From Parcubacteria group bacterium (GTDB taxonomy: Bacteria; Patescibacteriota; Patescibacteriia; UBA9934; GWF2-40-263): a DNA stretch of 64,000 nt. Both the position numbers and the translations under genes were made by a program. Of this stretch, positions 1 to 64,000 are shown one piece after another (positions within the stretch are counted from its first letter, which is position 1; each line of letters begins with the position of its first letter). Location: positions 15,014-79,013 of the forward strand of contig JABMNZ010000008.1 of assembly GCA_013204395.1 (NCBI GenBank), in the 5' to 3' direction. The notes under the pieces are model-generated. The model had not been told where the DNA came from and made no database searches. It worked only from the letters and a program-made list of their open reading frames with translations.

Positions 1-500
1 CGTGCGAACACGGAGATGAGAGATCCTCCAAAGCCCAGACCGATGAGAGCGTTAATGTCGCCAGTCAATCCGTAGAAGCCAGCAACACCTAAGATGGCGA
101 GGCCAACAACGAAAAGTCCTGTGACAGCTCCACCACGAACAGCAACGTCCATGGCTTCAGATAGTCCAGTCTTTGCAGCTTCAGTGGTACGCACATTTGC
201 ACGCACACTTACGCTCATGCCGATGTAACCAGCGAGACTAGAGAGGATTGCCCCTACAGCGAAACCAAATGCGAGGCTCCAGCCAAGGACAACACCTAGA
301 ATAAAAAACATGATCACACCAATGGCTGCGATCACCTTATATTGTCTCGCCATGTAGGCGGACGCTCCTTCTTGAATCGCTAAAGCGATCCCCTTCATTT
401 TACCTTCTCCTGCTGGGCGTGCGAGAATCCACTTAATCAAGAGGCCTCCATAAAGGAGAGCTAAGATTCCTGCACCGATGGCGTATTGTATAATGGTCAT
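1..500 (-). CDS. hppA: Membrane-bound proton/sodium-translocating pyrophosphatase, N-terminal part; the 3' end of the gene runs past the window start
   Basis: Reverse-complement ATG at 498-500 gives MTIIQYAIGAGILALLYGGLLIKWILARPAGEGKMKGIALAIQEGASAYMARQYK... The reading frame stays open to nt 1. The product is strongly hydrophobic and polytopic, and the IQEGAxAYxxRQY motif is typical of the V-PPase N-terminus. It is absent from the ORF track because it has no stop inside the window. Confidence 0.7.
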   Translation of the reverse strand, partial: MTIIQYAIGAGILALLYGGLLIKWILARPAGEGKMKGIALAIQEGASAYMARQYKVIAAIGVIMFFILGVVLGWSLAFGFAVGAILSSLAGYIGMSVSVRANVRTTEAAKTGLSEAMDVAVRGGAVTGLFVVGLAILGVAGFYGLTGDINALIGLGFGGSLISVFA

Positions 501-575
501 ACGTACTCGATGGCAAATGCGAATTATAATTATTTAAGGGAAATACGGTCGTAATTCTAGGAAAATAGAGCACTT

Positions 576-1193
576 ATGTCAATCAGTAATACCCCCACTT
601 TCAAAATCGAACGAGAGTTGCGTGAGCAAGGATATAAATGGATTGTTGGAGTAGACGAGGCTGGGTGCGGTGCATTGGCCGGGCCAGTGGTTGCAGGAGC
701 TGTCATATTCCCTTTAGATTCAGACCTGGAAGGCATTAAAGATAGTAAACTTCTTAGTGAGAAGGCTCGTGAAGATCTTTATGAAGAAGTTACGGAGAGA
801 GCTGTGTCATGGGCATCGGGTCAGGCAAGTGTTGAGGAAATTGAAGAGATTGGAATCAGACCCGCGACGTATCTGGCCATGATGCGTGCAATAGAGGCCA
901 TAGAACAGGTAGACTATGTCTTAGTAGATGCGTGGACTTTACCAAACATGAAATTACCCCAGCGTGGAATCATTAAGGGGGACAGAACCGTGAAGTCGAT
1001 TGCCGCCGGTTCCATTATTGCAAAGGTGACACGTGACAGACAGATGCGTGAGCATGCACAGACATATCCAGCTTATGGATTTGAGGTGCATAAGGGGTAT
1101 GGGACCGCTGTTCATCGCCAAGCCATCAAAGACCACGGGCCATGTGGAATCCACAGGCTCTCTTATAAAACATTTCACCCAACATTAGTATGA
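576..1193 (+). CDS. rnhB: Ribonuclease HII
   Basis: GVDEAGCGALAGPVVAGAVIF matches the RNase HII catalytic motif (DEAGRG-type). Length about 205 aa. Confidence 0.9.
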   Translation: MSISNTPTFKIERELREQGYKWIVGVDEAGCGALAGPVVAGAVIFPLDSDLEGIKDSKLLSEKAREDLYEEVTERAVSWASGQASVEEIEEIGIRPATYLAMMRAIEAIEQVDYVLVDAWTLPNMKLPQRGIIKGDRTVKSIAAGSIIAKVTRDRQMREHAQTYPAYGFEVHKGYGTAVHRQAIKDHGPCGIHRLSYKTFHPTLV

Positions 1194-1558
1194 GTGACAA
1201 ACCAGAGAATGTACGGCCATGGGGACGTTATGACATTCTAGATGTTCAAGTAGATCATCAGGTTAAACGAATCGAAGTGTTGCCATCGGGACGTTTATCG
1301 TATCAGCGTCATCAGCGCCGTGAAGAATTTTGGATCGTTATCTCTGGTCGAGCACTTCTAACTCTCGATGATGTGGATACCAAGCACGGCCCCGGAGAGG
1401 TGATGTTGATTCCTTTGGGATCAAAGCATCGAGTTGCATGTGTGGGTAATGAGAAACTTGTGTTTATTGAAGTGCAACGTGGGGACTACTTTGGTGAGGA
1501 TGACATTGAACGTTTTTCAGATGATTACGGTCGTGAGGGAACCACATCTGCACATTGA
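1190..1558 (+). CDS. Cupin-domain protein (mannose-6-phosphate isomerase-like small cupin)
   Basis: 122 aa. RPWGRYDIL...SYQRHQRREEFWIVISG resembles the cupin_2 / MPI type II C-terminal signature. ATGA overlap with rnhB. Confidence 0.55.
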   Translation: MSDKPENVRPWGRYDILDVQVDHQVKRIEVLPSGRLSYQRHQRREEFWIVISGRALLTLDDVDTKHGPGEVMLIPLGSKHRVACVGNEKLVFIEVQRGDYFGEDDIERFSDDYGREGTTSAH

Positions 1559-1665
1559 CATAAGGGGTTAAATCGACTACACTTCTCGCTGCAAATTAAG
1601 CGATTTCTATCAATCTCAGGATTAAACAAATCATCGTTCAATCGGCTCTGGGCGTTCTACGCTCA

Positions 1666-2925
1666 TTGGTTTTTGTAAAACAACGCGGGGGTCCTTTGTT
1701 GAGTAAAATGGCCATGCCTCTTAAGGGGGTTGGTCTTTTTTTGACCAAGATTATCGGTGTGCCGATTTATCGTTTGGTATTGCTGTCACGAAGATACATG
1801 GCAAAGGTCATGGGTCCTGCAAAACATCGTGTAGCTTTCTTTATCTCGAATCGATATACCGTTCACGTGATGATGGGGGTGATTGTGGCCAGTGTGGTGT
1901 TTGTGAACCTAACGGCAAGAGATGTCCGTGCAGAAGACTTTGGTCAACAGAGTCTACTGTACGAGTTGGTGGCACAAGACGACAGTTATATTTTGGAGGT
2001 GGTAGAGGCTGGTAGTTCTGTTGTGTCACTTGGAACCAGTTCTTCTTATATGTCAGATACGATTGTGAACGCCAGACGTCATATCGATTTCAATTATCTC
2101 GAAGAGTCTTATGTGACGTCTAAGGTTGGTGAAGATGTTTCTGAGCCTGCACGAGATATCCCAGAGCGCGGTAGTATCGAGACTTATGTGATTGAATCTG
2201 GCGATACTCTTGGTGGGATCGCGGAGAAGTTTGGTTTATCTTTGTCGACGATCTTGTGGGCCAATGGTCTTTCTTATAACAGCACCATTCAACCAGGAGA
2301 TGATTTGAAAATTCTACCGCGTGACGGTGTGCTCTACACCGTCCGTAGCGGAGACACACTTTCCCGAATCGCAAGTCAGTACAGTGTCGACACAGATGTG
2401 ATCATGGCAAACAATGGCATGAGCAGCGCGAATAAGTTATCTATAGGTGATGAACTATTGTTGCCGGGGGGAGAACCTCCGTCTCCTGTAAGAACGGCGC
2501 GATCTAGTGCTTCTCTCTCAAGCTTGTTTACAGCCCCATCAAGTTCTGGGTCAACATCAGCCGCTGTTGGTGGATGGGTGTGGCCAACAGACTGGCGTGT
2601 GATTACTCAATACTATGGCTGGCGTCACACCGGACTAGATATTGATGGTGACTACTCTACCTATAGTTATGCAGCCCGTGGCGGTGTGGTGATCTACTCT
2701 GGCTGGCGCAGTGGATATGGATATACTGTAGAAATTGATCATGGAGATGGTTTTGTCACTAGATATGCTCATCATTCTAAGATTTTTGTGTCAGTGGGAG
2801 AGACTGTTTCCATTGGACAAGCTCTTGCCCAAACTGGAACGACTGGTCGCTCTACCGGAACCCATCTGCACTTTGAGATCATCAGAAACGGAAAGTTCCA
2901 AAACCCGCTTGATTACATTAGATAA
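1666..2925 (+). CDS. LysM-domain M23 family metallopeptidase (cell-wall hydrolase). The TTG start at 1666 is uncertain and an in-frame ATG at 1708 is also possible
   Basis: Two LysM repeats (YVIESGDTLGGIAEKFGLS..., YTVRSGDTLSRIASQYSVD...) are followed by the M23 core HTGLDIDG...GYGYTVEIDHGDGFVTRYAHHSK...GTTGRSTGTHLHFEI. There is an N-terminal TM segment. Confidence 0.85.
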   Translation: MVFVKQRGGPLLSKMAMPLKGVGLFLTKIIGVPIYRLVLLSRRYMAKVMGPAKHRVAFFISNRYTVHVMMGVIVASVVFVNLTARDVRAEDFGQQSLLYELVAQDDSYILEVVEAGSSVVSLGTSSSYMSDTIVNARRHIDFNYLEESYVTSKVGEDVSEPARDIPERGSIETYVIESGDTLGGIAEKFGLSLSTILWANGLSYNSTIQPGDDLKILPRDGVLYTVRSGDTLSRIASQYSVDTDVIMANNGMSSANKLSIGDELLLPGGEPPSPVRTARSSASLSSLFTAPSSSGSTSAAVGGWVWPTDWRVITQYYGWRHTGLDIDGDYSTYSYAARGGVVIYSGWRSGYGYTVEIDHGDGFVTRYAHHSKIFVSVGETVSIGQALAQTGTTGRSTGTHLHFEIIRNGKFQNPLDYIR

Positions 2926-2929
2926 TAAA

Positions 2930-2953
2930 CAGGGCCATAAGGGCCCTGTTTTG
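2930..2953 (+). terminator. Rho-independent terminator after the M23 peptidase gene
   Basis: cagggcc-ataa-ggccctg hairpin followed by a TTTT run. Confidence 0.55.
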
Positions 2954-2968
2954 ATATACTGCAATGGT

Positions 2969-3352
2969 ATGAATAAAATATGTACATCCTGTAAGAAAGA
3001 AGTTGATACATTGAATGAGCACTGTAAGGGGTGTGGCTTTACTCTTGTGCTAGAACCAGATGAGAAATTGAAGGTTCGTTATTTGCGCGGTCCGGCACTG
3101 GGAGCCCTTTTGTTTACTCAAGGATGGACATTTGGGGCACGAACCTATTTGTGGTTTCTCATTTCACTCATACCTGTTTTTGGAATAATCGCATTGTTTG
3201 CTTGTTTATTGTTTGGTAGGCGTTGGAGTTGGGAGCATGGTGGATGGTCGAGTTGGGAAGAGTTCCAAGAGCGAATGAAGTTGATGGATGGCATTGGTGT
3301 GGCATGGGTTGCACTTCTGCTTGGAATCTATCTATACTTCCGGCTGTTATGA
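2969..3352 (+). CDS. Small zinc-ribbon membrane protein (hypothetical). It sits 8 nt after an extended -10 element, so is possibly leaderless
   Basis: In-frame ATG at 2969 (MNKICTSCKKEVDTLNEHCKGCGF...) inside track ORF 2735..3352, whose 5' portion overlaps the peptidase. CxxC...CxxC is followed by two hydrophobic helices. TGaTATACT lies at 2952-2960. Confidence 0.4.
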   Translation: MNKICTSCKKEVDTLNEHCKGCGFTLVLEPDEKLKVRYLRGPALGALLFTQGWTFGARTYLWFLISLIPVFGIIALFACLLFGRRWSWEHGGWSSWEEFQERMKLMDGIGVAWVALLLGIYLYFRLL

Positions 3353-4014
3353 AACATTTAGCGATAATCATGGATGGCAATAGGCGTTGGGCAAAAAACA
3401 AAGGATTGCCAACACTTGAGGGGCATCGCCGTGGATATGACAATGTAAAGACGATAGGACTAGCCGCGCTTGAGCGCGGTGTTGAGTTTTTTACGGTTTA
3501 CGCCTTTTCCATCGAGAACTGGAAGCGGAGTGAGGAAGAGGTTGGGTACCTCATGGACCTGCTTTTGAGAGCGCTTACAAAAGATTTAAGTTTCTTTATC
3601 GAACATGATGTTCGGCTTAAAGTGATTGGTCGTCGGGAGGGGTTGAGTGAGAAGATCGTTACAGCCATCGATGACGCTGAACAGAAAACGTCACATGGAA
3701 AAGCTGGGCAGATTAATTTGTGTGTGAACTATGGGGGGCGTGCTGAGATTATTGATGGAGTTAAGAAAGTTATTGAAAATGGTCAGGAGGTTACTGAGGA
3801 AAATGTAAGTAGTGCCATCTGGGGCAGTGACATGCCAGAGCCTGACATGATTGTTAGGACGTCGGGTGAAAAAAGATTGTCTGGGTTTTTGACTTGGACG
3901 GGGGTTTATAGTGAGTTGAAGTTTATTGATACATTATGGCCGGACTTTTCTGTAGCGGAACTTGAAGAGTGTATTGGGGATTTTGGGAGGCGGCAGAGGA
4001 GGTTTGGAAAATAG
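3349..4014 (+). CDS. uppS: Undecaprenyl-diphosphate synthase (cis-prenyltransferase); start moved to ATG 3349 (MKHLAIIMDGNRRWA)
   Basis: IIMDGNRRWAK...GHRRGYDNVKTI...FTVYAFSIENWKRSEEEV are classic UPP synthase motifs. ATGA overlap with the upstream small ORF. Confidence 0.9.
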   Translation: MKHLAIIMDGNRRWAKNKGLPTLEGHRRGYDNVKTIGLAALERGVEFFTVYAFSIENWKRSEEEVGYLMDLLLRALTKDLSFFIEHDVRLKVIGRREGLSEKIVTAIDDAEQKTSHGKAGQINLCVNYGGRAEIIDGVKKVIENGQEVTEENVSSAIWGSDMPEPDMIVRTSGEKRLSGFLTWTGVYSELKFIDTLWPDFSVAELEECIGDFGRRQRRFGK

Positions 4015-4186
4015 AAACTATAATATTCCCTGAGCTTGTCGAAGGGGTATCTGACAGGCTGGTTTAGTTGATGATGGGGCGAGCTGATCACCGAGACAAA
4101 CTTGCGAGATCGGACGCATGTAGGCCGACTCGAAGTTGTCACGGTGCTCACTCGCCGTGGTTACCAATTGGTGGGTGGGGGGGATT

Positions 4187-4220
4187 AAAAAACAAGGTCC
4201 ATCGAGGACCTTGTTTTTTT
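4187..4220. terminator. Bidirectional rho-independent terminator (A-run / hairpin / T-run)
   Basis: aaaaaa-caaggtcc-atcga-ggaccttg-ttttttt. It lies downstream of the minus-strand lipoprotein gene. Confidence 0.5.
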
Positions 4221-4278
4221 TGGTAAGAAAAAAGCCCGCTGCGAATTGCAGGGGCGGAGTGAACCGCGTGGGTTCAGC

Positions 4279-4773
4279 TCAGTTGCGGCAGGTGACCAGG
4301 GAGCAGCCTTCGCCGCCGGGGTCGGACCAGAGCCAGACGTCCAGTTCCTCTCCGAGCCAGTTGGCACCGGACTCAGCGATGGTGTCGGCGCTGGCGCCGT
4401 TGCCTTCGCACAGGTCGCGACCGGAGTCGTAGTTGACGTTCCAACGCACGCACTGGACGTTGGAGACCACGACGGTGTAGCCCCTGTCGTCCAGGATGTC
4501 CTGGAGGTCGCTCAGATCAGCTTGGAAGAGGACTTCTCCCTCGAAGGACTCCTCGTCAACGATGTGCCAGCCCAGGAGGCCGACATCGGACTCGCGCTCG
4601 GCGAACTCCATGGTGAGGAGGGCTGAATCGGTCAGGGCGTCTGCCCAGACCTCGAAGGTGTCGCTGTCGCCGTTGGGGGCGGGGGTGTCGGGGTCACCAT
4701 CGGACGTGCCGACCAGGTCGGGCGCGCAGGCGGTGAGGGTGAGGCCCATCAGGGCCAGGAGCATGTGTCGCAT
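4279..4773 (-). CDS. Lipoprotein, function unknown (GC-rich insert)
   Basis: MRHMLLALMGLTLTAC is a signal peptide with a lipobox. The body is acidic and Cys-containing. The local GC is visibly much higher than the flanks. Confidence 0.6.
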   Translation of the reverse strand: MRHMLLALMGLTLTACAPDLVGTSDGDPDTPAPNGDSDTFEVWADALTDSALLTMEFAERESDVGLLGWHIVDEESFEGEVLFQADLSDLQDILDDRGYTVVVSNVQCVRWNVNYDSGRDLCEGNGASADTIAESGANWLGEELDVWLWSDPGGEGCSLVTCRN

Positions 4774-4849
4774 TGGGCGTAAGCCTCCTCCAGCATTTGT
4801 TTCGGGTGCTGGCTAGGCAGATTATCACCGTGACGGGCAATGTCAAGGA

Positions 4850-6364
4850 TTATAGCTCTATGGCGTCCTGTCCTCGGTATTGAAGCGCCTCAGCCAAATG
4901 TTCGACCTCAATGTCAGGTTTTCCCTCAAGATCTGCAATCGTGCGGGCAACTTTTCGGACACGCGTGTAGCCTCGTGCGGATAATTTATTGGTCCGCAAC
5001 GCTTGTTCCAAAAGAGACTTTCCATCAGGGGAAAGTTTGCAGAGTTCGTCTAACTGTCTGGTTGAGATCTCGTTGTTCGTTGAGGCTCGCTCCCCCATTC
5101 TTTTGCGCTGAACCATTCTGGCATTGTTTACACGTCTGCGAATGATCTCAGAACATTCAGGAAGATCCTCGGACAAAAGTTTTTCATGTTTAACAGCTGG
5201 AACTTCGATGACGATGTCGAATCGATCTAGTAATGGTCCTGAGATACGTTTTTGATATTTAATCACCTGGTCAAGTCGGCAGGTGCAGTGACGATTTGGG
5301 TTTGAAAAATGTCCGCACGGGCATGGGTTCATGGCAGCAGCTAATAGAAAGCGTGCTGGAAATTGCACAGAACCTGCTGCTCGTGAGACTGTCACATGTC
5401 CATCTTCAAGAGGTTGTCTGAGATGTTCAAGGGCGTAGCGAGAGAATTCTGGGAGCTCATCTAAAAATAAAACACCTCTATGTGCCAGTGAGACTTCGCC
5501 AGGCTTTGGCCACGCACCACCTCCGACGAGGGCGACAGCTGAAGCACTGTGGTGTGGCGTTCGAAAAGGTCGGGCTTGGATTAGGCCAATGTCTGGGAGA
5601 GAAATGCCGGCTATGGAGGCTATGGAAGTTACTTCCAGCGATTCTTCATATGACAGGTCTGGAAGAATTGATGGTAGAGATCTTGCAAGGAGTGTTTTAC
5701 CAGCGCCTGGAGGACCCTTTAAAAGAATATTATGAGCTCCAGCTGCGGCGATTTCCAATCCACGTTTTGCACCCTCCTGGCCTTTCACATCTGAGAAGTC
5801 ATATGGGTGTGATGAAACATCCTTTTGTTTTATTGTAGACGCTGGTTTGATTAGTTCAACACCCAGAAGATGATCAACAACTGTGCGGATGGAGTCTACC
5901 CCGTAGACCGTAAGACCACGCAGGGCACTAGCTTCTGCAACATTTTGTTCTGGAACAAAGAGAGTTTTCCTACCTGTTCTATGTGTCATTAGGGCTGTGG
6001 TGAGCGATCCCCTTACTGGTCGAATTGATCCATCAAGAGCTAATTCACCTATAAAGACAGAGGATTCAATACTTGGACGTGGGATGACACCCATGGCTAA
6101 TAGTATCGAGAGAGCAATGGGCAGATCGTAAACAGGTCCTTGCTTTCGAACATCAGCTGGAGCGAGGTTTACCGTCACACGACCACGAGGAAAACGAAAG
6201 CCGGTGTTTCTCATGGCAGCTCGTATTCGGTCCCGAGCTTCTTTGACAGAAGCATCTGGTAAACCAACTACAGAGAACGAGCGTAGCCCCATTGTCACAT
6301 CAGTTTCTACTGTGATTGGAACCGGCTCGATTCCAATGGTCGCACTTGTAATAATATGAAACAT
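4850..6364 (-). CDS. comM: YifB/ComM family Mg-chelatase-like AAA+ ATPase
   Basis: 504 aa. The N-terminal Lon-like domain MFHIITSATIGIEPV..., Walker A GPPGAGKT, and conserved C-terminal zinc-binding Cys residues match this family. Confidence 0.85.
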   Translation of the reverse strand: MFHIITSATIGIEPVPITVETDVTMGLRSFSVVGLPDASVKEARDRIRAAMRNTGFRFPRGRVTVNLAPADVRKQGPVYDLPIALSILLAMGVIPRPSIESSVFIGELALDGSIRPVRGSLTTALMTHRTGRKTLFVPEQNVAEASALRGLTVYGVDSIRTVVDHLLGVELIKPASTIKQKDVSSHPYDFSDVKGQEGAKRGLEIAAAGAHNILLKGPPGAGKTLLARSLPSILPDLSYEESLEVTSIASIAGISLPDIGLIQARPFRTPHHSASAVALVGGGAWPKPGEVSLAHRGVLFLDELPEFSRYALEHLRQPLEDGHVTVSRAAGSVQFPARFLLAAAMNPCPCGHFSNPNRHCTCRLDQVIKYQKRISGPLLDRFDIVIEVPAVKHEKLLSEDLPECSEIIRRRVNNARMVQRKRMGERASTNNEISTRQLDELCKLSPDGKSLLEQALRTNKLSARGYTRVRKVARTIADLEGKPDIEVEHLAEALQYRGQDAIEL

Positions 6365-6413
6365 AAAACCCCCAGCAATTACGCAGGGGGTTTATTGATA
6401 TCTTTAGACTAGT

Positions 6414-6926
6414 CTAATTTTCAGCTTCTGTCAATTCTGATTTACGTCTCTGTCTACGTTTCCGTCTGGAATTTAACAACAGCAACACTATTCCTAAAAC
6501 AATAATTACATCCGATAGGTTGATGGCAGATCTTTCAAACCAGATCATGTAGTCAACGGTGTATCCGTAAACAATTCTATCGTAAAGGTTGCCAGCAGCC
6601 CCAAGAACGATCACAAGTGAAGCGAAACTTACCCCAGGTTTTTTGATTCTGTCGTCGTATGCAATTTTTAGAAGCACCGCTCCTATGATGACTGAAAAAG
6701 CGATCACGAACTCCAGTTTAAATGGTATGTCGAACGCAATTCCAATATTTTTATGAATGGCTAACCCAAAGAGTTTTCCACCGACAAGACTTCCATTTTC
6801 AGGAAGTCTTTCAATGGCAAGAATTTTGAACCACTCATCGGCAAGAACGATCAAAGCGATCGGCAATAGGAGCCAAAAAGTTTTCTTTGTATACTTCACA
6901 CCTCTTGGGTGAGTGTTTTTTTGCAC
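6414..6926 (-). CDS. lspA: Lipoprotein signal peptidase (signal peptidase II)
   Basis: 170 aa with four TM segments. Motifs NLYDRIVYGYTVDYM and FNLSDV-like are typical of LspA. Confidence 0.75.
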   Translation of the reverse strand: MQKNTHPRGVKYTKKTFWLLLPIALIVLADEWFKILAIERLPENGSLVGGKLFGLAIHKNIGIAFDIPFKLEFVIAFSVIIGAVLLKIAYDDRIKKPGVSFASLVIVLGAAGNLYDRIVYGYTVDYMIWFERSAINLSDVIIVLGIVLLLLNSRRKRRQRRKSELTEAEN

Positions 6927-7270
6927 TGTATGCAGGAGCTAGAAGTTGGACGTGCAATAATCCTTTTTTCATTAATTGGTTGGGAGCAATATTTACATGT
7001 TCCGTACAAGCCTTCCTTAATTCGTTCGAGAGCTGACTCCACGTCTCTTAGGGCTTTTTCAAGTTCGTCCTCAAGAGAAAGATTGTTTGAAAATTGTGCG
7101 ACTTCAGATGCATTTTCATCGTCCTTGTCACCAAGATTTGGGAAATCTACCTCAAAATCAGTTTCCGTTGATTTTGTATTTCTGTGTGAGAAGCTACCCA
7201 ATTCCTTTTCAAGACGAGTTTTTTCACCCAAAAGATACTCTTTCATTTTTGCCTCAAATTCAGTGCTCAT
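6896..7270 (-). CDS. DksA/TraR-family C4 zinc-finger protein
   Basis: An acidic coiled-coil N-terminus is followed by CKYCSQPI...CIQC, a C4 zinc finger at the C-terminus. Confidence 0.6.
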   Translation of the reverse strand: MSTEFEAKMKEYLLGEKTRLEKELGSFSHRNTKSTETDFEVDFPNLGDKDDENASEVAQFSNNLSLEDELEKALRDVESALERIKEGLYGTCKYCSQPINEKRIIARPTSSSCIQCKKTLTQEV

Positions 7271-7299
7271 ACATTTTTTCTTTTAAAACATTACTGAAA

Positions 7300-7740
7300 T
7301 CGTATCACCATTTTTTAAAAATAAGAAGAGGGCCATTGTACCCGCGATCAAGAAGATTGAATCGGATTGGCCCTCACGTGTAGAGCCGGATAAAGAAGTT
7401 GGCCTAACTAGGCGTTGGGTTCTATGACAGGGGTCTGTCACACAACTCAACGCCCTTAAGACACGGACTTATTCCGGCAAGATGTTACTCTCCGCTTTAC
7501 CATTCATTGGTTTTACTCGCGAACGATCCTAAGACCGTCATAGTGCAAGCTAACCTAGAATTTTGATTTTGTTTTTGTTTCACTGCTTTCTGAACAGTAA
7601 AGTCGGTAAGACGTTTCCCTAAAGCACACGGGCGTGGGGCACCCGTCGACAAGCTGTCAACGCGATTTCGGGAAACCTCCCAAGAGTTGGTGTAAAAGAA
7701 CGACTTACAAATACATGATACCAAAAAAAAGACCTTTGGT
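7300..7740. ncRNA. Unassigned structured non-coding region (candidate ncRNA; tmRNA, RNase P and SRP signatures were looked for and not confirmed)
   Basis: A gap of about 450 nt with no credible ORF lies between the dksA-like gene and the 7858 gene. It holds several strong helices: gagggcc...ggccctc; ggcgttgGgt..tgacag-gggt-ctgtca..acTcaacgcc; gacggg...cccgtc. Confidence 0.25.
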
Positions 7741-7857
7741 CAATCGTGAAAGTTTAACTAATTTTAGGTACAAACGCGTATGAGTGGATACATTATGTGT
7801 TCGGTGCTTTCCTCCTCACTTAAAAGTTATCCACAGAAAAGGCGACATATAAAGAGT

Positions 7858-9069
7858 TTATCCACAGTCTTCGGTTGAAAGAGTGATTACATTTGAATAC
7901 TTATTCTTCTCAAGCGTAATGACTGAAAAACGATTGAAAATAGAGATCAAAGCAAGTCTTGGGTCGTAGAAATCAACGTTCATACTTTCAAAGATGAGAT
8001 CTGGACTAACAACGAAAGAAGCTCCGGCGCAGTACCCAGACACGTCATCAGTAGATTGTAGGTAGGACTCAAGAAGAGATTCACTCGTTGAAATAATGGC
8101 TTGGCTGTTGTCTAAGAGCCCAAAAAGTCCATCTGCTCGGAACACTCTGTTTCCTGAGATGCTTATTTCCTCCACTGTGACCATCGATGGTTCAATCTGA
8201 AGTTCTTCGTATATGCTTCCGTCGATCATTGTTCGTGAGAAAGTCGATGGGTTATTTGCAGCACTAATTCGTTGGATCTGCTTAATAAGTGCATTTTCAT
8301 CAATTGCCCCTTTGTTGAGGGTAATAAGAACACCATCTGTCTTAACGATTATTTCCCGTATCTCAGTAATATACGGGAAAAAGTCGGAGAATATTTCTGG
8401 AATTTCTATCTGATTCTGTTCTATTAAAGCGTGAGCAATAGAGCCTGTTTTTAAGAGGACCTCTTGTTTTTGTTGTTTTTCAGTTTCAAATTCGATTTTA
8501 ACATCGTTGTTTGCAATGAGGATATTTCCATGGCCATATCCTTCAATCCATAAACTCCCCAACCAGATTCTTGAAAATGATGGGAAAAATGATCTTCTAT
8601 GTGGCGCATCTACACCACTGATAGGTGCGAGAGTCTCAGAAAGTAGTATATATTGTCCTACTTTTTGTGTTGTAACACCAAGACTCTTGAAAAAACCTGG
8701 CTCAAGATCTTCTTCATTAGATCGGATTGCTACAGACCGGTGTCCGTCGTCTGTAAAAAATACAGCAAATTCACCCATGGTGAGACTAAGAATATCATCA
8801 GACTCAAGGCTTCGATTTGAAATAAGCGGAACGGAACTCAATAACTTATCAATATCCTCCATTGTTGAGTCATTTATCTGCAGATAGATGGCCGCCACCG
8901 TTCCATCAGGAGCGGCTGAGAATATAGAGACTCTACTCATCCAAACTGCAGATCCCCTCCACACAAGAACAGAAGCTATTACCCAAAACAACACCGAGAT
9001 CCAAACAACCCGTCGGCTATGACGGGTTGTTTTTCGGTGTTTTGATAGTGGAATATTGAGCCGTTGCAT
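7858..9069 (-). CDS. Hypothetical membrane-anchored protein; start moved to ATG 9069 (MQRLNIPL...) to avoid overlapping the end of pnp
   Basis: Long ORF with one N-terminal TM (VVWISVLFWVIASVLVW). I see no recognisable catalytic motif. Confidence 0.5.
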   Translation of the reverse strand: MQRLNIPLSKHRKTTRHSRRVVWISVLFWVIASVLVWRGSAVWMSRVSIFSAAPDGTVAAIYLQINDSTMEDIDKLLSSVPLISNRSLESDDILSLTMGEFAVFFTDDGHRSVAIRSNEEDLEPGFFKSLGVTTQKVGQYILLSETLAPISGVDAPHRRSFFPSFSRIWLGSLWIEGYGHGNILIANNDVKIEFETEKQQKQEVLLKTGSIAHALIEQNQIEIPEIFSDFFPYITEIREIIVKTDGVLITLNKGAIDENALIKQIQRISAANNPSTFSRTMIDGSIYEELQIEPSMVTVEEISISGNRVFRADGLFGLLDNSQAIISTSESLLESYLQSTDDVSGYCAGASFVVSPDLIFESMNVDFYDPRLALISIFNRFSVITLEKNKYSNVITLSTEDCG

Positions 9070-9070
9070 T

Positions 9071-11338
9071 TTAGCCTTGGTCACTTGACCCCTCTGGCTT
9101 GCGGGCCGGTGGGCGACTGCCACCACTGCCATTGCTACGTGGGCGAGTCCCATAGCTACTTCCACTCTCCCGTGGCTTGTAGGCTGGCTTTTCAGGGAGT
9201 TTATTACCAGGAGCGTCTTTCATCGAAAGGCTGATTTTTCCTCCGTCAGGAGAAACTTCCATCACCTTTACGTGCACTTCGTCTCCAAGCTTAACAATGT
9301 CAGTTACTTTTTCAACCCGCCATGGAGCCATCATACTTACATGCACCATTCCATCGCGCTTTGGCAAGAACTCTACAATCGCACCAAAGTCCATGATACG
9401 AACTACCTTTCCTTCGTAAATATCACCAACGACCACTTCTCTTGTTAGGTCCTTGATAGTATCGAAGGCTTTTTGAGCACCTTCAGCATCTGTTGATGTG
9501 ATCATTACGAGTCCATCGTCATCGATATCAATGGCGCTAACACCAGTTGACTCAATAAGACCGTTAATAGTTTTTCCTCCAGGACCGATAACATTTCCAA
9601 TAAGCTCAGGATTGATTCGTAGAGAAATGATACGTGGGGCGTATGGAGAAAGTTCTGGTCGAGGACCAGCGAGTTCTTTTTCAATTACATCCAGAATCTC
9701 ATAACGAGCGTCCTTAGCTTGTGTGAATGCCTGTTTCACGATGTCACGAGAAAGACCATCTGTCTTTGTGTCCATCTGAATAGCAGTAAGACCTTCACGT
9801 GAACCTGCAATCTTGAAATCCATTCCACCCTTTCCATCTTCAAGATCCTGCAAGTCTGTAATGACTTTCCATTCACCTGACTTTGTCATAGCTAGACCCA
9901 TGGCAAGTCCTGCAACAGGTGCTTTGATCGGAACACCAGCATCCATAAGAGCCAATGTTGATCCACATGTTGCTCCCATTGAGCTTGATCCATTAGAACC
10001 AAGAACTTCAGAGACGGCATGTATGGTGTAAGGGAAGCTTTCCTTGTCTGGCATCATTGGCAATAGGGCCTTTTCAGCTAGACCACCATGTCCGATGTCG
10101 CGCCGTGATGGGCCACGCATTGGTTTCACTTCACCAACAGAATATGGAGGGAAGTTATAGTGGTGGAAGTAACGCTTTGTTCCAACATGACGCATTCCAT
10201 CCAATGTTTGCTCATCTCCAGGGGCACCCAGTGTAACAATGCTCATGACCTGAGTTTCTCCACGGCTAAAGTGTGCGGAGCCATGAACTCGTGGAATTGT
10301 AGCAGCTTCTGAAATAAGCTCTCTGATTTCCGTGGTTTTTCGGCCGTCAACACGACGGTCTTCCTCAACGATGAGTCTGTGAATTTCTGATTCAAGTACT
10401 TCACCCGCGATGTCCGTTCCATATCTAACATGATCTTCGTCAACTCCCTGTTCAAGCAAGAATGCTTTTACACGATCTTTTAACTCTCCTTTTGCAGCAC
10501 CACGCTCACCTTTTGTTGCTTGTGGGGCCTTGAAAAAGAGTTCCTGAACCTGCTCCACGATGTAAGGAAGAGCTTGTGCCTCGATTTTTTCTCGTAGCGC
10601 CTGTGTTTCCTTTCCGCTTTCTGTTGTAACTGCGTTTGGATTAACTTTTTCTTTTCCAACAGCAGCTCGTACTTCTTCAATAAGTTTGATTGGGGCGGCC
10701 ATTTCATCAAGGCCAAACCAGAATCCACCTAGGGCAATATCTTCTGGAGCTTCATTTGCTCCACCTTCTACCATGATTACCTTGTCATTAAGACCAGCAA
10801 AGGTTAAGTCTAATGATGAGGTTTCGAGCTGAGTTCTGGTTGGATTTAAGATGTACTGATCATCACTGTATCCAACGCGTACGGCAGCTAGAGGGCCTCT
10901 CCATGGGATTTCACTTATATGAAGCGCGCAGCTGGCAGCGATAAGTCCAACCACATCTGGATCATTTTCTTGGTCGTAAGAGAGTGATGTGACGATGATT
11001 TGGATGTCATTGCGGATACTTTCATCAAACAATGGACGTAGTGCACGGTCAATCATGCGAGAGGTTAGGACCGCCTCGTCAGTGGGGCGACCTGCTCGTT
11101 TCATGAAACGACTTCCTTTAATACGGCCTGATGCGTAAAGGTTTTCCTCAAAGTCGACCATGAGAGGAAACCAGTTGAGCCCTTCGCGTAAGTAAGTGCT
11201 CATTGTGGCGGTTGCCAGTACGCTTGTGTCGCCATACTGAACAATGCAGGAACCTCCTGCTTGTTGGGCATACTTACCCACCTCAATAGAAAGAGTACGT
11301 CCTCCCCATTGGGTTTCAAAACGTTGTGCTTTTGACAT
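9071..11338 (-). CDS. pnp: Polyribonucleotide nucleotidyltransferase (PNPase)
   Basis: 755 aa with two RNase PH-like domains, KH and S1 domains, and a C-terminal G/S/R-rich tail. Synteny with rpsO upstream. Confidence 0.95.
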   Translation of the reverse strand: MSKAQRFETQWGGRTLSIEVGKYAQQAGGSCIVQYGDTSVLATATMSTYLREGLNWFPLMVDFEENLYASGRIKGSRFMKRAGRPTDEAVLTSRMIDRALRPLFDESIRNDIQIIVTSLSYDQENDPDVVGLIAASCALHISEIPWRGPLAAVRVGYSDDQYILNPTRTQLETSSLDLTFAGLNDKVIMVEGGANEAPEDIALGGFWFGLDEMAAPIKLIEEVRAAVGKEKVNPNAVTTESGKETQALREKIEAQALPYIVEQVQELFFKAPQATKGERGAAKGELKDRVKAFLLEQGVDEDHVRYGTDIAGEVLESEIHRLIVEEDRRVDGRKTTEIRELISEAATIPRVHGSAHFSRGETQVMSIVTLGAPGDEQTLDGMRHVGTKRYFHHYNFPPYSVGEVKPMRGPSRRDIGHGGLAEKALLPMMPDKESFPYTIHAVSEVLGSNGSSSMGATCGSTLALMDAGVPIKAPVAGLAMGLAMTKSGEWKVITDLQDLEDGKGGMDFKIAGSREGLTAIQMDTKTDGLSRDIVKQAFTQAKDARYEILDVIEKELAGPRPELSPYAPRIISLRINPELIGNVIGPGGKTINGLIESTGVSAIDIDDDGLVMITSTDAEGAQKAFDTIKDLTREVVVGDIYEGKVVRIMDFGAIVEFLPKRDGMVHVSMMAPWRVEKVTDIVKLGDEVHVKVMEVSPDGGKISLSMKDAPGNKLPEKPAYKPRESGSSYGTRPRSNGSGGSRPPARKPEGSSDQG

Positions 11339-11424
11339 ATGTTGGCTCCTGCAGAAGCTTAAGATATCGACCTGGTCGAAATCTCGTTGTTTCCACAGGA
11401 ACGGTTAGGTAATTAACTCATTTA

Positions 11425-11446
11425 GTCACTGGGAGATCCCAGTGAC
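11425..11446 (-). promoter_or_regulatory. Perfect 9-10 bp hairpin in the pnp 5' leader (candidate RNase III / autoregulation site)
   Basis: gtcactggg-agat-cccagtgac lies about 80 nt upstream of the pnp ATG. This is analogous to the E. coli pnp leader hairpin. Confidence 0.35.
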
Positions 11447-11464
11447 CCAATCAGCTAACGACGA

Positions 11465-12127
11465 TTAGAATTCAAGACGACGTGTGCGACTTTGCTCCTG
11501 CTCTTCAAGAGTTTCGTCTATTTCCATAAAGAACCCGGTTGTGTCACCTGTTTTCTTCTCAGGGACCTCCATTTGCTCTAATGCCTCTGTCTTTGCTTCG
11601 GTGGGACTAGTCTTTGTTCCCAATAACTTTGGTCCAATAAGATACCTACGTTGATTTGCAGATAAGTCGATATAATCATTTACCATTGCACGTAACTTTC
11701 CAGACGTTGTTTGTCCAAAAGCCATGACTTCTATCATTCGTCCTCGAGAATGAACGTAGCTCACCAAGGGCATAAAGTCTCCGTCTCCTGAGGCGATGAC
11801 CACAACGTCGAGTGTATCAAGCATTTGCACAACGTCGATAGCTAGTCCTACGTCCCAGTCTGCTTTTTTGGCTCCTGATGCGTACTCTTGTAGATCTTTG
11901 GCAATGGTCTCGATGCCGGCTTTTTCAAGGGCATCAAAAAAAGGTTTTTCCTGTCCGTCTTCTGTGGCAACAACGTAGGCCATGGCTCGAATGAGTTTTC
12001 TTCCAGCCACAGCATCTTCGACGATGTTCTTAAAGTTTACTTTGCGCTTAAATAAATTTCGTGCGCTGTAGTACATGTTTTGCGTGTCTATAAAAACTCC
12101 GACACGCTGGTCTTTGTGCTTAAACAT
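11465..12127 (-). CDS. NYN-domain (LabA/DUF88-like) protein inserted between rpsO and pnp
   Basis: VGVFIDTQNMYYSAR...VVIASGDGDFMPLVSYV matches the NYN/LabA nuclease-fold signature. Confidence 0.7.
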   Translation of the reverse strand: MFKHKDQRVGVFIDTQNMYYSARNLFKRKVNFKNIVEDAVAGRKLIRAMAYVVATEDGQEKPFFDALEKAGIETIAKDLQEYASGAKKADWDVGLAIDVVQMLDTLDVVVIASGDGDFMPLVSYVHSRGRMIEVMAFGQTTSGKLRAMVNDYIDLSANQRRYLIGPKLLGTKTSPTEAKTEALEQMEVPEKKTGDTTGFFMEIDETLEEQEQSRTRRLEF

Positions 12128-12140
12128 AAAAAGGGTGATT

Positions 12141-12179
12141 TAGTTTTAAAAAGCGAAATCCCTGCCCATGTGGGCAGGG
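12141..12179 (-). terminator. Rho-independent terminator downstream of rpsO
   Basis: ccctgccca-tg-tgggcaggg hairpin followed, on the minus strand, by a T-rich run. Confidence 0.55.
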
Positions 12180-12186
12180 TTATAGT

Positions 12187-12450
12187 TTACCTTAATTTGA
12201 GCTCTTCCTTTAATTTCTTGAGAGCAGAAGCATCTTCACGCTCTAAATACTTCATGAGCTTGCGACGTTCGTTTACCTTGCTGATCAAACCACGGCGTGA
12301 GGAATTGTCCTTTTTGTGCTCGCGCAAATGGATTGTCAGATCTGCAACCTCTGCGGTCAAAATGGCGATCTGGACCTGAGGTGAACCTGTGTCTGAATCA
12401 TGGGTGCGGAACTTCTTGATGATGTTCAGCTTTTTCTTGGCTGTGAGCAT
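12187..12450 (-). CDS. rpsO: 30S ribosomal protein S15
   Basis: 87 aa. GSPQVQIAILTAEVADLTIHLREHKKDNSSRRGL is the S15 signature. Confidence 0.9.
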   Translation of the reverse strand: MLTAKKKLNIIKKFRTHDSDTGSPQVQIAILTAEVADLTIHLREHKKDNSSRRGLISKVNERRKLMKYLEREDASALKKLKEELKLR

Positions 12451-12534
12451 AGTGGTTTATTTCATGGCAGGATCCTAGCAAGGGGGCTCATTCCCGGGCC
12501 AAGACACTGTCCTAGTTAGGTTGATTACGGCGCA

Positions 12535-12563
12535 ATCGTAGCGAAATAGACGGATTTCGTCAA
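12535..12563 (-). promoter_or_regulatory. Sigma70-type promoter for rpsO (minus strand): TTGACG-N17-TACGAT
   Basis: Read on the minus strand. The ATG is about 80 nt downstream. Confidence 0.4.
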
Positions 12564-12598
12564 GGGATTATGCAATCACTGGTATACTACAACTCGTT

Positions 12599-13816
12599 AT
12601 GCCGAATACACATCACAATCAATCTCATCCGTTTCGCACACATAGGTATTCACTTTCACATGTGGGAGCCTTGCCAGCTTTGGCTACTAATAGGTTGTTG
12701 GGATTTACTGCTAGTTCTGTTACGGGAATGTTCCTCCCAATTTTTCTTTACGAGTTTTTTGGGATGTCCATTCAGTTAGTGCTCCTTTGGTATGCCGTTA
12801 ACTTTATTGTAAAGATCCCTTTTCAGGTTTTGGGTGCAAAGATTTTTTCACGCACAGGCCTGGTTCCGTCAATGATTTTTGGAGTGCTTGGAATCATGCT
12901 TTTTTACTGGATGTTTTATTTGATCGATGCCGGTAGCACTATCAATCCATATACCCTTATGGGGGTTGGTATATTCGGACTCATGATTGTGAGTGTTTTT
13001 TACTGGTCTCCGTTCCATATCGACTTTGCTGAGTTCTCGTCAAAAACACACCGTGGCAAGCAGGTTGGGATTTTTTATGCAGTCCAGAGATTCATTAGTG
13101 TGATTGCCCCACTGGTTGCCGGGTGGATAATCACTCAGTATGGGTACAAAATAAACTTCGCTTTAGCATTGATAATTGTAAGTACTTCGATTGTTCCGTT
13201 GCTTTTTCTTCCTCCTTATAAGGTGACTTACGAGTTTGGTTTTTTAGAGAGTTTTCAAAAATTATTTTCCAAAAAGTTTCGTGGCATGACCACGTCTATG
13301 ATGGCGTACGGTGCTGAAAATATTGTTGGCTTTGCCGTGTGGCCAATTTTCCTTTTTTCAATTTTCGATGGCGACTATCTTAACGTTGGTGCATTTACTG
13401 CCGTGATAGTTGTTATTTCATTGGCTTTTGAAGTCTTCATTGGCAGAGCTTCAGATAAGTTTTCAGCCGTTCGCATGCTTAAGATGGGAACTGGTGTCTA
13501 TGCACTTGGGTGGGTATGGAAGGGCTTGGTTGAAACTGTTGTGGGTGTGTTCGCAGCCTCTACATTCCATAACATTGGTTCGATAATGCTACGCACTCCA
13601 ATGGACACTCTTATGTATGAGCAAGCTGCTGACAGTGGGCATTACGTAGATGAGTACACTGTGTTGCGAGAGATTGCCCTGTCCATGGGTCGTGTATCAA
13701 TGTTACTTTTCTTGATGTTGATTACAACTTACTTCTCTCTCTCAGTCACCTTTTTCATTGCTGCTCTGGTAAGTCTTGGGATTAATTCCCTGTCCGAGTA
13801 CCACGCGAAAAGTTGA
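12599..13816 (+). CDS. MFS-type transporter
   Basis: About 12 predicted TM helices with the general layout of the major facilitator family. TGgTATACT at 12580-12588 is an extended -10 element 10 nt before the ATG. Confidence 0.65.
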   Translation: MPNTHHNQSHPFRTHRYSLSHVGALPALATNRLLGFTASSVTGMFLPIFLYEFFGMSIQLVLLWYAVNFIVKIPFQVLGAKIFSRTGLVPSMIFGVLGIMLFYWMFYLIDAGSTINPYTLMGVGIFGLMIVSVFYWSPFHIDFAEFSSKTHRGKQVGIFYAVQRFISVIAPLVAGWIITQYGYKINFALALIIVSTSIVPLLFLPPYKVTYEFGFLESFQKLFSKKFRGMTTSMMAYGAENIVGFAVWPIFLFSIFDGDYLNVGAFTAVIVVISLAFEVFIGRASDKFSAVRMLKMGTGVYALGWVWKGLVETVVGVFAASTFHNIGSIMLRTPMDTLMYEQAADSGHYVDEYTVLREIALSMGRVSMLLFLMLITTYFSLSVTFFIAALVSLGINSLSEYHAKS

Positions 13817-13865
13817 CGCGGATCCAAGCTCTCGGTAGCGTTTAGATCCTAGGGAGGAAAGCTTC

Positions 13866-14654
13866 ATGGAACTTAAGCCACTTGAAGACTCGACCATTGT
13901 TTTAGCCGTAACGGTCGAACGCGAGTCTGATGGTGTCAGGCTTACGTTTACCAGCCACCCGCCGTTCGATCACGGCGTTCCAGACATAATCAGTGATACG
14001 TTCACACACAAGTGGGCACTTCATGCATCGCCTGGACAGTATCTTTTTCGGTACGACCCGTCTGAACCGAGTGAAGACGGGGGTGTGCGAATTCGGACAG
14101 GTGCTCCTGAAGGACACGATCCTGTACTCATGCACGAGATCACCATGGAGCTGGGAGAGGCTCTAGCAGCTAGTGGTGATTACTTGTATGAGTGTTTTCA
14201 AGAACTACCACCAGACGAAGATGTTGTTGGCGCCTTTAAGGAGTTCTTTCAAGACTTGGTGGATAACGCAAGGGAAACTGGGAGTTTAACCTCCTTGTAT
14301 CCCGAGATTGTGCCACTACTTCTGCTTCCTAGTGCTGAAGTTTCGTTCTTCAGAAATTCACTTCTGGCTTCTGGGACGGGAAGTCTGCTCGTTGTAGAGC
14401 TTCCTCCACGAGAGTCTGACTTCTTTAACCACATACAAAGCATACTCGAGCGAAGGCTTGAGCCGCGGCTGCGGGAGTGTGAAAAGGAGATCATCGCAAA
14501 CGAGATTCGAGCAACGATTCTCGCGATACGTCGCGCACCACCAGAGAGGGCGTGGGAACTCTTAGAAGTCATCAATCATCTTTCGGGAGTTTTCGGCCTT
14601 ACGATTCCTGAGCAGCCCGCTCTACACTGGAGCACTGTCACAGCCATAGGTTAA
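13866..14654 (+). CDS. Hypothetical protein
   Basis: 262 aa. No motifs recognised. The RBS-like GGAGGAAAG sits upstream of the ATG. Confidence 0.5.
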   Translation: MELKPLEDSTIVLAVTVERESDGVRLTFTSHPPFDHGVPDIISDTFTHKWALHASPGQYLFRYDPSEPSEDGGVRIRTGAPEGHDPVLMHEITMELGEALAASGDYLYECFQELPPDEDVVGAFKEFFQDLVDNARETGSLTSLYPEIVPLLLLPSAEVSFFRNSLLASGTGSLLVVELPPRESDFFNHIQSILERRLEPRLRECEKEIIANEIRATILAIRRAPPERAWELLEVINHLSGVFGLTIPEQPALHWSTVTAIG

Positions 14655-14657
14655 CGC

Positions 14658-14717
14658 CCGCATCTGCAACGATGCGGATTTTTTTAATCAAAAAACAGAC
14701 CCGTGAGGGTCTGTTTT
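14658..14717. terminator. Two back-to-back terminator hairpins, serving convergent genes
   Basis: ccgcatc-tgcaac-gatgcgg plus a T run. Then A-run / cagaccc-gtga-gggtctg / T-run. Confidence 0.6.
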
Positions 14718-14729
14718 GTCAGTTTCGGT

Positions 14730-15509
14730 TTAGAGCATTGAGTCGATAGCGGCGGCCACAGAGCTGAATGGTAGGGCTCCCTTGATTGGAGTTGCGTTAC
14801 CATCTTGGTCGATAATGAAGCTACCTGGAGTTCCTGTAACACCAGCAGCGGCTCCACCAGCTGCCTCTGCACGGACCTTATTAAGCGCATCGTCTCCATC
14901 ACGACATGTTGCGAACTCACTTGCGTTAAGTCCTAGGTCAGCTGCGAGCTGTACGTATAGGGCTTCTCCGAGTGTGGCACGATTCTCAAATAGAGCGTCG
15001 CCATACTCCCAGAACTTTCCTTGTTGACCAGCACACTCAGCAGCAACTCCAGCTGGTTCAGCGTTTGAGTGGAAGGAGAGAGGGAAGTTCCTCATTACCC
15101 AGCGTACCTGTCCGTCGTATTCTTCCATGACCTGCAGCATGGTTGGGTGGAAACGCTCACAGTATGGGCACTCATAGTCGGAGTACTCGATGATTGTGAT
15201 AGGAGCGTTTACATCACCTCTTATGTAGTCAGCGTCTGTAACAGCGGGGATGCCAGCAGAAGGAACTGCGGCGGAAGGTATTGCTGCGACAGCTGCTGCA
15301 GAAGGAGCTGCTGTTTTTGCGGAACTCCCATCAGCTAGGGCAAATCCTCCGCTACAGTTTCCTTGAAGAATACAGCTGCCGAGCAAGATGAATCCAATGG
15401 TTCCTATAGATAATATGGCGGTTCCAAATCCTAACCAGAAAGATTGCTTTGCTGGAAGAATATCAAAAATTGATTTTTTGTTATGTGTTGTATGTGGGTG
15501 TGAATCCAT
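14730..15509 (-). CDS. DsbA-like thioredoxin-fold thiol:disulfide oxidoreductase, membrane-anchored
   Basis: CPYC active site within YSDYECPYCERFHP. N-terminal TM and an Ala-rich linker. Confidence 0.7.
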   Translation of the reverse strand: MDSHPHTTHNKKSIFDILPAKQSFWLGFGTAILSIGTIGFILLGSCILQGNCSGGFALADGSSAKTAAPSAAAVAAIPSAAVPSAGIPAVTDADYIRGDVNAPITIIEYSDYECPYCERFHPTMLQVMEEYDGQVRWVMRNFPLSFHSNAEPAGVAAECAGQQGKFWEYGDALFENRATLGEALYVQLAADLGLNASEFATCRDGDDALNKVRAEAAGGAAAGVTGTPGSFIIDQDGNATPIKGALPFSSVAAAIDSML

Positions 15510-15553
15510 AGTATTTTTATTGTAAATTTGTAAACAGGATCTTTGAGGGGTAA

Positions 15554-15925
15554 TTACCCTCCATGCGATGCTGATAAGTGTGGTATGAACGTGTGGTTAG
15601 GTATGGGTGATTTTCTTGGGTTCCAAACTAAGTGAATTGGTTCACGTTTGACTGGGCGCAATGAGTTCAGGGACGCACACATCAGGCCAACAAGAGCTAC
15701 GAGTAGTAACTCCTTTGTTTGCACCGCCATATGTGTGCCAGGGTTGGTCCAAGTTGTTTGAGGCTCAATCTTCTCGGCTGAACAAGCTAATCCAGCGTTG
15801 GGGTCAGCTGTGGAAGTAAGACAGCTCCCCGAACTTATGAAAACAAAACCGCAGCCGATCATGGTAATGATCGTTGTGGCGGCGAGGAGTTTGCGGGTTA
15901 ATAAAACTCCCATAGAGGATTGCAT
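15554..15925 (-). CDS. Small Cys-containing membrane protein (hypothetical)
   Basis: 123 aa with 2-3 hydrophobic segments and several Cys. It has no CxxC, so it is not a canonical DsbB/VKOR. Confidence 0.3.
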   Translation of the reverse strand: MQSSMGVLLTRKLLAATTIITMIGCGFVFISSGSCLTSTADPNAGLACSAEKIEPQTTWTNPGTHMAVQTKELLLVALVGLMCASLNSLRPVKREPIHLVWNPRKSPIPNHTFIPHLSASHGG

Positions 15926-15960
15926 AGTATCATATCCCGCCAGTGCTATACTAGATAAGT

Positions 15961-16890
15961 ATGGTAAAGCAGATCGACAGATTGGTTACGGCTTTTCTGG
16001 AATATCTCGAGGTAGAACGAGGCCGTTCTCCCAAAACAATCCGGAATTATGATTTTTATTTGAGACGTTTTACAAAGTGGGCAAAGGCACCAGAACCAAG
16101 CGTGATAACAATGGACATGATTCATAAGTATCGCTTGTGGCTTAATCGAAAAGTGGCTGGTCGAGATGGAAAGACACTTAAGAAAACTACACAGAACTAT
16201 CATCTCATTGCTCTTAGGTCATTTTTAAAGTATCTCGCGCGTCAGGATATCCCCTCTCTTTCTCCAGAAAAGATCGAGCTGGCCAAACAAGAGCAACGAG
16301 AAGTCGCATTTTTAGAGGTTGAGGAATTGGATCGGTTGTTAGCTGCCCCTAAAGGTGTAGATCTTGTGACCCTGCGAGATCGGGCGATTTTAGAAATGCT
16401 TTTTTCTACAGGACTGCGCGTGAGCGAGATTTCAAATCTGAAGATTGAGCAAGTTAACCTCAAAAGAGATGAGTTTACGGTTAGGGGGAAAGGAGGAAAG
16501 CTGCGAGCTGTTTATATATCTAGCACTGCCAAGGAGGCGTTAAAGGCATATTTGGCAAAACGACGTGACACGTCCCCCTATTTATTCATATGTCATGACC
16601 AAGCAAAGTCAGGGCGAGAGAAAACTGGTGGTCTGACCCCAAGATCAATTCAGAGATTAGTTGAGAGATATGCAAAAAGCGCTGGGATCACCAAACACAT
16701 AACCCCCCACACCCTTCGGCACACTTTTGCAACGGACTTGTTAATGGGCGGGGCAGATATTAGGTCCGTGCAGTCCCTGCTAGGTCATGCGTCAATTACG
16801 ACTACCCAGGTGTACACTCACATCACGAACAAAAAGATGAAAGCCGTGCATCAGAAGTATCATGACCGTGCACGAAAAAACACCCAATGA
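15961..16890 (+). CDS. xerD: Tyrosine site-specific recombinase, XerC/XerD family
   Basis: LRDRAILEMLFSTGLRVSE...HTLRHTFATDLLMGGADIRSVQSLLGHASITTTQVYTH contains the full R..H..R..Y catalytic signature. Confidence 0.85.
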   Translation: MVKQIDRLVTAFLEYLEVERGRSPKTIRNYDFYLRRFTKWAKAPEPSVITMDMIHKYRLWLNRKVAGRDGKTLKKTTQNYHLIALRSFLKYLARQDIPSLSPEKIELAKQEQREVAFLEVEELDRLLAAPKGVDLVTLRDRAILEMLFSTGLRVSEISNLKIEQVNLKRDEFTVRGKGGKLRAVYISSTAKEALKAYLAKRRDTSPYLFICHDQAKSGREKTGGLTPRSIQRLVERYAKSAGITKHITPHTLRHTFATDLLMGGADIRSVQSLLGHASITTTQVYTHITNKKMKAVHQKYHDRARKNTQ

Positions 16891-16924
16891 CGGAAGCTAA
16901 GCTTCCGGCCCGTGGGTGTTTTTT
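16891..16924 (+). terminator. Terminator hairpin after xerD
   Basis: cggaagc-taa-gcttccg ... followed by a T run. Confidence 0.4.
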
Positions 16925-17024
16925 GATTGACAGGGGGGGGTTATCGCGTTAGTGTGTGGCCGCTATGACAGCTGGTTATGGCACAGTATCAACAGGTTAG
17001 AAGCAAGTTGTTGCAGGAGAAAAC

Positions 17025-17702
17025 ATGGATGCGGCTGGAATCGTAGAGAAAGGAAACGGTTTGATCGTGCGCTTCGCACCACTTCACGAGAGCGCAAAGG
17101 TGCTTCCCGGGGGGCTCGCAAGCATCATCGTCGATGGGAGGCGAGAGAGCCCGTGGAAGGAACAGTGGCGGTGTTCCAAGTGCAACCACAACTTCCTGGT
17201 CCACCCGACCGATGAGCAGTGCACGTGGTGTCATCAGGGGGTCGTGCAACAGCTCTGGACTGAGCGTCGCGTAGAGCGGGAGACTCTCGAGGCTCTGCAT
17301 CAGCGATGCTCTCAGGTCACAGCAGCCTTCGTTGTGGAGGCTGGTCACCCCATTCTTGTGGGGATGATCGAGCTCAGGCCGGTTGCCATGGATCAGCTCA
17401 ACGAACAGGTCGGCGCTGATGTGATCGCTGGGGTGCTCAGGCACTTCGGCCGCTCTGGAGCCTACTTCTTCGTTCAGCACCTCATCGTGGCTCCTCAGTG
17501 GCGCTCGCAAGGCATTGGGTCAAAGCTGCTTGAGCAAGCGATCAAGCGCGCGCAGCCAGATGCGCGCTCTGGCATCCCACTCATCTGCTTGGCGTCGCGC
17601 ACGCCGGTAGCTCAGGACTGGTTCGCCAAGCACCAGCTGGCAGCGGTACAGTTCATCAACGATCGGCACCTGCTGGTGGGCAACATCGTCCGCTCTGTCT
17701 AG
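17025..17702 (+). CDS. GNAT family N-acetyltransferase with an N-terminal zinc ribbon (GC-rich insert)
   Basis: CSKC...CTWC zinc ribbon, then GNAT motif A VAPQWRSQGIGSKLLEQA. GC is visibly higher than the flanks. A ctccgac-cacagc-gtcggag + T-run terminator follows at about 17735-17765. Confidence 0.7.
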   Translation: MDAAGIVEKGNGLIVRFAPLHESAKVLPGGLASIIVDGRRESPWKEQWRCSKCNHNFLVHPTDEQCTWCHQGVVQQLWTERRVERETLEALHQRCSQVTAAFVVEAGHPILVGMIELRPVAMDQLNEQVGADVIAGVLRHFGRSGAYFFVQHLIVAPQWRSQGIGSKLLEQAIKRAQPDARSGIPLICLASRTPVAQDWFAKHQLAAVQFINDRHLLVGNIVRSV

Positions 17703-17848
17703 AACGCCCTAGACTCAGGCTCTTACGGGCCAATCTGCTCCGACCACAGCGTCGGAGTTTTCATTTTCTACAGAAATGGTTACCATGCGCTCACGATCAC
17801 ACGATCATGTCACCTCGTTCGGTACAAAATAAATGCAACCACTCCTTT

Positions 17849-17925
17849 GGCTCGGTAGCTCAGTTGGATAGAGCAGGGGACTTCTAAGCCCAAGGTCACA
17901 GGTTCGAATCCTGTCCGGGCCACCA
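17849..17925 (+). tRNA. tRNA-Arg (anticodon TCT), CCA encoded
   Basis: Acceptor stem GGCTCGG/CCGGGCC and D-arm TAGCTCAGTTGGATAGAGC are identical to argU-type tRNAs. Anticodon loop is CTTCTAA. T-arm ACAGGTTCGAATCCTGT. The anticodon stem has only three clean G-C pairs as I fold it. Confidence 0.75.
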
Positions 17926-17952
17926 GAGTGGTTACATTTAATCCATTTACAT

Positions 17953-18663
17953 ATGACCAGAAACATTTTGCTATTTATTTCATTGCTTGCCATTGGTTTT
18001 GTGGTTCTCTCCATGGTGAAGGTGCCAGAAAATGAAACAGAGGTTTTTGTTCCAGAAGAAGTTGAGCAAGTGGTTGTGGAGATAGTTGAAGATACTCCGT
18101 TTGTTCAAGATGAAATGGATTCAACACGTGTTGAAGGAGCGGGGTTTCATTTTTTCATTCCAGACGGATGGTATGTCGATCCAGCACCAGAGATCTGGGA
18201 GCGATCTGGCGAAGGGTATTTCACGTATGGTTGGGTGAGGAATATTGAGAATGAATCCCCTTTTGGTCATGAGGACGAAGTTTCTTTCTCAGTTGCGAAT
18301 GTTCTTAAGGAAGATGTAAATTTTGATGAGGTTGTCTCTGGGTGGGCCGAGAGTGAGGAGCAAATGGCCGGAATTGTGAAATACATGCAAGAAGAGAGTA
18401 TCGCTCCTTATAACGAGGTCACCATGGATGATGTGGTTGTGGAGCTAGAAGAAACTGAATTTCTTGGAAAGAAGGCTTACGTAAATACACTTATTTGTTC
18501 CAAGCCTTGTTACATCGAAGGGAATCCACCTGCAATTGTTGCCTACTATTTAGATGATGGTGATTACGTCTGGATTCTGACAGCAAGAACAATCTATTCC
18601 GAGAAAGCTATTGATTTGTTAGATCAGGCAAAAGAAGTAATGGATAGTTTTGTACTAGAGTAG
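17953..18663 (+). CDS. Hypothetical secreted/membrane-anchored acidic protein
   Basis: N-terminal TM/signal ILLFISLLAIGFVVLSMV. Otherwise no motifs. Confidence 0.5.
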   Translation: MTRNILLFISLLAIGFVVLSMVKVPENETEVFVPEEVEQVVVEIVEDTPFVQDEMDSTRVEGAGFHFFIPDGWYVDPAPEIWERSGEGYFTYGWVRNIENESPFGHEDEVSFSVANVLKEDVNFDEVVSGWAESEEQMAGIVKYMQEESIAPYNEVTMDDVVVELEETEFLGKKAYVNTLICSKPCYIEGNPPAIVAYYLDDGDYVWILTARTIYSEKAIDLLDQAKEVMDSFVLE

Positions 18664-18708
18664 ACCCTTGATCAGGATCAATGATTCTGATATCCTCGGC
18701 ACTGTTAT

Positions 18709-18784
18709 GGCGGCTATGGTGAAACGGTTATCACACGGGCTTGTGGTGCCTGTATTACGGGTTCGATTCCCGTTAGCCGCCCCA
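18709..18784 (+). tRNA. tRNA-His (anticodon GTG) with encoded G-1 and CCA
   Basis: G-1 + acceptor GCGGCTA/TAGCCGC, discriminator C73, anticodon loop TTGTGGT, T-arm ACGGGTTCGATTCCCGT. A palindromic terminator follows at 18785-18825. Confidence 0.85.
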
Positions 18785-18964
18785 TATAAAAACCTCGGCT
18801 TCTGCCGGGGTTTTTATATGGGGCGGTGAATGAGGATGAGCCACCCGTCTGGTTCGATGATGGAGAGAGTGAGCGTAATAGACAAAAGTCGGTATGTTCC
18901 ACAACGACTTTTGTCTATTGCCGAACGAACGACATCAATATGGCCGGTACCTCTGCAGGGCCAT

Positions 18965-18977
18965 ATTCCCGTTAGCC
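18965..18977 (+). repeat. Degenerate direct copy of the tRNA-His 3' end (attcccgttagcc; 19/23 identity over gggNNNNattcccgttagccNcc)
   Basis: Compare 18766-18778 with 18965-18977. Confidence 0.4.
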
Positions 18978-19016
18978 ACCTCGTTTAAATACCTTTGCGC
19001 AAGCGATATTATTTGA

Positions 19017-19781
19017 CTAAATTTCCCCCATCAACCAGAGGTTTTCAAACAGATTCAGTTGGCCTAGTACTAGATCATTATTTTTAATCCTGATAGCAGT
19101 AACAGGTTGATTTGGAGTTGAAAATATCATATTTACCATCACTCCTGCTTCGGGATAAATGCGAACACCTGAAGGGTTTTCTATATTGTCAGGAAGATAG
19201 CGAATATCATAGAGATCTTCTTCCCCGGAAAGATCTTTCTGGAGCATTTGGCGGTGCGATTCATAAGAGATCATTCGAATCGTAATTCCCTGACCTCTGA
19301 TAACTTTATGGTAACGCTTCCAGAGGTGCCGCATGGTGAGTTCCATGAACTCTTCCCCACCTGTTCCAAGAATGTAAGACGTTCCACCACGTGGGACTTG
19401 TCTGATGAGTTCAGTTAAGAGCTCTAGGTAGGCCTCGTTTCCTTCATAGACAGTAATTTCTTGAACTGGATGAACCCCAAGCTCTGAAATTTTTGTAGCT
19501 ACATCCTTTGCAACTTCTGATTTTTGGATAAACTCCTGTTTGAGAATATTCGGGTCAGCAATGACAAACTGTTTTTTTCCTTTAATTTTGCTCTCAAGTA
19601 CATACTTTTTTTCAATGAGATGTTCTAAAGACGTATACACAACATTCCGGTGAAGACCGGTTTTTTTGATAAGTGGCCCACTTGTTACAGCTCCGAGCGC
19701 TGCTAATTCTAAGTACACCAAACTTTCATGCTCATTAAGACCTAGTGATAATAGATCGTTTTTTAAGGCTTTCTTATTCAT
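19017..19781 (-). CDS. TrmB-family transcriptional regulator
   Basis: N-terminal winged HTH (LSLGLNEHESLVYLELAALGAVTSGPLIKKTGLHRNVVYTSLEHLIEKKYV) plus a TrmB-like C-terminal domain. Confidence 0.7.
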   Translation of the reverse strand: MNKKALKNDLLSLGLNEHESLVYLELAALGAVTSGPLIKKTGLHRNVVYTSLEHLIEKKYVLESKIKGKKQFVIADPNILKQEFIQKSEVAKDVATKISELGVHPVQEITVYEGNEAYLELLTELIRQVPRGGTSYILGTGGEEFMELTMRHLWKRYHKVIRGQGITIRMISYESHRQMLQKDLSGEEDLYDIRYLPDNIENPSGVRIYPEAGVMVNMIFSTPNQPVTAIRIKNNDLVLGQLNLFENLWLMGEI

Positions 19782-19806
19782 GTGTTGATTCTATCACCTT
19801 TTTGGG

Positions 19807-19835
19807 TTGACAGCAATAGCATTATAGGGTATAGT
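19807..19835 (+). promoter_or_regulatory. Sigma70-like promoter TTGACA-N17-TATAGT
   Basis: It lies in the divergent intergenic region between trmB and ORF 19891. Confidence 0.4.
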
Positions 19836-19890
19836 CATTTGTCGAGTTGGAATACGTCCAGCGAGATGCAGGCAATGAAGCCTTTGGAGG

Positions 19891-20091
19891 ATGAACATGA
19901 ACGTTTTTATCGTCATGAAGATTGACGGGTGGGCAAACGGCAACCCCAAGGTCCTAAATGGACAGGTGCTGAACGTCTATCAGGATCGGTCCAACGCTGA
20001 GAAGGATGCGGGGGATCGAAATGCCGCAGAAGGGAGCGAGTACATCTGTTTCGAGGTGATTGAACGAACGGTTCTCACCGAAAATAAGTGA
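19891..20091 (+). CDS. Small hypothetical protein
   Basis: 66 aa ORF downstream of the promoter. Weak evidence only. Confidence 0.3.
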   Translation: MNMNVFIVMKIDGWANGNPKVLNGQVLNVYQDRSNAEKDAGDRNAAEGSEYICFEVIERTVLTENK

Positions 20092-20219
20092 CTCCCCTGC
20101 CCGAGGGTAATCAAATATCGGGCATTCCATTGAGGTGATCAGCCCAATGTTGATTCTCTCATAGAATACACATGCACAAAGTATAAACATTGAGCATTTC
20201 ACAAAAAGGAAAAACCATA

Positions 20220-20594
20220 ATGATTCACAGGACCCCGTTCGTCATTTTTGACGGCACCTTGTATCGAGTTCATGACAAGGGCGAACTTGTGTCGGTCATG
20301 GCCTCCCGTGGAAAGGTGCACTCAACGGTGAAGTTGCTCGTCGAATACCCAGGCAATTACGACAGGCCGGAACCTCGTTTGGATATGCTCTTTAGTGAGT
20401 GCAACTGTCCTGTAAATGTGGACAATCACTACGACGAAGATTGCTCTTGCATTGGAGACACGATTTCTTCAGGCAAGTACTTCATCTTCGAGACAAGGAC
20501 GCCAATGGTGGGTATTGGCCTCTGTCACGAGCTGATCCGCGCTGGATTTACCAGCGAGGAGATCCTCCTCATCAAGGATGTCAAGCAGGATTAG
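20220..20594 (+). CDS. Hypothetical Cys-containing protein; start moved to ATG 20220 (MIHRTPF), which is preceded by AAAAAGGAAAAACC
   Basis: ORF track 20190..20594. RBS-like purine run before 20220. A hairpin cccgtcggg...agacggg follows the stop. Confidence 0.45.
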   Translation: MIHRTPFVIFDGTLYRVHDKGELVSVMASRGKVHSTVKLLVEYPGNYDRPEPRLDMLFSECNCPVNVDNHYDEDCSCIGDTISSGKYFIFETRTPMVGIGLCHELIRAGFTSEEILLIKDVKQD

Positions 20595-20678
20595 CTTTGC
20601 AAACTCCCTCCCCGTCGGGTTCATAGACGGGATTCCCTTTTAGGAAAGAAATACTTTTTTCTTGAAAGGGAATCCAAG

Positions 20679-21026
20679 ATGATCTTGGTGACCACCCAAC
20701 AACTGGAGGTTTCCATGGACATCGATACCAACATTCAGCACACGGTTCACCCCCTGGTCGTGGAGTGGTTGGAGGCACTGATGCAGGCCTTTGACCTCAA
20801 GTTCGTCCAGGTGGGGCAACTGCTGGCCTATCACATTCCTGGAGTGGGGGAGTACGATCCAGAGCGTACGACGGTTAAGGCGACGATCACCTGCTCCACG
20901 GCCCGCTTCTCCTTCATGCTGAGTCGTTGGCACACGGATGAAGGTGAGGAGTGCTCTGATGTCTCCGCTGCAAAGGTTGAAGTAGACTTCTTCTACCACA
21001 ACAGCAGCTTTGGCAGAGCGTCGTAG
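20679..21026 (+). CDS. Hypothetical protein
   Basis: 115 aa with AAAGGGAA upstream. A terminator-like accaccg..ccggtggt + TTT follows. The overlapping minus ORF 20640..21086 was judged less likely. Confidence 0.35.
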   Translation: MILVTTQQLEVSMDIDTNIQHTVHPLVVEWLEALMQAFDLKFVQVGQLLAYHIPGVGEYDPERTTVKATITCSTARFSFMLSRWHTDEGEECSDVSAAKVEVDFFYHNSSFGRAS

Positions 21027-21166
21027 TTCCCCAACCGCCCCTTCCGTCGGGCGAGACAACAATAGACGGTTCTGACCACCGAGCATTCTGCCGGTGGTTT
21101 TCCCTTTTCCAATTATCCAACGTTGGATAATTATGTCCTTGCTGTAATAAAAAATCCCCTGTTGCG

Positions 21167-22126
21167 TCAGGGGGTGAAGGTGAGGAGTACGTCGTCCACT
21201 TCCAAGAAGAAGGAGGGTGGAGAGTATTCCAGGTTGCAGCGATGTGCCCAGAAGTCGAGCATCGGCTGCATGTCTTGCTTGAGATCTGGCCTGCCTTGGA
21301 ACGTGAGGTTGTTGGAGAGTGCGAAGAGCGTGAAGCTCATGGGGCCGAGGTCCTGAGGCTCAATTGTTTCGACCAGAACTCGGTCTTGAGCGCGGCTCAT
21401 GAGCTCAGCGATGACCTCCTTTGGGTCGGCACTTCCATCTTTTGCTGCGTGGACCAGCGTTCCAGTCTGGCTCATCACTTGTCCGAGGTAGAGAGATTCA
21501 ACGGCCACGGGGTTCATCCCATAGTCCGTTAGAACATCTATGGCACACTGCTTGTAGCTCCTGAATGCATTCCTTGAGCACGATCGCCATGTGCTGACGT
21601 CCCATTCTCGATCCTTGGCTAGTTCGCGGCACTCTTTATCGATCTGACCTGGGGTTTCGGCACACTCGGAGCCAGCGATGGTGAATGCGAGTTTCGCGGC
21701 GTCGCGATCCCCATCTTCAATGCGGTATGCGAGAGCGTTTTGAAGCAGGTCTTCTGTTTGGTCTTGGTCCAGTCCACAAAGGGCGATCACACCTGCGGGG
21801 TCACTGCTGTTACCCGCCACCAGAAGCAGGGCTGAGAGATCCTCTTGAGTGACGCTTGAGTCAGCAAAAGCTTTGCAAGCCAGAGCGAACCGTTCCTTGT
21901 AGGAACTCAGAGCTTGCAAGGCCACGATGATCTGTTGGCGTTGTCGATCCAGGGCGACGGCACGCCCACGCTCGGTTGTTGTCTCGTCGCGGGGAGAGAC
22001 GACTTGGGATGTTTGCTCCCCACTTCTGAAGGAGAGAACTACCAGCAGGAGTATCAATGCAAGTAGAGTGACAAGGCAAGATCGACGCATGGCACCTCCT
22101 CTATTCACTGTACTGGCAGAAAGCAA
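21167..22126 (-). CDS. Hypothetical secreted/anchored Cys-containing protein (GC-rich)
   Basis: Signal/TM MRRSCLVTLLALILLLVVLSF. It is co-directional with, and immediately downstream of, the 22179..23447 gene. Confidence 0.5.
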   Translation of the reverse strand: MLSASTVNRGGAMRRSCLVTLLALILLLVVLSFRSGEQTSQVVSPRDETTTERGRAVALDRQRQQIIVALQALSSYKERFALACKAFADSSVTQEDLSALLLVAGNSSDPAGVIALCGLDQDQTEDLLQNALAYRIEDGDRDAAKLAFTIAGSECAETPGQIDKECRELAKDREWDVSTWRSCSRNAFRSYKQCAIDVLTDYGMNPVAVESLYLGQVMSQTGTLVHAAKDGSADPKEVIAELMSRAQDRVLVETIEPQDLGPMSFTLFALSNNLTFQGRPDLKQDMQPMLDFWAHRCNLEYSPPSFFLEVDDVLLTFTP

Positions 22127-22178
22127 AAGACACCAGAGTAAAAGAAAAACCCGCTTGATTAGCGAGTAGTAGTAGTTT

Positions 22179-23447
22179 CTAGAGCTGGCTAAGCCACCAG
22201 TTCCACAGAGAGTTTTTAACTTCCCCAGAGTGCCAGTCTACGGCATACCCAGGCAGTCGTACCGATTTGAGAGCCTTGAGGTGATCACGAGTATTGGGAA
22301 ACCAGAGTGGTCCAATCTGTCCCAGGACCTGAAGGTGTCGATACATTTCGTGGTTGCGTTTGGTTCTAGTGAACTTGTCATTGAGATGATCACGGATAGT
22401 TGTGACCAACTGTTCCGTTGACCCACAGACGACTCGTCCGTTGTCTGCACGGTGAAGCCGTCCGATGATTTTGCGGTCCCAGTAGTGCTTGTCACTATCA
22501 GGATTTGGGGGAGATGTATCCTCCTCGTGGAACAATGGAGCCACCCAGAGCTTCTCTTGTGTGAACTTGAGAAACTCTTCGGCATCGGCGCGCGTGGCTG
22601 TCCGGACTCTGTTGCCCGTTTGTACTCCTACGACCACATACTTCCATCCACGTCGATCTCTCAGTGTCCGTCCACGCTCTAACTTGAGCAGTGTGGAGAA
22701 CAGCCGTTTGCGCCTATCGATGACGTAGATCAGGAATCGACGGTTTTTCTTCATCTGCACAGCTCGACACATCATGAAGTCGACCTTCAGCTGACCCATT
22801 TGCGCACGGATCACTTTTGTTTGGCGATTGATGCGACGCTTGTCAAATGCCAGACGGATTGTTCCTGTTGGTTGATCTGCATCCCTTACTTGAGTTGCAA
22901 ACCAGACGGTCTGAGAGACACTGGGAATAAAGACGCGCTCCCAGCAAAGAGCTTCGATGTGCTCAAGATCCTTTGCTACCCAGTACTCAGGGTCGTACTT
23001 CTCGATCGCGTAGATCTGCATGGCGATCCCGAGGTTTCGCCTTGCCTCGAAGTGTCGTCTGAATTCCAGATGAGAGGCGTGCGTTCCAGGGTCGGTTGAT
23101 GCCAACTTGAGCAGGTGCACTGGGTCCAGGCAGTTTGCGATGGTGTTATGCAGGGCAAGGCGGTCTCTGAGTGGGCGAAAGTGCTCACGGATAACCAGCT
23201 CTACCAACTCAACAGCTCTGCCAATGAAGAACGACATTTGTCGTCTGAACTCACGAGAACCAAGTAGGGCATCTACCCTGTCTGGATTTGAGTGGGTCTG
23301 GATGTAGGCGATGTAGAGCGCATCGCGGTCTTTCAGACCTTCTTCGACAAGACGTTTGTAGACCTGCCCCATCTCCGTGATGAGAGACATTTCCTCTGGG
23401 AGTGATCGGAACTGCAAGGCTTCGTCAGGGTAGAACTTTTTCAACAC
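22179..23447 (-). CDS. Hypothetical 422-aa Arg/Trp-rich protein (GC-rich), function unknown
   Basis: Long clean ORF. No Walker, DxD, HxH or YADD motifs were seen. The C-terminal RTKRNH (Rx4H) stretch could be HEPN-like, but that is speculative. Confidence 0.55.
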   Translation of the reverse strand: MLKKFYPDEALQFRSLPEEMSLITEMGQVYKRLVEEGLKDRDALYIAYIQTHSNPDRVDALLGSREFRRQMSFFIGRAVELVELVIREHFRPLRDRLALHNTIANCLDPVHLLKLASTDPGTHASHLEFRRHFEARRNLGIAMQIYAIEKYDPEYWVAKDLEHIEALCWERVFIPSVSQTVWFATQVRDADQPTGTIRLAFDKRRINRQTKVIRAQMGQLKVDFMMCRAVQMKKNRRFLIYVIDRRKRLFSTLLKLERGRTLRDRRGWKYVVVGVQTGNRVRTATRADAEEFLKFTQEKLWVAPLFHEEDTSPPNPDSDKHYWDRKIIGRLHRADNGRVVCGSTEQLVTTIRDHLNDKFTRTKRNHEMYRHLQVLGQIGPLWFPNTRDHLKALKSVRLPGYAVDWHSGEVKNSLWNWWLSQL

Positions 23448-23602
23448 GTGGTAACTTCCTCAGGATCAGCAAGATGACGTTTGACGACTTTATGGGCTTT
23501 TTCCGTTCCAGTCAATCAGATCAACCAATTAAACCACTTTACTCTGAAAAACCGATTTTTTACCTAGTACAAGTAAGAAAAACTTATCCCCGTGGCTATT
23601 CC

Positions 23603-23631
23603 TTGACACCACAAGTATGTTGCTATAGTAT
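23603..23631 (+). promoter_or_regulatory. Near-consensus sigma70 promoter TTGACA-N17-TAGTAT driving the 23743 gene
   Basis: Read directly from the sequence. It leaves a leader of about 105 nt. Confidence 0.45.
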
Positions 23632-23742
23632 TCCCGCCGTTCGTCGCAAAAACCGCGGCAGCTACGTACCGATGCGTTCCATCGGATTCGAGATCGTCCA
23701 AAGGCATCAACAACCCGCCTGAGGACACACTGGAGCAGACCC

Positions 23743-24909
23743 ATGATCCTTCGTACCCCCCGCTTCGGCACGTCACTCGTGCTGGCACTCGACCTCGACA
23801 TCGACCTCATCGGTCACCACTTCAACGCCCCCGGCAAGCCCCTCAAGGAGGGCACGCAGGACGTCAAGGTCAGGACCTACCAGGCGGCCAACGACGTCGA
23901 GTACTCGACCTTCAACGGCCAGTTCGACGCCGTCTCCGCGCTCGTGCGCGAGCAGGGCATCAACCCCGCGCTGATCCTCGCCGAGGGCGACAACGCCACG
24001 ACGCTGGACAAGAAGAGCACCCGCGACGAGCTCAAGCTGCAGGTCATCGCCATCACGCGGACCCCCGCGGGCATGACCCTGGCGCAGGCGCAGGCCTCCA
24101 TCGGCAAGTCGGACATCGAGTCCCGCTTCAAGAAGAGCTACGTCTACGTCCACTTCATCGCGGCGATGGACGACGGCATCGACATCTCCTCGGTGGGCGG
24201 CTCCAAGTACACCGGCCCCTGGGCGCAGTTCGCCAACGCCGTGCGGATCGACCGCTACGTCGACAGCGACACCCGGACCATCGCCGGCTCCAAGGGGAGC
24301 ACCAAGGTGGTGAACTTCTACGGCCGCAACGGTGACCGCACCACGCTGGCGATGTACACCGGCAGCCTCGAGAGCACCAAGGTCCTGACCAGCGGCGTCG
24401 ACATCGGCGAGCAGCTGCGGCAGGCCCCCAACAACACCTTCCTGCTGCAGGCGGTGCTGGACTCCAGAGCGCCCTACAGCACCAACGTGGACGCCATCGC
24501 CCGCTTCCTGGACGGCATCGACGCCGAGCTCAACTGGATCGAGCACGTCGTCGACGGCTCCATCACGGAGATGGCCGGCGTCGACGACACCAACAACTTC
24601 ATCTTCACGCTGCAGGATGGCGACTACGCCCACATGCCCGTGACGATGGTGCAGACCGACGAGACCACGACCCTCGTGCCCTCCAGCGCCTTCGGCGTGA
24701 AGGCGACGGACATCGGGAGCGACGACAACGTCGCCCAGATCGCCCGCGTGTCCTTCCGGACCGGCCTGCTGGTCAGCGTCGACCAGAACGGTGGCGAGGA
24801 GGCGATCCGCTTCTCCGACCTGAACCTGGGCAAGGGCGACGACTCGTCCTACGGCCAGCTCGTGGCCACCATGGTCAAGGCGGCCGGCACCGACCAGCTC
24901 GCGGCCTAG
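23743..24909 (+). CDS. Hypothetical high-GC protein, possibly structural (phage capsid-like). Unverified
   Basis: 388 aa. GC in this stretch is about 63 % (two 60-nt lines counted by hand). Composition is Gly/Thr/Asp/Ala-rich with no enzymatic motifs. A terminator follows at about 25010-25040. Confidence 0.55.
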   Translation: MILRTPRFGTSLVLALDLDIDLIGHHFNAPGKPLKEGTQDVKVRTYQAANDVEYSTFNGQFDAVSALVREQGINPALILAEGDNATTLDKKSTRDELKLQVIAITRTPAGMTLAQAQASIGKSDIESRFKKSYVYVHFIAAMDDGIDISSVGGSKYTGPWAQFANAVRIDRYVDSDTRTIAGSKGSTKVVNFYGRNGDRTTLAMYTGSLESTKVLTSGVDIGEQLRQAPNNTFLLQAVLDSRAPYSTNVDAIARFLDGIDAELNWIEHVVDGSITEMAGVDDTNNFIFTLQDGDYAHMPVTMVQTDETTTLVPSSAFGVKATDIGSDDNVAQIARVSFRTGLLVSVDQNGGEEAIRFSDLNLGKGDDSSYGQLVATMVKAAGTDQLAA

Positions 24910-25103
24910 GTCGCACCTGAACGAAGTCTGACCACGTCAGGCTGCCCATGGAGTAATAAGGCCACACGCGGGTCTTGTTCCTCCCCCACGTCCCGCTTCG
25001 GCAGGCCGTGGGTTTTTTCTTTAACTGTGTTTTACTAAATCAAGCAAAATAAAAACCACAGCATGGTAGTTGCTGCGGAGACGTTGGGAGACATGAGGTT
25101 GGT

Positions 25104-25481
25104 CTAGGTGTGAATGCCGATCCAAGCGTAGTAACAGATCAGAATGGCCACCCCCAGGTAGGTGTGAATACCGATGTGAGTCAGTGTTCCAACGAACCAA
25201 TCGTCCTCATCTGATGGGAGGTGGATTCTTTCACCACTGACCAGAGCGAAGAAGGCGAGGACTCCAGAGATCAGCCCTATGATCCCCACGATTACCAGGG
25301 ATATCCACCAAAGCCATCCATTGAGGATGTTGAGGCTCAGGATGATGGGCATGCTGATCATCACAAAACCAATAGCAACTGTCAGTCCACTTCGTGCGTA
25401 CCACTTGAGGTAGTCCATGTAAGACCTTTCTGTCCATGGATAGGACGCCTGGATGGTGCAAGAATAGCTCTGTTTTGTCAA
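25104..25481 (-). CDS. Small polytopic membrane protein (hypothetical)
   Basis: 125 aa with 3 TM segments. Confidence 0.45.
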   Translation of the reverse strand: MTKQSYSCTIQASYPWTERSYMDYLKWYARSGLTVAIGFVMISMPIILSLNILNGWLWWISLVIVGIIGLISGVLAFFALVSGERIHLPSDEDDWFVGTLTHIGIHTYLGVAILICYYAWIGIHT

Positions 25482-25509
25482 TCCTTCAGGTGCGGTACAC
25501 TACCCACAC

Positions 25510-28188
25510 ATGACTGATAAACAACCAATATTTCTTGTCTTAGACGGGAATGCCCTGCTTCATCGCGCATGGCATGCTTTGCCACCCATGACCACAAAAG
25601 ATGGTCTTGTTGTAAACGCAGCCTATGGCTTTGCCATGATTACAGAGAAGATGATCGAGACGTTCAAGCCAGATTATATGGCCGTGGCTTGGGACTTGCC
25701 TGGTGGAACATTTAGAGATGAGATTTACAAGGATTACAAAGCTGGTCGAGAAGAAAAAGAACAGGAACTTTACGACCAGATTGATATCATTCAAGAAATT
25801 TTAGAAGCTTTTGGTATTCCATCGGTGGAAGCAGCAGGCTTTGAGGCGGATGACATAATAGGGACTCTTAGTGCCAAAGCAAGCAAAAAAGGTTACAAGA
25901 CATTGATAGTCACGGGTGATTTAGACGCTCTGCAATTAGTCGATGACGATGTGCATGTAGTCTTTTTTATTAAGGGGATCAGCCAGACTAAGATTTACGA
26001 TCGTGATGCTGTGCAGGAGCGCTATGGCCTAACGCCCGAGCAAGTAATCGACTATAAGGCATTGAAGGGAGATTCAAGCGATAACATTCCTGGGCTAAAG
26101 GGGGTTGGCGATAAGACCGCAGCGGCGCTACTGCAGGCTCATGAAACGATTGATGGAATTTATAAGGCTATTGAAAATGATGAGGTGGCGGAAAAGTTTG
26201 CAAAGAAGTTTCGTGGGTTTGAAAAAGATGTGGAGATGTCAAAAACTCTCGTAACCATTGTGAGAGATATGAAACTGGACTTTGAATTTTCGTCTGCAAA
26301 ATTGAGTTCTCCAGATTTTGAGAAGCTCTTACCCTTATATAAAGATTTGGAGTTTAGAACGCTCATACGTAAGCACAGTGGTGCTGGTGGTGCTTCTGAG
26401 ATGCCACCTCCCCCGATTGATAGTATGGATGTCGATAATTTTGATGGGGGGGAAGACGTGGTTGTAGATGGAGATATTCAGATAGTACGTGTTGGTCAAG
26501 AGTATTCGATCGAGAAGTTTAAAGGAGCTCCAGTCGGCGTGTTGATTGCAGAACAACCTGCGGACTTGTTTGGGGCTACCATGGCAGCACTCTCTGTTTC
26601 TGGAAATGGTCAGACAATCGTGTTAGTAAATCCGTCAGAAGAAGATCTGGAGAAGATTTTTGTTGGGCTCTCAAGTGCAGAGACGCTTGTAACGCATGAT
26701 CTAAAGCAGCTTATGCATCAGGTGGAGCGCCGGATTACGTTTCAGGCATTCGATACAATGATCGCTAGTTACCTGCTAAATGCAGGAACTCGAGCACATG
26801 ATCTTTCGATGGTGATTCACAATCACATAGATGAGAAAGTTTCAGAAATTCCCAAGATGTTTGCAAAGGAAAAGGACTATCAGAAATTTGGACAGGTTAC
26901 AGCTACACTCCCACGCCTGGCATTAAAGATGCGAGAAGCTTTGGTAGAGGCCGGTCAAGAAGAAGTTTTTGATGATATTGAAATGCCACTTGTACCAGTA
27001 TTGTATCAGATGGAAATTGACGGGATAGAGCTAGATACTGATTCCCTCGCAGTCTTTTCAAAAAGCTTAGCTAAACGAATAGATGAACTTTCTAACAAAG
27101 TTACTAGCCTCGCTGGAGAAGAGTTTAATTTGAACTCACCTTCTCAGCTTGCGGTGATATTTTTTGAGACGCTTAATTTACCAACCAAGGGAATCAAAAA
27201 AACAAAGACGGGATATTCCACCGCGGCAAGCGAGCTGGAGAAACTGTGGAATCAGCACGAGATTGTTCCGTTGATTGGAGAGTACCGTGAGCTAGCCAAA
27301 CTTCAGTCAACATATGTAGAGGCTTTGCCGAAGTTGGTGAAGAGCGATGGACGTATTCACACAACGTACAATCAGGCAGTGGCTGCGACTGGTCGTCTTT
27401 CTTCTTCTGAGCCAAATTTGCAGAACATTCCAATTAAGACCGAGCTTGGCAGAGAGATTCGCAAAGCATTTGTTGTTCCTAAAGGTAAAGTGCTTATAGC
27501 GGCTGATTACAGTCAGATTGAATTGCGACTGATTGCTGTCCTTGCAAAAGACAAACCGTTTATAAGAGCATTTCAAGACGGGGCGGATATTCACACACGC
27601 ACAGCCTCAGAGGTGTGGGAGATTGCTGAGGAAGATGTGACAAAGGATCAGCGCCGCGCTGCCAAGGCTATTAATTTCGGAATAATGTATGGCATGGGTC
27701 CACGATCCTTATCTCGATCGACTGGCTTGAGTTTTTCTGAGGCTAAAGAGTTCATTCAGAAGTATTTTGAAATACATACAGCAGTGCGTGATTTTATGGA
27801 CGAGACAAAGGCTCTTGCCCACACACAAGGGTATGTCGAAACATTGTTTGGAAGACGACGATACTTTCCTGAGATTGATAGCGGGGTGCCAATGCTTGTA
27901 GCTTCTGCAGAGCGCATGGCGATTAACCATCCACTACAGGGCACGGCGTCAGACCTAATGAAGAAGGCCATGCTTGCAACAGACGGATGGTTGAGAACCA
28001 GTGGGTGGCCAGCAAAGATGCTCTTGCAAGTTCATGACGAATTGGTGCTGGAGTGTGACAAGGCCGCTGTAGAGGCTGTGACAAAAGGCCTAAGAGAGAT
28101 GATGGAAGATGTTGCGAGCTTCGATGTGCCTTTAGTGGTGGATGTAGAGGTTGGGAAAACCTGGGGGGATATGTCGGAGATAGATTAA
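25510..28188 (+). CDS. polA: DNA polymerase I
   Basis: 892 aa with 5'-3' exonuclease, 3'-5' exonuclease-like and polymerase domains. Motifs DYSQIELR and QVHDELV are present. Confidence 0.97.
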   Translation: MTDKQPIFLVLDGNALLHRAWHALPPMTTKDGLVVNAAYGFAMITEKMIETFKPDYMAVAWDLPGGTFRDEIYKDYKAGREEKEQELYDQIDIIQEILEAFGIPSVEAAGFEADDIIGTLSAKASKKGYKTLIVTGDLDALQLVDDDVHVVFFIKGISQTKIYDRDAVQERYGLTPEQVIDYKALKGDSSDNIPGLKGVGDKTAAALLQAHETIDGIYKAIENDEVAEKFAKKFRGFEKDVEMSKTLVTIVRDMKLDFEFSSAKLSSPDFEKLLPLYKDLEFRTLIRKHSGAGGASEMPPPPIDSMDVDNFDGGEDVVVDGDIQIVRVGQEYSIEKFKGAPVGVLIAEQPADLFGATMAALSVSGNGQTIVLVNPSEEDLEKIFVGLSSAETLVTHDLKQLMHQVERRITFQAFDTMIASYLLNAGTRAHDLSMVIHNHIDEKVSEIPKMFAKEKDYQKFGQVTATLPRLALKMREALVEAGQEEVFDDIEMPLVPVLYQMEIDGIELDTDSLAVFSKSLAKRIDELSNKVTSLAGEEFNLNSPSQLAVIFFETLNLPTKGIKKTKTGYSTAASELEKLWNQHEIVPLIGEYRELAKLQSTYVEALPKLVKSDGRIHTTYNQAVAATGRLSSSEPNLQNIPIKTELGREIRKAFVVPKGKVLIAADYSQIELRLIAVLAKDKPFIRAFQDGADIHTRTASEVWEIAEEDVTKDQRRAAKAINFGIMYGMGPRSLSRSTGLSFSEAKEFIQKYFEIHTAVRDFMDETKALAHTQGYVETLFGRRRYFPEIDSGVPMLVASAERMAINHPLQGTASDLMKKAMLATDGWLRTSGWPAKMLLQVHDELVLECDKAAVEAVTKGLREMMEDVASFDVPLVVDVEVGKTWGDMSEID

Positions 28189-28200
28189 ACTTTTTTTATG

Positions 28201-28228
28201 AAAAAAGACCGCCTTGGCGGTCTTTTTG
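28201..28228 (+). terminator. Rho-independent terminator after polA
   Basis: A-run, gaccgcc..ggcggtc hairpin, T-run. Confidence 0.6.
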
Positions 28229-28242
28229 ATTGCAGGTAGGTC

Positions 28243-29226
28243 GTGGGGTATGATGGCGCTGTTATGTTGATATTTATCTACGGTGATGACACGTTTAGAG
28301 TTCAGGAGAAGGTACGTGTCATGAAAGACGCCTTTAAAGAGAAGTTTGATCCAACTGGAATGAACACAGCTGAGTATTCTGGGAAACTTGTTCTTGGAGA
28401 CGTGATTCAATCAGTAAGATCACTTCCATTTTTGGGAAAAAAGCGAATGATTGTCATTCGGGATCTGATTGATGTCACTGAGAAGGCGGACATGAAAGTA
28501 TGGGTTGAAGGCCTTGTTGATGCGCCAGATAGCTCCATTGTTGTTTTTTGGGAAACGGCCGAACCATCTAAGCTCGAGAAAAAGCCTCTTTTTAAAACAC
28601 TGCAGGAAGCTGCTGAAGTTCATCACTATGTCTTCCCGCAGTTACAAGGTGCTGAGTTGGGTAGATGGGTTGCTAAGCGTGTGAGAGACCGTGGCGGATC
28701 TATTGATGTGGCCGGACAGCGCGCACTTGTTGAGCGAGTCGGGGCAGATCTGTGGCAGATGGATCAAGAGATCGGCAAGCTTGTTGCCTATGCTGGTGAG
28801 GGACAGATTACCCCCATGATGGTAAATGACCTGGTTCATGCAAGTTTTGAGGGAAAGATATTTGGACTGATTGATGCAATTTCACAGCGTCGCACCAATG
28901 AAGCTATCAAACTTTTGCAGAAAGAAAGATGGAGCGGTGCAAATGACCATTATTTGCTTACCATGCTAGGAAGACAGGTTAGAATATTACTTGGAGCTAG
29001 GGCGCTCCTTGATTCTGATCCAGGTGCAGGAAAACAGAGATTTGCTGATGTTATGGGCCTGCATCCGTTTGTGGCAGGAAAAGCTCTTGATCAAGCTCGA
29101 AGATTTTCTATTGAATCATTAAGAAATGTTCACGATAAGTTGTATACTTTTGACTATCAGTTAAAAACAGGCCAGATCGCTGCTGATCTGGCTGTTGATT
29201 TGACTACAATAGACCTGATTACGTAG
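28243..29226 (+). CDS. holA: DNA polymerase III delta subunit. GTG 28243 is the track start; an in-frame ATG at 28264 (MLIFIYGDD) is also possible
   Basis: The delta-subunit N-terminal pattern IYGDDTF...VRV is followed by a helical domain of typical length. Confidence 0.7.
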   Translation: MGYDGAVMLIFIYGDDTFRVQEKVRVMKDAFKEKFDPTGMNTAEYSGKLVLGDVIQSVRSLPFLGKKRMIVIRDLIDVTEKADMKVWVEGLVDAPDSSIVVFWETAEPSKLEKKPLFKTLQEAAEVHHYVFPQLQGAELGRWVAKRVRDRGGSIDVAGQRALVERVGADLWQMDQEIGKLVAYAGEGQITPMMVNDLVHASFEGKIFGLIDAISQRRTNEAIKLLQKERWSGANDHYLLTMLGRQVRILLGARALLDSDPGAGKQRFADVMGLHPFVAGKALDQARRFSIESLRNVHDKLYTFDYQLKTGQIAADLAVDLTTIDLIT

Positions 29227-29246
29227 TTGGATCTAATTCCGGGTAA

Positions 29247-29278
29247 CAAAAAACAGACCCTTGCGGGTCTGTTTTTTT
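29247..29278. terminator. Bidirectional terminator between holA and rpsT
   Basis: aaaaaaa-cagaccc-ttgc-gggtctg-ttttttt. Confidence 0.6.
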
Positions 29279-29546
29279 ATGCGCTTGTAAGAGCGTTGAG
29301 CCTCTTCATCATTCGTGACTTGTATCGAGCGACTGTGTTTTTCTTCAACACATTCTTTTGAGCTGCCTTATCCATTTTCTTTCCAACAAGCTGTGCGACA
29401 CTTTTTGCCTCCTCAACTTGCTTTGAAGTTATGGCTTTTCGGAGCTTTACTCGTAAAGACTTGATCTCAGCTTTAACAATCTTGTTTCGCTGAGCGTGTT
29501 TGTCGCTCTGTCTAAGAGCCTTCTTTGCATTTTCCAGGTTTGGCAT
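29277..29546 (-). CDS. rpsT: 30S ribosomal protein S20
   Basis: 89 aa. MPNLENAKKALRQSDKHAQRNKIVK... is the S20 signature. Confidence 0.85.
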   Translation of the reverse strand: MPNLENAKKALRQSDKHAQRNKIVKAEIKSLRVKLRKAITSKQVEEAKSVAQLVGKKMDKAAQKNVLKKNTVARYKSRMMKRLNALTSA

Positions 29547-29722
29547 AGTAAATATGTTTGAGAGAGATAAGTTAGCTGCTGTGCTAACTGAGACGTCGGA
29601 ATTATAGCTGAACTGCTATATATGTCAATCTTTCACGGTGGTCACAATGGAGACCATTCTCAGAACTAATATCTGTGTCGTAAAATACTCTTGTGAATAA
29701 TGGGCACTGTTCCAGGTGTATT

Positions 29723-30838
29723 CTATTCAGAGCTTGGGATAGTTAGTTCTAGAGGGTCCAACTCTTTTCCGGCAGTACCGCCAGTGATTTTGTAGATGTC
29801 CTTATCAACCTTCTTTAGTTCTAATGAAGATGCTGTATATGCACGTACTGTTGTCTCAAGATGCTTCCCTACTCGATTATGGTGATCCTCGTATGCGTTC
29901 ATATGACGCATCAGTTTCTCTGCCTGACTTTGGATGTCCTTTACCGAGTCCTCTATCTGAAGTGCTTTCAGTCCCAGCATTACGGTTTGAAGATAAGCAA
30001 AAAATGATGTTGGCGAGACAATCATCACACCCTTTTCAAAAGCATATTCGATCAGGTTTCTCGTATTCACCTTAACGGTACCTACGTTTTGTGAGATTAG
30101 ATTGTGATAGACACCTTCGGCTGGTACGAACATGAAGGCAAAGTTTGTTGTGCCCATTTCCGGCTGTATGTATTTAGAAGTTTCATCAATCCGCAGTTTT
30201 ACATCGGATTTGAATTCTCTTTCAAGAATTACTCGCCGATCATCATTTGTTTCCTGTGAAACTCTGTTGTAATTTTCAAGGGAAAACTTTGCGTCAATAG
30301 GGACAATCAGATCCTTTACGAACAAGACAGCGTCTGGAATAAGCTTTTGACCTGTTTTTTCATCTGTTCCAAGGTGATACTGCATTTTATAGTGGCCTGG
30401 AGGCAGAACCTGATCTAGCAGTGATTCAAGCCAATATTCACCAAGAATTCCGCGCTGTTTCGGATTTTTAAGTATATTTTCTAGGCTCTGGAGTTGTTTT
30501 GAGAACCCTAGAACTTGTTTATTTGTTTCATCTAATGTTGTTAGTTTTTCTGTTACATCTCTAATTATCCCAGACGTGTGTCTAAAGTGCTTCTGGAGAG
30601 TCGTTGAGGATTCTTGAAGATTTTCTACGAGACGATTGTGGATTGTATCTAGTTTTCCCTCCACTTCTTTTCTTTGGGAGTTAGTGGTTTCCTGAATCTC
30701 TCGTCTTAATTCATTTATATTGTTTAATAGGTCGGCACCATTTGACTCATCTTTTGTTTTAAACTGCTTCACAATCAAATACATCAATGTTATAGCGAGC
30801 AGGATAATTATTAGTGCCAGGAATGTATCAGTAGTCAT
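29723..30838 (-). CDS. rmuC: DNA recombination protein RmuC
   Basis: N-terminal TM, long coiled coil, and the C-terminal RmuC nuclease-like region (FAFMFVPAEGVY...MIVSPTSFFAYLQTV). Confidence 0.8.
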   Translation of the reverse strand: MTTDTFLALIIILLAITLMYLIVKQFKTKDESNGADLLNNINELRREIQETTNSQRKEVEGKLDTIHNRLVENLQESSTTLQKHFRHTSGIIRDVTEKLTTLDETNKQVLGFSKQLQSLENILKNPKQRGILGEYWLESLLDQVLPPGHYKMQYHLGTDEKTGQKLIPDAVLFVKDLIVPIDAKFSLENYNRVSQETNDDRRVILEREFKSDVKLRIDETSKYIQPEMGTTNFAFMFVPAEGVYHNLISQNVGTVKVNTRNLIEYAFEKGVMIVSPTSFFAYLQTVMLGLKALQIEDSVKDIQSQAEKLMRHMNAYEDHHNRVGKHLETTVRAYTASSLELKKVDKDIYKITGGTAGKELDPLELTIPSSE

Positions 30839-30938
30839 ATTTGGCTTTGACGCTAGTAAGTCAGTGACGTATTATTACGTCGCCAAACAAGTATATCACG
30901 CATTTTTACACTGATACTCTTTGGGAATAGTCAACCAT

Positions 30939-31014
30939 GTCCTTGTAGCTCAACAGGATAGAGCGCATCCCTCCTAAGGATGACATGGGGGTTCGAGCCC
31001 CTCCAGGGACACCA
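30939..31014 (+). tRNA. tRNA-Arg (anticodon CCT), CCA encoded
   Basis: Acceptor GTCCTTG/CAGGGAC, D-arm TAGCTCAACAGGATAGAGC, anticodon stem CATCC/GGATG with loop CTCCTAA, T-arm GGGGGTTCGAGCCCCTC. Confidence 0.85.
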
Positions 31015-31278
31015 GGAACCTTCTTTTTCAAAACATAGTTGAGAGTGTTTCACATGAAACTACTCAAAGTGGTCTGTTGGAATGGAAAGGAATTGAATTT
31101 ATGAAAAGACGACAGGAAACTGCCGTTTTTTGTTTATTTGGCAACACAGGGGTAGACAAATGTGCCAGAATGTGGATAACTGCACTTTTACTTGCCTTTT
31201 AAGCACTAATTCTATATAGTACAGTACTTTATGCTTCCTTGAGCACGATTTTATTGCTAAGATTAGCGAATAAATAGA

Positions 31279-31307
31279 TTGACTACATTTAGTATTCATG
31301 GTATACT
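31279..31307 (+). promoter_or_regulatory. Near-consensus sigma70 promoter TTGACT-N17-TATACT driving the surface-protein operon
   Basis: Read directly. The RBS GGTAGAGG then the ATG at 31328 follow. Confidence 0.55.
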
Positions 31308-31327
31308 CTATTTGGTAGAGGTTCTAT

Positions 31328-32233
31328 ATGATATTACGACTTTTCACCTTTGCACTTGTGGGGTTTTTTGTATGCACAGGTTTTGTGCAAGCAGAGATGA
31401 CATCCACAAACTACGAGATTCGGTGGGACACGTTCAGCACCGGTGGTTCTGATACCTCTAGCTCATCCACATATTTGCTCAGAGACTCAGTGGATGGATC
31501 AGGTGCTGCAAGATCATCAAGCTCTAGCTACACCTTGAGTCACGGTTACAGGGAGGGGGTGAATGATCAGGTAATTACATTTGATGTACAGGTTCAGGAT
31601 AGGAGTGATGAACGCTCTGTTTCTACGCTTTCTGGTACGACAATTACCACATCAGTGAGCGGGATCTCTGTATCTGACTATGTGGTTCTCGTTCAAGATA
31701 AGGGAGCTGCTCAGATTGCGGCAGTTGGCAAGGTAATAAGTATTGGAGCATCTTCAATAGTGGTGGACAGCCTCACAAACGGAGGTATTGCACCAACTAT
31801 TGATGGAAGTAACGACTATTTGTACCAAATGGACGCTTCTGCAATTGCTTTAGGGACATTATCATCATCAACATTTAGCACAGGGATTATATCTATGGAG
31901 GTAAGTGCGACAAATGATAACGGCTATGTGGTGCAAATGTTCGAGGATGGGGACATGCGGGCTGGGAGCAATACAATAACTGATGTGTCCGATGGGGCAG
32001 TGACTTTGGGTGCTACGGAGTATGGGGCACGATCATCTGACGTCTCGTTGGCATCAACTACTTTCGATACGGTAGATTCGGCAATCACAACTACTTACCA
32101 GGACGTTGTAACAGAATCTTCAGCAAGTTTTACGAGCAGAAACTTCATTACTGTCAAAGCATCGATTGCTGCAGGAGCAGCTAGTGGTTCGTACGCACAA
32201 ACTCTTTCTTTCATAGCATCAGGGAATTTCTAG
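31328..32233 (+). CDS. Secreted Ser/Thr-rich protein with a WxL-like C-terminus
   Basis: Signal peptide MILRLFTFALVGFFVCTGFVQA. The C-terminal GSYAQTLSFIASGNF resembles the WxL-domain terminal motif [GN]xYxxT[LI]x[WF]xL. Confidence 0.45.
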   Translation: MILRLFTFALVGFFVCTGFVQAEMTSTNYEIRWDTFSTGGSDTSSSSTYLLRDSVDGSGAARSSSSSYTLSHGYREGVNDQVITFDVQVQDRSDERSVSTLSGTTITTSVSGISVSDYVVLVQDKGAAQIAAVGKVISIGASSIVVDSLTNGGIAPTIDGSNDYLYQMDASAIALGTLSSSTFSTGIISMEVSATNDNGYVVQMFEDGDMRAGSNTITDVSDGAVTLGATEYGARSSDVSLASTTFDTVDSAITTTYQDVVTESSASFTSRNFITVKASIAAGAASGSYAQTLSFIASGNF

Positions 32234-32235
32234 AT

Positions 32236-33174
32236 ATGAAGCGACTAGTTCTAACAATTGCATTGTCACTACTAATGCCGGGGATAGTTTCCGCAGCAAG
32301 TGTTTCACCGTCTCTTTTGGAGATCACAGCAGAAAGAGGGGAAACCACTGAGGAATCTATCTCTGTCATTAACACGAGCAGAATTGATAAGACGTATTAC
32401 TTGGACGTCATTGAATTCATTGCCCGTAAGGAAGGAGGGGAACCACAGTTCCTTACATCAGGAGAATCAAATTCCGAACACCTTGGTTGGTTTTCGTTTA
32501 AAACTGACACGGTAATTGTTCCGGCTGAAAGTGTTGGAGAAGTCGTGTTTGATGTAAGTGTTCCTCCAAATGTCCCATCAGGTGGGTACTACGCGGCGGT
32601 TACAATCTCAGAATCACCAGAAGATCTGTTGGCAAGCAATGGCACGATGATTGATGCAAAGATTGCCGTACTTATGCTCATTACCGTTGAAGGTGAGACT
32701 ATCGAGTCTGCACGATTACTGGATTTCATGAGTGATATGTCTGGAGGCTTGTTGTCGACATTGGATCTTGATACTCAATATCGCATTCAAAACCAGGGAA
32801 ATGTACACATTTTTCCAAGCGGGACGATATCAGTCACAGATTTCTTCGGGCGAGCAATTAGTGAAATAGATGCTAACGAAACATTAGGGCGTGTTCTTCC
32901 AGATTCAACACGTGCATACAAGGCATCCATTTCATCTGGAGATCACGTTGGTTGGTATGAGTTAATCAATCATCAGGCACAGTATTTTGCGATCGGTCCA
33001 ATGACGGTAACGCTGGACTTGATGTACGGAAATGATTCACTTCCAATCCAAGCACAATTCTCATTCTGGTTAATTCCGTGGCAGTTAGGGCTTACAGTCA
33101 TCTTATTGGTAGTCCTGCTCCTTCTTGTTTACAAACTTGGTGCTCGTGCATCAAGGAGGACATACAAATCATAA
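32236..33174 (+). CDS. Cell-surface protein resembling the DUF916/DUF3324 family (WxL-locus partner): signal peptide plus a C-terminal TM anchor
   Basis: Signal MKRLVLTIALSLLMPGIVSA. The PSGGYYAAVTIS motif is DUF916-like. A C-terminal TM LTVILLVVLLLLVYKL is followed by a basic tail. Confidence 0.5.
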   Translation: MKRLVLTIALSLLMPGIVSAASVSPSLLEITAERGETTEESISVINTSRIDKTYYLDVIEFIARKEGGEPQFLTSGESNSEHLGWFSFKTDTVIVPAESVGEVVFDVSVPPNVPSGGYYAAVTISESPEDLLASNGTMIDAKIAVLMLITVEGETIESARLLDFMSDMSGGLLSTLDLDTQYRIQNQGNVHIFPSGTISVTDFFGRAISEIDANETLGRVLPDSTRAYKASISSGDHVGWYELINHQAQYFAIGPMTVTLDLMYGNDSLPIQAQFSFWLIPWQLGLTVILLVVLLLLVYKLGARASRRTYKS

Positions 33175-33180
33175 ACATGT

Positions 33181-36100
33181 GTGCGTACGATCATCAACGC
33201 AACTCGAAACATCTTATTAGTCGCGGTTCTAGCAACGGCGATTGTTATGGGTGCTTCACAGGTGTCGGCAGCGACGCTTACTGTAGGGAATGATTATTCT
33301 TCGACACTGCAAATTTCCCAGCAGGCGAACCATTCAGTGATCTTTACAACCCCAACAGGTATAGCAGAAGGTGAAACTCTTACGATTACTTTTGCCACAG
33401 CTTTCAACACATCTTCAATCACTGAGGACGATGTCGATATTGCTGACGATGGTGTTGACCTAACAACCAGCTCAACATGTGCGTCTACTGAGCAGGCATC
33501 AGTGTCAATTGCTTCTGATGTAGTGACGATTACTATTTGTGCTGGTGATGGCGGTGCAATTGCAGCAGCCAGCCAGGTTACTGTCGAGATTGGCACGAAC
33601 GCCTCTTCTTCAGGAACGGGTGCAAACAAAGCCACAAATCCATCAGGTGCTGGAACATATTTTGTAACTATAGCTGGAACGTTCAGTGATCGAGGTTCAA
33701 TAGCTCTTCCGATTGGTGGAGACGACAGTATTCCAGTCTCAGTGACGGTTCCTGAGGTGGAGAGTGGTGGTGGTGACACGCTAGAGGATTCAACCGCTCC
33801 ATCAATAAGCGGGTTAGTAGTTTCTTCAATATCATCGACTTCAGCCATTGTTTCGTGGAGTACAGACGAATCAGGGACTTCGGTGGTTAATTACGGACTG
33901 ACAGAATCGCTTGAGCTTGAAAGTTTTTCAGAGAGTGGTTATGCAACATCTCATGTTGTGACGATGACTGGTCTTGTGGAAGGTCAGACATATTACATAA
34001 GTGCTACTTCAGCAGATTCAATTGGAAATTCGGCGACTTCCAGCACAACAGCTTTCACAACCTTGGATCTTACTCCACCTGTACTTTCAGATATTGAAGT
34101 AATCGACATTACTTACGATTCTGCGCGAGTTACTTGGACAACTGATGAGTCTGCGAATAGCATCGTTTCATATGGCGAAACTGATGCATATCTATTGTCT
34201 GCATCTACCAGTGCATTCGTTACTTTGCACAGCGTTCTACTTTCTGGGTTGAGTGAAGGAACTGAATATCATTTTCAAGTTGGTTCAACCGATCAATCTT
34301 CAAACCAAGTTTTTTCAAGTGATGAAACGTTTACGACAGGTGAGAATCTCCCACCATCAAATGTTTCTGGATTGGTAATAGTGAGTGGAATAAGTAAGTT
34401 GTCACTTTCCTGGACGAATCCGACCGACGATGATTTGGCTGGAATTCGCGTGCTGTTTTGTGAAGATGAATATCCTGACAGTCCCACTGATACAGACTGT
34501 TCAATTACAAATTATGGTCTTGTTGAGGAAGCTACGTTATCGGGCTTAACAGCGGGGGTTACGTACTACCTGGGGGTATTTACTTATGATGATGTAGGGC
34601 AGTTTGCTTCTGGCGCGCTTGGAATTGGGTTACCAAGTGCTCCAGAAGAAGAGTTGCCCTCAGAAGAAGATGATTCTGAGGATGAGTCGGATGAAGATAC
34701 TGGCAGCGGAGACGATCCTGTGGATGAGCCCACAGACGATTCTGAGTCAGGTGATTCCGACGAAGGAGGCGATGACGGTGACAGCTCGGACACAGACGGT
34801 TCCACGGACCTGGCGGTTTTTTGTGGAGATGGTGTGTGTTCAGGGTCTGAATCTCAAGCATCGTGTCCAATCGATTGTGCCAGCGATAGTGAGCCAACCT
34901 CCCTGGGTGCGGAGGAAGGTGAGTTGTCAGATGGCGATATCGAATACTTAGTAGCAGATCGATCTATTTCGCTTGAGACCACCAGCTCCGGTGTGGTCGA
35001 AGTACTTCCCACAAGTACGCTAAGCGTTCAGATCCATGCACGTGAGCTGTCTGATAATGTCAGCTCTATACAGCTGTCAATTGGCAGCGAATTGTTCCTA
35101 CTGTCTCTCGATGAGACGCTCGTTCTTTACAACGCAGATGTTACCGTACCAGCCCAATCGGGCATTCAGCAGGTAACCGTTCTCGTTTTATACGATGACG
35201 GCTCCACTGAAACGGTTTCTTCATACCTGCGTGTAGTCACTCCAGGCTACATATATCAGGTCATCGATGGTGAAGAAGTCGCAGTAACAGACGCAAACAT
35301 TACACTCTATGAAGTTGTTGGTGGAGAACAAATTGTTTGGGATGGGTCCCCATACGATCAGTTCAACCCAATAACTGTTAACTCAGATGGAACATTCTCT
35401 TGGTATGTACCAAACGGTACATACATTGTAGAAGTTCAAGCAGAAGGTTTTGAGACTACAAATTCTGGCCAGCTTGTAATCACAAATTCGATTGTGAATC
35501 ATCGCATTGCCATCGCATCGTACGAGCGTGTGCAGGACGAGGATCCAGTTACTGATGCAGAATCTGAGGATGACGAAAAAGAAACTATTACCGTTATTGG
35601 TGTAATTGAGACAATGCTCGATTATAAACCACTTCAGGCGGTAAGGGAGTCCCTCGAAGTAGTTCGAGATCTTCCAGGTGTTGAAGGGGCAGCAGAGGTT
35701 TCTGTCCCCACACTTGCCATTACTGCAGGGGCAAGTGTGGTGATGCTTTCTGTCGCATTCGATTTCCTTCCTTTCCTACAATATCTTTTCACAGCGCCAG
35801 TACTATTTTTCTGGCGTCGACGTAGGAAGAGTTACGGGGTCGTTTATAACGCTATCTCCAAGACTCCAGTAGATCTTGCAGTGGTGCGTCTCTTCAAAGT
35901 CACGGCTCAAGATGAGGCGGCTGGTTTGCCTGGCCGTCTCGTCAAGAGTCGAGTTACAGATAAAGGGGGTAGATATTTCTTCCTGGTTGACCCAGGAAGG
36001 TATCGTATAACAGCTACAAAAGGTGGGTTTCAGTTCCCATCTGAGTACATGGCTGGAGAAAAGACAGACGGTCAGTATCTAGATGTTTACCATCTCGAGC

Positions 36101-36666
36101 CGATCGAAGTTACAGAGGCAAGTGCGGTTATCTCCGCAAATATTCCGCTCGATCCTCTGCAGCAAAGTTCTGCTCAGGCAGCTACTTCGTATAAGAGAGG
36201 TCGGCTTCTACGACACATGCAACACACAGTCGCGTTTGCAGGTGTGATAGCGGCAGTTATCTTCGCAATCATCCGCCCAACACCGTTTTCAGTAGGAATG
36301 ATTGTTATACAGCTCTGTGTGCTCGTTCTTGCAAAGCGTTTGGCACGCCCAAGGAAACCAATTAGCTGGGGAGTTGTTTACGACAAGGGCACTGGAAGAC
36401 CACTATCTAGAGTTGTTACTCGTATCTTTGAGCCAAAGTACAACAAGGTTCTTGAGACTCAAGTGACCGATAGCAAGGGTAGATACTCGTTCATGCTTGG
36501 ACCAAACACGTATTACGCCACCTTCCAAAAAGATGGGTTTCACACAGTCGAGGTTCGTCCAATTGATTACTCTCAGTTAAAGGAGCCAGTTGATTTCTCT
36601 GAGGAGGTTGGACTTGAACCAGACGTCACAGCATCAACACCACCACAGCCACCATCAAATATTTAG
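33181..36666 (+). CDS. Large (1161 aa) polytopic surface protein with three FN3-like domains, an acidic linker, a Cys-knot motif and three CarboxypepD_reg-like domains separated by TM helices
   Basis: Three repeated FN3-like units (…SWSTDESGTSVVNYG…, …TWTTDESANSIVSYG…, …SWTNPTDDD…). Linker EEDDSEDESDEDTGSGDD… Cys motif CGDGVCSGSESQASCPIDC. Three repeats of the type VTDANITLYEV…GTYIVEV. At least two multi-helix TM blocks. Confidence 0.7.
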   Translation: MRTIINATRNILLVAVLATAIVMGASQVSAATLTVGNDYSSTLQISQQANHSVIFTTPTGIAEGETLTITFATAFNTSSITEDDVDIADDGVDLTTSSTCASTEQASVSIASDVVTITICAGDGGAIAAASQVTVEIGTNASSSGTGANKATNPSGAGTYFVTIAGTFSDRGSIALPIGGDDSIPVSVTVPEVESGGGDTLEDSTAPSISGLVVSSISSTSAIVSWSTDESGTSVVNYGLTESLELESFSESGYATSHVVTMTGLVEGQTYYISATSADSIGNSATSSTTAFTTLDLTPPVLSDIEVIDITYDSARVTWTTDESANSIVSYGETDAYLLSASTSAFVTLHSVLLSGLSEGTEYHFQVGSTDQSSNQVFSSDETFTTGENLPPSNVSGLVIVSGISKLSLSWTNPTDDDLAGIRVLFCEDEYPDSPTDTDCSITNYGLVEEATLSGLTAGVTYYLGVFTYDDVGQFASGALGIGLPSAPEEELPSEEDDSEDESDEDTGSGDDPVDEPTDDSESGDSDEGGDDGDSSDTDGSTDLAVFCGDGVCSGSESQASCPIDCASDSEPTSLGAEEGELSDGDIEYLVADRSISLETTSSGVVEVLPTSTLSVQIHARELSDNVSSIQLSIGSELFLLSLDETLVLYNADVTVPAQSGIQQVTVLVLYDDGSTETVSSYLRVVTPGYIYQVIDGEEVAVTDANITLYEVVGGEQIVWDGSPYDQFNPITVNSDGTFSWYVPNGTYIVEVQAEGFETTNSGQLVITNSIVNHRIAIASYERVQDEDPVTDAESEDDEKETITVIGVIETMLDYKPLQAVRESLEVVRDLPGVEGAAEVSVPTLAITAGASVVMLSVAFDFLPFLQYLFTAPVLFFWRRRRKSYGVVYNAISKTPVDLAVVRLFKVTAQDEAAGLPGRLVKSRVTDKGGRYFFLVDPGRYRITATKGGFQFPSEYMAGEKTDGQYLDVYHLEPIEVTEASAVISANIPLDPLQQSSAQAATSYKRGRLLRHMQHTVAFAGVIAAVIFAIIRPTPFSVGMIVIQLCVLVLAKRLARPRKPISWGVVYDKGTGRPLSRVVTRIFEPKYNKVLETQVTDSKGRYSFMLGPNTYYATFQKDGFHTVEVRPIDYSQLKEPVDFSEEVGLEPDVTASTPPQPPSNI

Positions 36667-36673
36667 GAGGAAT

Positions 36674-39600
36674 ATGTTGCTTAAGAGAAGTACACAATTT
36701 GTAACACTCACACTCGTCATCCTTTCTTTGATGGCAGTGTTTGGGGTTGTGTTGTCTGCTGCTCCACCTAATGTGGTTACCTATCAAGGACGAGTTCTTG
36801 ATACTAATGGGGTACCATCAAGCAGCTCTAGCCTCACTATGAAGTTCTTCTTTTATGACGCATCGTCGTCTGGAACATGTCTCTGGTCAAACTCTAGTGC
36901 TGACTGTGATAGTAATACACCAGCCTCAACCACTGGTAGAAGCGTCACCCTAACAACAGGATTGTTTACTCAGAATCTCGGTGATACATCTGATTCTTTC
37001 GCAGCCGTTGCAGATTCTGTGTTTGGCGATAATACATCTGTCTATCTTGAGGTGGACATCGCCGGAGAAACACTCTCTCCAAGAAAGAGGCTTACGGCAG
37101 CACCGTATGCAATTAATGCTCAGCGTCTTGATGGTATAGATTCAACGGGATTTTTAGCCTCAACAGGAGATACGGGAACAGGAATCTTCGATTTCACAGC
37201 AGCAACACTTGCTGGTGCGTCCCCATTCGTATTCGAGGGGACAACAGCAAACGATTTTGAAACAACATTCACGTTCACAGACCCAACAGGTGACAATGTT
37301 TACACATTCAAAGACGGGTCAGGAACAATTGCGTTCACAAGCGACATTTCAGGGACGGGTCTTTGGGAAGATGGTGTGTCTGGTGTATTCGAAGATGATG
37401 AAGCTGTTATTATCGGATCAAATGCCGCATTTACCTATGGTTCTGGTGGCGTGGGAGATTTGCAAGTATTCGATGAACTTGAGGTAATGGGAGACACATT
37501 TATAGACAACGATCTTGTTGTGGGTGCATCGACAAGCTCGACCGAGACTCTTTCCCATACATCTTTTACGCTCGATGGTGATGATCTGTTCGTTGCTGGG
37601 ACATTAGGGGTTGAAGGAGTTGTTTATTCAGATGGAGGGTTTACAGCAAGTACAACAACAACGTTTGGTGCAGGCGCTATTACCACCACAGGCTCGACAG
37701 ACTTAGCTCTGACGATTGCCGGTGGTGATTTGACGTTTGCACAAAACACTACCATTGGTGATGGGGGTGACACCATCGCAATTAGCACATCTGACTGGAA
37801 CATTACAGCAACAGGAAATCTTTCTGGTATTGGGACGATTGCAACAGATGGTGATGCCACACTGGGTGCTGACCTCATAATCTCTTCAGGTGTACGTATC
37901 GGGACAGGATCAACTCCAGCTAGTTTTACTGCTCTAGCAAACGACAGCCTGTTTGTTGAAGGGGCTATAGAGGTAGATGGTGCTGCTCGCTTTGACTCAA
38001 CAATGGATATCAATGGCATTCCTTCCATTGGAGCAGACATTACCTTTAATGCTGCCACCCCAACTATTGTTATTACAAATGGAGAAACATTTGCAATTAC
38101 CGACGGAACAAATACACTTTTTTCTTTGGTGGATGGTGGAACTGGCGGGAACCTAATTCTTACTGGAGATCTCACGATTGCTGGGGATGATTTAACCATG
38201 GACACCAATACAGCGGGCTTTCTCTTGGTAGGTGATGGAACAAATTACAACCCAGTCGATATTAGTGGAGACATAGATTTAGATTCCTCGGGTGTTGCAA
38301 CTGTCCAAGCTAACTCCGTGGCCCTTTCCACAGACACAACTGGTAACTATGTTGCAACCGTTAGTGATGCTGGTAATGGCACCATTACCGTTGGAGGTGC
38401 TGCTGGAGAAGGAACCGTCATTACTCTTGATGCGGTAAACGTGAACTGTAACGATTGTCTAGACTTTGCTGAGCTCTCGGATGCCCTTACCCTAGACGCC
38501 TCCACATCCATAACCATGGATAGCACGGACCAACTTCTTATAACCAATGGAGGTACTGGAGACGTCATCTTCAATCTTTCTTCTACCGGAGACTTTGTTA
38601 TTCAAGATAATGGGACACCAAGCTTTACTGCTTCTGACAATGGAGCGTTTACGTTTGATGGTGCTGTTACATTTAATTCAGCAACCACACATACACTTGC
38701 CACTAGTGAGAGCATTGCGATATCCAATAATACGGCGACGGCAGACACTTTTGATATTTCGGTTACAGCAGCAGGTAATGATGCGCAAGAGATAAACTTC
38801 ACTCTCGGTAATGACGGAGACAATGACACAGTCAATGCCTTGGAGATCAACGTCACGTCTGCCACGACAGGTGAGGAGGATGTTATTCGGGGGTTACATA
38901 TCGCACCACTGTCTTCAGCTGATGCTAGCGTGACAGAACAAGCGCTTGTGATTGGCTCTGGCTGGGATACAAATTTGTTTTTCAATGATACGTCAACAGT
39001 TATTGAATTGGCTGATACTGGCGTAATCACGTGGAGAGAAGCTGGAGGTACTAATACCCTCATGACCCTCACAGATAATGCCAACGTCGGCGACTTGCTC
39101 ATCTCCGGTGATTTCACGATTCAAGGCGACAATCTAGATTCAGCAGGAGCCCCTCTTGTTCTAAATGCTACAGCCGCCGACGAAGTGCGTGTTGGTACAG
39201 GTACTCCTGGGGTGGCGACAGGTGCGGGGGACTTCTATGTCACAAGCGACATAGAAGCTGATGGAAATTTGAATATTGCTGGGTCTGCGACGATTGGAAG
39301 CCTTGTTTGTAATGACTGTTTTGACTTTACTGAGTTTGCTGATGCGCTTGCTTTAGACGCCTCCACATCCATAACCATGGATAGCACGGACCAACTTCTT
39401 GTAACCAATGGAGGTGCTGGAGACGTCATCTTCAACCTTTCTTCTTCTGGTGATTTCGTGATTCAAGATGGGGCTACGCCAATATTTACAGCTGGAGGCG
39501 ATGGCACGTTTACGTTTGATGGTGCCACAACATTTAACACAGATGTGACCTACACCTTAGTTGCGACAGAGAACGTGGCTATTACAAACACATCTGCAGA

Positions 39601-42600
39601 AACAGAAGTTCTAGATCTGACAGTAACTGCAGCAGAGAATGATGGGGCTGAGATTAATTTTACTCTTGGTAATGATGCTGATGCTGACATAGTAAACGCT
39701 CTTGAGATTCGAGCTACATCAGCTTCCACGGGTGATGCGGATGTGCTTAGGGGTATAAATATCGCCCAGCTTTCTTCCTCTGATCCTACTGTTTCAGAAA
39801 TTGCTCTTAGAATAGCGAATGGGTGGGATTCAAATCTTACGTTCGCAGACACATCAACATTTATTGATATCTTGGACACAGGAGTTTTTACATTTAGAGA
39901 GCTTGGTGGCAACAATACCCTCATGACCCTCACAGATAATGCCAACGTCGGAGATCTTGCGCTTACCGGTGACCTTACCGTTAATGGTGACGACATTTCG
40001 TCAGATTCAAATCTATCCATTGCGGCAACGGGGTATGTCCGTATTGGGGACTCTGGAACACCGGGTTCTGCATCTGATGACGATTCTCTTTATGTGGAGG
40101 GTAAGCTTGAAGTAGATGCAACATCAACCTTCGATGGTGTTGTACTTGGAAATAATGACACTACCTTCACTCTATCAGGAACAAATAATTTTCTTATTGA
40201 AAATGGAAGCGCTACTAGTGATTTATTTAGTGTTAAAATAAGTTCAGCACAAAGCAATGGTGAGACGATTCAGTTCGGTCTGGCAGATGATGGTGATGCA
40301 GATACTCTTTCTGCGCTTAATATAGCCGTAACGTCTGCAGCCACAGGTGATGCGGATGTGCTAAGTGCTCTTAACATTGCAAACCTAGCTTCAGCAGATG
40401 GGACGGTTATTGAGACAGCGATTATTATAGGAACTGGTTGGGATACGGGAATTTCCCTTGGAGCTAACTCAATTGTCGGCACAACTGGATTGATTGATTA
40501 CACCAACTTCGATGTTCTTGCTACGGGTGCAATTCAGGTAACACCAAACGTGGGACTAGATACCAATGCGGGGGGGGTGCTTTCTCTTGCTACTACAAAT
40601 GCGACTTCGATTACCACTGGTAACGCGCTGACAACATTCTCGCTTGCGGGCACAGGACTCACAACACTGAATATTGCTACAGCTAACTCTACGGCAGCCA
40701 CACTGAACCTTGCGACTTCTAATCAGGCAAACGTTATTAATATCGGAACGGGTACGGGTATCGATGATATTAATATTGGAGGAGGAGGAACGGGGGTTGA
40801 TACGATAAATATCGGAGATTCTACAGCAACAGTTGCTATACAAGGTGGTTCGATTACATTCACGCCAGGTGATGATGATGGTTCTGGAAGTGGTAGTGAA
40901 GGAGGATTGGTAAAGATGGAATTGAGTCACACCGGAAGCCTTGCTTATGCTCAAGACCCTCAATTTCTGATTGAAGCAGACGGTCCAAGTAATAATAACT
41001 TTACGGGCGTATTTAAGATTGTTCATGCTCCGCCGTCAGATCGATCCGGTGCCTTTGACTTTGCGACTCAGTATATTCAGTTTGACGGAGTGGCAACAAC
41101 AGACAACACGACCCACCAAGCCATCGTAATTGACGGGAACCTTGCAGATGATGGTTCGGATGATAATTTTTATGCCTACGCCGCAAGAATAAATCAGGGT
41201 GACACTTCAGATGTCGCGGTCACTGGGTATGGTGCTGTAGGAGTCATGATTATCAATGAAAATAACACGACAACAGATGCGGGAGACAACTTAGCTGGAT
41301 TCTATTATGACAATCAAGATACGGACGCGGTAACCGTCGATGCATTTAAAGCTGTGTCCAGCGGATCCGCTATTACAGACGGTCTAGATGTCTCCGATTC
41401 AGATATTGTAAATGGTGTGAACGTTGGAGAAAACTTTGTTCTCTATAATGTCTATAGAACGTATGATCTCTCTGGTTCTGGGCTTGTTTGGGAAGATACA
41501 GATGGTAATGACCTCATGATCCTCTCTGATGCGGCGAATGAAGGAGATCTGCTTGCCACTGGAGACATCACAGCAGATGATTTTATCTGTACTGACTGTC
41601 TTGATTTCGCTGAGCTTGCTGATGCCCTTACCGTAGACGCTTCCACGTCCGTCACAATGAATAGCACTGACCAACTTCTTTTCACAAACGGCGGTACTGG
41701 AGACATTATTTTCAATCTTTCATCCACCGGAGATTTTGTGATTCAAGATGGTGGGAACACACGGTTTAGTGTGAACGATTCAGGTGTGACGACAATTGGA
41801 ACAGGGTCAGCTCCGACGGCAGACATGTTAGCTGTTACAAATGCTGGTTTTGCTACAACGACAACAGATGTTAATGCAGCTTCATTCATACACACAGCCT
41901 CGAATGTATCTTCCTCAGCGGTTTACATTGACGGAGCTTTTGCATCTACTACAACTGGTTTGACCTACAACATCTTGGAACTTGGCGCGATTACTCCAAC
42001 CAATACAACAGGAACAGACAATGTGAATGGACTTTTTATTGGGATAATGACTGATGCAACTGTAACAATTAAGTCAGCGGCAATAGATATTTCTACTGGT
42101 TGGGATGTTGATTTCTCTCTCCAAAATTCAGAATTCGTCAGTAACTCTACTGATGGAAAAGTACGTTTTGGTGGGAGTGGAGGTGCAAGCGATACTGATC
42201 TTGTCTTTAATCTTGATGATGCAACTGGTCCAGTACTCCAGTCTACAAGTGATGAGATTGAAATTGATGCCACACTTACCGTTGATTTGATGAATGTTGG
42301 GGCAACCCAGTTTGCCTTATGCCACCCAAACAGCGACTTGATTGATGAGGCGATTGGTGATTGTTCCGGCGCCCCTACGGCTGATTACGCTGAGCAATAC
42401 CCTGTAGCTGCTGGAGTAGGTTTTGGTGATATCGTGGTTCCGTCTACTACCGTGGTTGTCACCAACGATGGTGATGAGATTGTTCAGATGGTTAAGAGCA
42501 GTGAGCCTTACTCTGGCCCTGTTGTCGGCATTGTTTCAGATAACTTTGGGGACTTTACCTCCGCTGGTTACAACATAGATGAAAGTGATAACCCAATGCC

Positions 42601-44431
42601 CGTAGCTCTTGTTGGTCGTGTTCCGGTGAAGGTGACGGCTGAGGGGGGTGATATTTCTGTGGGTGATTACCTAACAACATCATCAACTCCAGGTGCTGCC
42701 ATGCGCGCAACAAAGGTTGGTCGTGTAATTGGTATGGCCTTAAGTGATTGGGATGGTGTGTCTGCAACCGTCATGGTGCAGGTTAACAATTCCTGGTCCA
42801 TGGGAGATGTGATTGGTACGGACGGCGTTTCCACACTCGTTACTGATAACGTCGTTATTTCTCAGTTGAACGAGGCGACAGCGCAGGACACATCTTTCTC
42901 TAGTTACGGATTAGCTCTTAGAGGAAGCGCTTGGGATGGAGATGAGGCGCAAGCGGTTGAGATGATGCTTCAGAACGTTGTTGAAGACGAAGACAATTAT
43001 CGGCTTAGCGTTCGCAATACAGCTGATTCAGAAGTCGCTTATATTACAAACGAAGGAATCATGCGTATTGCAGGTGACATGGTTATTGGCGGCAACTTGT
43101 ATCCTTCAGATAGAGGAGTGCCACAGACGGACAAATATATTTATTACGATGGATCAGCGGGGCCAGGTGGAGACTTCATGCGTACCAACGCTAGCGGTTG
43201 GTCTACGGGGAGTTATGACTTTGCTGAAATGTTCCCATCCACGCAGAAACTAACAGCAGGTGAGTTGGTTGCCTTCTCGGGTAGTGGTCACAACGTACAA
43301 CGTGCAACAGGTGCAGAGGGTGAACAGCTTGCTGGAATCATTTCTACCCGTCCTGGGTTCTTGGCGGGCGAAAACATAGAAGGGGCGTATCCAGTGGCAT
43401 TAGCCGGTCGTGTTCCAACACGTGTAAGTACAGAAGGAGGAGCCATTGCCGTAGGTGATCCTCTTACCATTTCATCTTCACAAGGAATTGCCATGAAGGC
43501 GAAAGAAGCTGGCATGATCGTTGGTTATGCCCTTGAGGCTTATCGCGGTGGATCAGATAACTTGATTCTTACCTATGTGAATCTTAGTTACTGGGTTGGT
43601 GAGACAACAAGCGTCATGCCTGGTACAGATAATCGCGCCTCTGGCTTTGCCACATCTGGAACGAGCAACTTCACCAGCCTGAACATGAGCGGCAACATCT
43701 ATATGGGAACGAATTCCATCACTGGAATCGGTCGTCTTGAGGGTCTTACTGATGCTTGGTCTATTGAGCAGGATGGAACCATTACAACCACTGGTTTGAT
43801 TGTGAGTCTCGCAGAAAATTATCAGGGGGACCAAGTCGAGACCATGGCGGTTACATCTCCTGAGGTCATGATCACTCTTACCGGCACAGCGATTCTTGAA
43901 GACGGTCAGGCTGAAGTTCGATTCGAACAAGTCGCACCAGAATTTAACGACATAATTAGTGCAGAGGCACCGATTCGAGTACTCGTTACTCCAAGTGGAC
44001 CGGTTTCTCTCTATGTCTCAGAAAAAGATCAGAACCACTTTGTGGTAACTCGATTTGCTGGTGAGGGAGATGTCGAATTCGATTGGATGGTCACCGCCTA
44101 TCGTCGTGGTTACGAGCCAGAAGAAATCGAAGAAGTGATAGAGGAGGAGATGGTTGATGAAGTTATCATCGAACCTGTCGTTGAAACGGTGCTCGTGGAG
44201 GACGAACTATCCACTGAGCCTGTCGAAGTGGTCGTAGAAGAAGTCGTCGAAGAGATTGAAGTTATCCAGCCAGTCGAGACAGATCTCACGACATTGTTTA
44301 TTGAGTTAACAGAAGAAGTAGTCGAAGATCCTGTAGATCCTGCAACTCCGGAGAGCCCGGATGAAATCCTTATTGATGAGACAAGTGAGGTTGATGGCGG
44401 CGAATCAGTCGAGACACCACCAAACTTGTAA
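36674..44431 (+). CDS. Giant (about 2585 aa from ATG 36674) secreted repetitive surface protein, adhesin/fibre-like, with a duplicated C-terminal module
   Basis: RBS AGGAGG then ATG 36674 and signal peptide MLLKRSTQFVTLTLVILSLMAVFG. Long internal DNA and protein repeats (CNDCLDFAELSDALTLDASTSITMDSTDQLL[IV]TNGG[TA]GDVIFNLSS[ST]GDFVIQD, three times). A duplicated C-terminal module begins DYAEQYPVAAGVGFGDIVVP... and again YDFAEMFPSTQKLTAGELVAF... The acidic EEVVEE tail ends the protein. Confidence 0.75.
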   Translation: MLLKRSTQFVTLTLVILSLMAVFGVVLSAAPPNVVTYQGRVLDTNGVPSSSSSLTMKFFFYDASSSGTCLWSNSSADCDSNTPASTTGRSVTLTTGLFTQNLGDTSDSFAAVADSVFGDNTSVYLEVDIAGETLSPRKRLTAAPYAINAQRLDGIDSTGFLASTGDTGTGIFDFTAATLAGASPFVFEGTTANDFETTFTFTDPTGDNVYTFKDGSGTIAFTSDISGTGLWEDGVSGVFEDDEAVIIGSNAAFTYGSGGVGDLQVFDELEVMGDTFIDNDLVVGASTSSTETLSHTSFTLDGDDLFVAGTLGVEGVVYSDGGFTASTTTTFGAGAITTTGSTDLALTIAGGDLTFAQNTTIGDGGDTIAISTSDWNITATGNLSGIGTIATDGDATLGADLIISSGVRIGTGSTPASFTALANDSLFVEGAIEVDGAARFDSTMDINGIPSIGADITFNAATPTIVITNGETFAITDGTNTLFSLVDGGTGGNLILTGDLTIAGDDLTMDTNTAGFLLVGDGTNYNPVDISGDIDLDSSGVATVQANSVALSTDTTGNYVATVSDAGNGTITVGGAAGEGTVITLDAVNVNCNDCLDFAELSDALTLDASTSITMDSTDQLLITNGGTGDVIFNLSSTGDFVIQDNGTPSFTASDNGAFTFDGAVTFNSATTHTLATSESIAISNNTATADTFDISVTAAGNDAQEINFTLGNDGDNDTVNALEINVTSATTGEEDVIRGLHIAPLSSADASVTEQALVIGSGWDTNLFFNDTSTVIELADTGVITWREAGGTNTLMTLTDNANVGDLLISGDFTIQGDNLDSAGAPLVLNATAADEVRVGTGTPGVATGAGDFYVTSDIEADGNLNIAGSATIGSLVCNDCFDFTEFADALALDASTSITMDSTDQLLVTNGGAGDVIFNLSSSGDFVIQDGATPIFTAGGDGTFTFDGATTFNTDVTYTLVATENVAITNTSAETEVLDLTVTAAENDGAEINFTLGNDADADIVNALEIRATSASTGDADVLRGINIAQLSSSDPTVSEIALRIANGWDSNLTFADTSTFIDILDTGVFTFRELGGNNTLMTLTDNANVGDLALTGDLTVNGDDISSDSNLSIAATGYVRIGDSGTPGSASDDDSLYVEGKLEVDATSTFDGVVLGNNDTTFTLSGTNNFLIENGSATSDLFSVKISSAQSNGETIQFGLADDGDADTLSALNIAVTSAATGDADVLSALNIANLASADGTVIETAIIIGTGWDTGISLGANSIVGTTGLIDYTNFDVLATGAIQVTPNVGLDTNAGGVLSLATTNATSITTGNALTTFSLAGTGLTTLNIATANSTAATLNLATSNQANVINIGTGTGIDDINIGGGGTGVDTINIGDSTATVAIQGGSITFTPGDDDGSGSGSEGGLVKMELSHTGSLAYAQDPQFLIEADGPSNNNFTGVFKIVHAPPSDRSGAFDFATQYIQFDGVATTDNTTHQAIVIDGNLADDGSDDNFYAYAARINQGDTSDVAVTGYGAVGVMIINENNTTTDAGDNLAGFYYDNQDTDAVTVDAFKAVSSGSAITDGLDVSDSDIVNGVNVGENFVLYNVYRTYDLSGSGLVWEDTDGNDLMILSDAANEGDLLATGDITADDFICTDCLDFAELADALTVDASTSVTMNSTDQLLFTNGGTGDIIFNLSSTGDFVIQDGGNTRFSVNDSGVTTIGTGSAPTADMLAVTNAGFATTTTDVNAASFIHTASNVSSSAVYIDGAFASTTTGLTYNILELGAITPTNTTGTDNVNGLFIGIMTDATVTIKSAAIDISTGWDVDFSLQNSEFVSNSTDGKVRFGGSGGASDTDLVFNLDDATGPVLQSTSDEIEIDATLTVDLMNVGATQFALCHPNSDLIDEAIGDCSGAPTADYAEQYPVAAGVGFGDIVVPSTTVVVTNDGDEIVQMVKSSEPYSGPVVGIVSDNFGDFTSAGYNIDESDNPMPVALVGRVPVKVTAEGGDISVGDYLTTSSTPGAAMRATKVGRVIGMALSDWDGVSATVMVQVNNSWSMGDVIGTDGVSTLVTDNVVISQLNEATAQDTSFSSYGLALRGSAWDGDEAQAVEMMLQNVVEDEDNYRLSVRNTADSEVAYITNEGIMRIAGDMVIGGNLYPSDRGVPQTDKYIYYDGSAGPGGDFMRTNASGWSTGSYDFAEMFPSTQKLTAGELVAFSGSGHNVQRATGAEGEQLAGIISTRPGFLAGENIEGAYPVALAGRVPTRVSTEGGAIAVGDPLTISSSQGIAMKAKEAGMIVGYALEAYRGGSDNLILTYVNLSYWVGETTSVMPGTDNRASGFATSGTSNFTSLNMSGNIYMGTNSITGIGRLEGLTDAWSIEQDGTITTTGLIVSLAENYQGDQVETMAVTSPEVMITLTGTAILEDGQAEVRFEQVAPEFNDIISAEAPIRVLVTPSGPVSLYVSEKDQNHFVVTRFAGEGDVEFDWMVTAYRRGYEPEEIEEVIEEEMVDEVIIEPVVETVLVEDELSTEPVEVVVEEVVEEIEVIQPVETDLTTLFIELTEEVVEDPVDPATPESPDEILIDETSEVDGGESVETPPNL
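38495..38539 (+). repeat. 45-nt segment identical to 39356-39400, at the core of the roughly 160-nt units repeated at about 38447, 39308 and 41588 inside the giant gene
   Basis: gacgcctccacatccataaccatggatagcacggaccaacttctt is identical in both copies. A second family, accctcatgaccctcacagataatgccaacgtcgg, occurs at about 39055 and about 39917. Confidence 0.7.
39356..39400 (+). repeat. Second copy of the 45-nt identical intragenic repeat
   Basis: See the 38495 entry. Confidence 0.7.
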
Positions 44432-44445
44432 TATCAAAAACTATT

Positions 44446-44648
44446 GATACGTAAACAGAAGGGGTCTCTGCAAGAATCTAGTGCGAGGTCAAAGTGAGGA
44501 ATTTTGCTCAGAGTTTTTTTCAAGATGACGAAGTGATATGGAAATATCATTGAGGAGTCATGAAAGAAACTCTGAGTGAAATGACCGCTTTGGGGCCGTG
44601 CTAGATTCTTGCAGAGGTCCCAAAGTCACACGACCTCCTACACGTATC
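44446..44648 (+). repeat. About 200-nt nested inverted-repeat element downstream of the giant gene (structured RNA or MITE-like candidate)
   Basis: Outer arms gatacgt...acgtatc. A 16-bp perfect stem ctctgcaagaatctag (44466-44481) pairs with ctagattcttgcagag (44601-44616). An inner 10-bp stem ctcagagttt (44507-16) pairs with aaactctgag (44567-76). Sub-hairpins gaggtc..gacctc and tgatat..atatca add to it. Confidence 0.5.
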
Positions 44649-45021
44649 AAAACGCTCTTTTAGATAATCTTATCGGGCCACTCAGTTCTTCTTTATTAAA
44701 GGAGGATCGTGATGGCCCGTACAGAGGCTCCATGCTTCCTCTGTAGTGGTACGCAGCCATATGAGGTTCACACAATGAAACTCTGGCATACCCAGTCTAG
44801 CGTTGCTAGGCATGTTTGCCACGCAAGGAAGATGTTCAAGGCTATACAGATCGCTCTTGTATGACCTTGGATGGGTCTTTAGGGCCCACACAATTGAATA
44901 GCAAAGAAACGTGAGAACCCCACACTCGCGTTCTTTGCATTCTGGGGGTTTTTAAAATTGGCGGATTTGAGATCTATGAGTGCCTTGTGAACAACGTTTC
45001 TCTCTAGTCCTGTTATAATAG

Positions 45022-47400
45022 GTGCATATGAATTCTTGGGGAGAACATTTGCGATCAGCTACACGAGGTTGTTTATACCTGCTCGTTTTTTTATTGCCAT
45101 TGATCGCCTTGTCGGTCTCGCTTGAACCCCTTGAATTCAACAAACAAACACTTCTCTTGCTGCTGACATCAGGGGCTGCTCTGTGTTGGCTGGGATCCAT
45201 GGTCGTTGAAAAAAGACTTACGTTCAAACGAGGGCTCATGAACGCACTGCCGCTTGTGTGGGTGGGCGCGTTTATTCTTCCCGCCATCTACTCCATTGCT
45301 CCCTATGTATCTTGGGTTGGCACACACTCTCAGCAGTATGTAAGTGTTTTAACCGCTGGAGCTGTGGCTGTCTTGATGTACCTACTGGCTAACACCTCTA
45401 CAACCAGGGCACATCATCAGCGCATGCACAGTGTCATAACACTCTCAGCAGCCGCGACAGCCCTAGCGACGACATCATTACTGTTCTTCGGTGTTTCTTT
45501 TTTTGGGTCACTTACAGAATCACTGGCTTTTAATAGCGTCGGAACATTAGCGAGCTTGGCTATTTTTCTTACTGCCGTAACGAGCTTTCTTATTGCTTCT
45601 TTGGTGGCACATGAAAAGGAAGATTCGTTATTAGCCGATGGCGTTTGGGGAAAATTTCAAAAGTTGTTCATTCTATTTCTTGCGATCGACACATTTGTTA
45701 TTTTGCTTTTGATCGATAATAAGGGGCTGTGGCTCCTGTGGGTTGTGGCGATGCTCATCCCATTTGTCTTTGCCTTTTTTCGCGCAAAGGATTTTTCGCA
45801 CCAAGAGAGACTGCTTTTCCCGCTGGTTCTTGCCGTTGCTGCCTTACCCTTCTGGTTTTTCTTAGCCTCTCCACTCACGATCGCGATTCCCATTGAAGTG
45901 AGTCCTGACACAGAAAGTTCGATGGCCATTGCCCAGCAGGCCCTTGATACGCATTCTAGTAGTTATGGATCTGGACCCGGAACCTATGCCATGGACTACG
46001 CACGGTTCCACGATGAACGTGTTAATCAAACAGACTTTTGGAACACAAGATTTGATCGAGCTTCATCTCACGTACTCACATTGCTCCCAACCATGGGTAC
46101 CCTTGGAGTGAGTTTGCTTGGTTTGTTTGTACTTATTTTGTTTATGAGAGCCATCCACCAAACATTGGTGAAACCAGGGCGGGATGAATGGTTGGAGAGT
46201 TTCGTCCACATAACTCCTTGGATCGTTCTAGTAATAAGCGCCTTTCTTTTCCCCTGGAACATGACCCTTACGGTATTATTTGGTGTCTTCTCTGGGCTTC
46301 TTTTATCACAAACACTTCCGCGGTCAACAAACAGATCATTTGATAAGTCTCCCGCCCTTGCTCTTCTTGCCTCAACGCTATTAGTGGCTCTTTCACTGGG
46401 GCTCTTAGTGGGTGTGTTTGTTACCACTCAACGCTATGTGGCTCAGCGAGCATTTGCCCAGGCTGTAGAAATCGATCGGTCTGGAGGTGAGCTAAAGGAT
46501 ATTGTGGCTTCCCTGGACAAAGCAACATCTCTTAATCGATTTGACGATACTTATTTCCGTAATCTTGCTGATGCACTTTTGCTTCGCACCGATGAAGAAC
46601 TCAAGGGGGTTAATAGTGTTGATACCCTCACACCTGAAAGTGCTCAGTACATCCAATCGCTTGTTGCCGCAACTGTTAATGCAGCGGCGCGCGCCACAGA
46701 TCTCTCACCAGAGAATGCATTAAATTGGCTTGTTCGTGGTCGGATTTATCAAGAACTTATTCCCATCATGAGCACGGCATCAGAATTTTCCATTTCGAGT
46801 TTTGTTCGGGCGGTGGAACTTGAACCACTGAATCCTTCGCACTGGACTGAACTAGGAATAGCTTATCTCGCCGTCGCCCAGCATATCCAACCAATGACAG
46901 CGGCAGAAGATAAAGAGGCGGCGGCTCAGGCACTTACCACGCACACAGAGTTTCTTGCTTCTGCTCAAAGTTCATTTATTAGGGCGACGGAACTAAAACC
47001 AAACTACGCTCAAGCTCACTATCAACTATCATTGGCTTTTCAGAGGCAGGGTCGCATTGATGAGGCTATTACAAAAATGGAAAGCGTGGCAGCTTATAAT
47101 CAAATTGATGTTGGTGTGCTATTCCAGTTGGGTCTCCTATACCTACAAAGAGGGGATGCTGGTGATGTGGCACTCGCTCAAGCTGCTCTAGAGAGAACTA
47201 TTTCTTTAGCCCCAAGTTATGCAAATGCTTACTGGTTCTTAGCAACGGTGTACGAGGCACAGGGAGATCTTAGTCGCGCAGTGCAAGCAGTTGAGGCTGT
47301 TCTGAGTCTTGAGCCAAATAATCGTCTAGTACAAACACGTCTAGATCGTCTCCTGCAAGGTAATCCAACTGGGGAGTTACCAGAGGCACTAGTAGAATAA
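45022..47400 (+). CDS. Polytopic membrane protein (O-antigen ligase/Wzy-like) fused to C-terminal TPR repeats. GTG 45022 is the track start; an ATG at 45028 is also possible
   Basis: The N-terminal roughly 450 aa holds 10 or more TM helices. The C-terminal roughly 300 aa has TPR-like repeats (AQAHYQLSLAFQRQGRIDEAI..., ANAYWFLATVYEAQGDLSRAV...). Confidence 0.65.
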   Translation: MHMNSWGEHLRSATRGCLYLLVFLLPLIALSVSLEPLEFNKQTLLLLLTSGAALCWLGSMVVEKRLTFKRGLMNALPLVWVGAFILPAIYSIAPYVSWVGTHSQQYVSVLTAGAVAVLMYLLANTSTTRAHHQRMHSVITLSAAATALATTSLLFFGVSFFGSLTESLAFNSVGTLASLAIFLTAVTSFLIASLVAHEKEDSLLADGVWGKFQKLFILFLAIDTFVILLLIDNKGLWLLWVVAMLIPFVFAFFRAKDFSHQERLLFPLVLAVAALPFWFFLASPLTIAIPIEVSPDTESSMAIAQQALDTHSSSYGSGPGTYAMDYARFHDERVNQTDFWNTRFDRASSHVLTLLPTMGTLGVSLLGLFVLILFMRAIHQTLVKPGRDEWLESFVHITPWIVLVISAFLFPWNMTLTVLFGVFSGLLLSQTLPRSTNRSFDKSPALALLASTLLVALSLGLLVGVFVTTQRYVAQRAFAQAVEIDRSGGELKDIVASLDKATSLNRFDDTYFRNLADALLLRTDEELKGVNSVDTLTPESAQYIQSLVAATVNAAARATDLSPENALNWLVRGRIYQELIPIMSTASEFSISSFVRAVELEPLNPSHWTELGIAYLAVAQHIQPMTAAEDKEAAAQALTTHTEFLASAQSSFIRATELKPNYAQAHYQLSLAFQRQGRIDEAITKMESVAAYNQIDVGVLFQLGLLYLQRGDAGDVALAQAALERTISLAPSYANAYWFLATVYEAQGDLSRAVQAVEAVLSLEPNNRLVQTRLDRLLQGNPTGELPEALVE

Positions 47401-47410
47401 AATCGATATC

Positions 47411-47438
47411 AAAAAAGCGAGCATAAGCTCGCTTTTTG
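47411..47438 (+). terminator. Rho-independent terminator after the TPR-membrane gene
   Basis: aaaaaa-gcgagc-ataa-gctcgc-ttttt. Confidence 0.65.
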
Positions 47439-47541
47439 ATTACAGTAGATACTGATGGAATGAGGATGGCCTGCCTGCCAGCCATAGCTTCATCACAGGA
47501 GTGCACAATACGTTCCCCTTCGCTGAAGCTTCGGAGGACAG

Positions 47542-47580
47542 CCGTCGCTCCATCAACTAACAATACTGATGGAGCGACGG
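47542..47580 (-). other. Perfect 14-bp hairpin immediately 3' of tRNA-Ala (processing/termination signal?)
   Basis: ccgtcgctccatca-N11-tgatggagcgacgg. No T-run follows on the tRNA strand. Confidence 0.4.
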
Positions 47581-47581
47581 C

Positions 47582-47657
<76 letters not shown>

Positions 47658-47856
47658 ATAACGATCTGCAGGATACCGTAAAGTTTTTCTCCTAGCAAAC
47701 CAATCGGAAAAAGAAAACCACCGCAGCCCGTCAAGATCGACGAACTACGGTGGAACACCCTGGTTACTCGTGCGAGGGGGATCCTCACCAGGGTGTTAGT
47801 GACTTGTCATGGACCCATCGTCCATTGAGTCGTGGTTATTGAATGTTGCTTGTCCT

Positions 47857-48555
47857 CTAGCCCATGGATCGAACGTGAGACCATCCACAGCCGAGCGCGA
47901 TCCACTCGAGTTGATGATCGAGGTTCAGTTGTCCGTGGAAGACGTGGCCTCTCTTACCGGTGAACTGCATGAGTAGCGGAGAGGACGCACCCTCACGGTA
48001 GACACCGAAGGGACTGGCCTTGAGAATACCGCCGTAGAGTGTGACGCTAGCGCCCGGTATTCCTCGGTTGATGTCCTGCAGGAGAATCGGCTCATCCGAT
48101 GGAAGCTTGATTCCTAGGACCTTGAGGTGCTGGGGCCAAGGAATCGAGTGCATGTTCGAGAGGGCTGAGAGCAGGATGTCTCGCGGGATTTCGTAGTCCA
48201 GCGCCAGTCGTGCTGATTGGCGTGCCTCCCACTCATCTGTTGGCGAGAGGAAGGTGTTGGTCCAAGAACAGCTCATTACCCATCTGTGCTTGGGGTTGTA
48301 TCCCACCACGTGCAGATGTCTGCCACTGAGGTCTTCGATGGTGAAGTTGAAGAGGCCTTCGCCGGTTCCTTGCTCGAGCATGAGCACGCGCCCGCGAGCT
48401 GAGACTTCCGTCCGCTCGTTTGTGCGGATACGGATCACGATCTCTCGGAGCATGCCCATGCAGATGGGGTCGACAACCGTCAGCAGTAGATCGAGCTTGT
48501 CTGGGCCCGATGTTACTGGAAAGCGCCCTGCGGCGCGGATTTCAGTTTCATCCAT
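47857..48555 (-). CDS. Hypothetical protein (GC-rich); start moved to ATG 48555 (MDETEIRAAG)
   Basis: Track ORF 47857..48687. The upstream in-frame extension overlaps a minus-strand terminator hairpin at 48599-48646 (gccccacacttcc..ggaagtatggggc + T-run). Confidence 0.45.
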   Translation of the reverse strand: MDETEIRAAGRFPVTSGPDKLDLLLTVVDPICMGMLREIVIRIRTNERTEVSARGRVLMLEQGTGEGLFNFTIEDLSGRHLHVVGYNPKHRWVMSCSWTNTFLSPTDEWEARQSARLALDYEIPRDILLSALSNMHSIPWPQHLKVLGIKLPSDEPILLQDINRGIPGASVTLYGGILKASPFGVYREGASSPLLMQFTGKRGHVFHGQLNLDHQLEWIALGCGWSHVRSMG

Positions 48556-48805
48556 TTTCTGTTCCCTTCGCGAACAGTTGTGCGACTCAATAAAGAAAAG
48601 CCCCACACTTCCTCCCTCACGCAAGAAAAGGAAGTATGGGGCGCCGGGCTGAGCCCGGCAGACCGAGCGATCCACGCTGGGGGGCATGGCTCTAGCTCGG
48701 CAAACCGAGACTTACCGCAGGGGTGACGTCTCGGTTTAGCACATGCACCTATTAGGCACGGCTGGTTAGTCCAGCCATGGGGGTCCCCTTAAGGGCATGT
48801 GGGTC

Positions 48806-49117
48806 TCAAAGTCTGAAGGTTGGTCCCGAATGGGTGAGCAAAAGCTCGTTGATACTCTGCTCATCGAGTTGCCTGATTTCCTCAGTGGTTGAGGCGGTCT
48901 GCGTTGAGTCAGCTGGTTCCTGGGTCTGGATCAGAGCGTCCTTGACCGTGTTGCGCGCCCACGAGATGGGGATCGACATCAAGAAGCAGAAGAGCATGAA
49001 TGCTGCGAAGGCACGCTTGCCATCAGCAAAGACGCTTCTTGACAGCTCCCCAAGGATAAATCCCAGCAGCAGAGCGTTCAACAAGAAGCTCAGGTTCATC
49101 AGTAGTACAGGGTCCAT
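48806..49117 (-). CDS. Small membrane protein (GC-rich); start moved to ATG 49117 (MDPVLLMNLSF)
   Basis: 2 TM segments. Confidence 0.4.
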   Translation of the reverse strand: MDPVLLMNLSFLLNALLLGFILGELSRSVFADGKRAFAAFMLFCFLMSIPISWARNTVKDALIQTQEPADSTQTASTTEEIRQLDEQSINELLLTHSGPTFRL

Positions 49118-49143
49118 GGATTTTCCTCCTCTATTGCATTGCG

Positions 49144-50031
49144 TTAGCTCACTGGACACTCGGTCCAGGAGCCATCTTCACTGAAGGTGCGTCCGCTCTC
49201 GGTGCCGTCGGCATCTGGAACAACGTAGCACTGGTCGATGCGTTCGACACGTTTGGGATCTGCGCACGGTCCCCATCCACCGCTTGGCAGATGTTGCATG
49301 GGAAGGGCGTAGCCTTGAGCACATCCTACCACGTGGCACCCACCAGGCTCTGGTCCGCCAGCTTGGCCGTGGATGAGCTTGAAGCCGGTGCACAGTGGGT
49401 GGGTGTCTCCCTTGGATTCTTCGGGAAGGGTGCGGATACGCGCACGTGGATGTGTCATGACCGGGGTCACCACGACAGGTTCGGAGCTTTCTTCCAGAAC
49501 CGTGACTTGGAATGGGTCACGTTCGATCTCTGACGCCGCGGAATCGCCATCACCCGAGTCATCATCGTCAGTGGCACTGACGTCGTCACCCGAATCGTCA
49601 TCATCGGCTTCGACGCTCAGGCTCGGTAGCTCGGTTGAGACTACAGATAGCTCGGGGAGCTGTCCGATCGCACGGGTGAGCAGGGCGATCAGGTCCTTGT
49701 CTTGTGTGATGATGATCGTCTGTCCTTTGGGGCCACCCTCGACCACCGTGAGCCCATCGGGTTCAGTTTCTCGATCTTCTTGATCCTGCTGTTCAGGAAT
49801 TCCTTCGGACGGATGCTCTGAGGTAAGACCTTTGAGGATCCGTGAAGGGGTCATGGTGCCACCGATACAGAGGATCACTCCTCCGATGATGAACACAGGC
49901 AGAGCTGCTTTGTGAGGAGAGTCCCCACGTCTTTGCAGTCGCCAGCCGATCCAAAGGACAAAGAGTCCGATCAGCACAAAGAGTCCATCTACGGCCGTCA
50001 AAAGTGGATCCATGGACGTGCCTCCTTCCAT
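49144..50031 (-). CDS. Membrane-anchored protein with an acidic linker and a Cys-rich C-terminal domain (GC-rich)
   Basis: TM LLTAVDGLFVLIGLFVLWIGW. DDDDSGDD repeats. The C-terminal domain has 8 or more Cys. Confidence 0.5.
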   Translation of the reverse strand: MEGGTSMDPLLTAVDGLFVLIGLFVLWIGWRLQRRGDSPHKAALPVFIIGGVILCIGGTMTPSRILKGLTSEHPSEGIPEQQDQEDRETEPDGLTVVEGGPKGQTIIITQDKDLIALLTRAIGQLPELSVVSTELPSLSVEADDDDSGDDVSATDDDDSGDGDSAASEIERDPFQVTVLEESSEPVVVTPVMTHPRARIRTLPEESKGDTHPLCTGFKLIHGQAGGPEPGGCHVVGCAQGYALPMQHLPSGGWGPCADPKRVERIDQCYVVPDADGTESGRTFSEDGSWTECPVS

Positions 50032-50166
50032 TGTATTTGCTCAAGCGGCGAGAAACCTCGTCGCTTCAGTTAAATAGCCCTGCGCGCCATCTCCCGAGGG
50101 GAGGAGATGGGGCAGGGCACCGAGCAGAAGCGCTCGGTAGTATTGGACGGTGTAACCGCCCGTTCT

Positions 50167-52200
50167 CTATTTGGGGGCGGTGGTCATCTGACAGGAGTGA
50201 GCCGTTGCCGGATCACTGCCGATGCAGATGGCAAACGCCTTGGCGCCGGACTGCCGACACTCGAAGATCGTTCCCGCTTGCCCACTGGTGAGCGTTCCAG
50301 TCCCTTTGACAGGACACTTCTGGGTATTCACCATGGACGTCGCGTACGACTCCGTCGCTTCGACCCTGGCCTTGAGATCTCTCTCTCGGCTCTGGCTGCC
50401 TTGCATGTCTGTGCGGAGAGCACGGATTTCCCTTTGCGTTGCGCTCAGGTCCGAAGCAATGCTGCTGACTCGCCTTCGGGTGTCTCGCTCCAGATTCCCC
50501 ACGTCATCACGGAGATCATCGACGACGGTAACTGCCTGTGTTGCAAGACTCTCGTATCCGTCTCTCTCACGCGTGAGGATGACGATCTTCGCATCCTTTT
50601 CCGTGTGTTCCGCGATGGCACCAGCGAGGGTTTCGCCGTACTGTCGCAGTCGCTCGGACTGTTTGCTCAGCTCGGCGTCCAGACCTTGGTCTCGTGACAG
50701 ACTGGCATTTCGGTCCAGTGTGTCCTCACGAAGGAGGAAGGCCGTGATCGCCAGTCCTAGTAGGACAAGAAGCGCGGTGAGTGACCACAGGGCAGAGGCG
50801 GGCACGAGCTGCTCACGCTTGACCTTGCGGACGGCGGGAGCGACTTCGGCCTTGCCTGGGATCGGCATGCGGCCTGCACGTCCCATGGACCCGGAGCGAC
50901 TTCGCTTGGGAGGAGCTGTAGGGAACAATCCGTCAGATCGATCGTCCTTGATCTCCCATTCCGTTGGGTCTTGGTCTCGCAGAGCTTCGTTCAGCGGGTC
51001 GACTTCTTCATGGCTGAGGAGCGGTCCGCTCTCGGCCACGGGGAACCTTGCTCCGATGGATGCAGGCTTGCCCCCTGTGACGTCTTCTCCACGCAGTCGC
51101 GCAACGGAACGCTCGAAGCTTTGCAGATCGATGCGCACACCCGACAGAGCCAGGGCCACATCTGCAATGGCTTCTGCACGAGCCTCATTGTCCAGTTCTC
51201 CCTCCGGAAATACTCCAGACACGAGATCATGCACGGTGGCGTAGCTGTCGAACGCAGACGCTTCCTCTGGTGGGGTGATCTCGGGGATCAAGACCAAGTA
51301 CGGAGCCATGTCCTCTGCCGTCGGCGGAGGGACATCCTCCAGGTCATCGCCGTCCAGCTCGGAATCGTCGAGATCAGGCACCTGTGGAGCGTTGACCTCG
51401 GCGGCGAGCTGGCGCAGCACTACTTCGGACTGGAGGTTCTCAAACTGGTGTGCATTCTGGTACCGCACGATGACGTAACCAAGAAGTTCGGGGTTCGGCT
51501 CCAGGTTTCCCAGAAGTACCCGAGTGATCACCGCGAGGTCACGCCCCTCCAGTCTTGATGGGGCTTCTGCAACGATTCGCTGGACCTGCGGACCGCCGTC
51601 TACTCCTAGGTAGGGAGCTTCCGACACGTTCACAAGTCGACCCAAGCTCTCTTGGATCAGGCGGACCTGACCTTCCAGAGTCTTCAGGTCATGCTCCTCG
51701 TATTCGGGGACCCACTCATTGACGACCTTGAGATCAACGTTGGCGCGCCGGTCGAGCCTCTCTTGCTCTCGTGCCTTGTCGGCCGCGGCTTGCTCAGCAG
51801 CTGCTCTCAAGCCCGCCTGTCGTGCGTCCTCGGATCGGTCACCGGTCATCAGAACGATGACCGGAACATCAGGTTCAACTTCTGCTTTTTGAGCCACTTC
51901 AATCTCCAAGCTCATGGTTGAGTCAGACGGCAAAGCGTCCGGGGTGTCGGTGACAGGGGAGTCCGGGATCGGAATCGCGTTGCTCAAGTGATCAGGTGGA
52001 TCTCTCGGATCCGACGACCTGAGTCGAATCGGCGCAGGCAAGGTCCGGGGACCGCCTGGGGGTTCTTCGTTGCCCATCAGCCCTCCTTGTATCAATCCAA
52101 CAGAGTGTGTCATTAATGCCTCTTCTAAAGAGCGCCCCGTCTCTTCCAGATGAAAAGACGTGAGGTCGAGGTCAATGCAAAACATTGAAATCGACCCCAC
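50167..52200 (-). CDS. Large hypothetical single-pass membrane protein with an extracytoplasmic coiled-coil and Cys-containing C-terminus (GC-rich)
   Basis: 677 aa. Acidic N-terminal half, TM LWSLTALLVLLGLAITAFLL, coiled-coil, and a Cys-rich terminus. Confidence 0.5.
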   Translation of the reverse strand: MGSISMFCIDLDLTSFHLEETGRSLEEALMTHSVGLIQGGLMGNEEPPGGPRTLPAPIRLRSSDPRDPPDHLSNAIPIPDSPVTDTPDALPSDSTMSLEIEVAQKAEVEPDVPVIVLMTGDRSEDARQAGLRAAAEQAAADKAREQERLDRRANVDLKVVNEWVPEYEEHDLKTLEGQVRLIQESLGRLVNVSEAPYLGVDGGPQVQRIVAEAPSRLEGRDLAVITRVLLGNLEPNPELLGYVIVRYQNAHQFENLQSEVVLRQLAAEVNAPQVPDLDDSELDGDDLEDVPPPTAEDMAPYLVLIPEITPPEEASAFDSYATVHDLVSGVFPEGELDNEARAEAIADVALALSGVRIDLQSFERSVARLRGEDVTGGKPASIGARFPVAESGPLLSHEEVDPLNEALRDQDPTEWEIKDDRSDGLFPTAPPKRSRSGSMGRAGRMPIPGKAEVAPAVRKVKREQLVPASALWSLTALLVLLGLAITAFLLREDTLDRNASLSRDQGLDAELSKQSERLRQYGETLAGAIAEHTEKDAKIVILTRERDGYESLATQAVTVVDDLRDDVGNLERDTRRRVSSIASDLSATQREIRALRTDMQGSQSRERDLKARVEATESYATSMVNTQKCPVKGTGTLTSGQAGTIFECRQSGAKAFAICIGSDPATAHSCQMTTAPK

Positions 52201-52387
52201 GCTTTCTTCCCATAGAAAAGAGGGGGATTTGTTGACTAGCTAGCTTATAAGAGCCTACACAGGAGACTAGTCTTTTTATCTATTGTAAGGGAAGGAGTCT
52301 GTCAAAAAAAGCCCTGTTTGTCAAGGGAGAGTGCCCAGTGGGGGTTGACGGAGATGTGGGCTAGTAGTAGCCTTCCTCCGTTCCGGT

Positions 52388-53371
52388 TTGTGGCACCCGG
52401 CACGTCCACCTTGTAGCCACACAGAGGAAGCAGATGAAAAACCCCAGTCCTTTGCCCCCCCGATGTCGCTGATGGGCGCTCGGCTCGAACTTCGGCTGCG
52501 AGCGGCCGTCGTTGAATCCACCCCCGATGAGGATTACGAAGACATCGATGACCTCGATGACGATCCCGTCGTCCGCATCACGGACCTGTCGGAAGTTCGG
52601 TGCTTGGACATGTACGAGTGTGAGGACTTCTTCTACACCCTCGCTCACGAGCTCGGCCTGACGGCGGTGCCCGTGGGTGACTACGTCTTTACCACCAGCC
52701 TGCAAGGGTTGGAGGTCGTGGAGGTCCCCGAGCAGTGGGGTGACAAGGGTTGTCAGGCCATCATGGACCGATTCCCGGTCGGCGGAAGGGCTCTCCAGCA
52801 GGAGCTGATCACCAGCCTGGTCGAGTGGCCGCTGGCGGTCAACATCACGGAAGCGGCGAAGATGCTCTTCCAAGGTGCGCTGTCTCTCGTGGCTGAGCGT
52901 CTCGGAAGTGGTGATGAGCTGGCCGAGGACTTCCTCACCATCAAGCCGCTCTCCCCGCGTGAGAACGGTGCGATGGAGATCATGCAGACGCTGGTCGACG
53001 AGATCATGGTGCTCACCTCCCCGGATCCCCGAGGCTTCCCCTCGCTGATCGTCGAGGTCGTCCGTTGGGAACCCAGCCCCGTCGGGAACTGGTTGAACGC
53101 CGCGCTCGCCACCGCCATGCAGGAGACCATCAAGGACAACAAGAAGGAGTGGGTCACCGAGTGGCTGGTGGCCTGTGACGCGCGACTGGTTGCCGTGCGA
53201 GCGGACGCCGAGGCGAGGTTCACTCGCGCTGCCAGTCAGAACGAGGCGGTCCGTGCCCTCTTCGCGAGCGATGAGCCCGCTGAGTCGGACGCCAGCGAAG
53301 GGCCGTCCTTCCAGGACTCCAGTCCGACCCCCGGTGCGGATACCGAGGGCCAGTCGCAGCACGGAGCCTGA
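52388..53371 (+). CDS. Hypothetical acidic protein (GC-rich)
   Basis: 327 aa with no motifs. A terminator ccccgcga-tacgca-tcgcgggg + T-run lies at 53403-53429. Confidence 0.45.
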   Translation: MWHPARPPCSHTEEADEKPQSFAPPMSLMGARLELRLRAAVVESTPDEDYEDIDDLDDDPVVRITDLSEVRCLDMYECEDFFYTLAHELGLTAVPVGDYVFTTSLQGLEVVEVPEQWGDKGCQAIMDRFPVGGRALQQELITSLVEWPLAVNITEAAKMLFQGALSLVAERLGSGDELAEDFLTIKPLSPRENGAMEIMQTLVDEIMVLTSPDPRGFPSLIVEVVRWEPSPVGNWLNAALATAMQETIKDNKKEWVTEWLVACDARLVAVRADAEARFTRAASQNEAVRALFASDEPAESDASEGPSFQDSSPTPGADTEGQSQHGA

Positions 53372-53509
53372 CTCCACAACGCGCTGAACAACTTGTTCAG
53401 CACCCCGCGATACGCATCGCGGGGTTTTTATATTGACGTTTTTCTCTTTCTTCCCTAACCTTCTCTCTCCAGCGACTTTCTCGTCTGGACCCCCCTGATT
53501 GGAGGAGAC

Positions 53510-54532
53510 ATGACCGAATGGGATATCCCAGACGATCCTGAAGACGCGACGTTTTCACTCGTCATCGAGGTGAGCGCATCTGTAAGTGGGGTGCCTCAGT
53601 ACGAAGTCCGGACTCTTCCCATGATCGAGTTCAAAGTATCTCAAGAGGAGTGCATGGAACTTCTGGCTGCAAGGGGTGCCGCACCTTCTCCTCGCTTTGG
53701 CACCTACGTTGTGCTTGCGGATCGCAACCGTGTGTACGTGCTGTCAGCCCCCGAAGGTACGACTCTGGAAGAGCGTCAGTTCATTGCAGGGGCCGTTCGT
53801 GAGAGTCTGCAGGAGTGTCGAGGTCAGTTGGTTGCGATCGCACAGCGGTTGGATCCAGACACGATCAGGGAGGTAGCCATCGCGGCTGTCCGTTCTGTGG
53901 TGGAAGTGAGACGTTTGGAGGATCCCCTTCATGACGATCTGGAGATCCCTGGCCCGAAGCACATTCGGATTGTTGCAGGTTGTTCCGCAGAGGACTTCAC
54001 TACCTTTGGGCTCATGATGATTTCTCCTGGGGTTGGAACTCCTGTTACCAGACTCAAGCCTGGTGCATATTCGATCCACGATGTGAGTGTGTTGGCTTGT
54101 CCCAGGACCCCACGTGGTCCAGTCGACGTGCTGGTCGCGCTCATGCCATCGGATCGGCTGTTGGCAAGAGTCGTGCACGCGGCTCTGGTGACTCGGATAC
54201 AAGAAGCGATTCCTCGGGTCTACAGCGAAGTCCTGATGGGTCTGGCTGTAGCGACCGAGCTGAAGATCCTGCGGTCTGAGCGCTTGTTGGATGAACTCAA
54301 GCGAGCAGGAGCGATCGACCAACATGCGTTCGCTCTGGCAGCGGAACATCGGGAGACCACAGATCGCGCCGAAGCAGAGGAAGCGAAGGAGACACGTGCG
54401 GCCGCAAGGCTTCAGACGCATCTTGAACGCGGCCGCGAACAAATGGCTTTGGGGCAGGACGATCCAGAGGTCACAGATGATTCAGGGTCAGATCTCGATC
54501 CTGATGGAACTACGACGGTTCCTGAAGCGTAG
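53510..54532 (+). CDS. Hypothetical protein (GC-rich)
   Basis: 340 aa with no motifs. A terminator cccgcg-aattacgtcg-cggg + T-run lies at 54555-54580. Confidence 0.45.
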   Translation: MTEWDIPDDPEDATFSLVIEVSASVSGVPQYEVRTLPMIEFKVSQEECMELLAARGAAPSPRFGTYVVLADRNRVYVLSAPEGTTLEERQFIAGAVRESLQECRGQLVAIAQRLDPDTIREVAIAAVRSVVEVRRLEDPLHDDLEIPGPKHIRIVAGCSAEDFTTFGLMMISPGVGTPVTRLKPGAYSIHDVSVLACPRTPRGPVDVLVALMPSDRLLARVVHAALVTRIQEAIPRVYSEVLMGLAVATELKILRSERLLDELKRAGAIDQHAFALAAEHRETTDRAEAEEAKETRAAARLQTHLERGREQMALGQDDPEVTDDSGSDLDPDGTTTVPEA

Positions 54533-54585
54533 AGCACGCCTGAAGTGAGCCAATCCCGCGAATTACGTCGCGGGTTTTTTATATC

Positions 54586-54614
54586 TCGACACGGGGTAGA
54601 TCTCGAGCTATACT
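54586..54614 (+). promoter_or_regulatory. Sigma70 promoter TCGACA-N17-TATACT. The -10 ends 9 nt before the ychF ATG, so the transcript is leaderless or nearly so
   Basis: Read directly from the sequence. Confidence 0.5.
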
Positions 54615-54623
54615 CGGCTTCAT

Positions 54624-55697
54624 ATGTTGCAAGTAGGTATTGTTGGGCTCCCAAACGTTGGCAAGTCCACACTTTTTCAGACGCTTACCAAAAAACAGGT
54701 TGACTGTGCGAATTTTCCGTTCTGTACAATCGAACCAAACATTGGTGTTGTTGAGGTACCTGATGAGAGGATCGACACACTTTCAAAAATAACTTCTTCT
54801 GAAAAAGTGATACCAACAGCGATCGAGTTTGTTGATATTGCCGGGCTTGTTAAGGGGGCACATAAAGGAGAAGGACTTGGAAACAAGTTTCTCGCCAATA
54901 TTCGTGAAGTGGACATGATTGTGCACGTGGTGCGAGACTTCGTAGATGAGAATGTTCACCATGTTGATGGAACGATCGATCCCGCACGAGATGTTGAGAT
55001 CATTGAGATCGAGCTGGCCATGGCTGATATCGGAACCGTGGATAAGCGACTGAATCTTGTTCGGGGAAAACTGAAATCAGGAAAAACAAAAGAGCTTGAG
55101 ATGCAGTCTGGGGCTTTAGAGAAAATATTTGAAGCGCTAGAACAGGGAAAGATGGCAAACACCATTGAGCTTACAGATGATGAAGAACTTCTTTTGAGCG
55201 ACATGAGTCTTTTGACCCGCAAGCCAATTCTTTATGTGGTGAACGTGGCAGAGGACGCTTCGATGACCGACTGGAAGAGCCCGCTTGGACCAGAACGTCT
55301 AGCAATGCCAATTAGCATAAAGCTTGAGTCAGAGATCATGGATATGGATGGGGAAGAGCAGAAGATGTTTCTTTCAGAGCTCGGTCTTGAGAAATCAGGA
55401 TTGGATCGACTCATCACTAAGTGCTATGAACTTCTAGATTTGATTACGTATTTTACTTCTGGAGAAAAAGAAACACGCGCTTGGACTATTGCGCGTGGAA
55501 CTAAGGCCCCTCAGGCCGCCGGAAAAATTCATACAGATTTTGAAAAAGGATTCATTCGCGCCGAGGTGATTGCCTACGATGACTTCGTGGCTGCTGGGGG
55601 AGAGTCAGGCGCGCGAGATGTTGGAAAACTTAGGGTTGAAGGAAAGGAGTACGTGATGGTAGACGGCGATGTGTGTCACTTCAGGGTGAGTACTTAG
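54624..55697 (+). CDS. ychF: Ribosome-binding ATPase YchF (Obg-family GTPase)
   Basis: MLQVGIVGLPNVGKSTLFQTLT...NFPFCTIEPN...DIAGLVKGAHKGEGLGNKFL, with a TGS domain at the C-terminus. Confidence 0.9.
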   Translation: MLQVGIVGLPNVGKSTLFQTLTKKQVDCANFPFCTIEPNIGVVEVPDERIDTLSKITSSEKVIPTAIEFVDIAGLVKGAHKGEGLGNKFLANIREVDMIVHVVRDFVDENVHHVDGTIDPARDVEIIEIELAMADIGTVDKRLNLVRGKLKSGKTKELEMQSGALEKIFEALEQGKMANTIELTDDEELLLSDMSLLTRKPILYVVNVAEDASMTDWKSPLGPERLAMPISIKLESEIMDMDGEEQKMFLSELGLEKSGLDRLITKCYELLDLITYFTSGEKETRAWTIARGTKAPQAAGKIHTDFEKGFIRAEVIAYDDFVAAGGESGARDVGKLRVEGKEYVMVDGDVCHFRVST

Positions 55698-56938
55698 TGT
55701 GAGAACACAAAGATGTCTCTGGCGATGAACTGATCTGAGCGACTATAGAGATAGTCGGCCTCGACGGTATAACCAAGGTTAGAAAGAAGATCATTGATTG
55801 GAAGGCGGTACCATGTATAGGCCTGTCCCCCGGAGCCTTGGCGAAGGGGGGCTTTTTGTTTGAAGGCAGGGAAGGCTACGACGGCTTTGCCACCTGGTTT
55901 AAGAAGAGACTTCAGGACCGCGAAAGAATCTTTGTACATTGGCAGCAAGTCCCTCTCAATCTTTTTCATTTCAAATGGATCTACATGCTCTCTGCGTGGG
56001 GTGCCAAGAAATACTTCTGTAACAATTGCATCAACCGGATCACTGTATTGAGTTTGTAGATCTGCAGCGGCGGAAGTGAAGATGGATAGATCGGGAGTAG
56101 TGATACCAAACTTTTCAACAAGCCAAGTTGTATTTGTTTGCGTGTCCTCTGTCGCTTTTTCTGAAATGTCACTGGCGATCATTTTTTTATAACCCAAAAG
56201 TCCTGCTTCCATAAGTACGGTACCCGAACCGCAGAATGGATCTAAGAGGCTGGCGCCATGAGGGTCAACTCCACTTAGATTGATCATGAGTCTAGCGAGT
56301 TTGGGTGGAAGCATGCCAGATCGTCGGTCTCGTGCTGGTCTTCCTATGTCGCGTGCCTCCCAGCTGCGGAAATCTTGCACGCTTTCTGTTTGCCCAATGA
56401 GAACACGTCCTCCACCTTGGGCGAAGAGAATGTATTCTCCACCGGACGGTAGTAGGTTATTTGTTTCAACAACAGCAGATGAGAGGATCGGTTCCTTGCT
56501 TGAAACAAATCGCACAGGTCGCCCGGATTCTCTTAGTTGTTTTTTTATTCTAACCCCCAGGCTGTTCAAGTCTTTTTCCAGCGCGCGAGTTAGTGAAACA
56601 TCCCCGGCGTTGTAAACACTAATACCGAAGCTAATCTTATTCTTTCCCATGGCACCTGATGCGTAAGAGGCAATGAGCTGAGTGGCATCATCTTCGTCCC
56701 AGCCATCAAGTTCTCCAATGATATGACCAATCTTCACAATACCAGCCAGACGCTCTTGAAGAGCTCCGAGGTTCTTCTCTGAAATGTCCGCTAGAAGCAC
56801 TTTGTCAGTAGATTGGATAATTTTAAAGCCATCGCCAAGTACGGCGTTTAGCTCTGCAATACTGAGTTCAGATTGTGCTCCAAGGATGAAATAGACCATA
56901 GATAAGGTTTGCCTGCTCATTATTGACCAAAAATGCAA
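55694..56938 (-). CDS. THUMP-domain class I SAM-dependent RNA (m2G-type) methyltransferase, UPF0020 family. The likely start is ATG near 56920 (MSRQTL...)
   Basis: LDPFCGSGTVLMEAG is SAM motif I (DPMCGSGT-type). A D-I-S-x block and an N-terminal THUMP-like region are present. Confidence 0.65.
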   Translation of the reverse strand: MHFWSIMSRQTLSMVYFILGAQSELSIAELNAVLGDGFKIIQSTDKVLLADISEKNLGALQERLAGIVKIGHIIGELDGWDEDDATQLIASYASGAMGKNKISFGISVYNAGDVSLTRALEKDLNSLGVRIKKQLRESGRPVRFVSSKEPILSSAVVETNNLLPSGGEYILFAQGGGRVLIGQTESVQDFRSWEARDIGRPARDRRSGMLPPKLARLMINLSGVDPHGASLLDPFCGSGTVLMEAGLLGYKKMIASDISEKATEDTQTNTTWLVEKFGITTPDLSIFTSAAADLQTQYSDPVDAIVTEVFLGTPRREHVDPFEMKKIERDLLPMYKDSFAVLKSLLKPGGKAVVAFPAFKQKAPLRQGSGGQAYTWYRLPINDLLSNLGYTVEADYLYSRSDQFIARDIFVFSH

Positions 56939-57019
56939 AGAAAGCTAGGATGCCACCGTTAATCACTAACTGTCCAAGACCCTAATGGGTTGCTCGAGGC
57001 TACTCGAGCCAGTACGCTT

Positions 57020-57625
57020 ATGAAAGAATACGAACTCTTTTACCTCGTACCGTCGCAGTTTACAGACGACGAAGTCACTGGTATCCAGAAGATTGTCGCT
57101 GACCTGCTGAAGGCTAACGAGGCAACGATTCTCCGTGATGAGAATCTGGGAAAGGTCACTCTGGCTTATCCAATCAAGAGGGTGACTCATGGCACATACG
57201 TCATCGTTCACTTTGACGCTGAACCATCTGTTATCAAGGAGCTTGATCGAAAGCTAAAGCTTACAGATGAAGTATTGCGCCACATGCTTCTTGCTCGCGC
57301 AGCAGGAGCTGTTGAGAAAAAGATCGACCTTAGCTCTTACGTGGCACCCCTTAATGAAGAGGGTCGACGTACCATGGGTGAGGAAGAAAAAGAAGAAGCT
57401 CCACGAGCACCACGAGCACCACATTCAGCTCCAGCAGCACCGGTCGCACCAGCGACACCGACTGAACCTAAAGAACCGGCCGTAGAAGCTCCAGTTGAAG
57501 AAGTGGTAAAGATCGCTCCTCCAACACCGTCAGCCACAACGGCTGAGGAAACAAAGATGACCATGGAAGAGTTGGATCAGAAGCTCGATAAAATTCTAGA
57601 TGGTGACATTGCAGACAATATTTAA
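57020..57625 (+). CDS. rpsF: 30S ribosomal protein S6 with a long Ala/Pro/Glu-rich C-terminal extension; start moved to ATG 57020 (MKEYELFYLV)
   Basis: The S6 core is MKEYELFYLV...GKVTLAYPIK..HGTYVIVHFDAEP. The acidic/AP-rich tail runs about 100 aa. Confidence 0.85.
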   Translation: MKEYELFYLVPSQFTDDEVTGIQKIVADLLKANEATILRDENLGKVTLAYPIKRVTHGTYVIVHFDAEPSVIKELDRKLKLTDEVLRHMLLARAAGAVEKKIDLSSYVAPLNEEGRRTMGEEEKEEAPRAPRAPHSAPAAPVAPATPTEPKEPAVEAPVEEVVKIAPPTPSATTAEETKMTMEELDQKLDKILDGDIADNI

Positions 57626-57636
57626 TTGACATACGT

Positions 57637-58095
57637 ATGTATTCACTCAATCGAGCGACCATCATCGGAAATCTTACTCGCGAGCCGGAATTGAAGCAGA
57701 TTCCCTCTGGTCAAAAAGTCTGTTCATTTGCCGTGGCCACTAATCGTTCATGGAAAGATCCAAGTGGAGCAAAGCAGGAGGCGTCTGAGTTTCACAATGT
57801 TGTGGCTTGGGCAAAGCTTGCTGAGATTTGCGCACAGTATCTTAAAAAGGGCAGCAAAGTGTATATCGAAGGACGACTTCAGACACGTGACTGGGAGGGT
57901 CAAGACGGTGTACGTCGATATCGAACTGAGATTGTGGCCGAGAATATGATTATTCTTGATAAGCCATCTGGTGGAGGTGGTGGAAATTACACTCCTGGAA
58001 CACCAAGTGCGTTCGTTCCACCTCAGGCCCCTGCCATCAGTGACCCAGCGCCAAACCCCGATGATGAAATCATGATTGAAGATATCCCATTTTAA
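57637..58095 (+). CDS. ssb: Single-stranded DNA-binding protein
   Basis: OB fold NRATIIGNLTREPELK...FHNVVAWAKLAE, a Gly-rich linker, and the C-terminal DDEIMIEDIPF acidic tip. Confidence 0.9.
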   Translation: MYSLNRATIIGNLTREPELKQIPSGQKVCSFAVATNRSWKDPSGAKQEASEFHNVVAWAKLAEICAQYLKKGSKVYIEGRLQTRDWEGQDGVRRYRTEIVAENMIILDKPSGGGGGNYTPGTPSAFVPPQAPAISDPAPNPDDEIMIEDIPF

Positions 58096-58098
58096 ACT

Positions 58099-58326
58099 AT
58101 GACAAATAACAACATCGTGAAGAAGCAAAAGCAATGCTACTTCTGCTACAACAACATCCAAGACGTTGATTATAAGGATGTAACCATTTTGCGCCGGTTT
58201 CTATCTTCCTTTGCTAAGATCGTTCCACGAAAGCGCTCAAAGGTTTGCATGAAACATCAACGAACCCTTAACACAGCCATCAAGAGAGCTCGTGTTATGG
58301 CCCTCCTTCCATTCGTACAAAATTAA
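58099..58326 (+). CDS. rpsR: 30S ribosomal protein S18
   Basis: CYFC..., DYKDVTILRRFLSSFAKIVPRKRSKVCMKHQRTLNTAIKRAR. Confidence 0.85.
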   Translation: MTNNNIVKKQKQCYFCYNNIQDVDYKDVTILRRFLSSFAKIVPRKRSKVCMKHQRTLNTAIKRARVMALLPFVQN

Positions 58327-58327
58327 C

Positions 58328-59155
58328 ATGCCCTCAAAACAGGACATGATGAGGCGGCTTGCCATGTGGCAGGACGTTGAAGACAAGATCCACGCCTTTT
58401 TCAAAGCGCGTGGATTTGTTTTTGTCAGAACACCACTTCTTACTCGTCATCCCGGGATGGAGCCTAATTTAGATCCCATCGAGACTCGGGTCCATATCAC
58501 AAACCCAAGTACAGAGGTAAGTGCTGGGTTAATCACTTCACCGGAATATGCGATGAAGAAGTTGTTGGGCGCGGGAATGGAACGTATTTATACGATCACG
58601 CCAGTTTTCAGAGATAAAGAATCTATTGGTCCTCATAATCTTCCTGAGTTCAGCATGCTTGAGTGGTATGCGCCTGGAGGTTATATGGATCTTGTTGATG
58701 AGACTGAGAAGTTACTTCAGTACGTTCTTGAGGATGACACACAATGGGCAAGATTGTCTTATGCTGATGCAGGAGTAGATTCCTTTGGGGATCCACACAC
58801 GGACAAGAAAAGATTTTTCGTGACAGAGTATCCAGTGGATCAGGCATCGCTAGCACGGTTAAGTGATGATGGGAGCTATGCTGAACGGTTTGAGGCTTTT
58901 GGTGATGGATTGGAACTGTGTAATGGTTTTTGTGAACTCACTGATGTGGCCGAGCAGCGCAAACGTTTTGAACAAGAGCAAGAGGAGAGACGTCAGTTAG
59001 GAAAGACTATCTTTCCAATTGATGAGGATCTCTTGAAAGCCCTTGGTCAGATTAAGGGATCGGTTTACGGCAATGCTCTTGGCCTTGACCGGCTCATTAT
59101 GCTCAAGTACGCTGAGCGCGATATCAGAGACATTCAACTTTTATACTTTTGCTAG
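58328..59155 (+). CDS. epmA: Elongation factor P--(R)-beta-lysine ligase (EpmA/PoxA, a class II lysyl-tRNA synthetase paralog); start moved to ATG 58328
   Basis: Class II aaRS motifs (FVFVRTPLLT...; TPVFRDKE; GDGLELCNGFCEL) are present in a protein of about 275 aa that lacks an anticodon-binding domain. It sits adjacent to efp. Confidence 0.75.
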   Translation: MPSKQDMMRRLAMWQDVEDKIHAFFKARGFVFVRTPLLTRHPGMEPNLDPIETRVHITNPSTEVSAGLITSPEYAMKKLLGAGMERIYTITPVFRDKESIGPHNLPEFSMLEWYAPGGYMDLVDETEKLLQYVLEDDTQWARLSYADAGVDSFGDPHTDKKRFFVTEYPVDQASLARLSDDGSYAERFEAFGDGLELCNGFCELTDVAEQRKRFEQEQEERRQLGKTIFPIDEDLLKALGQIKGSVYGNALGLDRLIMLKYAERDIRDIQLLYFC

Positions 59156-59724
59156 TTATGCCATCACCAAACGATATTAAGAAAGGAACAATTATCAATC
59201 GCAATGGAGATTTGTTGTTGGTCGTAGATTTTCAAAGAGTTTCACCTGGTAAAGGTGGTTCCTTCGTGCGAACAAAAACAAAAAATTTAAGAACGGGGAA
59301 GGTGCTTGAAGAAAATTTGAAAGCAGCTGAACCCATGGTGTTTGAGGATGTTCAGTATAAAAAGATGCAGTATCTTTTTAACGACGGAAACCTGTATACG
59401 TTTATGGATAACCAGACGTTTGAACAGGTCTCCATTTCAAAAGACGAGATGGAAAGTGAGATTCCTTATCTGAAGGAGGGATTAGAGATTACTGTGGTTA
59501 TGCATAATGAAGCTGCTGTTACAGTGTCTCTTCCACAGAAGATTGAATATACCGTTGTTTATACAGAGCCTGCTGTAAAAGGAGATACTGCCTCAGGAAA
59601 TGTCCTGAAGGAAGCTGAGATGGATAATGGGCTTATTGCAAAAGTGCCAGCGTTTATTCATCAGGGAGATGTGGTAGTGATTAATACAGATACAGGTGCC
59701 TATTCAGAACGCATAAGTAAATAG
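59149..59724 (+). CDS. efp: Elongation factor P
   Basis: SPGKGGSFVRTKTKNLRTGKV (contains the conserved modified-lysine loop KGG) and three OB/KOW-like domains. A terminator ccccgc-gtt-gcgggg + T-run lies at 59736-59760. Confidence 0.9.
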   Translation: MLVMPSPNDIKKGTIINRNGDLLLVVDFQRVSPGKGGSFVRTKTKNLRTGKVLEENLKAAEPMVFEDVQYKKMQYLFNDGNLYTFMDNQTFEQVSISKDEMESEIPYLKEGLEITVVMHNEAAVTVSLPQKIEYTVVYTEPAVKGDTASGNVLKEAEMDNGLIAKVPAFIHQGDVVVINTDTGAYSERISK

Positions 59725-59770
59725 ATAAAAGAAAAGGCCCCGCGTTGCGGGGTCGTTTTTGTTTCCAGAT

Positions 59771-60439
59771 CTACCGTGGTTGGCGGATCGGGATGAATCC
59801 TCGGTGTTGTTGGTGCCAATGCTGTGGCGCTGTGCTGAGGATTCTTCTCTCGATGAGCCGTGGGGATCGTTGTGGGAAAAAGATCTTCTTGGCCGCGCGG
59901 GCCTGTTCGATCAGTTCCCTTACTCGCGTCTGTTGCCGCCTCTGTTCCTTGTGTAGTGCATGTAGGACGCGGTCGCCTACAAGTTCCATCAGGCTGAATC
60001 TCTGTGTGGGAGGGTTGCGACGAGATCTGCCGATGTTGATGCGAACACCGAAAAGGCGATGCCGTCCGAAGTTTCGAAAACGACGAACAATGTCCTTGAT
60101 GGCCCAGGCAACCCGCACGGCGATTCGTGAAATCGACTGATGACGAGAAGCAATAATCTCGATGTAAACACGAACACCTCGCCTTGTGGTGCTCAGCGCG
60201 GCTACAGCGAAGTCAGTCATCTTGCGACGGTTGTCCCTGCGAAGGGTCAACTGCATCTCGAAAGTGGGTTCATGTCTTGCGTGTGGTGGTGGGAGGATCC
60301 TGAGATCCACTCTCTGGGAGATGTTTCCCTTTGTTCCACGAGTGAGTTCATGTGGGACTGCCATTCGTGACAGTTCTTCACTGAGCTCAAGCTCCAACTC
60401 AAGTCCAGCTTTAAATCCACCGTGACGTCGATTGCCCAT
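59771..60439 (-). CDS. Hypothetical Arg-rich basic protein (GC-rich insert between efp and recA). It is not RecX-like by eye
   Basis: 222-aa open frame, unlikely by chance. No Cys, and no HUH or DDE motifs. Composition differs from both neighbours. Confidence 0.4.
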   Translation of the reverse strand: MGNRRHGGFKAGLELELELSEELSRMAVPHELTRGTKGNISQRVDLRILPPPHARHEPTFEMQLTLRRDNRRKMTDFAVAALSTTRRGVRVYIEIIASRHQSISRIAVRVAWAIKDIVRRFRNFGRHRLFGVRINIGRSRRNPPTQRFSLMELVGDRVLHALHKEQRRQQTRVRELIEQARAAKKIFFPQRSPRLIERRILSTAPQHWHQQHRGFIPIRQPR

Positions 60440-60495
60440 GCATTCTCTCCCCAGCGTTGATCGCTGAATTAATCGTAACGGTTGAGAGAGTATCT

Positions 60496-60532
60496 GACAA
60501 GAAAGCAGGGCCTATGGCCCTGCTTTCTTGTC
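60496..60532 (-). terminator. Perfect 17-bp hairpin overlapping the recA stop codon
   Basis: gacaagaaagcagggcc-tat-ggccctgctttcttgtc. No clear T-run follows on the recA strand. Confidence 0.45.
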
Positions 60533-61559
60533 ATCGTGCTAGTTCACCTGCTTCTATGGCTGTTTCTATATCTTCACGCAACTTTTTTGTGACCTTTGGG
60601 TTTTCTTTGAGGAACAATTTTGCACTTTCTCGTCCGAGCCCCAATTTTTCTTCCCCGTAGTAATAGTTGTTTCCTTTTTTCTCCAGAACACCATAGGGGA
60701 CACCTAGCTCTAGAAGATCTCCCGTGATAGAAATTCCCTCGTTGTACATGATGTCGAACTCACAGGTACGGAATGGGGGAGCGACTTTATTTTTAACAAT
60801 CTTTACCTTAGTACGGTTTCCTATAATTTTTTCGGCTTGTTTGATCTGTGCACTGCGTCGGATTTCAATTCGCACAGAAGAGTAGAACTTGAGAGCCTTA
60901 CCTCCCGTGGTGGTCTCTGGGTTTCCAAACACGACACCGATCTTCATGCGGATCTGGTTGATGAAGATGACGGTGGTGTTTGATTTGCTGACAATGGCTG
61001 CCAGCTTGCGGAGAGCCTGGGACATGAGACGAGCATGAAGACCCATATGAGAGTCACCCATGTCGCCTTCAATTTCTGCTCTAGGTGTAAGGGCAGCGAC
61101 CGAATCGATCACGATGACATCCACGGCGCTTGAGCGGACGAGTGTTTCTACAATCTCAAGGGCCTGTTCTCCTGTGTCAGGTTGTGAGATGAAAAGCTCG
61201 TCGATGTTTACGCCGATCTTTTGTGCATATTCTGGATCCAGAGCGTGCTCAGCATCTACGAAGGCAGCAAGGCCGCCATTTTTTTGAACTTCAGCAACGA
61301 TGTGTTGAGCGAGCGTTGTTTTTCCAGAAGACTCTGGGCCATAGATCTCGATGATACGTCCTCTTGGGACACCTCCGACTCCAAGGGCAAGATCTAGTGA
61401 TAAACACCCCGTGGATATGGACTCCACTTTCATGGTTTGAGCCTCTCCAAGACGCATGATGGCTCCGTCGCCAAAACGCTGTTTAATTTGAGCAATAGCA
61501 TCAAGTGCAGCCTTTGAACGTGCGTCCGTGTCTAGTGCTTTCGTGATTTGTTTAGCCAT
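60531..61559 (-). CDS. recA: Recombinase A
   Basis: 342 aa. [20 protein letters not shown] (Walker A), the L1/L2 loops and overall identity to RecA are unmistakable. Confidence 0.97.
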
Positions 61560-61625
61560 ATAATAGAATTTCAGGGAATCAATTGTGGGTAGCTTAACAG
61601 GGTAGGTAAAAGATACAAGAGGGTA

Positions 61626-61838
61626 TTATTCTGCGTCATCAAGCATGGACCATGGCTTATTATCCATAAGCTTTTTCTGGGCCTCCCAAGGGGTAAACAC
61701 CCCAATGGGACTGTTATGCTTCATGATCACGTACCGTTTGTTACTGGTTGGTTTTGTGATAAGAGCGAAGTTTCTTAAAAAATCTCGCACTGAAATGGGC
61801 TCGGTTTTTATTTTGCTAGCCATAGGGGTAGGGATCAT
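61626..61838 (-). CDS. Phd/YefM-like antitoxin-fold protein, with no adjacent toxin
   Basis: ISVRDFLRNFALITKPTSNKRYVIMKHNSPIGVFTPWEA fits the Phd/YefM N-terminal pattern. Length 70 aa. Confidence 0.4.
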   Translation of the reverse strand: MIPTPMASKIKTEPISVRDFLRNFALITKPTSNKRYVIMKHNSPIGVFTPWEAQKKLMDNKPWSMLDDAE

Positions 61839-61863
61839 GACTTACCTGTCTATTAAATCAGCT

Positions 61864-61894
61864 TGTCAGACTTTTGTCAAACAATTGTCTGACA
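61864..61894. promoter_or_regulatory. Inverted repeat tgtcagac-N15-gtctgaca upstream of the Phd-like gene (candidate operator)
   Basis: Read directly. It lies 26-56 nt upstream of the start at 61838. Confidence 0.35.
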
Positions 61895-62116
61895 ATATAA
61901 AAACAAAAAAACCGTGTTAACGGTTTATCTCCATAAGTGTTGAGGAAGCCTGTCTTGGTAAGGTCTGTACTCCTCACTTTGATTTGTTCCTCATCACTTA
62001 TGGGGCCCCGAGCAATAGCTAACGAAACCCCGTATCCCGCTAGGCGGAACGGCTCTCGAGCTTGTTGCTCGGGTTGTGCCTGTCATGACCCAGGGGTCAA
62101 CGACAGGTCGTTGTTC

Positions 62117-62791
62117 TTAGGAAGTCTCGCTCACTTCCACTTGCGGGCAGGACTCATGGCCCAGAGCACGCATGTCAGCTCCGGCGCGTAGCCACAGCTG
62201 GTCTAGGACTTGCTGCGGAGTGATGCCGTGGGTGTCGAACGCGACGACAAAGGGGTCGCCATCAAGTTCGTTACTTACCCTGTAACCCACGGGGCAGCGC
62301 CAGGAAGTGCCGTTTATGCCAGCACCGAGCATCCTATTAATCTGCAGTGAAGCGATCAGGAGCCTTCGGATTGCTTCAGTGGCTTCCTGCCAGAATTGAA
62401 GTATGGTCGGCATCCAGAGCTCTGGATCCAGAATGGTCCCTTGTAGGTTTGCATCGGTCAAGATGGCCCCGTGCAGACGTGAGAAGGTCAAGGTGGCCCC
62501 GGTCAAGTTGGCCCCGGTCAGGTCAGCTCCTACCAGGTCAGCCTCATCAAGGCTGGCATTGACCATGACCGCAGCAGCGAAACTTGCCCTGCGAGCATGG
62601 ACCTTCTTCATGTTGGCCCCGGTCAGGTCAGCATACGTGAGGTCCGCGCCAGTCATGAAGATTCTTTGCAAGTCAGAATCACGGAGATCCAGCTGACTTC
62701 CTTTTACCTTTCGACGCTCAGCGATCGCCTCACGGCCAAGCTTGGCAGCGGCGTAGTCTTCTCTGTCGGCCACGTTGGCCTCCGGTTTCAC
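62117..62791 (-). CDS. Pentapeptide-repeat protein with a conserved C-terminal domain ending LGHESCPQV (GC-rich)
   Basis: Tandem A(D/N)LxG pentapeptides (ADLTYADLTGANM...GADLTGANLTGATL). Confidence 0.7.
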   Translation of the reverse strand: MKPEANVADREDYAAAKLGREAIAERRKVKGSQLDLRDSDLQRIFMTGADLTYADLTGANMKKVHARRASFAAAVMVNASLDEADLVGADLTGANLTGATLTFSRLHGAILTDANLQGTILDPELWMPTILQFWQEATEAIRRLLIASLQINRMLGAGINGTSWRCPVGYRVSNELDGDPFVVAFDTHGITPQQVLDQLWLRAGADMRALGHESCPQVEVSETS

Positions 62792-62847
62792 CGAGGGGAT
62801 TCATCGGTGGTTGATTGGAGAGACTCCATCGCTCAGCTCGAGAAAAT

Positions 62848-62925
62848 CGAGGGGAATGATGGAGTCCCGAGTGCAAGCGAACGGGAATCCACGTCTTGGA
62901 TCCGTGCGCTTGGCTCGGGCGTTCG
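62848..62925. repeat. About 75-bp upstream element duplicated at 63733-63807, with a shorter third trace at about 61960
   Basis: gatggagtcccgag[tc]gcaagcga...gcgcttggctcgggcgttcgt is shared. ggtctgtactcct is found at 61965 and 63706. Confidence 0.45.
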
Positions 62926-62927
62926 TT

Positions 62928-63596
62928 CTAGATCTGCGGACAGCTCTCGTGGCCCAGCTCGCGCAGGTCCGACTCGCGTCGGGCCCAGAGCTCGTTGAGC
63001 ACCTGCTGGGCGGTCACGGCGTGGCCGTACCAGGCGTGCGTGAAGCCGGTGAAGCTGGCCTGCCCCTGCGGGAAGTCGTTGCCCATGACTCCGTCGGGAG
63101 ACTGGCTCAGGTTCTTCCAGCTGGGGTTGCTGATGTGCCTGGGGTCGTCCAGGAGGTCGATGACCTCTTCGCGCAGCTCACGATCCGCAGCATCCCACTG
63201 GGTGCCGAGAATCTCGAACCACACGTTGGGATCCAGGAAGGTTCCCTCCAGGTCGGCCTCCTCCATGGTGGCGCCGTTGAAAAACGCACCCTTGAGAATC
63301 GCCTCCGTGAGGTCAGCGTAGCTCAGGTCCGAGTTGCTGAAGGCCACGCCCGAGAGGTCAGCCCCCGAGAAGTTGGTCCACACGCACTTGGTCCTCCAGA
63401 GGCTCGCACCGCTCAGGTCCGAGCCCGAGAGGTTGGCACCGGAGAGGTCGGCTCCGCCCCACTCCATGAACATGAGGTTCATGCCCGAGAGGTTGGCAGC
63501 GGTCAGGTCCAGCTTGCCGCCGGGGTTCGCCGTGTTCCAGGCGTCGACAGCAGCTTTCCCTTCGAGAACGAGAGCGATGTGCTTGGGGTTGGCCAT
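62928..63596 (-). CDS. Pentapeptide-repeat protein, paralog of 62117..62791 (C-terminus LGHESCPQI)
   Basis: ANLSGMNL...ADLSGANLSGSDLSGASL. Same domain order and similar length to its neighbour. Confidence 0.7.
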   Translation of the reverse strand: MANPKHIALVLEGKAAVDAWNTANPGGKLDLTAANLSGMNLMFMEWGGADLSGANLSGSDLSGASLWRTKCVWTNFSGADLSGVAFSNSDLSYADLTEAILKGAFFNGATMEEADLEGTFLDPNVWFEILGTQWDAADRELREEVIDLLDDPRHISNPSWKNLSQSPDGVMGNDFPQGQASFTGFTHAWYGHAVTAQQVLNELWARRESDLRELGHESCPQI

Positions 63597-63803
63597 GAAG
63601 GCTCCTTTTCTTCAACTTAACCCAGTTAACGGGACGAGAAGATCTCGTATGTTCGGTGAATATGAATTGCGTTCTGAAACTCCACCCCTAACGAGACGCA
63701 ACCAGGTCTGTACTCCTGATGGTCTCGTCATAGATGGAGTCCCGAGCGCAAGCGATCAGGACCCCGTCATGGGTCTCAAGCGCTTGGCTCGGGCGTTCGT
63801 GTG

Positions 63804-64000
63804 CTAGTCCAGGTCCTGGTCGAACTCTTCGAACCAGGCCGGCTCGTCATCGTCAAACCCACCTTCCAGATCGAGACGTCGATCTGCCCAGTAGTCGAAC
63901 CAGACTTCAGCCTGCACCATCACCGCATCGTCATCGTCACCGACGTCTTCTTCGTCGGAAAACAGCAGGAGGTGGGGAGGCAGTTCCTGCTCGGCATGGA
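63804..64000 (-). CDS. Partial CDS (C-terminal 65 aa only) of an acidic protein; the rest lies beyond the window end
   Basis: The minus-strand frame is open from the window edge to TAG at 63804-63806 and reads ...SDEEDVGDDDDAVMVQAEVWFDYWADRRLDLEGGFDDDEPAWFEEFDQDLD*. Confidence 0.3.
   Translation of the reverse strand, partial: HAEQELPPHLLLFSDEEDVGDDDDAVMVQAEVWFDYWADRRLDLEGGFDDDEPAWFEEFDQDLD

What the first reader, a model, noticed from the sequence alone, without database searches (positions are those of the whole stretch)
36674..44431. Giant repetitive protein with near-identical intragenic DNA repeats and a duplicated C-terminal module
The gene contains 45-nt stretches that are 100 % identical (38495-38539 and 39356-39400), inside roughly 160-nt units repeated three times. 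A second repeat family lies at about 39055 and 39917.

The C-terminal end carries two copies of a module beginning D-[YF]-AE-[QM]-[YF]-P. Each is followed by ...PVAL(V/A)GRVP(V/T)(K/R)V(T/S)(A/T)EGG(D/A)I(S/A)VGD(Y/P)LT.SS. The layout resembles fibre-tip or intramolecular-chaperone modules of tail-fibre-like proteins.

Perfect repeats in an otherwise diverged gene suggest ongoing recombination or gene conversion, possibly a variable surface antigen.
Basis: seen in the sequence. Interest (0 to 1): 0.6.

Follow-up and report, generated by a model that had tools for sequence, protein, structure and literature searches.

The report
Giant phage-fibre-like surface protein of Uhrbacteria
This 2,585-residue gene from an uncultured ultrasmall (CPR/Patescibacteria) bacterium most likely encodes a long cell-surface fibre built like a phage tail fibre, with a shaft that keeps being reshuffled by recombination between its own repeats, making it a candidate for how these bacteria recognise what they attach to.

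Summary
38493-38539 and 39354-39400 are identical over 47 nt. They lie in one 861-nt (287-aa) tandem unit that is about 70% identical overall. A third partial copy starts at 41588.

Two C-terminal modules start at D1904 (DYAE) and D2182 (DFAE). A profile of them matches the phi29 gp12 self-cleaving autochaperone (Peptidase_G2, beta-tulip fold), not S74. The cleaved phi29 domain begins DFAEYFES.

The gene (NQV89026.1, "hypothetical") belongs to a large family, mostly Ca. Uhrbacteria, with at least 491 loci in genome contigs. Members are 1,090-3,280 aa in the 80 loci read. They share a Bdellovibrio-MAT-like N-terminal domain (below cut-off), a hypervariable shaft and a conserved roughly 700-aa C-terminal cassette with two modules (78 of 80 loci). 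A five-gene chromosomal cluster is syntenic.

Synonymous sites are near saturation between the two units, except in the identical patch (30/35 identical codons against 54/112). That indicates gene conversion.

A close relative (L081) is 92-98% identical in the cassette but mosaic in the shaft. The switch falls at the DYAE site.

Verdict: a real feature and a new variant of a known kind. Cleavage, trimer state and an adhesin role are inferred.

The parts
36674..44431 (+). Whole gene, 2,585 aa (NQV89026.1, annotated as a hypothetical protein). Extremely acidic: net charge about -310, K 0.7%. Rich in Thr, Gly, Ala and Asp.
36665..36670 (+). AGGAGG ribosome-binding site. It overlaps the stop codon (36664-36666) of the upstream 1,161-aa gene, which suggests operon-style coupling.
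36674..36763 (+). N-terminal signal peptide or signal anchor (MLLKRSTQFVTLTLVILSLMAVFGVVLSAA). The only strongly hydrophobic N-terminal segment.
   Evidence: hydropathy; inference for export
36734..37159 (+). Conserved beta-rich N-terminal domain (aa 21-162) with a remote match to NCBIfam Bdello_MAT_N. Proposed cell-proximal attachment domain.
   Evidence: E 1.5e-3, model 4-159 of 162; E 1.4e-7, 31.4 bits against cut-off 60; 21 of 34 homologues match; conserved in 45 of the loci compared
37271..42382 (+). Hypervariable shaft (aa 200-1903). Few or no relatives align here, and it contains the intragenic repeats.
   Evidence: 0-12 of the loci compared align across aa 350-1850; 12 database homologues only
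38447..39307 (+). Tandem unit A (aa 592-878, 287 aa). Begins with a CxxC motif (CNDCLDF).
39308..40168 (+). Tandem unit B (aa 879-1165). 71% nt identity over 670 nt and 66% aa identity (aa 601-800 vs 888-1087) to unit A.
40115..40501 (+). Partial further copy of the distal half of the unit (aa 1148-1276; 39-54% aa identity to units A and B).
41588..42184 (+). Unit C (aa 1639-1837). Its 55-aa head is 78-85% identical to the heads of A and B; the rest is only about 32-39% identical.
38493..38539 (+). 47-nt exact patch, copy 1. It lies inside the conversion tract, roughly aa 598-640.
39354..39400 (+). 47-nt exact patch, copy 2.
39053..39090 (+). 38-nt exact patch, copy 1. Its partner is at 39914-39951, the same 861-nt offset.
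39914..39951 (+). 38-nt exact patch, copy 2.
42383..42832 (+). Autochaperone-like module 1 (aa 1904-2053). It starts with D1904-Y-A-E1907, a putative cleavage site N-terminal to D1904. Identity to the close relative L081 jumps from about 55% to about 95% exactly here.
42833..43216 (+). Conserved inter-module beta segment (aa 2054-2181), including the near-invariant LYPSDRG..QT.KYIYYDG...TNASGWSTGSY lead-in to module 2.
43217..43612 (+). Autochaperone-like module 2 (aa 2182-2313). It starts with D2182-F-A-E2185. Best matches are phi29 gp12 D4, Peptidase_G2 and Phage_cement_2.
43673..44113 (+). Conserved C-terminal beta-sandwich domain (aa 2334-2480). aa 2403-2474 match the last domain of the cyanophage Pam1 tailspike and Pfam K1-lyase_C.
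   Evidence: 7eea, E 7e-5; 6 of 20 members; phrog_6616 tail protein, 9e-7; pLDDT about 90
44114..44428 (+). Acidic, low-complexity Glu/Val/Pro-rich tail (aa 2481-2585; 29.5% E).
31328..36666 (+). Three syntenic upstream genes. A 301-aa secreted protein, a 312-aa protein with a signal peptide and a C-terminal TM anchor, and a 1,161-aa fn3/CarboxypepD_reg protein.
45022..47400 (+). Syntenic downstream gene: 792 aa, about 13 predicted TM helices plus C-terminal TPR repeats.

Best explanation
The gene encodes a very long, highly acidic cell-surface fibre of a Patescibacteria (Ca. Uhrbacteria-like) bacterium. It is assembled in the way phage tail fibres and tailspikes are, and is organised like the Bdellovibrio MAT fibres.

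Proposed layout:
- An N-terminal export signal and a conserved domain of about 130 aa keep one end at the cell (inferred).
- About 1,700 residues of Thr/Gly/Asp-rich repetitive shaft project outward (inferred).
- The conserved C-terminal 700 residues form an assembly cassette. It holds two phi29-gp12-D4-type (Peptidase_G2, beta-tulip) autochaperone modules, a short beta stalk between them, a tailspike-type terminal beta-sandwich and an acidic tail. Homology and fold are shown.

Proposed mechanism: the cassette nucleates trimerisation from the C-terminus. It then cuts itself off N-terminal to the invariant Asp of D-[YF]-A-E, at D1904 and/or D2182, as the phi29 domain does. This exposes the variable region just upstream as the distal tip (inferred).

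The shaft-coding DNA diversifies through recombination among its own repeats. Short-tract gene conversion is shown here. Unit gain and loss and segment shuffling are shown between relatives. Each lineage therefore displays a different fibre on constant ends.

The most likely use is recognition of, or adhesion to, a partner cell or surface (inferred from analogy and from the CPR lifestyle).
For: Modules:
- The module profile hits 3gqh, the cleaved phi29 D4 whose chain starts DFAEYFES (E 2.8e-5). It also hits full-length gp12 6qz9 (1.3e-4), the Dpo31 tailspike chaperone domain D4 28nb (3.3e-4) and 3suc. In 3suc the motif reads DFAQ, and the entry is titled 'pre-mature' gp12.
- D, A and E of the motif are invariant across 30 module sequences. 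D.AE occurs in 76 of 78 first modules and DFAE in 78 of 78 second modules.
- Pfam G2 matches 11 of 30 modules (best 2.8e-8). Phage_cement_2 scores 26.9 bits against GA 24 for module 2.
- PHROG 6427 matches at 5e-11.
- The AF2 cassette model has domain pLDDT around 90. Foldseek PDB hits are 3suc, cement proteins and phi29 gp8.5, all at probability 1.0. BFVD gives 68 hits at E <= 1e-3, including 'Preneck appendage protein' models with TM 0.63-0.64.

Terminal domain: Pam1 tailspike 7eea at E 7e-5, K1-lyase_C in 6 of 20 members, and a PHROG tail protein.

N-domain: Bdello_MAT_N at E 1.4e-7; 21 of 34 homologues match. The MAT architecture is described in PMC10769870.

Family and context:
- At least 491 loci, mostly Uhrbacteria. 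Lengths are 1,090-3,280 aa, and up to 5,476 aa among representatives.
- Ends are conserved and the middle is variable.
- The five-gene cluster is syntenic. Chromosomal neighbours are PolA, HolA, RmuC and tRNAs.

Recombination:
- Codon test p = 7e-5, and the 47-nt run exceeds every shuffle.
- Within-genome copies are more alike than their counterparts in relatives. Copy number is 0-5.
- Exact intragenic repeats reach 239 nt in relatives.
- L081 has a 92-98% identical cassette but a permuted shaft with insertions and deletions. The identity switch falls at GAPxA|DYAE, as expected if that site is a module junction.

Background: the phi29 IMC domain is absent from the mature virion (PMC9863714). 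D4 is a tandem beta-tulip autochaperone with reported homologues in bacterial adhesion proteins (bioRxiv 10.1101/216911).
Against: - No experiment bears on export, trimer state, cleavage or binding.
- The window's own modules fall just below Pfam's G2 cut-off (21.8 against 25 bits). The PDB Foldseek E-values are only about 1e-3.
- The MAT_N match is far below NCBIfam's cut-off (31 against 60 bits). A profile search of the N-domain returned no Bdellovibrio proteins.
- Unlike known IMC domains, the modules are not terminal. There are two of them, and a conserved domain plus an acidic tail follow. This is unexplained if the cassette is merely discarded.
- The AF2 model of a repeat unit was low-confidence and nearly structureless (pLDDT 65.5), so a beta-helical or trimeric shaft is not shown.
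- Most genomes carry one locus, which is unlike the 21-paralogue MAT repertoire.
- Strain-level variation could not be examined. The 90% cluster is a singleton and no near-identical allele was found.
Confidence: 0.6

Rival explanations
1. The fibre and its phage-type domains are the same, but the beta-tulip modules do not cleave. They act as permanent trimerisation or 'cement-like' clamps. The conserved terminal beta-sandwich with its acidic tail is the functional distal end (or the wall-binding end), and the variable shaft is only a spacer or decoy.
For: Module 2 passes Pfam's Phage_cement_2 threshold (26.9 against 24 bits). The top Foldseek PDB hits are capsid cement proteins, which are not proteases. 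The modules are internal, and a strongly conserved Pam1-tailspike-like domain follows them. That domain is retained in the solved Pam1 tailspike chain. The conserved cassette would be wasted if it were shed.
Against: The D-x-A-E motif that marks the N-terminus of the cleaved phi29 domain is invariant in both modules across the family. Module 2's lead-in (WSTGSY|DFAEMFPS) is near-invariant. The conserved/variable boundary in a close relative sits exactly at the motif. That pattern is the one seen for removable IMC domains.
Confidence: 0.25
2. The protein is a structural envelope component (an S-layer-like, sheath or matrix fibre) of the CPR cell rather than a recognition adhesin. Its variability reflects escape from phages or grazers, not partner specificity.
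For: There is one conserved locus per genome in most Uhrbacteria, in a fixed five-gene cluster with other secreted or membrane proteins and a 13-TM/TPR protein. The composition is extremely acidic and Thr/Ser-rich. The ends are conserved and the exposed middle is variable.
Against: The domain content is that of receptor-binding fibres, with a MAT_N-like N-domain. No S-layer (SLH or similar) or wall-binding domain was detected.
Confidence: 0.2
3. The gene is a tail-fibre gene of a prophage, tailocin or other phage-derived particle that happens to lie in this contig.
For: The cassette domains have their best characterised relatives in phages. The upstream 1,161-aa protein weakly hits a 'minor tail protein' PHROG. 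A tRNA and a high-GC block lie just downstream.
Against: No capsid, portal, terminase, sheath, tube or baseplate genes were seen. The three upstream cluster genes gave no structural-gene PHROG hit other than that one weak match, and the Pfam-scanned flanking genes are PolA, HolA and RmuC. The protein has an N-terminal signal peptide. The same five-gene cluster is syntenic in dozens of Uhrbacteria genomes with divergence that tracks the neighbours. In 50,697 phage records only 11 distant partial matches appear, none covering 80% or more of the query.
Confidence: 0.05
4. The near-identical repeats are an assembly artefact (collapsed or chimeric joins across repeats), or reflect nothing more than strong protein-level constraint.
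For: This is a metagenome-assembled contig. A 47-nt exact repeat could mislead a short-k de Bruijn assembler. The patch is also the most protein-conserved part of the unit.
Against: The frame stays open for 7.7 kb. The L001 protein aligns colinearly across both tandem units, and L081 keeps homologous units in a rearranged order. Conditioning on identical amino acids still gives 30/35 identical codons against 54/112 elsewhere and 0.39 expected from codon usage. Similar exact intragenic repeats occur in independently assembled relatives.
Confidence: 0.04

Closest known systems
Bacteriophage phi29 pre-neck appendage (tailspike) gp12, domain D4: Peptidase_G2 / PF11962 intramolecular autochaperone (PDB 3gqh, 3suc, 6qz9)
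   Same: Each module aligns from its first residue with D4. D-F-A-E corresponds to the N-terminus of the cleaved phi29 domain, followed by the same G-x-[IV]-S and [LV]-G-[RQ]-[VI] strands. The fold is beta-tulip type. The module sits C-terminal to a long fibrous region.
   Different: There are two complete modules in tandem, separated by a 128-aa stalk, and they are followed by another domain and an acidic tail. They are therefore not at the C-terminus. The host protein is a 2,585-aa cellular, signal-peptide-bearing protein, not a virion protein. The window sequence scores just below Pfam's cut-off. Cleavage and ATP dependence are untested.
Bdellovibrio bacteriovorus MAT (mosaic adhesive trimer) fibres (Caulton et al. 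2024, PMC10769870; NCBIfam NF053851 Bdello_MAT_N)
   Same: [quoted passage not shown] The protein is mosaic, with one end kept constant. The N-domain gives remote HMM matches (E 1.4e-7; 21 of 34 family members). Foldseek also lists Bd2439 fibre tips.
   Different: The chaperone is G2 type and doubled, not S74. The variable part is the shaft or sub-terminal region, while the C-terminal 700 aa are conserved. Most genomes hold one locus (rarely two) instead of 21 paralogues. The size is 2-5 times larger. The organism is a monoderm-like CPR bacterium. The N-domain match is well below the curated cut-off, so membership is not established.
Peptidase_S74 (PF13884) C-terminal intramolecular chaperone domains of endosialidases and the T5 L-shaped tail fibre
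   Same: The logic is the same: a conserved C-terminal chaperone that trimerises a variable fibre and is then removed. Some distant homologues of this family do carry PF13884.
   Different: No S74 match was found in this protein. No S-D-x-x-x-K motif is present: the conserved 'SDRGVPQTDK' has its Lys out of register.
Phage capsid cement/decoration proteins with a beta-tulip fold (PF09956 Phage_cement_2; Pam3 8hdt, Borrelia BB1 8pkh; phi29 head fibre gp8.5)
   Same: Module 2 passes the PF09956 threshold when scanned alone (26.9 bits). These proteins are the top Foldseek PDB hits. They share a trimer-forming beta-tulip.
   Different: Those are small (about 150-280 aa) stand-alone capsid proteins. 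Here the fold is embedded twice in a giant secreted protein and keeps the G2 D-x-A-E motif.
C-terminal domain of the cyanophage Pam1 tailspike (PDB 7eea) / Pfam K1-lyase_C (PF24146)
   Same: aa 2403-2474 align with the last 65 residues of the Pam1 tailspike (E 7e-5). Six of 20 family members hit K1-lyase_C.
   Different: The function of this small beta-sandwich is unknown even in the phages. Here it follows a chaperone module instead of a catalytic beta-helix.

Membership tests
Peptidase_G2 / phi29 gp12 D4-type intramolecular chaperone | Sequence match to PF11962 at or above the gathering score | tested here: inconclusive
   Window module 2 scores 21.8 bits, E 1.4e-4, against GA 25. Module 1 has no hit. 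At family level 11 of 30 modules match at E <= 0.01 (best 2.8e-8), and several full-length homologues carry precomputed PF11962. The module profile against the phi29 D4 PDB sequence gives E 2.8e-5.
Peptidase_G2 / phi29 gp12 D4-type intramolecular chaperone | Asp at the cleavage site and Glu three residues later (D-x-x-E) at the start of the domain | tested here: met
   D1904-Y-A-E1907 and D2182-F-A-E2185. D, A and E are invariant in 30 modules. D.AE occurs in 76 of 78 first modules and DFAE in 78 of 78 second modules in relatives. The motif aligns to the first residues of the cleaved phi29 chain 3gqh and to DFAQ in the 'pre-mature' 3suc. That Asp and Glu are the catalytic residues is from my own knowledge of MEROPS family G2 and Xiang et al. 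2009, a paper I could not open.
Peptidase_G2 / phi29 gp12 D4-type intramolecular chaperone | Beta-tulip fold | tested here: met
   The AF2 module domains have pLDDT around 90. Foldseek hits 3suc, cement proteins and gp8.5 at probability 1.0. BFVD 'Preneck appendage protein' models give TM 0.63-0.64 at 24-26% identity. The beta-tulip description of D4 comes from bioRxiv 10.1101/216911.
Peptidase_G2 / phi29 gp12 D4-type intramolecular chaperone | Single domain at the extreme C-terminus of the fibre or spike | tested here: not met
   There are two modules (aa 1904-2053 and 2182-2313). About 270 further residues follow them.
Peptidase_G2 / phi29 gp12 D4-type intramolecular chaperone | Autoproteolytic release after trimerisation | not testable with these tools
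   This needs expression, SDS-PAGE/MS and site-directed mutants.
Peptidase_S74 intramolecular chaperone | PF13884 match and an S-D-x-x-x-K Ser/Lys dyad | tested here: not met
   No PF13884 hit appears at E <= 0.1 for the whole protein, at E <= 10 for the C-terminal segments, or at E <= 0.01 for the modules. The conserved SDRGVPQTDK has Lys at +9, not +5.
Bdellovibrio MAT fibre family | Signal peptide followed by the conserved N-domain of about 130 aa (NF053851) | tested here: inconclusive
   The match is E 1.4e-7 and 31.4 bits, but the curated cut-off is 60. In the whole-protein scan the hit covers model positions 4-159 of 162. 21 of 34 family members match. A profile search found no Bdellovibrio proteins.
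Bdellovibrio MAT fibre family | Intertwined trimeric beta-helix or beta-prism shaft | tested here: inconclusive
   The monomer AF2 model of one repeat unit has pLDDT 65.5 and almost no secondary structure. No multimer prediction was available.
Bdellovibrio MAT fibre family | Constant N-terminus with diversified C-terminal tips across many paralogues in one genome | tested here: not met
   The C-terminal 700 aa are the most conserved part and the middle is variable. Only this gene in the 64-kb window holds the domains. Two loci on one contig were seen once, and two loci in one genome a second time.
Phage cement/decoration protein (PF09956) | Match at or above the gathering score | tested here: met
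   Module 2 scanned alone scores 26.9 bits against GA 24. In a longer segment it scores 23.0 against 24. This is a fold-level relationship only; the context is not a capsid.

The most novel reading that the evidence does not exclude
The conserved five-gene Uhrbacteria locus encodes the host-recognition apparatus of these episymbiotic CPR bacteria, and this gene is its phage-RBP-like fibre. The specificity-determining shaft and tip are continually rewritten by intragenic gene conversion and unit shuffling. Maturation is a two-step self-cleavage by a doubled G2 autochaperone cassette, which would release a separate trimeric C-terminal fragment with its own function. This would be a cellular, chromosomally fixed counterpart of phage receptor-binding-protein diversification.
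Probability: 0.2. Interest if true: 0.75.

Novelty: new variant of a known kind. Interest (0 to 1): 0.5.

Why it matters
How CPR/Patescibacteria find and hold their partners is largely unknown outside type IV pili in Saccharibacteria (abstract of PMC11623550).

This gene belongs to a large, unannotated family found in at least 491 loci of genome contigs. Most of the 80 loci read come from Ca. Uhrbacteria or other Patescibacteria genomes. The family combines three things: a phage-style self-processing assembly cassette, a cell-anchoring end that resembles that of predatory-bacterium MAT fibres, and a shaft that differs even between close relatives.

If it is a recognition fibre, it gives a concrete, testable candidate for host specificity in an uncultured lineage. 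The fragments are expressible and the cleavage sites are defined.

It would also be a second, independent case of bacteria adopting phage receptor-binding architecture for cell-cell interaction.

The doubled G2 autochaperone is an architectural oddity that could inform how long trimeric fibres are folded.

Tried and rejected
- Whole-protein Pfam and NCBIfam scans gave nothing above threshold. Only isolated segments and family profiles were informative.
- Single-sequence phmmer of the C-terminal 710 aa against PDB gave only noise. The profile was needed.
- AF2 of the repeat unit (aa 560-870) with a shallow alignment gave pLDDT 65.5. It was judged unusable, so no fold search was run on it.
- The search for alleles of the shaft in metagenome contigs found 7 loci. 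Only one is a close relative (L081) and none is near-identical. The 90%-identity cluster of the protein is a singleton. Strain-level copy-number variation could therefore not be tested.
- The exact-protein lookup with the window reference failed but worked with P0133.
- The N-domain profile search returned only short Patescibacteria, Elusimicrobia and Zixibacteria fragments and no Bdellovibrio protein. It did not strengthen the MAT link.
- tblastn against 50,697 phage records found only 11 weak partial hits. Recent acquisition from a known phage is rejected.
- TRF found no short-period tandem array apart from a 15-nt, 1.9-copy stretch in the acidic tail.
- The Xiang et al. 2009 phi29 gp12 paper could not be opened. 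Statements on catalytic residues rest on the PDB sequences seen here and on my own knowledge.
- Considered and dropped: a diversity-generating retroelement target (no RT or template repeat seen in the ORF lists), a polymorphic toxin (no toxin domain), and an RTX or Ig-repeat fibrillar adhesin (no such domains).


Full report
WHAT IS THERE

The finding lies in a single ORF, 36674-44431 on the + strand, encoding 2,585 aa. The ATG is preceded by AGGAGG at 36665-36670, which overlaps the stop codon of the upstream gene. The identical protein is in public collections as NQV89026.1, [quoted passage not shown]. It sits on a 170,854-bp contig from JGI sample 3300032736 and is a singleton at 90% identity.

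The surroundings are chromosomal. PolA, the Pol III delta subunit, RmuC and four tRNAs lie in the window.

The protein is extremely acidic, with a net charge of about -310 and only 0.7% Lys. It is rich in Thr, Gly, Ala and Asp. It has ten cysteines in five pairs, three of them CxxC motifs at the head of each repeat unit.

CHECKING THE OBSERVATION

The exact repeat is real and is 47 nt long: 38493-38539 = 39354-39400. With up to three mismatches there is no other copy in the window, and shuffled sequence gives none.

The three "about 160-nt units" are at 38447, 39308 and 41588. The first two are the heads of one 861-nt (287-aa) tandem unit. 38447-39111 against 39308-39972 is 71% identical over 670 nt, and the proteins are 66% identical.

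It has the same 861-nt offset, so it is not a separate family.

At protein level there is also a partial extra copy (aa 1148-1276) and a distant unit C (aa 1639-1837).

The two C-terminal modules begin at D1904 (DYAEQYP) and D2182 (DFAEMFP). The PVAL[VA]GRVP strands are at aa 1976 and 2240. The modules are 36% identical, E = 1.6e-16.

ARE THE PERFECT PATCHES MORE THAN CHANCE OR CONSTRAINT?

A run of 47 matches exceeded the longest run in all 20,000 shuffles of the A/B match vector (mean 16, maximum 41).

I then conditioned on positions where the two units encode the same amino acid. Codons are identical at 30 of 35 such positions inside the patch (aa 598-640) and at 54 of 112 elsewhere in the same alignment (Fisher p = 7e-5). 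The gene's codon usage predicts 0.39 at saturation (windowed profile).

The duplication is therefore old, with synonymous sites near saturation, but short tracts have been homogenised recently. This is the signature of gene conversion.

Three further observations agree.
- The 55-aa unit heads within the window are 78-85% identical to each other. Unit C is only 55% identical to its positional counterpart in the L001 protein, which is 58% identical to the window protein over aa 1-1268.
- The three heads in L014 likewise resemble each other most.
- Independently assembled relatives carry their own exact intragenic repeats of 45 to 239 nt.

WHAT THE C-TERMINAL MODULES ARE

Single-sequence searches were nearly blind. 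Pfam on the second-module segment gave two sub-threshold hits, Peptidase_G2 (21.8 bits, GA 25) and Phage_cement_2 (23 bits, GA 24).

A search of the C-terminal 710 aa found 279 homologues, mostly Ca. Uhrbacteria or other Patescibacteria. Several carry precomputed PF11962.

I built a profile from 30 module sequences, covering both positions, and searched it against PDB sequences. The hits were:
- the cleaved phi29 gp12 domain D4 (3gqh, E = 2.8e-5);
- full-length gp12 (6qz9, 1.3e-4);
- "chaperon domain D4 for tailspike protein Dpo31" (28nb, 3.3e-4);
- 3suc (3.6e-3).

The 3gqh chain begins with DFAEYFES, which aligns residue for residue with DFAEMFPS. 3suc, titled "pre-mature" gp12, reads DFAQ at the same place.

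D, A and E of the motif are invariant in all 30 modules.

Other lines of evidence agree.
- Pfam G2 matches 11 of 30 modules (best 2.8e-8). Module 2 alone passes the Phage_cement_2 threshold.
- PHROGs gives phrog_6427 at 5e-11 for module 2.
- An AlphaFold model of aa 1880-2500 has mean pLDDT 77, with the four domains near 90 and disordered linkers.
- Foldseek against PDB returns capsid cement proteins, 3suc and the phi29 head fibre at probability 1.0, although E is only about 1e-3.
- Foldseek against BFVD returns 68 hits at E <= 1e-3 (best 1e-10). These include "Preneck appendage protein" models with TM 0.63-0.64, along with tail proteins and tail fibres.

The literature describes D4 as a tandem beta-tulip "autochaperone" required for trimerisation, with homologues already noted in "some bacterial adhesion proteins" (bioRxiv 10.1101/216911). 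It is absent from the mature virion (PMC9863714).

THE REST OF THE CASSETTE

Between the modules lies a conserved 128-aa beta segment. Its lead-in to module 2 (…TNASGWSTGSY|DFAEMFPS) is nearly invariant.

After module 2 comes a beta-sandwich. aa 2403-2474 match the last 65 residues of the cyanophage Pam1 tailspike (7eea, E = 7e-5). The domain also matches Pfam K1-lyase_C in 6 of 20 members and a PHROG tail protein (9e-7).

The final 105 residues form a Glu/Val/Pro-rich acidic tail.

THE N-TERMINUS

A hydrophobic signal or anchor segment is followed by a conserved domain, aa 21-162. It matches NCBIfam Bdello_MAT_N at E = 1.4e-7 when the first 200 aa are scanned. 21 of 34 family members match (best 3.6e-9), but all fall well below the curated cut-off of 60 bits.

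MAT fibres of Bdellovibrio have a signal peptide, a conserved beta-rich N-domain of about 130 aa thought to sit at the predator surface, an intertwined trimeric shaft and phage-related tips. Thirteen of the 21 end in a self-cleaving S74 chaperone (PMC10769870).

A profile search with the N-domain returned only short fragments and no Bdellovibrio protein. I therefore treat the homology as remote and unproven.

THE FAMILY AND ITS LOCUS

A scan of one genome per species found at least 491 loci. The 80 kept are nearly all Ca. Uhrbacteria or Patescibacteria. Many "uncultured Gammaproteobacteria" record titles are evidently generic labels.

The complete ORFs range from about 1,090 to 3,280 aa. A full HMMER scan of 1.84 billion representative proteins found 13,055 at E <= 1e-3 and 531 at E <= 1e-30, with lengths up to 5,476 aa.

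Conservation is bipartite. Residues 1-200 and about 1860-2500 align in most relatives, while residues 350-1850 align in 0-12 of them.

78 of 80 loci have exactly two modules with the motif intact. The module duplication is therefore ancient and fixed.

The gene sits in a syntenic five-gene cluster:
- a 301-aa secreted protein;
- a 312-aa protein with a signal peptide and a C-terminal TM anchor;
- a protein of about 1,160 aa with fn3 and CarboxypepD_reg domains;
- the fibre;
- a protein of about 790 aa with some 13 TM helices and C-terminal TPRs.

In 50,697 phage records only 11 distant partial matches exist. The window holds no second copy of either conserved domain. This argues against a prophage gene.

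A NATURAL EXPERIMENT

Metagenome contig L081 carries a close relative. Its TPR neighbour is 88.5% identical to the window's, and the cassette is 92-98% identical. The shaft is nonetheless mosaic:
- homologous segments appear in a different order;
- identity falls to 40-75%;
- about 420 aa have no counterpart in the window;
- the window's unit-C head is missing.

In a residue-level alignment, identity jumps from about 55% to about 95% exactly at GAPxA|DYAEQYP. The putative cleavage site is thus also the recombination boundary between a variable tip and a constant cassette. That is the pattern expected for a removable chaperone attached to a diversifying receptor-binding region.

INTERPRETATION AND LIMITS

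Shown:
- the repeats and their conversion signature;
- homology and fold of the modules with the phi29-type autochaperone;
- the phage-tailspike nature of the terminal domain;
- the family architecture, synteny and shaft hypervariability.

Inferred:
- export and anchoring through the N-terminus;
- a trimeric fibrous shaft (the AF2 monomer of a unit was uninformative);
- self-cleavage at D1904 and/or D2182;
- an adhesin or recognition role.

Unexplained:
- why there are two complete chaperone modules;
- why a conserved domain and an acidic tail follow them.

Two rivals remain open. A non-cleaving "cement-like" role for the modules is a live alternative. An envelope-structure role, rather than an adhesin role, cannot be excluded either.

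VERDICT

This is a real, non-artefactual feature.

It is a new variant of a known kind. It is a phage-fibre-like, MAT-like bacterial surface fibre, but it differs in several ways: it has a doubled G2 cassette, it keeps its C-terminus constant, it is fixed as one syntenic locus in a CPR lineage, and it is unannotated.

Interest is moderate (0.5). It would be higher if the fibre proves to be the host-recognition device of these episymbionts.

Noticed in passing
window 47585-54600: A tRNA gene (47585-47657, - strand) sits just after the TPR gene. It is followed by a block of 57-60% GC (48-54 kb), against about 45% in the flanks. The ORFs there are Arg/Glu/Ala-rich and have no Pfam hits. This looks like a foreign island integrated at a tRNA. 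In relative L081 the alignment runs to window 47416, and the last 40 nt of that contig match the tRNA region (47627-47666).
   Followed up: partly
window 31328-36666 and 45022-47400: The fibre gene is the fourth gene of a five-gene cluster that is syntenic across dozens of Uhrbacteria genomes. The downstream protein has about 13 predicted TM helices plus TPR repeats and no family assignment for its membrane part. It could be a glycosyltransferase- or ligase-like partner for the Thr/Ser-rich fibre. The 312-aa protein has a signal peptide and a C-terminal TM anchor. The 1,161-aa protein weakly hits a 'minor tail protein' PHROG.
   Followed up: partly
L081 (JGI24915J38486_100242) 1-7945: This close relative has a cassette 92-98% identical to the window's. 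Its fibre gene contains about 420 aa (L081 protein residues ~541-960) with no similarity to the window protein, and its homologous shaft segments are in permuted order.
   Followed up: partly
L040 and L051 (both on JACPHX010000016.1, about 20 kb apart); L047 and L049 (same MAG, MGDT01): A few Uhrbacteria genomes carry two paralogous fibre loci. One pair lies on the same contig, so the family is not strictly single-copy.
   Followed up: no
L054 4913/5696 (239 nt), L051 7730/8288 (134 nt), L064 (several of 32-62 nt): Relatives have much longer exact intragenic repeats than the window. Very recent unit duplication or conversion therefore seems to be a recurring property of the family.
   Followed up: no
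one search list: P0235 (5,476 aa), P0241 (4,619 aa), P0198 (4,559 aa): Some family members with the same C-terminal cassette are about twice the size of the window protein.
   Followed up: no
record titles; P0012: Many MAGs that hold this Uhrbacteria-type locus are titled 'uncultured Gammaproteobacteria bacterium' (binchicken TPA assemblies). One 77%-identical fragment is labelled Nitrospira sp. These are probably generic or mis-binned labels rather than a true taxonomic spread.
   Followed up: no
window 1-64000 (2-kb bins): GC content swings between 41% and 60% along the window. Peaks are at 4-6 kb, 20-26 kb, 48-54 kb and 62-64 kb. This is unusually patchy for a small CPR genome.
   Followed up: no
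window 42320-42364 (aa 1883-1897) and the CxxC motifs at aa 592, 879 and 1639: All ten cysteines come in close pairs. One pair sits 7-21 residues before the putative cleavage site, and a CxDC[LF]DF motif opens every repeat unit. This could mean disulfide staples or metal sites that mark module boundaries.
   Followed up: no

Follow-up and report, generated by a model that had tools for sequence, protein, structure and literature searches.

A patchily distributed long hairpin beside a conserved structured RNA, downstream of a giant gene in an uncultured Patescibacteria bacterium

The window analyzed here, a single stretch of 64,000 nt, carries a long hairpin between a giant open reading frame (ORF) and a downstream TPR/membrane-protein gene. 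The core of this hairpin, a 161-nt rod, is likely to be a selected plus-strand RNA structure. We give about even weight to a fuller reading, which draws on sequence comparison and structure prediction: a lineage-specific selected RNA domain in the 3′ untranslated region (UTR) of the giant gene, which probably serves RNase III processing or transcript stability and resembles the intervening sequences (IVS) of rRNA. Double-strand-specific (RNase III-type) processing or stability as the mechanism is a tentative proposal that we rate somewhat below even. Transcription of the region, a transcript shared with the giant gene and cutting of the rod by RNase III are what we infer.

The window comes from an uncultured member of the Patescibacteria (CPR) with affinities to Candidatus Uhrbacteria, and the best named relatives of the TPR/membrane protein encoded downstream of the hairpin are those of Candidatus Uhrbacteria and the Patescibacteria group. 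The giant ORF (36590–44431, plus strand) encodes at least 2613 aa and has no Pfam domain; every relative has an orthologue, of 1890–3218 aa, upstream of its TPR gene, and the order of giant ORF, 190–600 nt spacer and TPR gene is kept in all eight lineages that we compared (the window, L001, L004, L006, L141, L142, L143, and L144). The ORF preceding the giant one encodes 1161 aa with fn3, purple-acid-phosphatase-N-like and carboxypeptidase-regulatory-like domains, and both of these very large ORFs probably encode cell-surface proteins. They follow one another on the plus strand over 33181–44431, and as mechanically called they overlap at 36590–36666.

RNA folding of the spacer gave one continuous hairpin over 44444–44650 of the plus strand. 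Its outer 9-bp stem, in which the 5′ strand TTGATACGT (44444–44452) pairs with the 3′ strand ACGTATCAA (44642–44650), is a pre-existing small hairpin, and the rod (44461–44621, delimited by the fold and by the indel boundaries in the alignment with L001) is a long-hairpin insertion in the loop of that stem. The rod contains 68 predicted pairs, or approximately 73 when three tandem G·A pairs are added. Its arms include a 16-bp perfect segment (44466–44481, CTCTGCAAGAATCTAG, with 44601–44616, CTAGATTCTTGCAGAG) and a 10-bp perfect segment (44507–44516, CTCAGAGTTT, with 44567–44576, AAACTCTGAG). A preliminary description of this DNA had reported both perfect stems, as well as imperfect pairing out to gatacgt/acgtatc, and each of these is present, the last of them as the outer stem; where it spoke of a nested element, all of the stems are real, but they are segments of one continuous rod and not separate hairpins. 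What remains of the loop of the outer hairpin holds a 3-bp hairpin, GTC-ACAC-GAC (44625–44634, plus strand), which is part of the ancestral loop sequence, ACACGACC being found also in L001 and L141.

The rod is capped by a GGAA loop of the GNRA type (44540–44543). The three tandem 5′-GA-3′/3′-AG-5′ pairs are located at 44499–500/44583–84, 44527–28/44555–56, and 44530–31/44552–53, and the last two of these together with the loop make up an apical motif, 5′-UGACGAA/UGAGGAG-3′. The internal loops of this motif are symmetric and there is no 3-nt bulge, and a K-turn or C/D-box reading of it was rejected.

The fold is far beyond chance. For a 249-nt stretch of the plus strand the minimum free energy as RNA was −112.4 kcal/mol, compared with −58.3 ± 4.5 kcal/mol in 200 dinucleotide shuffles (z = −11.9), none of which folded as well as the element. 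The outer stem begins 13 nt and the rod 30 nt 3′ of the stop codon of the giant gene, and a second structured RNA, described below, begins roughly 45 nt downstream of the rod. All ORFs overlapping the element are of 45 aa or fewer, in agreement with the earlier statement that no ORF is present. Also borne out was the remark that there is more structure here than a terminator needs: the sequence following the rod is CCCAAAGUCACACG, with no U-run, and the real terminator lies approximately 300 nt downstream. An intrinsic terminator was thus rejected as an identity for the hairpin, none being called at 44444–44650 and a separate, covarying one being found at 44901–44938. Other inverted repeats of at least 24 nt in the 64-kb window were limited to a tRNA-His end and terminator, where a 34-nt arm pair (18766–18837, 82% complementary) overlaps the 3′ end of tRNA-His and runs into a probable terminator.

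The two strands differ markedly as RNA. The minus strand folds to −84.7 kcal/mol, 28 kcal/mol worse than the plus strand, whereas with DNA parameters the values are −49.3 (plus) and −42.7 kcal/mol (minus), a strand gap of less than 7 kcal/mol. The core arm-to-arm alignment contains 11 G·U oppositions but a single A·C, and six of the nine remaining mismatches make up the three GA/AG tandems; on the minus strand the equivalents of these G·U and G·A features are A·C and pyrimidine-pyrimidine mismatches. The G·U pairs, the tandem G·A pairs and the GNRA loop all favor plus-strand RNA. As double-stranded DNA the arms are only 74–76% complementary, and such RNA-only pairs may permit a long RNA helix without a perfect, unstable DNA palindrome. 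Folded as single-stranded DNA the element still beats shuffled sequences (z = −8.5 and −7.5), and because G·T and tandem G·A oppositions destabilize such DNA less than other mismatches do, a single-stranded-DNA role on the plus strand is improbable but conceivable.

The distribution of the rod is patchy at close phylogenetic range. TPR protein identity to the window is 95% for L001–L003, 88% for L004, L005, and L066, 71% for L006, and 55–61% for L141–L144. The rod is present in the window and in the L004 lineage (L004, L005, and L066), at exactly the same junctions, and absent from L001, the closest relative, as well as from L006, L141, L142, L143, and L144. In its place L001 has only a small hairpin, TTGATACGTAAACA-TG-AAGTCATACGACCTCCTACACGTATCAA, of which L006 has its own rod-free version, TTGATGTG/CATATCAA; some smaller hairpin occurs between the stop codon and the second structured RNA in L001, L006, L141, and L143, so that hairpins are evidently tolerated at this site. 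Given that the flanking genes yield the tree ((window, L001), L004), presence in the window and L004 but not in L001 requires two events, gain and later loss in L001 or else gain on two occasions, and absence from L001 shows that the rod is dispensable in that lineage. Recombination was rejected as the cause of this pattern. Across 300-nt bins, topology-informative sites group the window with L001 in each of the two flanking genes and show no excess of sites shared by the window and L004 beside the rod, and hence no sign of a transferred tract. Within the spacer, sites shared by L001 and L004 are as frequent as those shared by the window and L001, unlike the situation in either flanking gene, which points to a locally raised rate of evolution in the window lineage or to recombination long ago.

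The element is not an assembly artefact, which is ruled out by its occurrence in three independent assemblies of the related lineage: L004 (ENA), L005 (Logan), and L066 (JGI). Sequence of the L004 type is present in SRR3988559 and ERZ4200961. A Logan contig that is 100% identical to the window (L145, SRR28106091) starts inside the right arm, at 44564, and thus breaks 23 nt past the apex. The break may reflect a drop in coverage or graph branching at the hairpin, and assemblies of strains with the hairpin may be systematically fragmented. Apart from the L004 copy, no other long hairpin was found in 64 kb of the orthologous loci.

Where it is present, the rod is strongly conserved. The window and L004 versions are 97.6% identical, with four changes in 164 nt, all of them transitions, while the remaining spacer is 90.6% identical and third codon positions are only 59% (giant gene) and 53% (TPR gene) identical, against 89–92% at first and second positions. 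Over a 207-nt region the two differ by six substitutions, four at paired sites and two in loops. Three of the four paired-site substitutions keep the pair (one G·U becoming A-U and two G-C pairs becoming G·U) and one breaks it, a count that is not significant alone, the rod being known in two sequence variants only. Both-sided compensatory changes within the rod were not seen among these two variants. The substitution pattern fits strong selection for uninterrupted pairing, although two variants do not amount to proof by covariation.

Downstream of the rod, at about 44667–44938 of the plus strand, lies a conserved multi-helix RNA, which we refer to as the junction RNA; each of the eight lineages has it in the spacer that separates the giant gene from the TPR gene (L001, 5638–5923; L004, 5638–5922; L006, 5654–5912; L141, 2705–2978; L142, 2838–3012; L143, 2709–2982; L144, 2807–2982). 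Its three-way-junction core (44667–44767, plus strand) consists of a closing stem and the helices P1, P2, and P3, with compensatory changes in most helices. P1 is formed by CGGGCC...GGCCCG with an inner hairpin, GUUCUUCUU/AGGAGGA (SD-like), and the loops of P2 and P3 are CCAUGCUU and ACGCAA, respectively. Beyond the junction follow, in order, a variable region, a 16-bp hairpin (44833–44873, plus strand; alignment columns 192–233), a short GGCC hairpin, and an intrinsic terminator. In the 16-bp hairpin, 8 of 16 pairs show changes on both sides; L142 and L144, whose versions of the RNA are minimal, both lack it. The terminator hairpin (44901–44938, plus strand) has compensatory changes in 7 of 13 pairs and a near-invariant loop, (G/C)ACCCCACA; its T-rich tail abuts the stem in the relatives, while in the window the T run (44949–44953) comes some 10 nt past the stem. 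The variable region includes a hairpin (44776–44830, columns 140–190) that reads TCTAGC/GCTAGG in the window and TCTAAC/GTTAGA in L001 and L004, the paired changes being peculiar to the window.

Across the eight lineages and 69 pairs of the junction RNA, 94.2% of cells are paired, compared with 40–48% in slid controls; changes on both sides occur in 32 of the 69 pairs, and none of 500 shuffles reached any of these measures. A covariance model of the junction (R1) scored 82–111 bits in all eight lineages, with one copy per locus. Two coding interpretations of this segment, a 69-aa minus-strand ORF (44682–44891) and a 53-codon plus-strand ORF behind AGGAGG, were rejected, both being broken by 1-nt indels between close relatives. 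The junction RNA is probably an undescribed motif, absent from Rfam.

A covarying RNA that ends in an intrinsic terminator on the plus strand makes it very likely that the intergenic region is transcribed in the plus direction. The TPR gene has a TATAAT box (45014–45019, plus strand) placed 8–9 nt before its ATG at 45028 and kept in all eight lineages, and on this evidence probably has its own predicted promoter and a leaderless mRNA. The conserved box comes directly after the upstream terminator. The start called mechanically for the TPR ORF, GTG at 45022, is probably two codons too early, with ATG 45028 as the true start. With a probable promoter of its own for the TPR gene, the structured region upstream would not be the TPR leader, and would belong to the giant-gene transcript or stand alone. 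Neither the lineage alignment nor promoter calling of the window revealed a conserved promoter upstream of the junction RNA, which favors the 3′ UTR reading. The preliminary description had proposed a structured small RNA; the structure itself is upheld by the strand asymmetry, the G·U and G·A bias, the conservation and the covarying neighbor, but a free-standing small RNA is doubtful, and the element looks like part of the 3′ UTR of the giant gene.

Outside its orthologous site the rod was not encountered again. Neither an inverted-repeat scan nor low-stringency blastn of the rod detected a second copy in the 64-kb window, and when the entire element was compared by BLAST with the 140 fetched loci, only the orthologous-site copies came back (L004, L005, and L066). 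Searches with the arm 16-mer gave 47 hits in 185,579 GTDB representative genomes (the source genome not being among them), 86 in JGI metagenomes, and 5 in IMG/VR, all of them single-arm chance matches; these scans are of an exact word, which diverged copies would escape, and the source genome is visible for 64 kb only. Phage and plasmid collections searched with blastn in distant mode gave no match to the element. The rod is therefore single-copy in the data searched, and the question of copy number raised earlier is answered to that extent, with no second copy in the 64-kb window and only the orthologous site elsewhere.

The element has no family match in Rfam. A scan of the whole window with Rfam 15 at gathering thresholds detected only four tRNAs, and no rRNA is present in the window; a permissive scan of 44300–45100 gave MIR395 as the best model, at 24.5 bits against a threshold of 56. 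Permissive scans of five orthologous loci matched neither the rod nor the downstream RNA. The sub-threshold models, of plant miRNA precursors and snoRNAs, reflect generic hairpin shape. In the literature on structured RNAs or hairpins in CPR bacteria and Uhrbacteria we found nothing on the element.

We envisage the following sequence of events for the preferred reading. The giant-gene transcript would read through the rod to the terminator at 44901–44938, placing the element in the 3′ untranslated region, where the rod would form a duplex of some 73 bp, almost without interruption, that extends from the loop of the older 9-bp hairpin. RNase III-type cleavage within the rod would part the 8–9 kb giant-gene mRNA from the downstream structured RNA, giving the latter a defined 5′ end and leaving a stem stub at the 3′ end of the mRNA. 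As a rule, bacterial RNase III cleaves duplexes that exceed about two helical turns, and we favor this enzyme because a duplex of ~73 bp that follows a stop codon and precedes a structured RNA is a typical substrate. The presence of RNase III in the source genome is our assumption; a signature-motif scan detected no RNase III gene in the 64-kb window, which is uninformative for the whole genome.

One alternative to the preferred reading is a functional plus-strand rod that is not cleaved and serves as a protein scaffold, as a GNRA docking arm of the junction RNA, or as a block to 3′-exonucleases that stabilizes the giant-gene mRNA. It draws on the same structural and conservation evidence, and the apical G·A/GNRA motif does resemble a recognition or tertiary-contact module more than a plain duplex; against this, a duplex of such length would need special features to escape RNase III, no receptor motif was identified, and there are relatives with the same junction RNA and without the rod. 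Since those relatives have the junction RNA alone, the rod is not an integral domain of it, and we consider an uncleaved functional rod unlikely while giving it some weight. Rather unlikely, in our estimation, is a palindromic mobile or selfish element, MITE-like or of the IVS type, that inserts site-specifically, reached these lineages by independent arrival or transfer, and has no host function. The presence/absence polymorphism of the rod, at odds with the tree ((window, L001), L004), fits such an element, and recent acquisition would account for 97.6% identity of the rod despite saturated synonymous sites. Its ends are inverted repeats, GGGTCTCTGCAAGAATCTAG pairing with CTAGATTCTTGCAGAGGTCCC, which is trivially true for any hairpin, and there is a possible 3–4 bp flanking duplication, GAAG/AAAG, when the filled site, CA-GAAG-[element]-AAAG-TCA, is compared with the L001 empty site, CATGAAGTCA. 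Only AAG (3 bp) is perfectly duplicated, however, and so short and imperfect a duplication, within reach of chance, could also be the microhomology of a deletion and does not decide the matter. No second-site copy was found in the 64-kb window, GTDB, JGI, IMG/VR, phages, or plasmids; no transposase or integrase context was seen, with none of the seven flanking ORFs carrying a transposase, integrase, or recombinase domain in Pfam; the order of genes downstream of the element matches that of L001; and a bias toward G·U and G·A would not be expected at the DNA level. Scans with the arm 16-mer and Pfam searches of the seven flanking ORFs likewise yielded no parent insertion sequence or transposase that shares the ends of the rod. 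The earlier suggestion of a MITE is not supported, with no second-site copy in any collection searched and an ambiguous target-site duplication.

Two further explanations appear highly improbable to us. One is a DNA-level site for recombination, replication, or transposition that operates as a cruciform or as a hairpin of single-stranded DNA, in the manner of attC, of an IS200/IS605 end, or of an origin or terminus. The long inverted repeat, the single-stranded-DNA folds (z = −8.5 and −7.5), and the tolerance of G·T and G·A mismatches in DNA hairpins would be in keeping with such a site, but arms of 74–76% complementarity are poorly suited to cruciform extrusion, GTTRRRY/RYYYAAC attC core sites are missing from the ends, and none of the seven flanking ORFs has a recombinase domain. 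Moreover, no GC-skew switch occurs at the element, which is single-copy and embedded in a covarying region that looks transcribed. The recombination site proposed in the preliminary description is not supported, the strand asymmetry being small with DNA parameters, no integrase or transposase context having been seen, and downstream gene order being as in L001; an integron attC site in particular was rejected, the ends AAACAGAAGGGG and GGTCCCAAAGTCAC lacking core sites, no integrase domain being found in the seven flanking ORFs, and the hairpin being a single one. The other is a neutral quasi-palindrome left by a replication template switch (inverted duplication) and slowly decaying. Long palindromes do arise and get deleted spontaneously in bacteria, and loss in L001 fits such instability; against this explanation stand a divergence of 2.4% where neutral sites differ by 41–47%, mismatches biased toward RNA-compatible types on one strand, and the lack of resemblance of either arm to the flanks (local alignment against shuffles, p = 0.11–0.94). 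The mismatch spectrum and the conservation largely refute it. Local duplication as the origin was rejected after comparing the arms with 400–450 nt of either flank on both strands, which gave no resemblance, and a 16-nt complementarity to 44679–44694 is at chance level.

Knowledge of non-coding RNAs and of how RNA is processed is very scarce for the CPR/Patescibacteria, which are uncultured and have reduced genomes, and the locus described here is a rare case that joins a near-perfect RNA duplex of ~73 bp, under strong purifying selection and yet dispensable in the sister lineage, with a covarying multi-helix RNA that is absent from Rfam, the two being located 3′ of one giant gene. Should the rod prove to be a site for RNase III, it would offer a clear case of 3′-UTR processing or retro-regulation in the CPR group and would suggest that the IVS-type stem insertions of CPR rRNA also occur in other RNAs; if it is a stabilizing hairpin only, it would be a modest lineage-specific curiosity. 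Two bolder ideas, that unrecognized IVS-type hairpins colonize non-ribosomal RNAs and 3′ UTRs in CPR bacteria, or that the rod is a long double-stranded precursor from which RNase III releases small RNAs, strike us as quite unlikely; either, if true, would go together with a novel structured RNA, specific to Uhrbacteria, behind a giant surface-protein gene. The junction RNA is probably a more generally useful lead than the rod.

Among known systems the closest likeness is to the IVS of bacterial rRNA, among them the short insertions without an ORF that rRNA genes of CPR bacteria carry (PMC11270868; PMC4990558). Such ORF-less insertions, shorter than 200 bp and situated at the top or the base of stem-loops in rRNA, are reported to be common in CPR bacteria and are probably RNase III-cut IVS (PMC11270868). 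Like the rod, IVS of 23S and 16S rRNA are insertions of ~100–200 nt in the loop of a pre-existing structured-RNA hairpin, have a long extended stem and no ORF, are patchy among close relatives and typical of bacteria with reduced genomes, and form a duplex of the kind cut by RNase III. The sporadic insertion of an extended stem in the loop of a conserved hairpin is therefore shared, but the location is not: IVS lie in 23S rRNA (helix 25 or 45) or 16S rRNA, whereas the window has no rRNA and the rod stands between protein-coding genes, in an intergenic or 3′ UTR hairpin beside an unnamed structured RNA.

Palindromic repeats such as ERIC, the Rickettsia palindromic elements, and Correia/NEMIS resemble the rod in their size (100–170 bp), in their inverted-repeat ends or imperfect palindromy over the whole length, and in their intergenic position just after a stop codon, and they are transcribed into hairpins. 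Hairpin transcripts of Correia/NEMIS are cut by RNase III, and Rickettsia palindromic elements can sit inside RNA genes. These repeats and MITEs, as well as REP/BIME, are however defined by many dispersed copies, in contrast to the one locus seen in the collections searched, and the rod differs further in the ambiguous duplication at its ends and in a mismatch spectrum that points to selection on RNA. Failing the location test for IVS and the copy-number test for MITEs, the rod is filed as neither.

Plant microRNA precursors (MIR395, MIR403, and mir-3747), the only Rfam models to register any score for the locus, resemble the rod in nothing but the overall form of a long, imperfect hairpin; they score 17–24.5 bits, far under the gathering thresholds of 56–70, and as eukaryotic families they have no homology with it. 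A further parallel, in terms of the proposed function, is offered by the RNase III sites of phages lambda and T7, which like the rod are long irregular hairpins after a coding region with no U-run, and which control the fate of the 3′ end of an upstream mRNA as we propose here. The sib site of lambda, an RNase III site downstream of int, regulates the upstream gene from its 3′ side. These phage hairpins are of about 20–30 bp, against ~73 bp for the rod, which is chromosomal and belongs to a CPR bacterium. Set among these systems, the rod is an IVS-like long stem insertion or a 3′-UTR duplex, which belongs to a phylum that has received little study and is linked to a conserved RNA apparently not described before.
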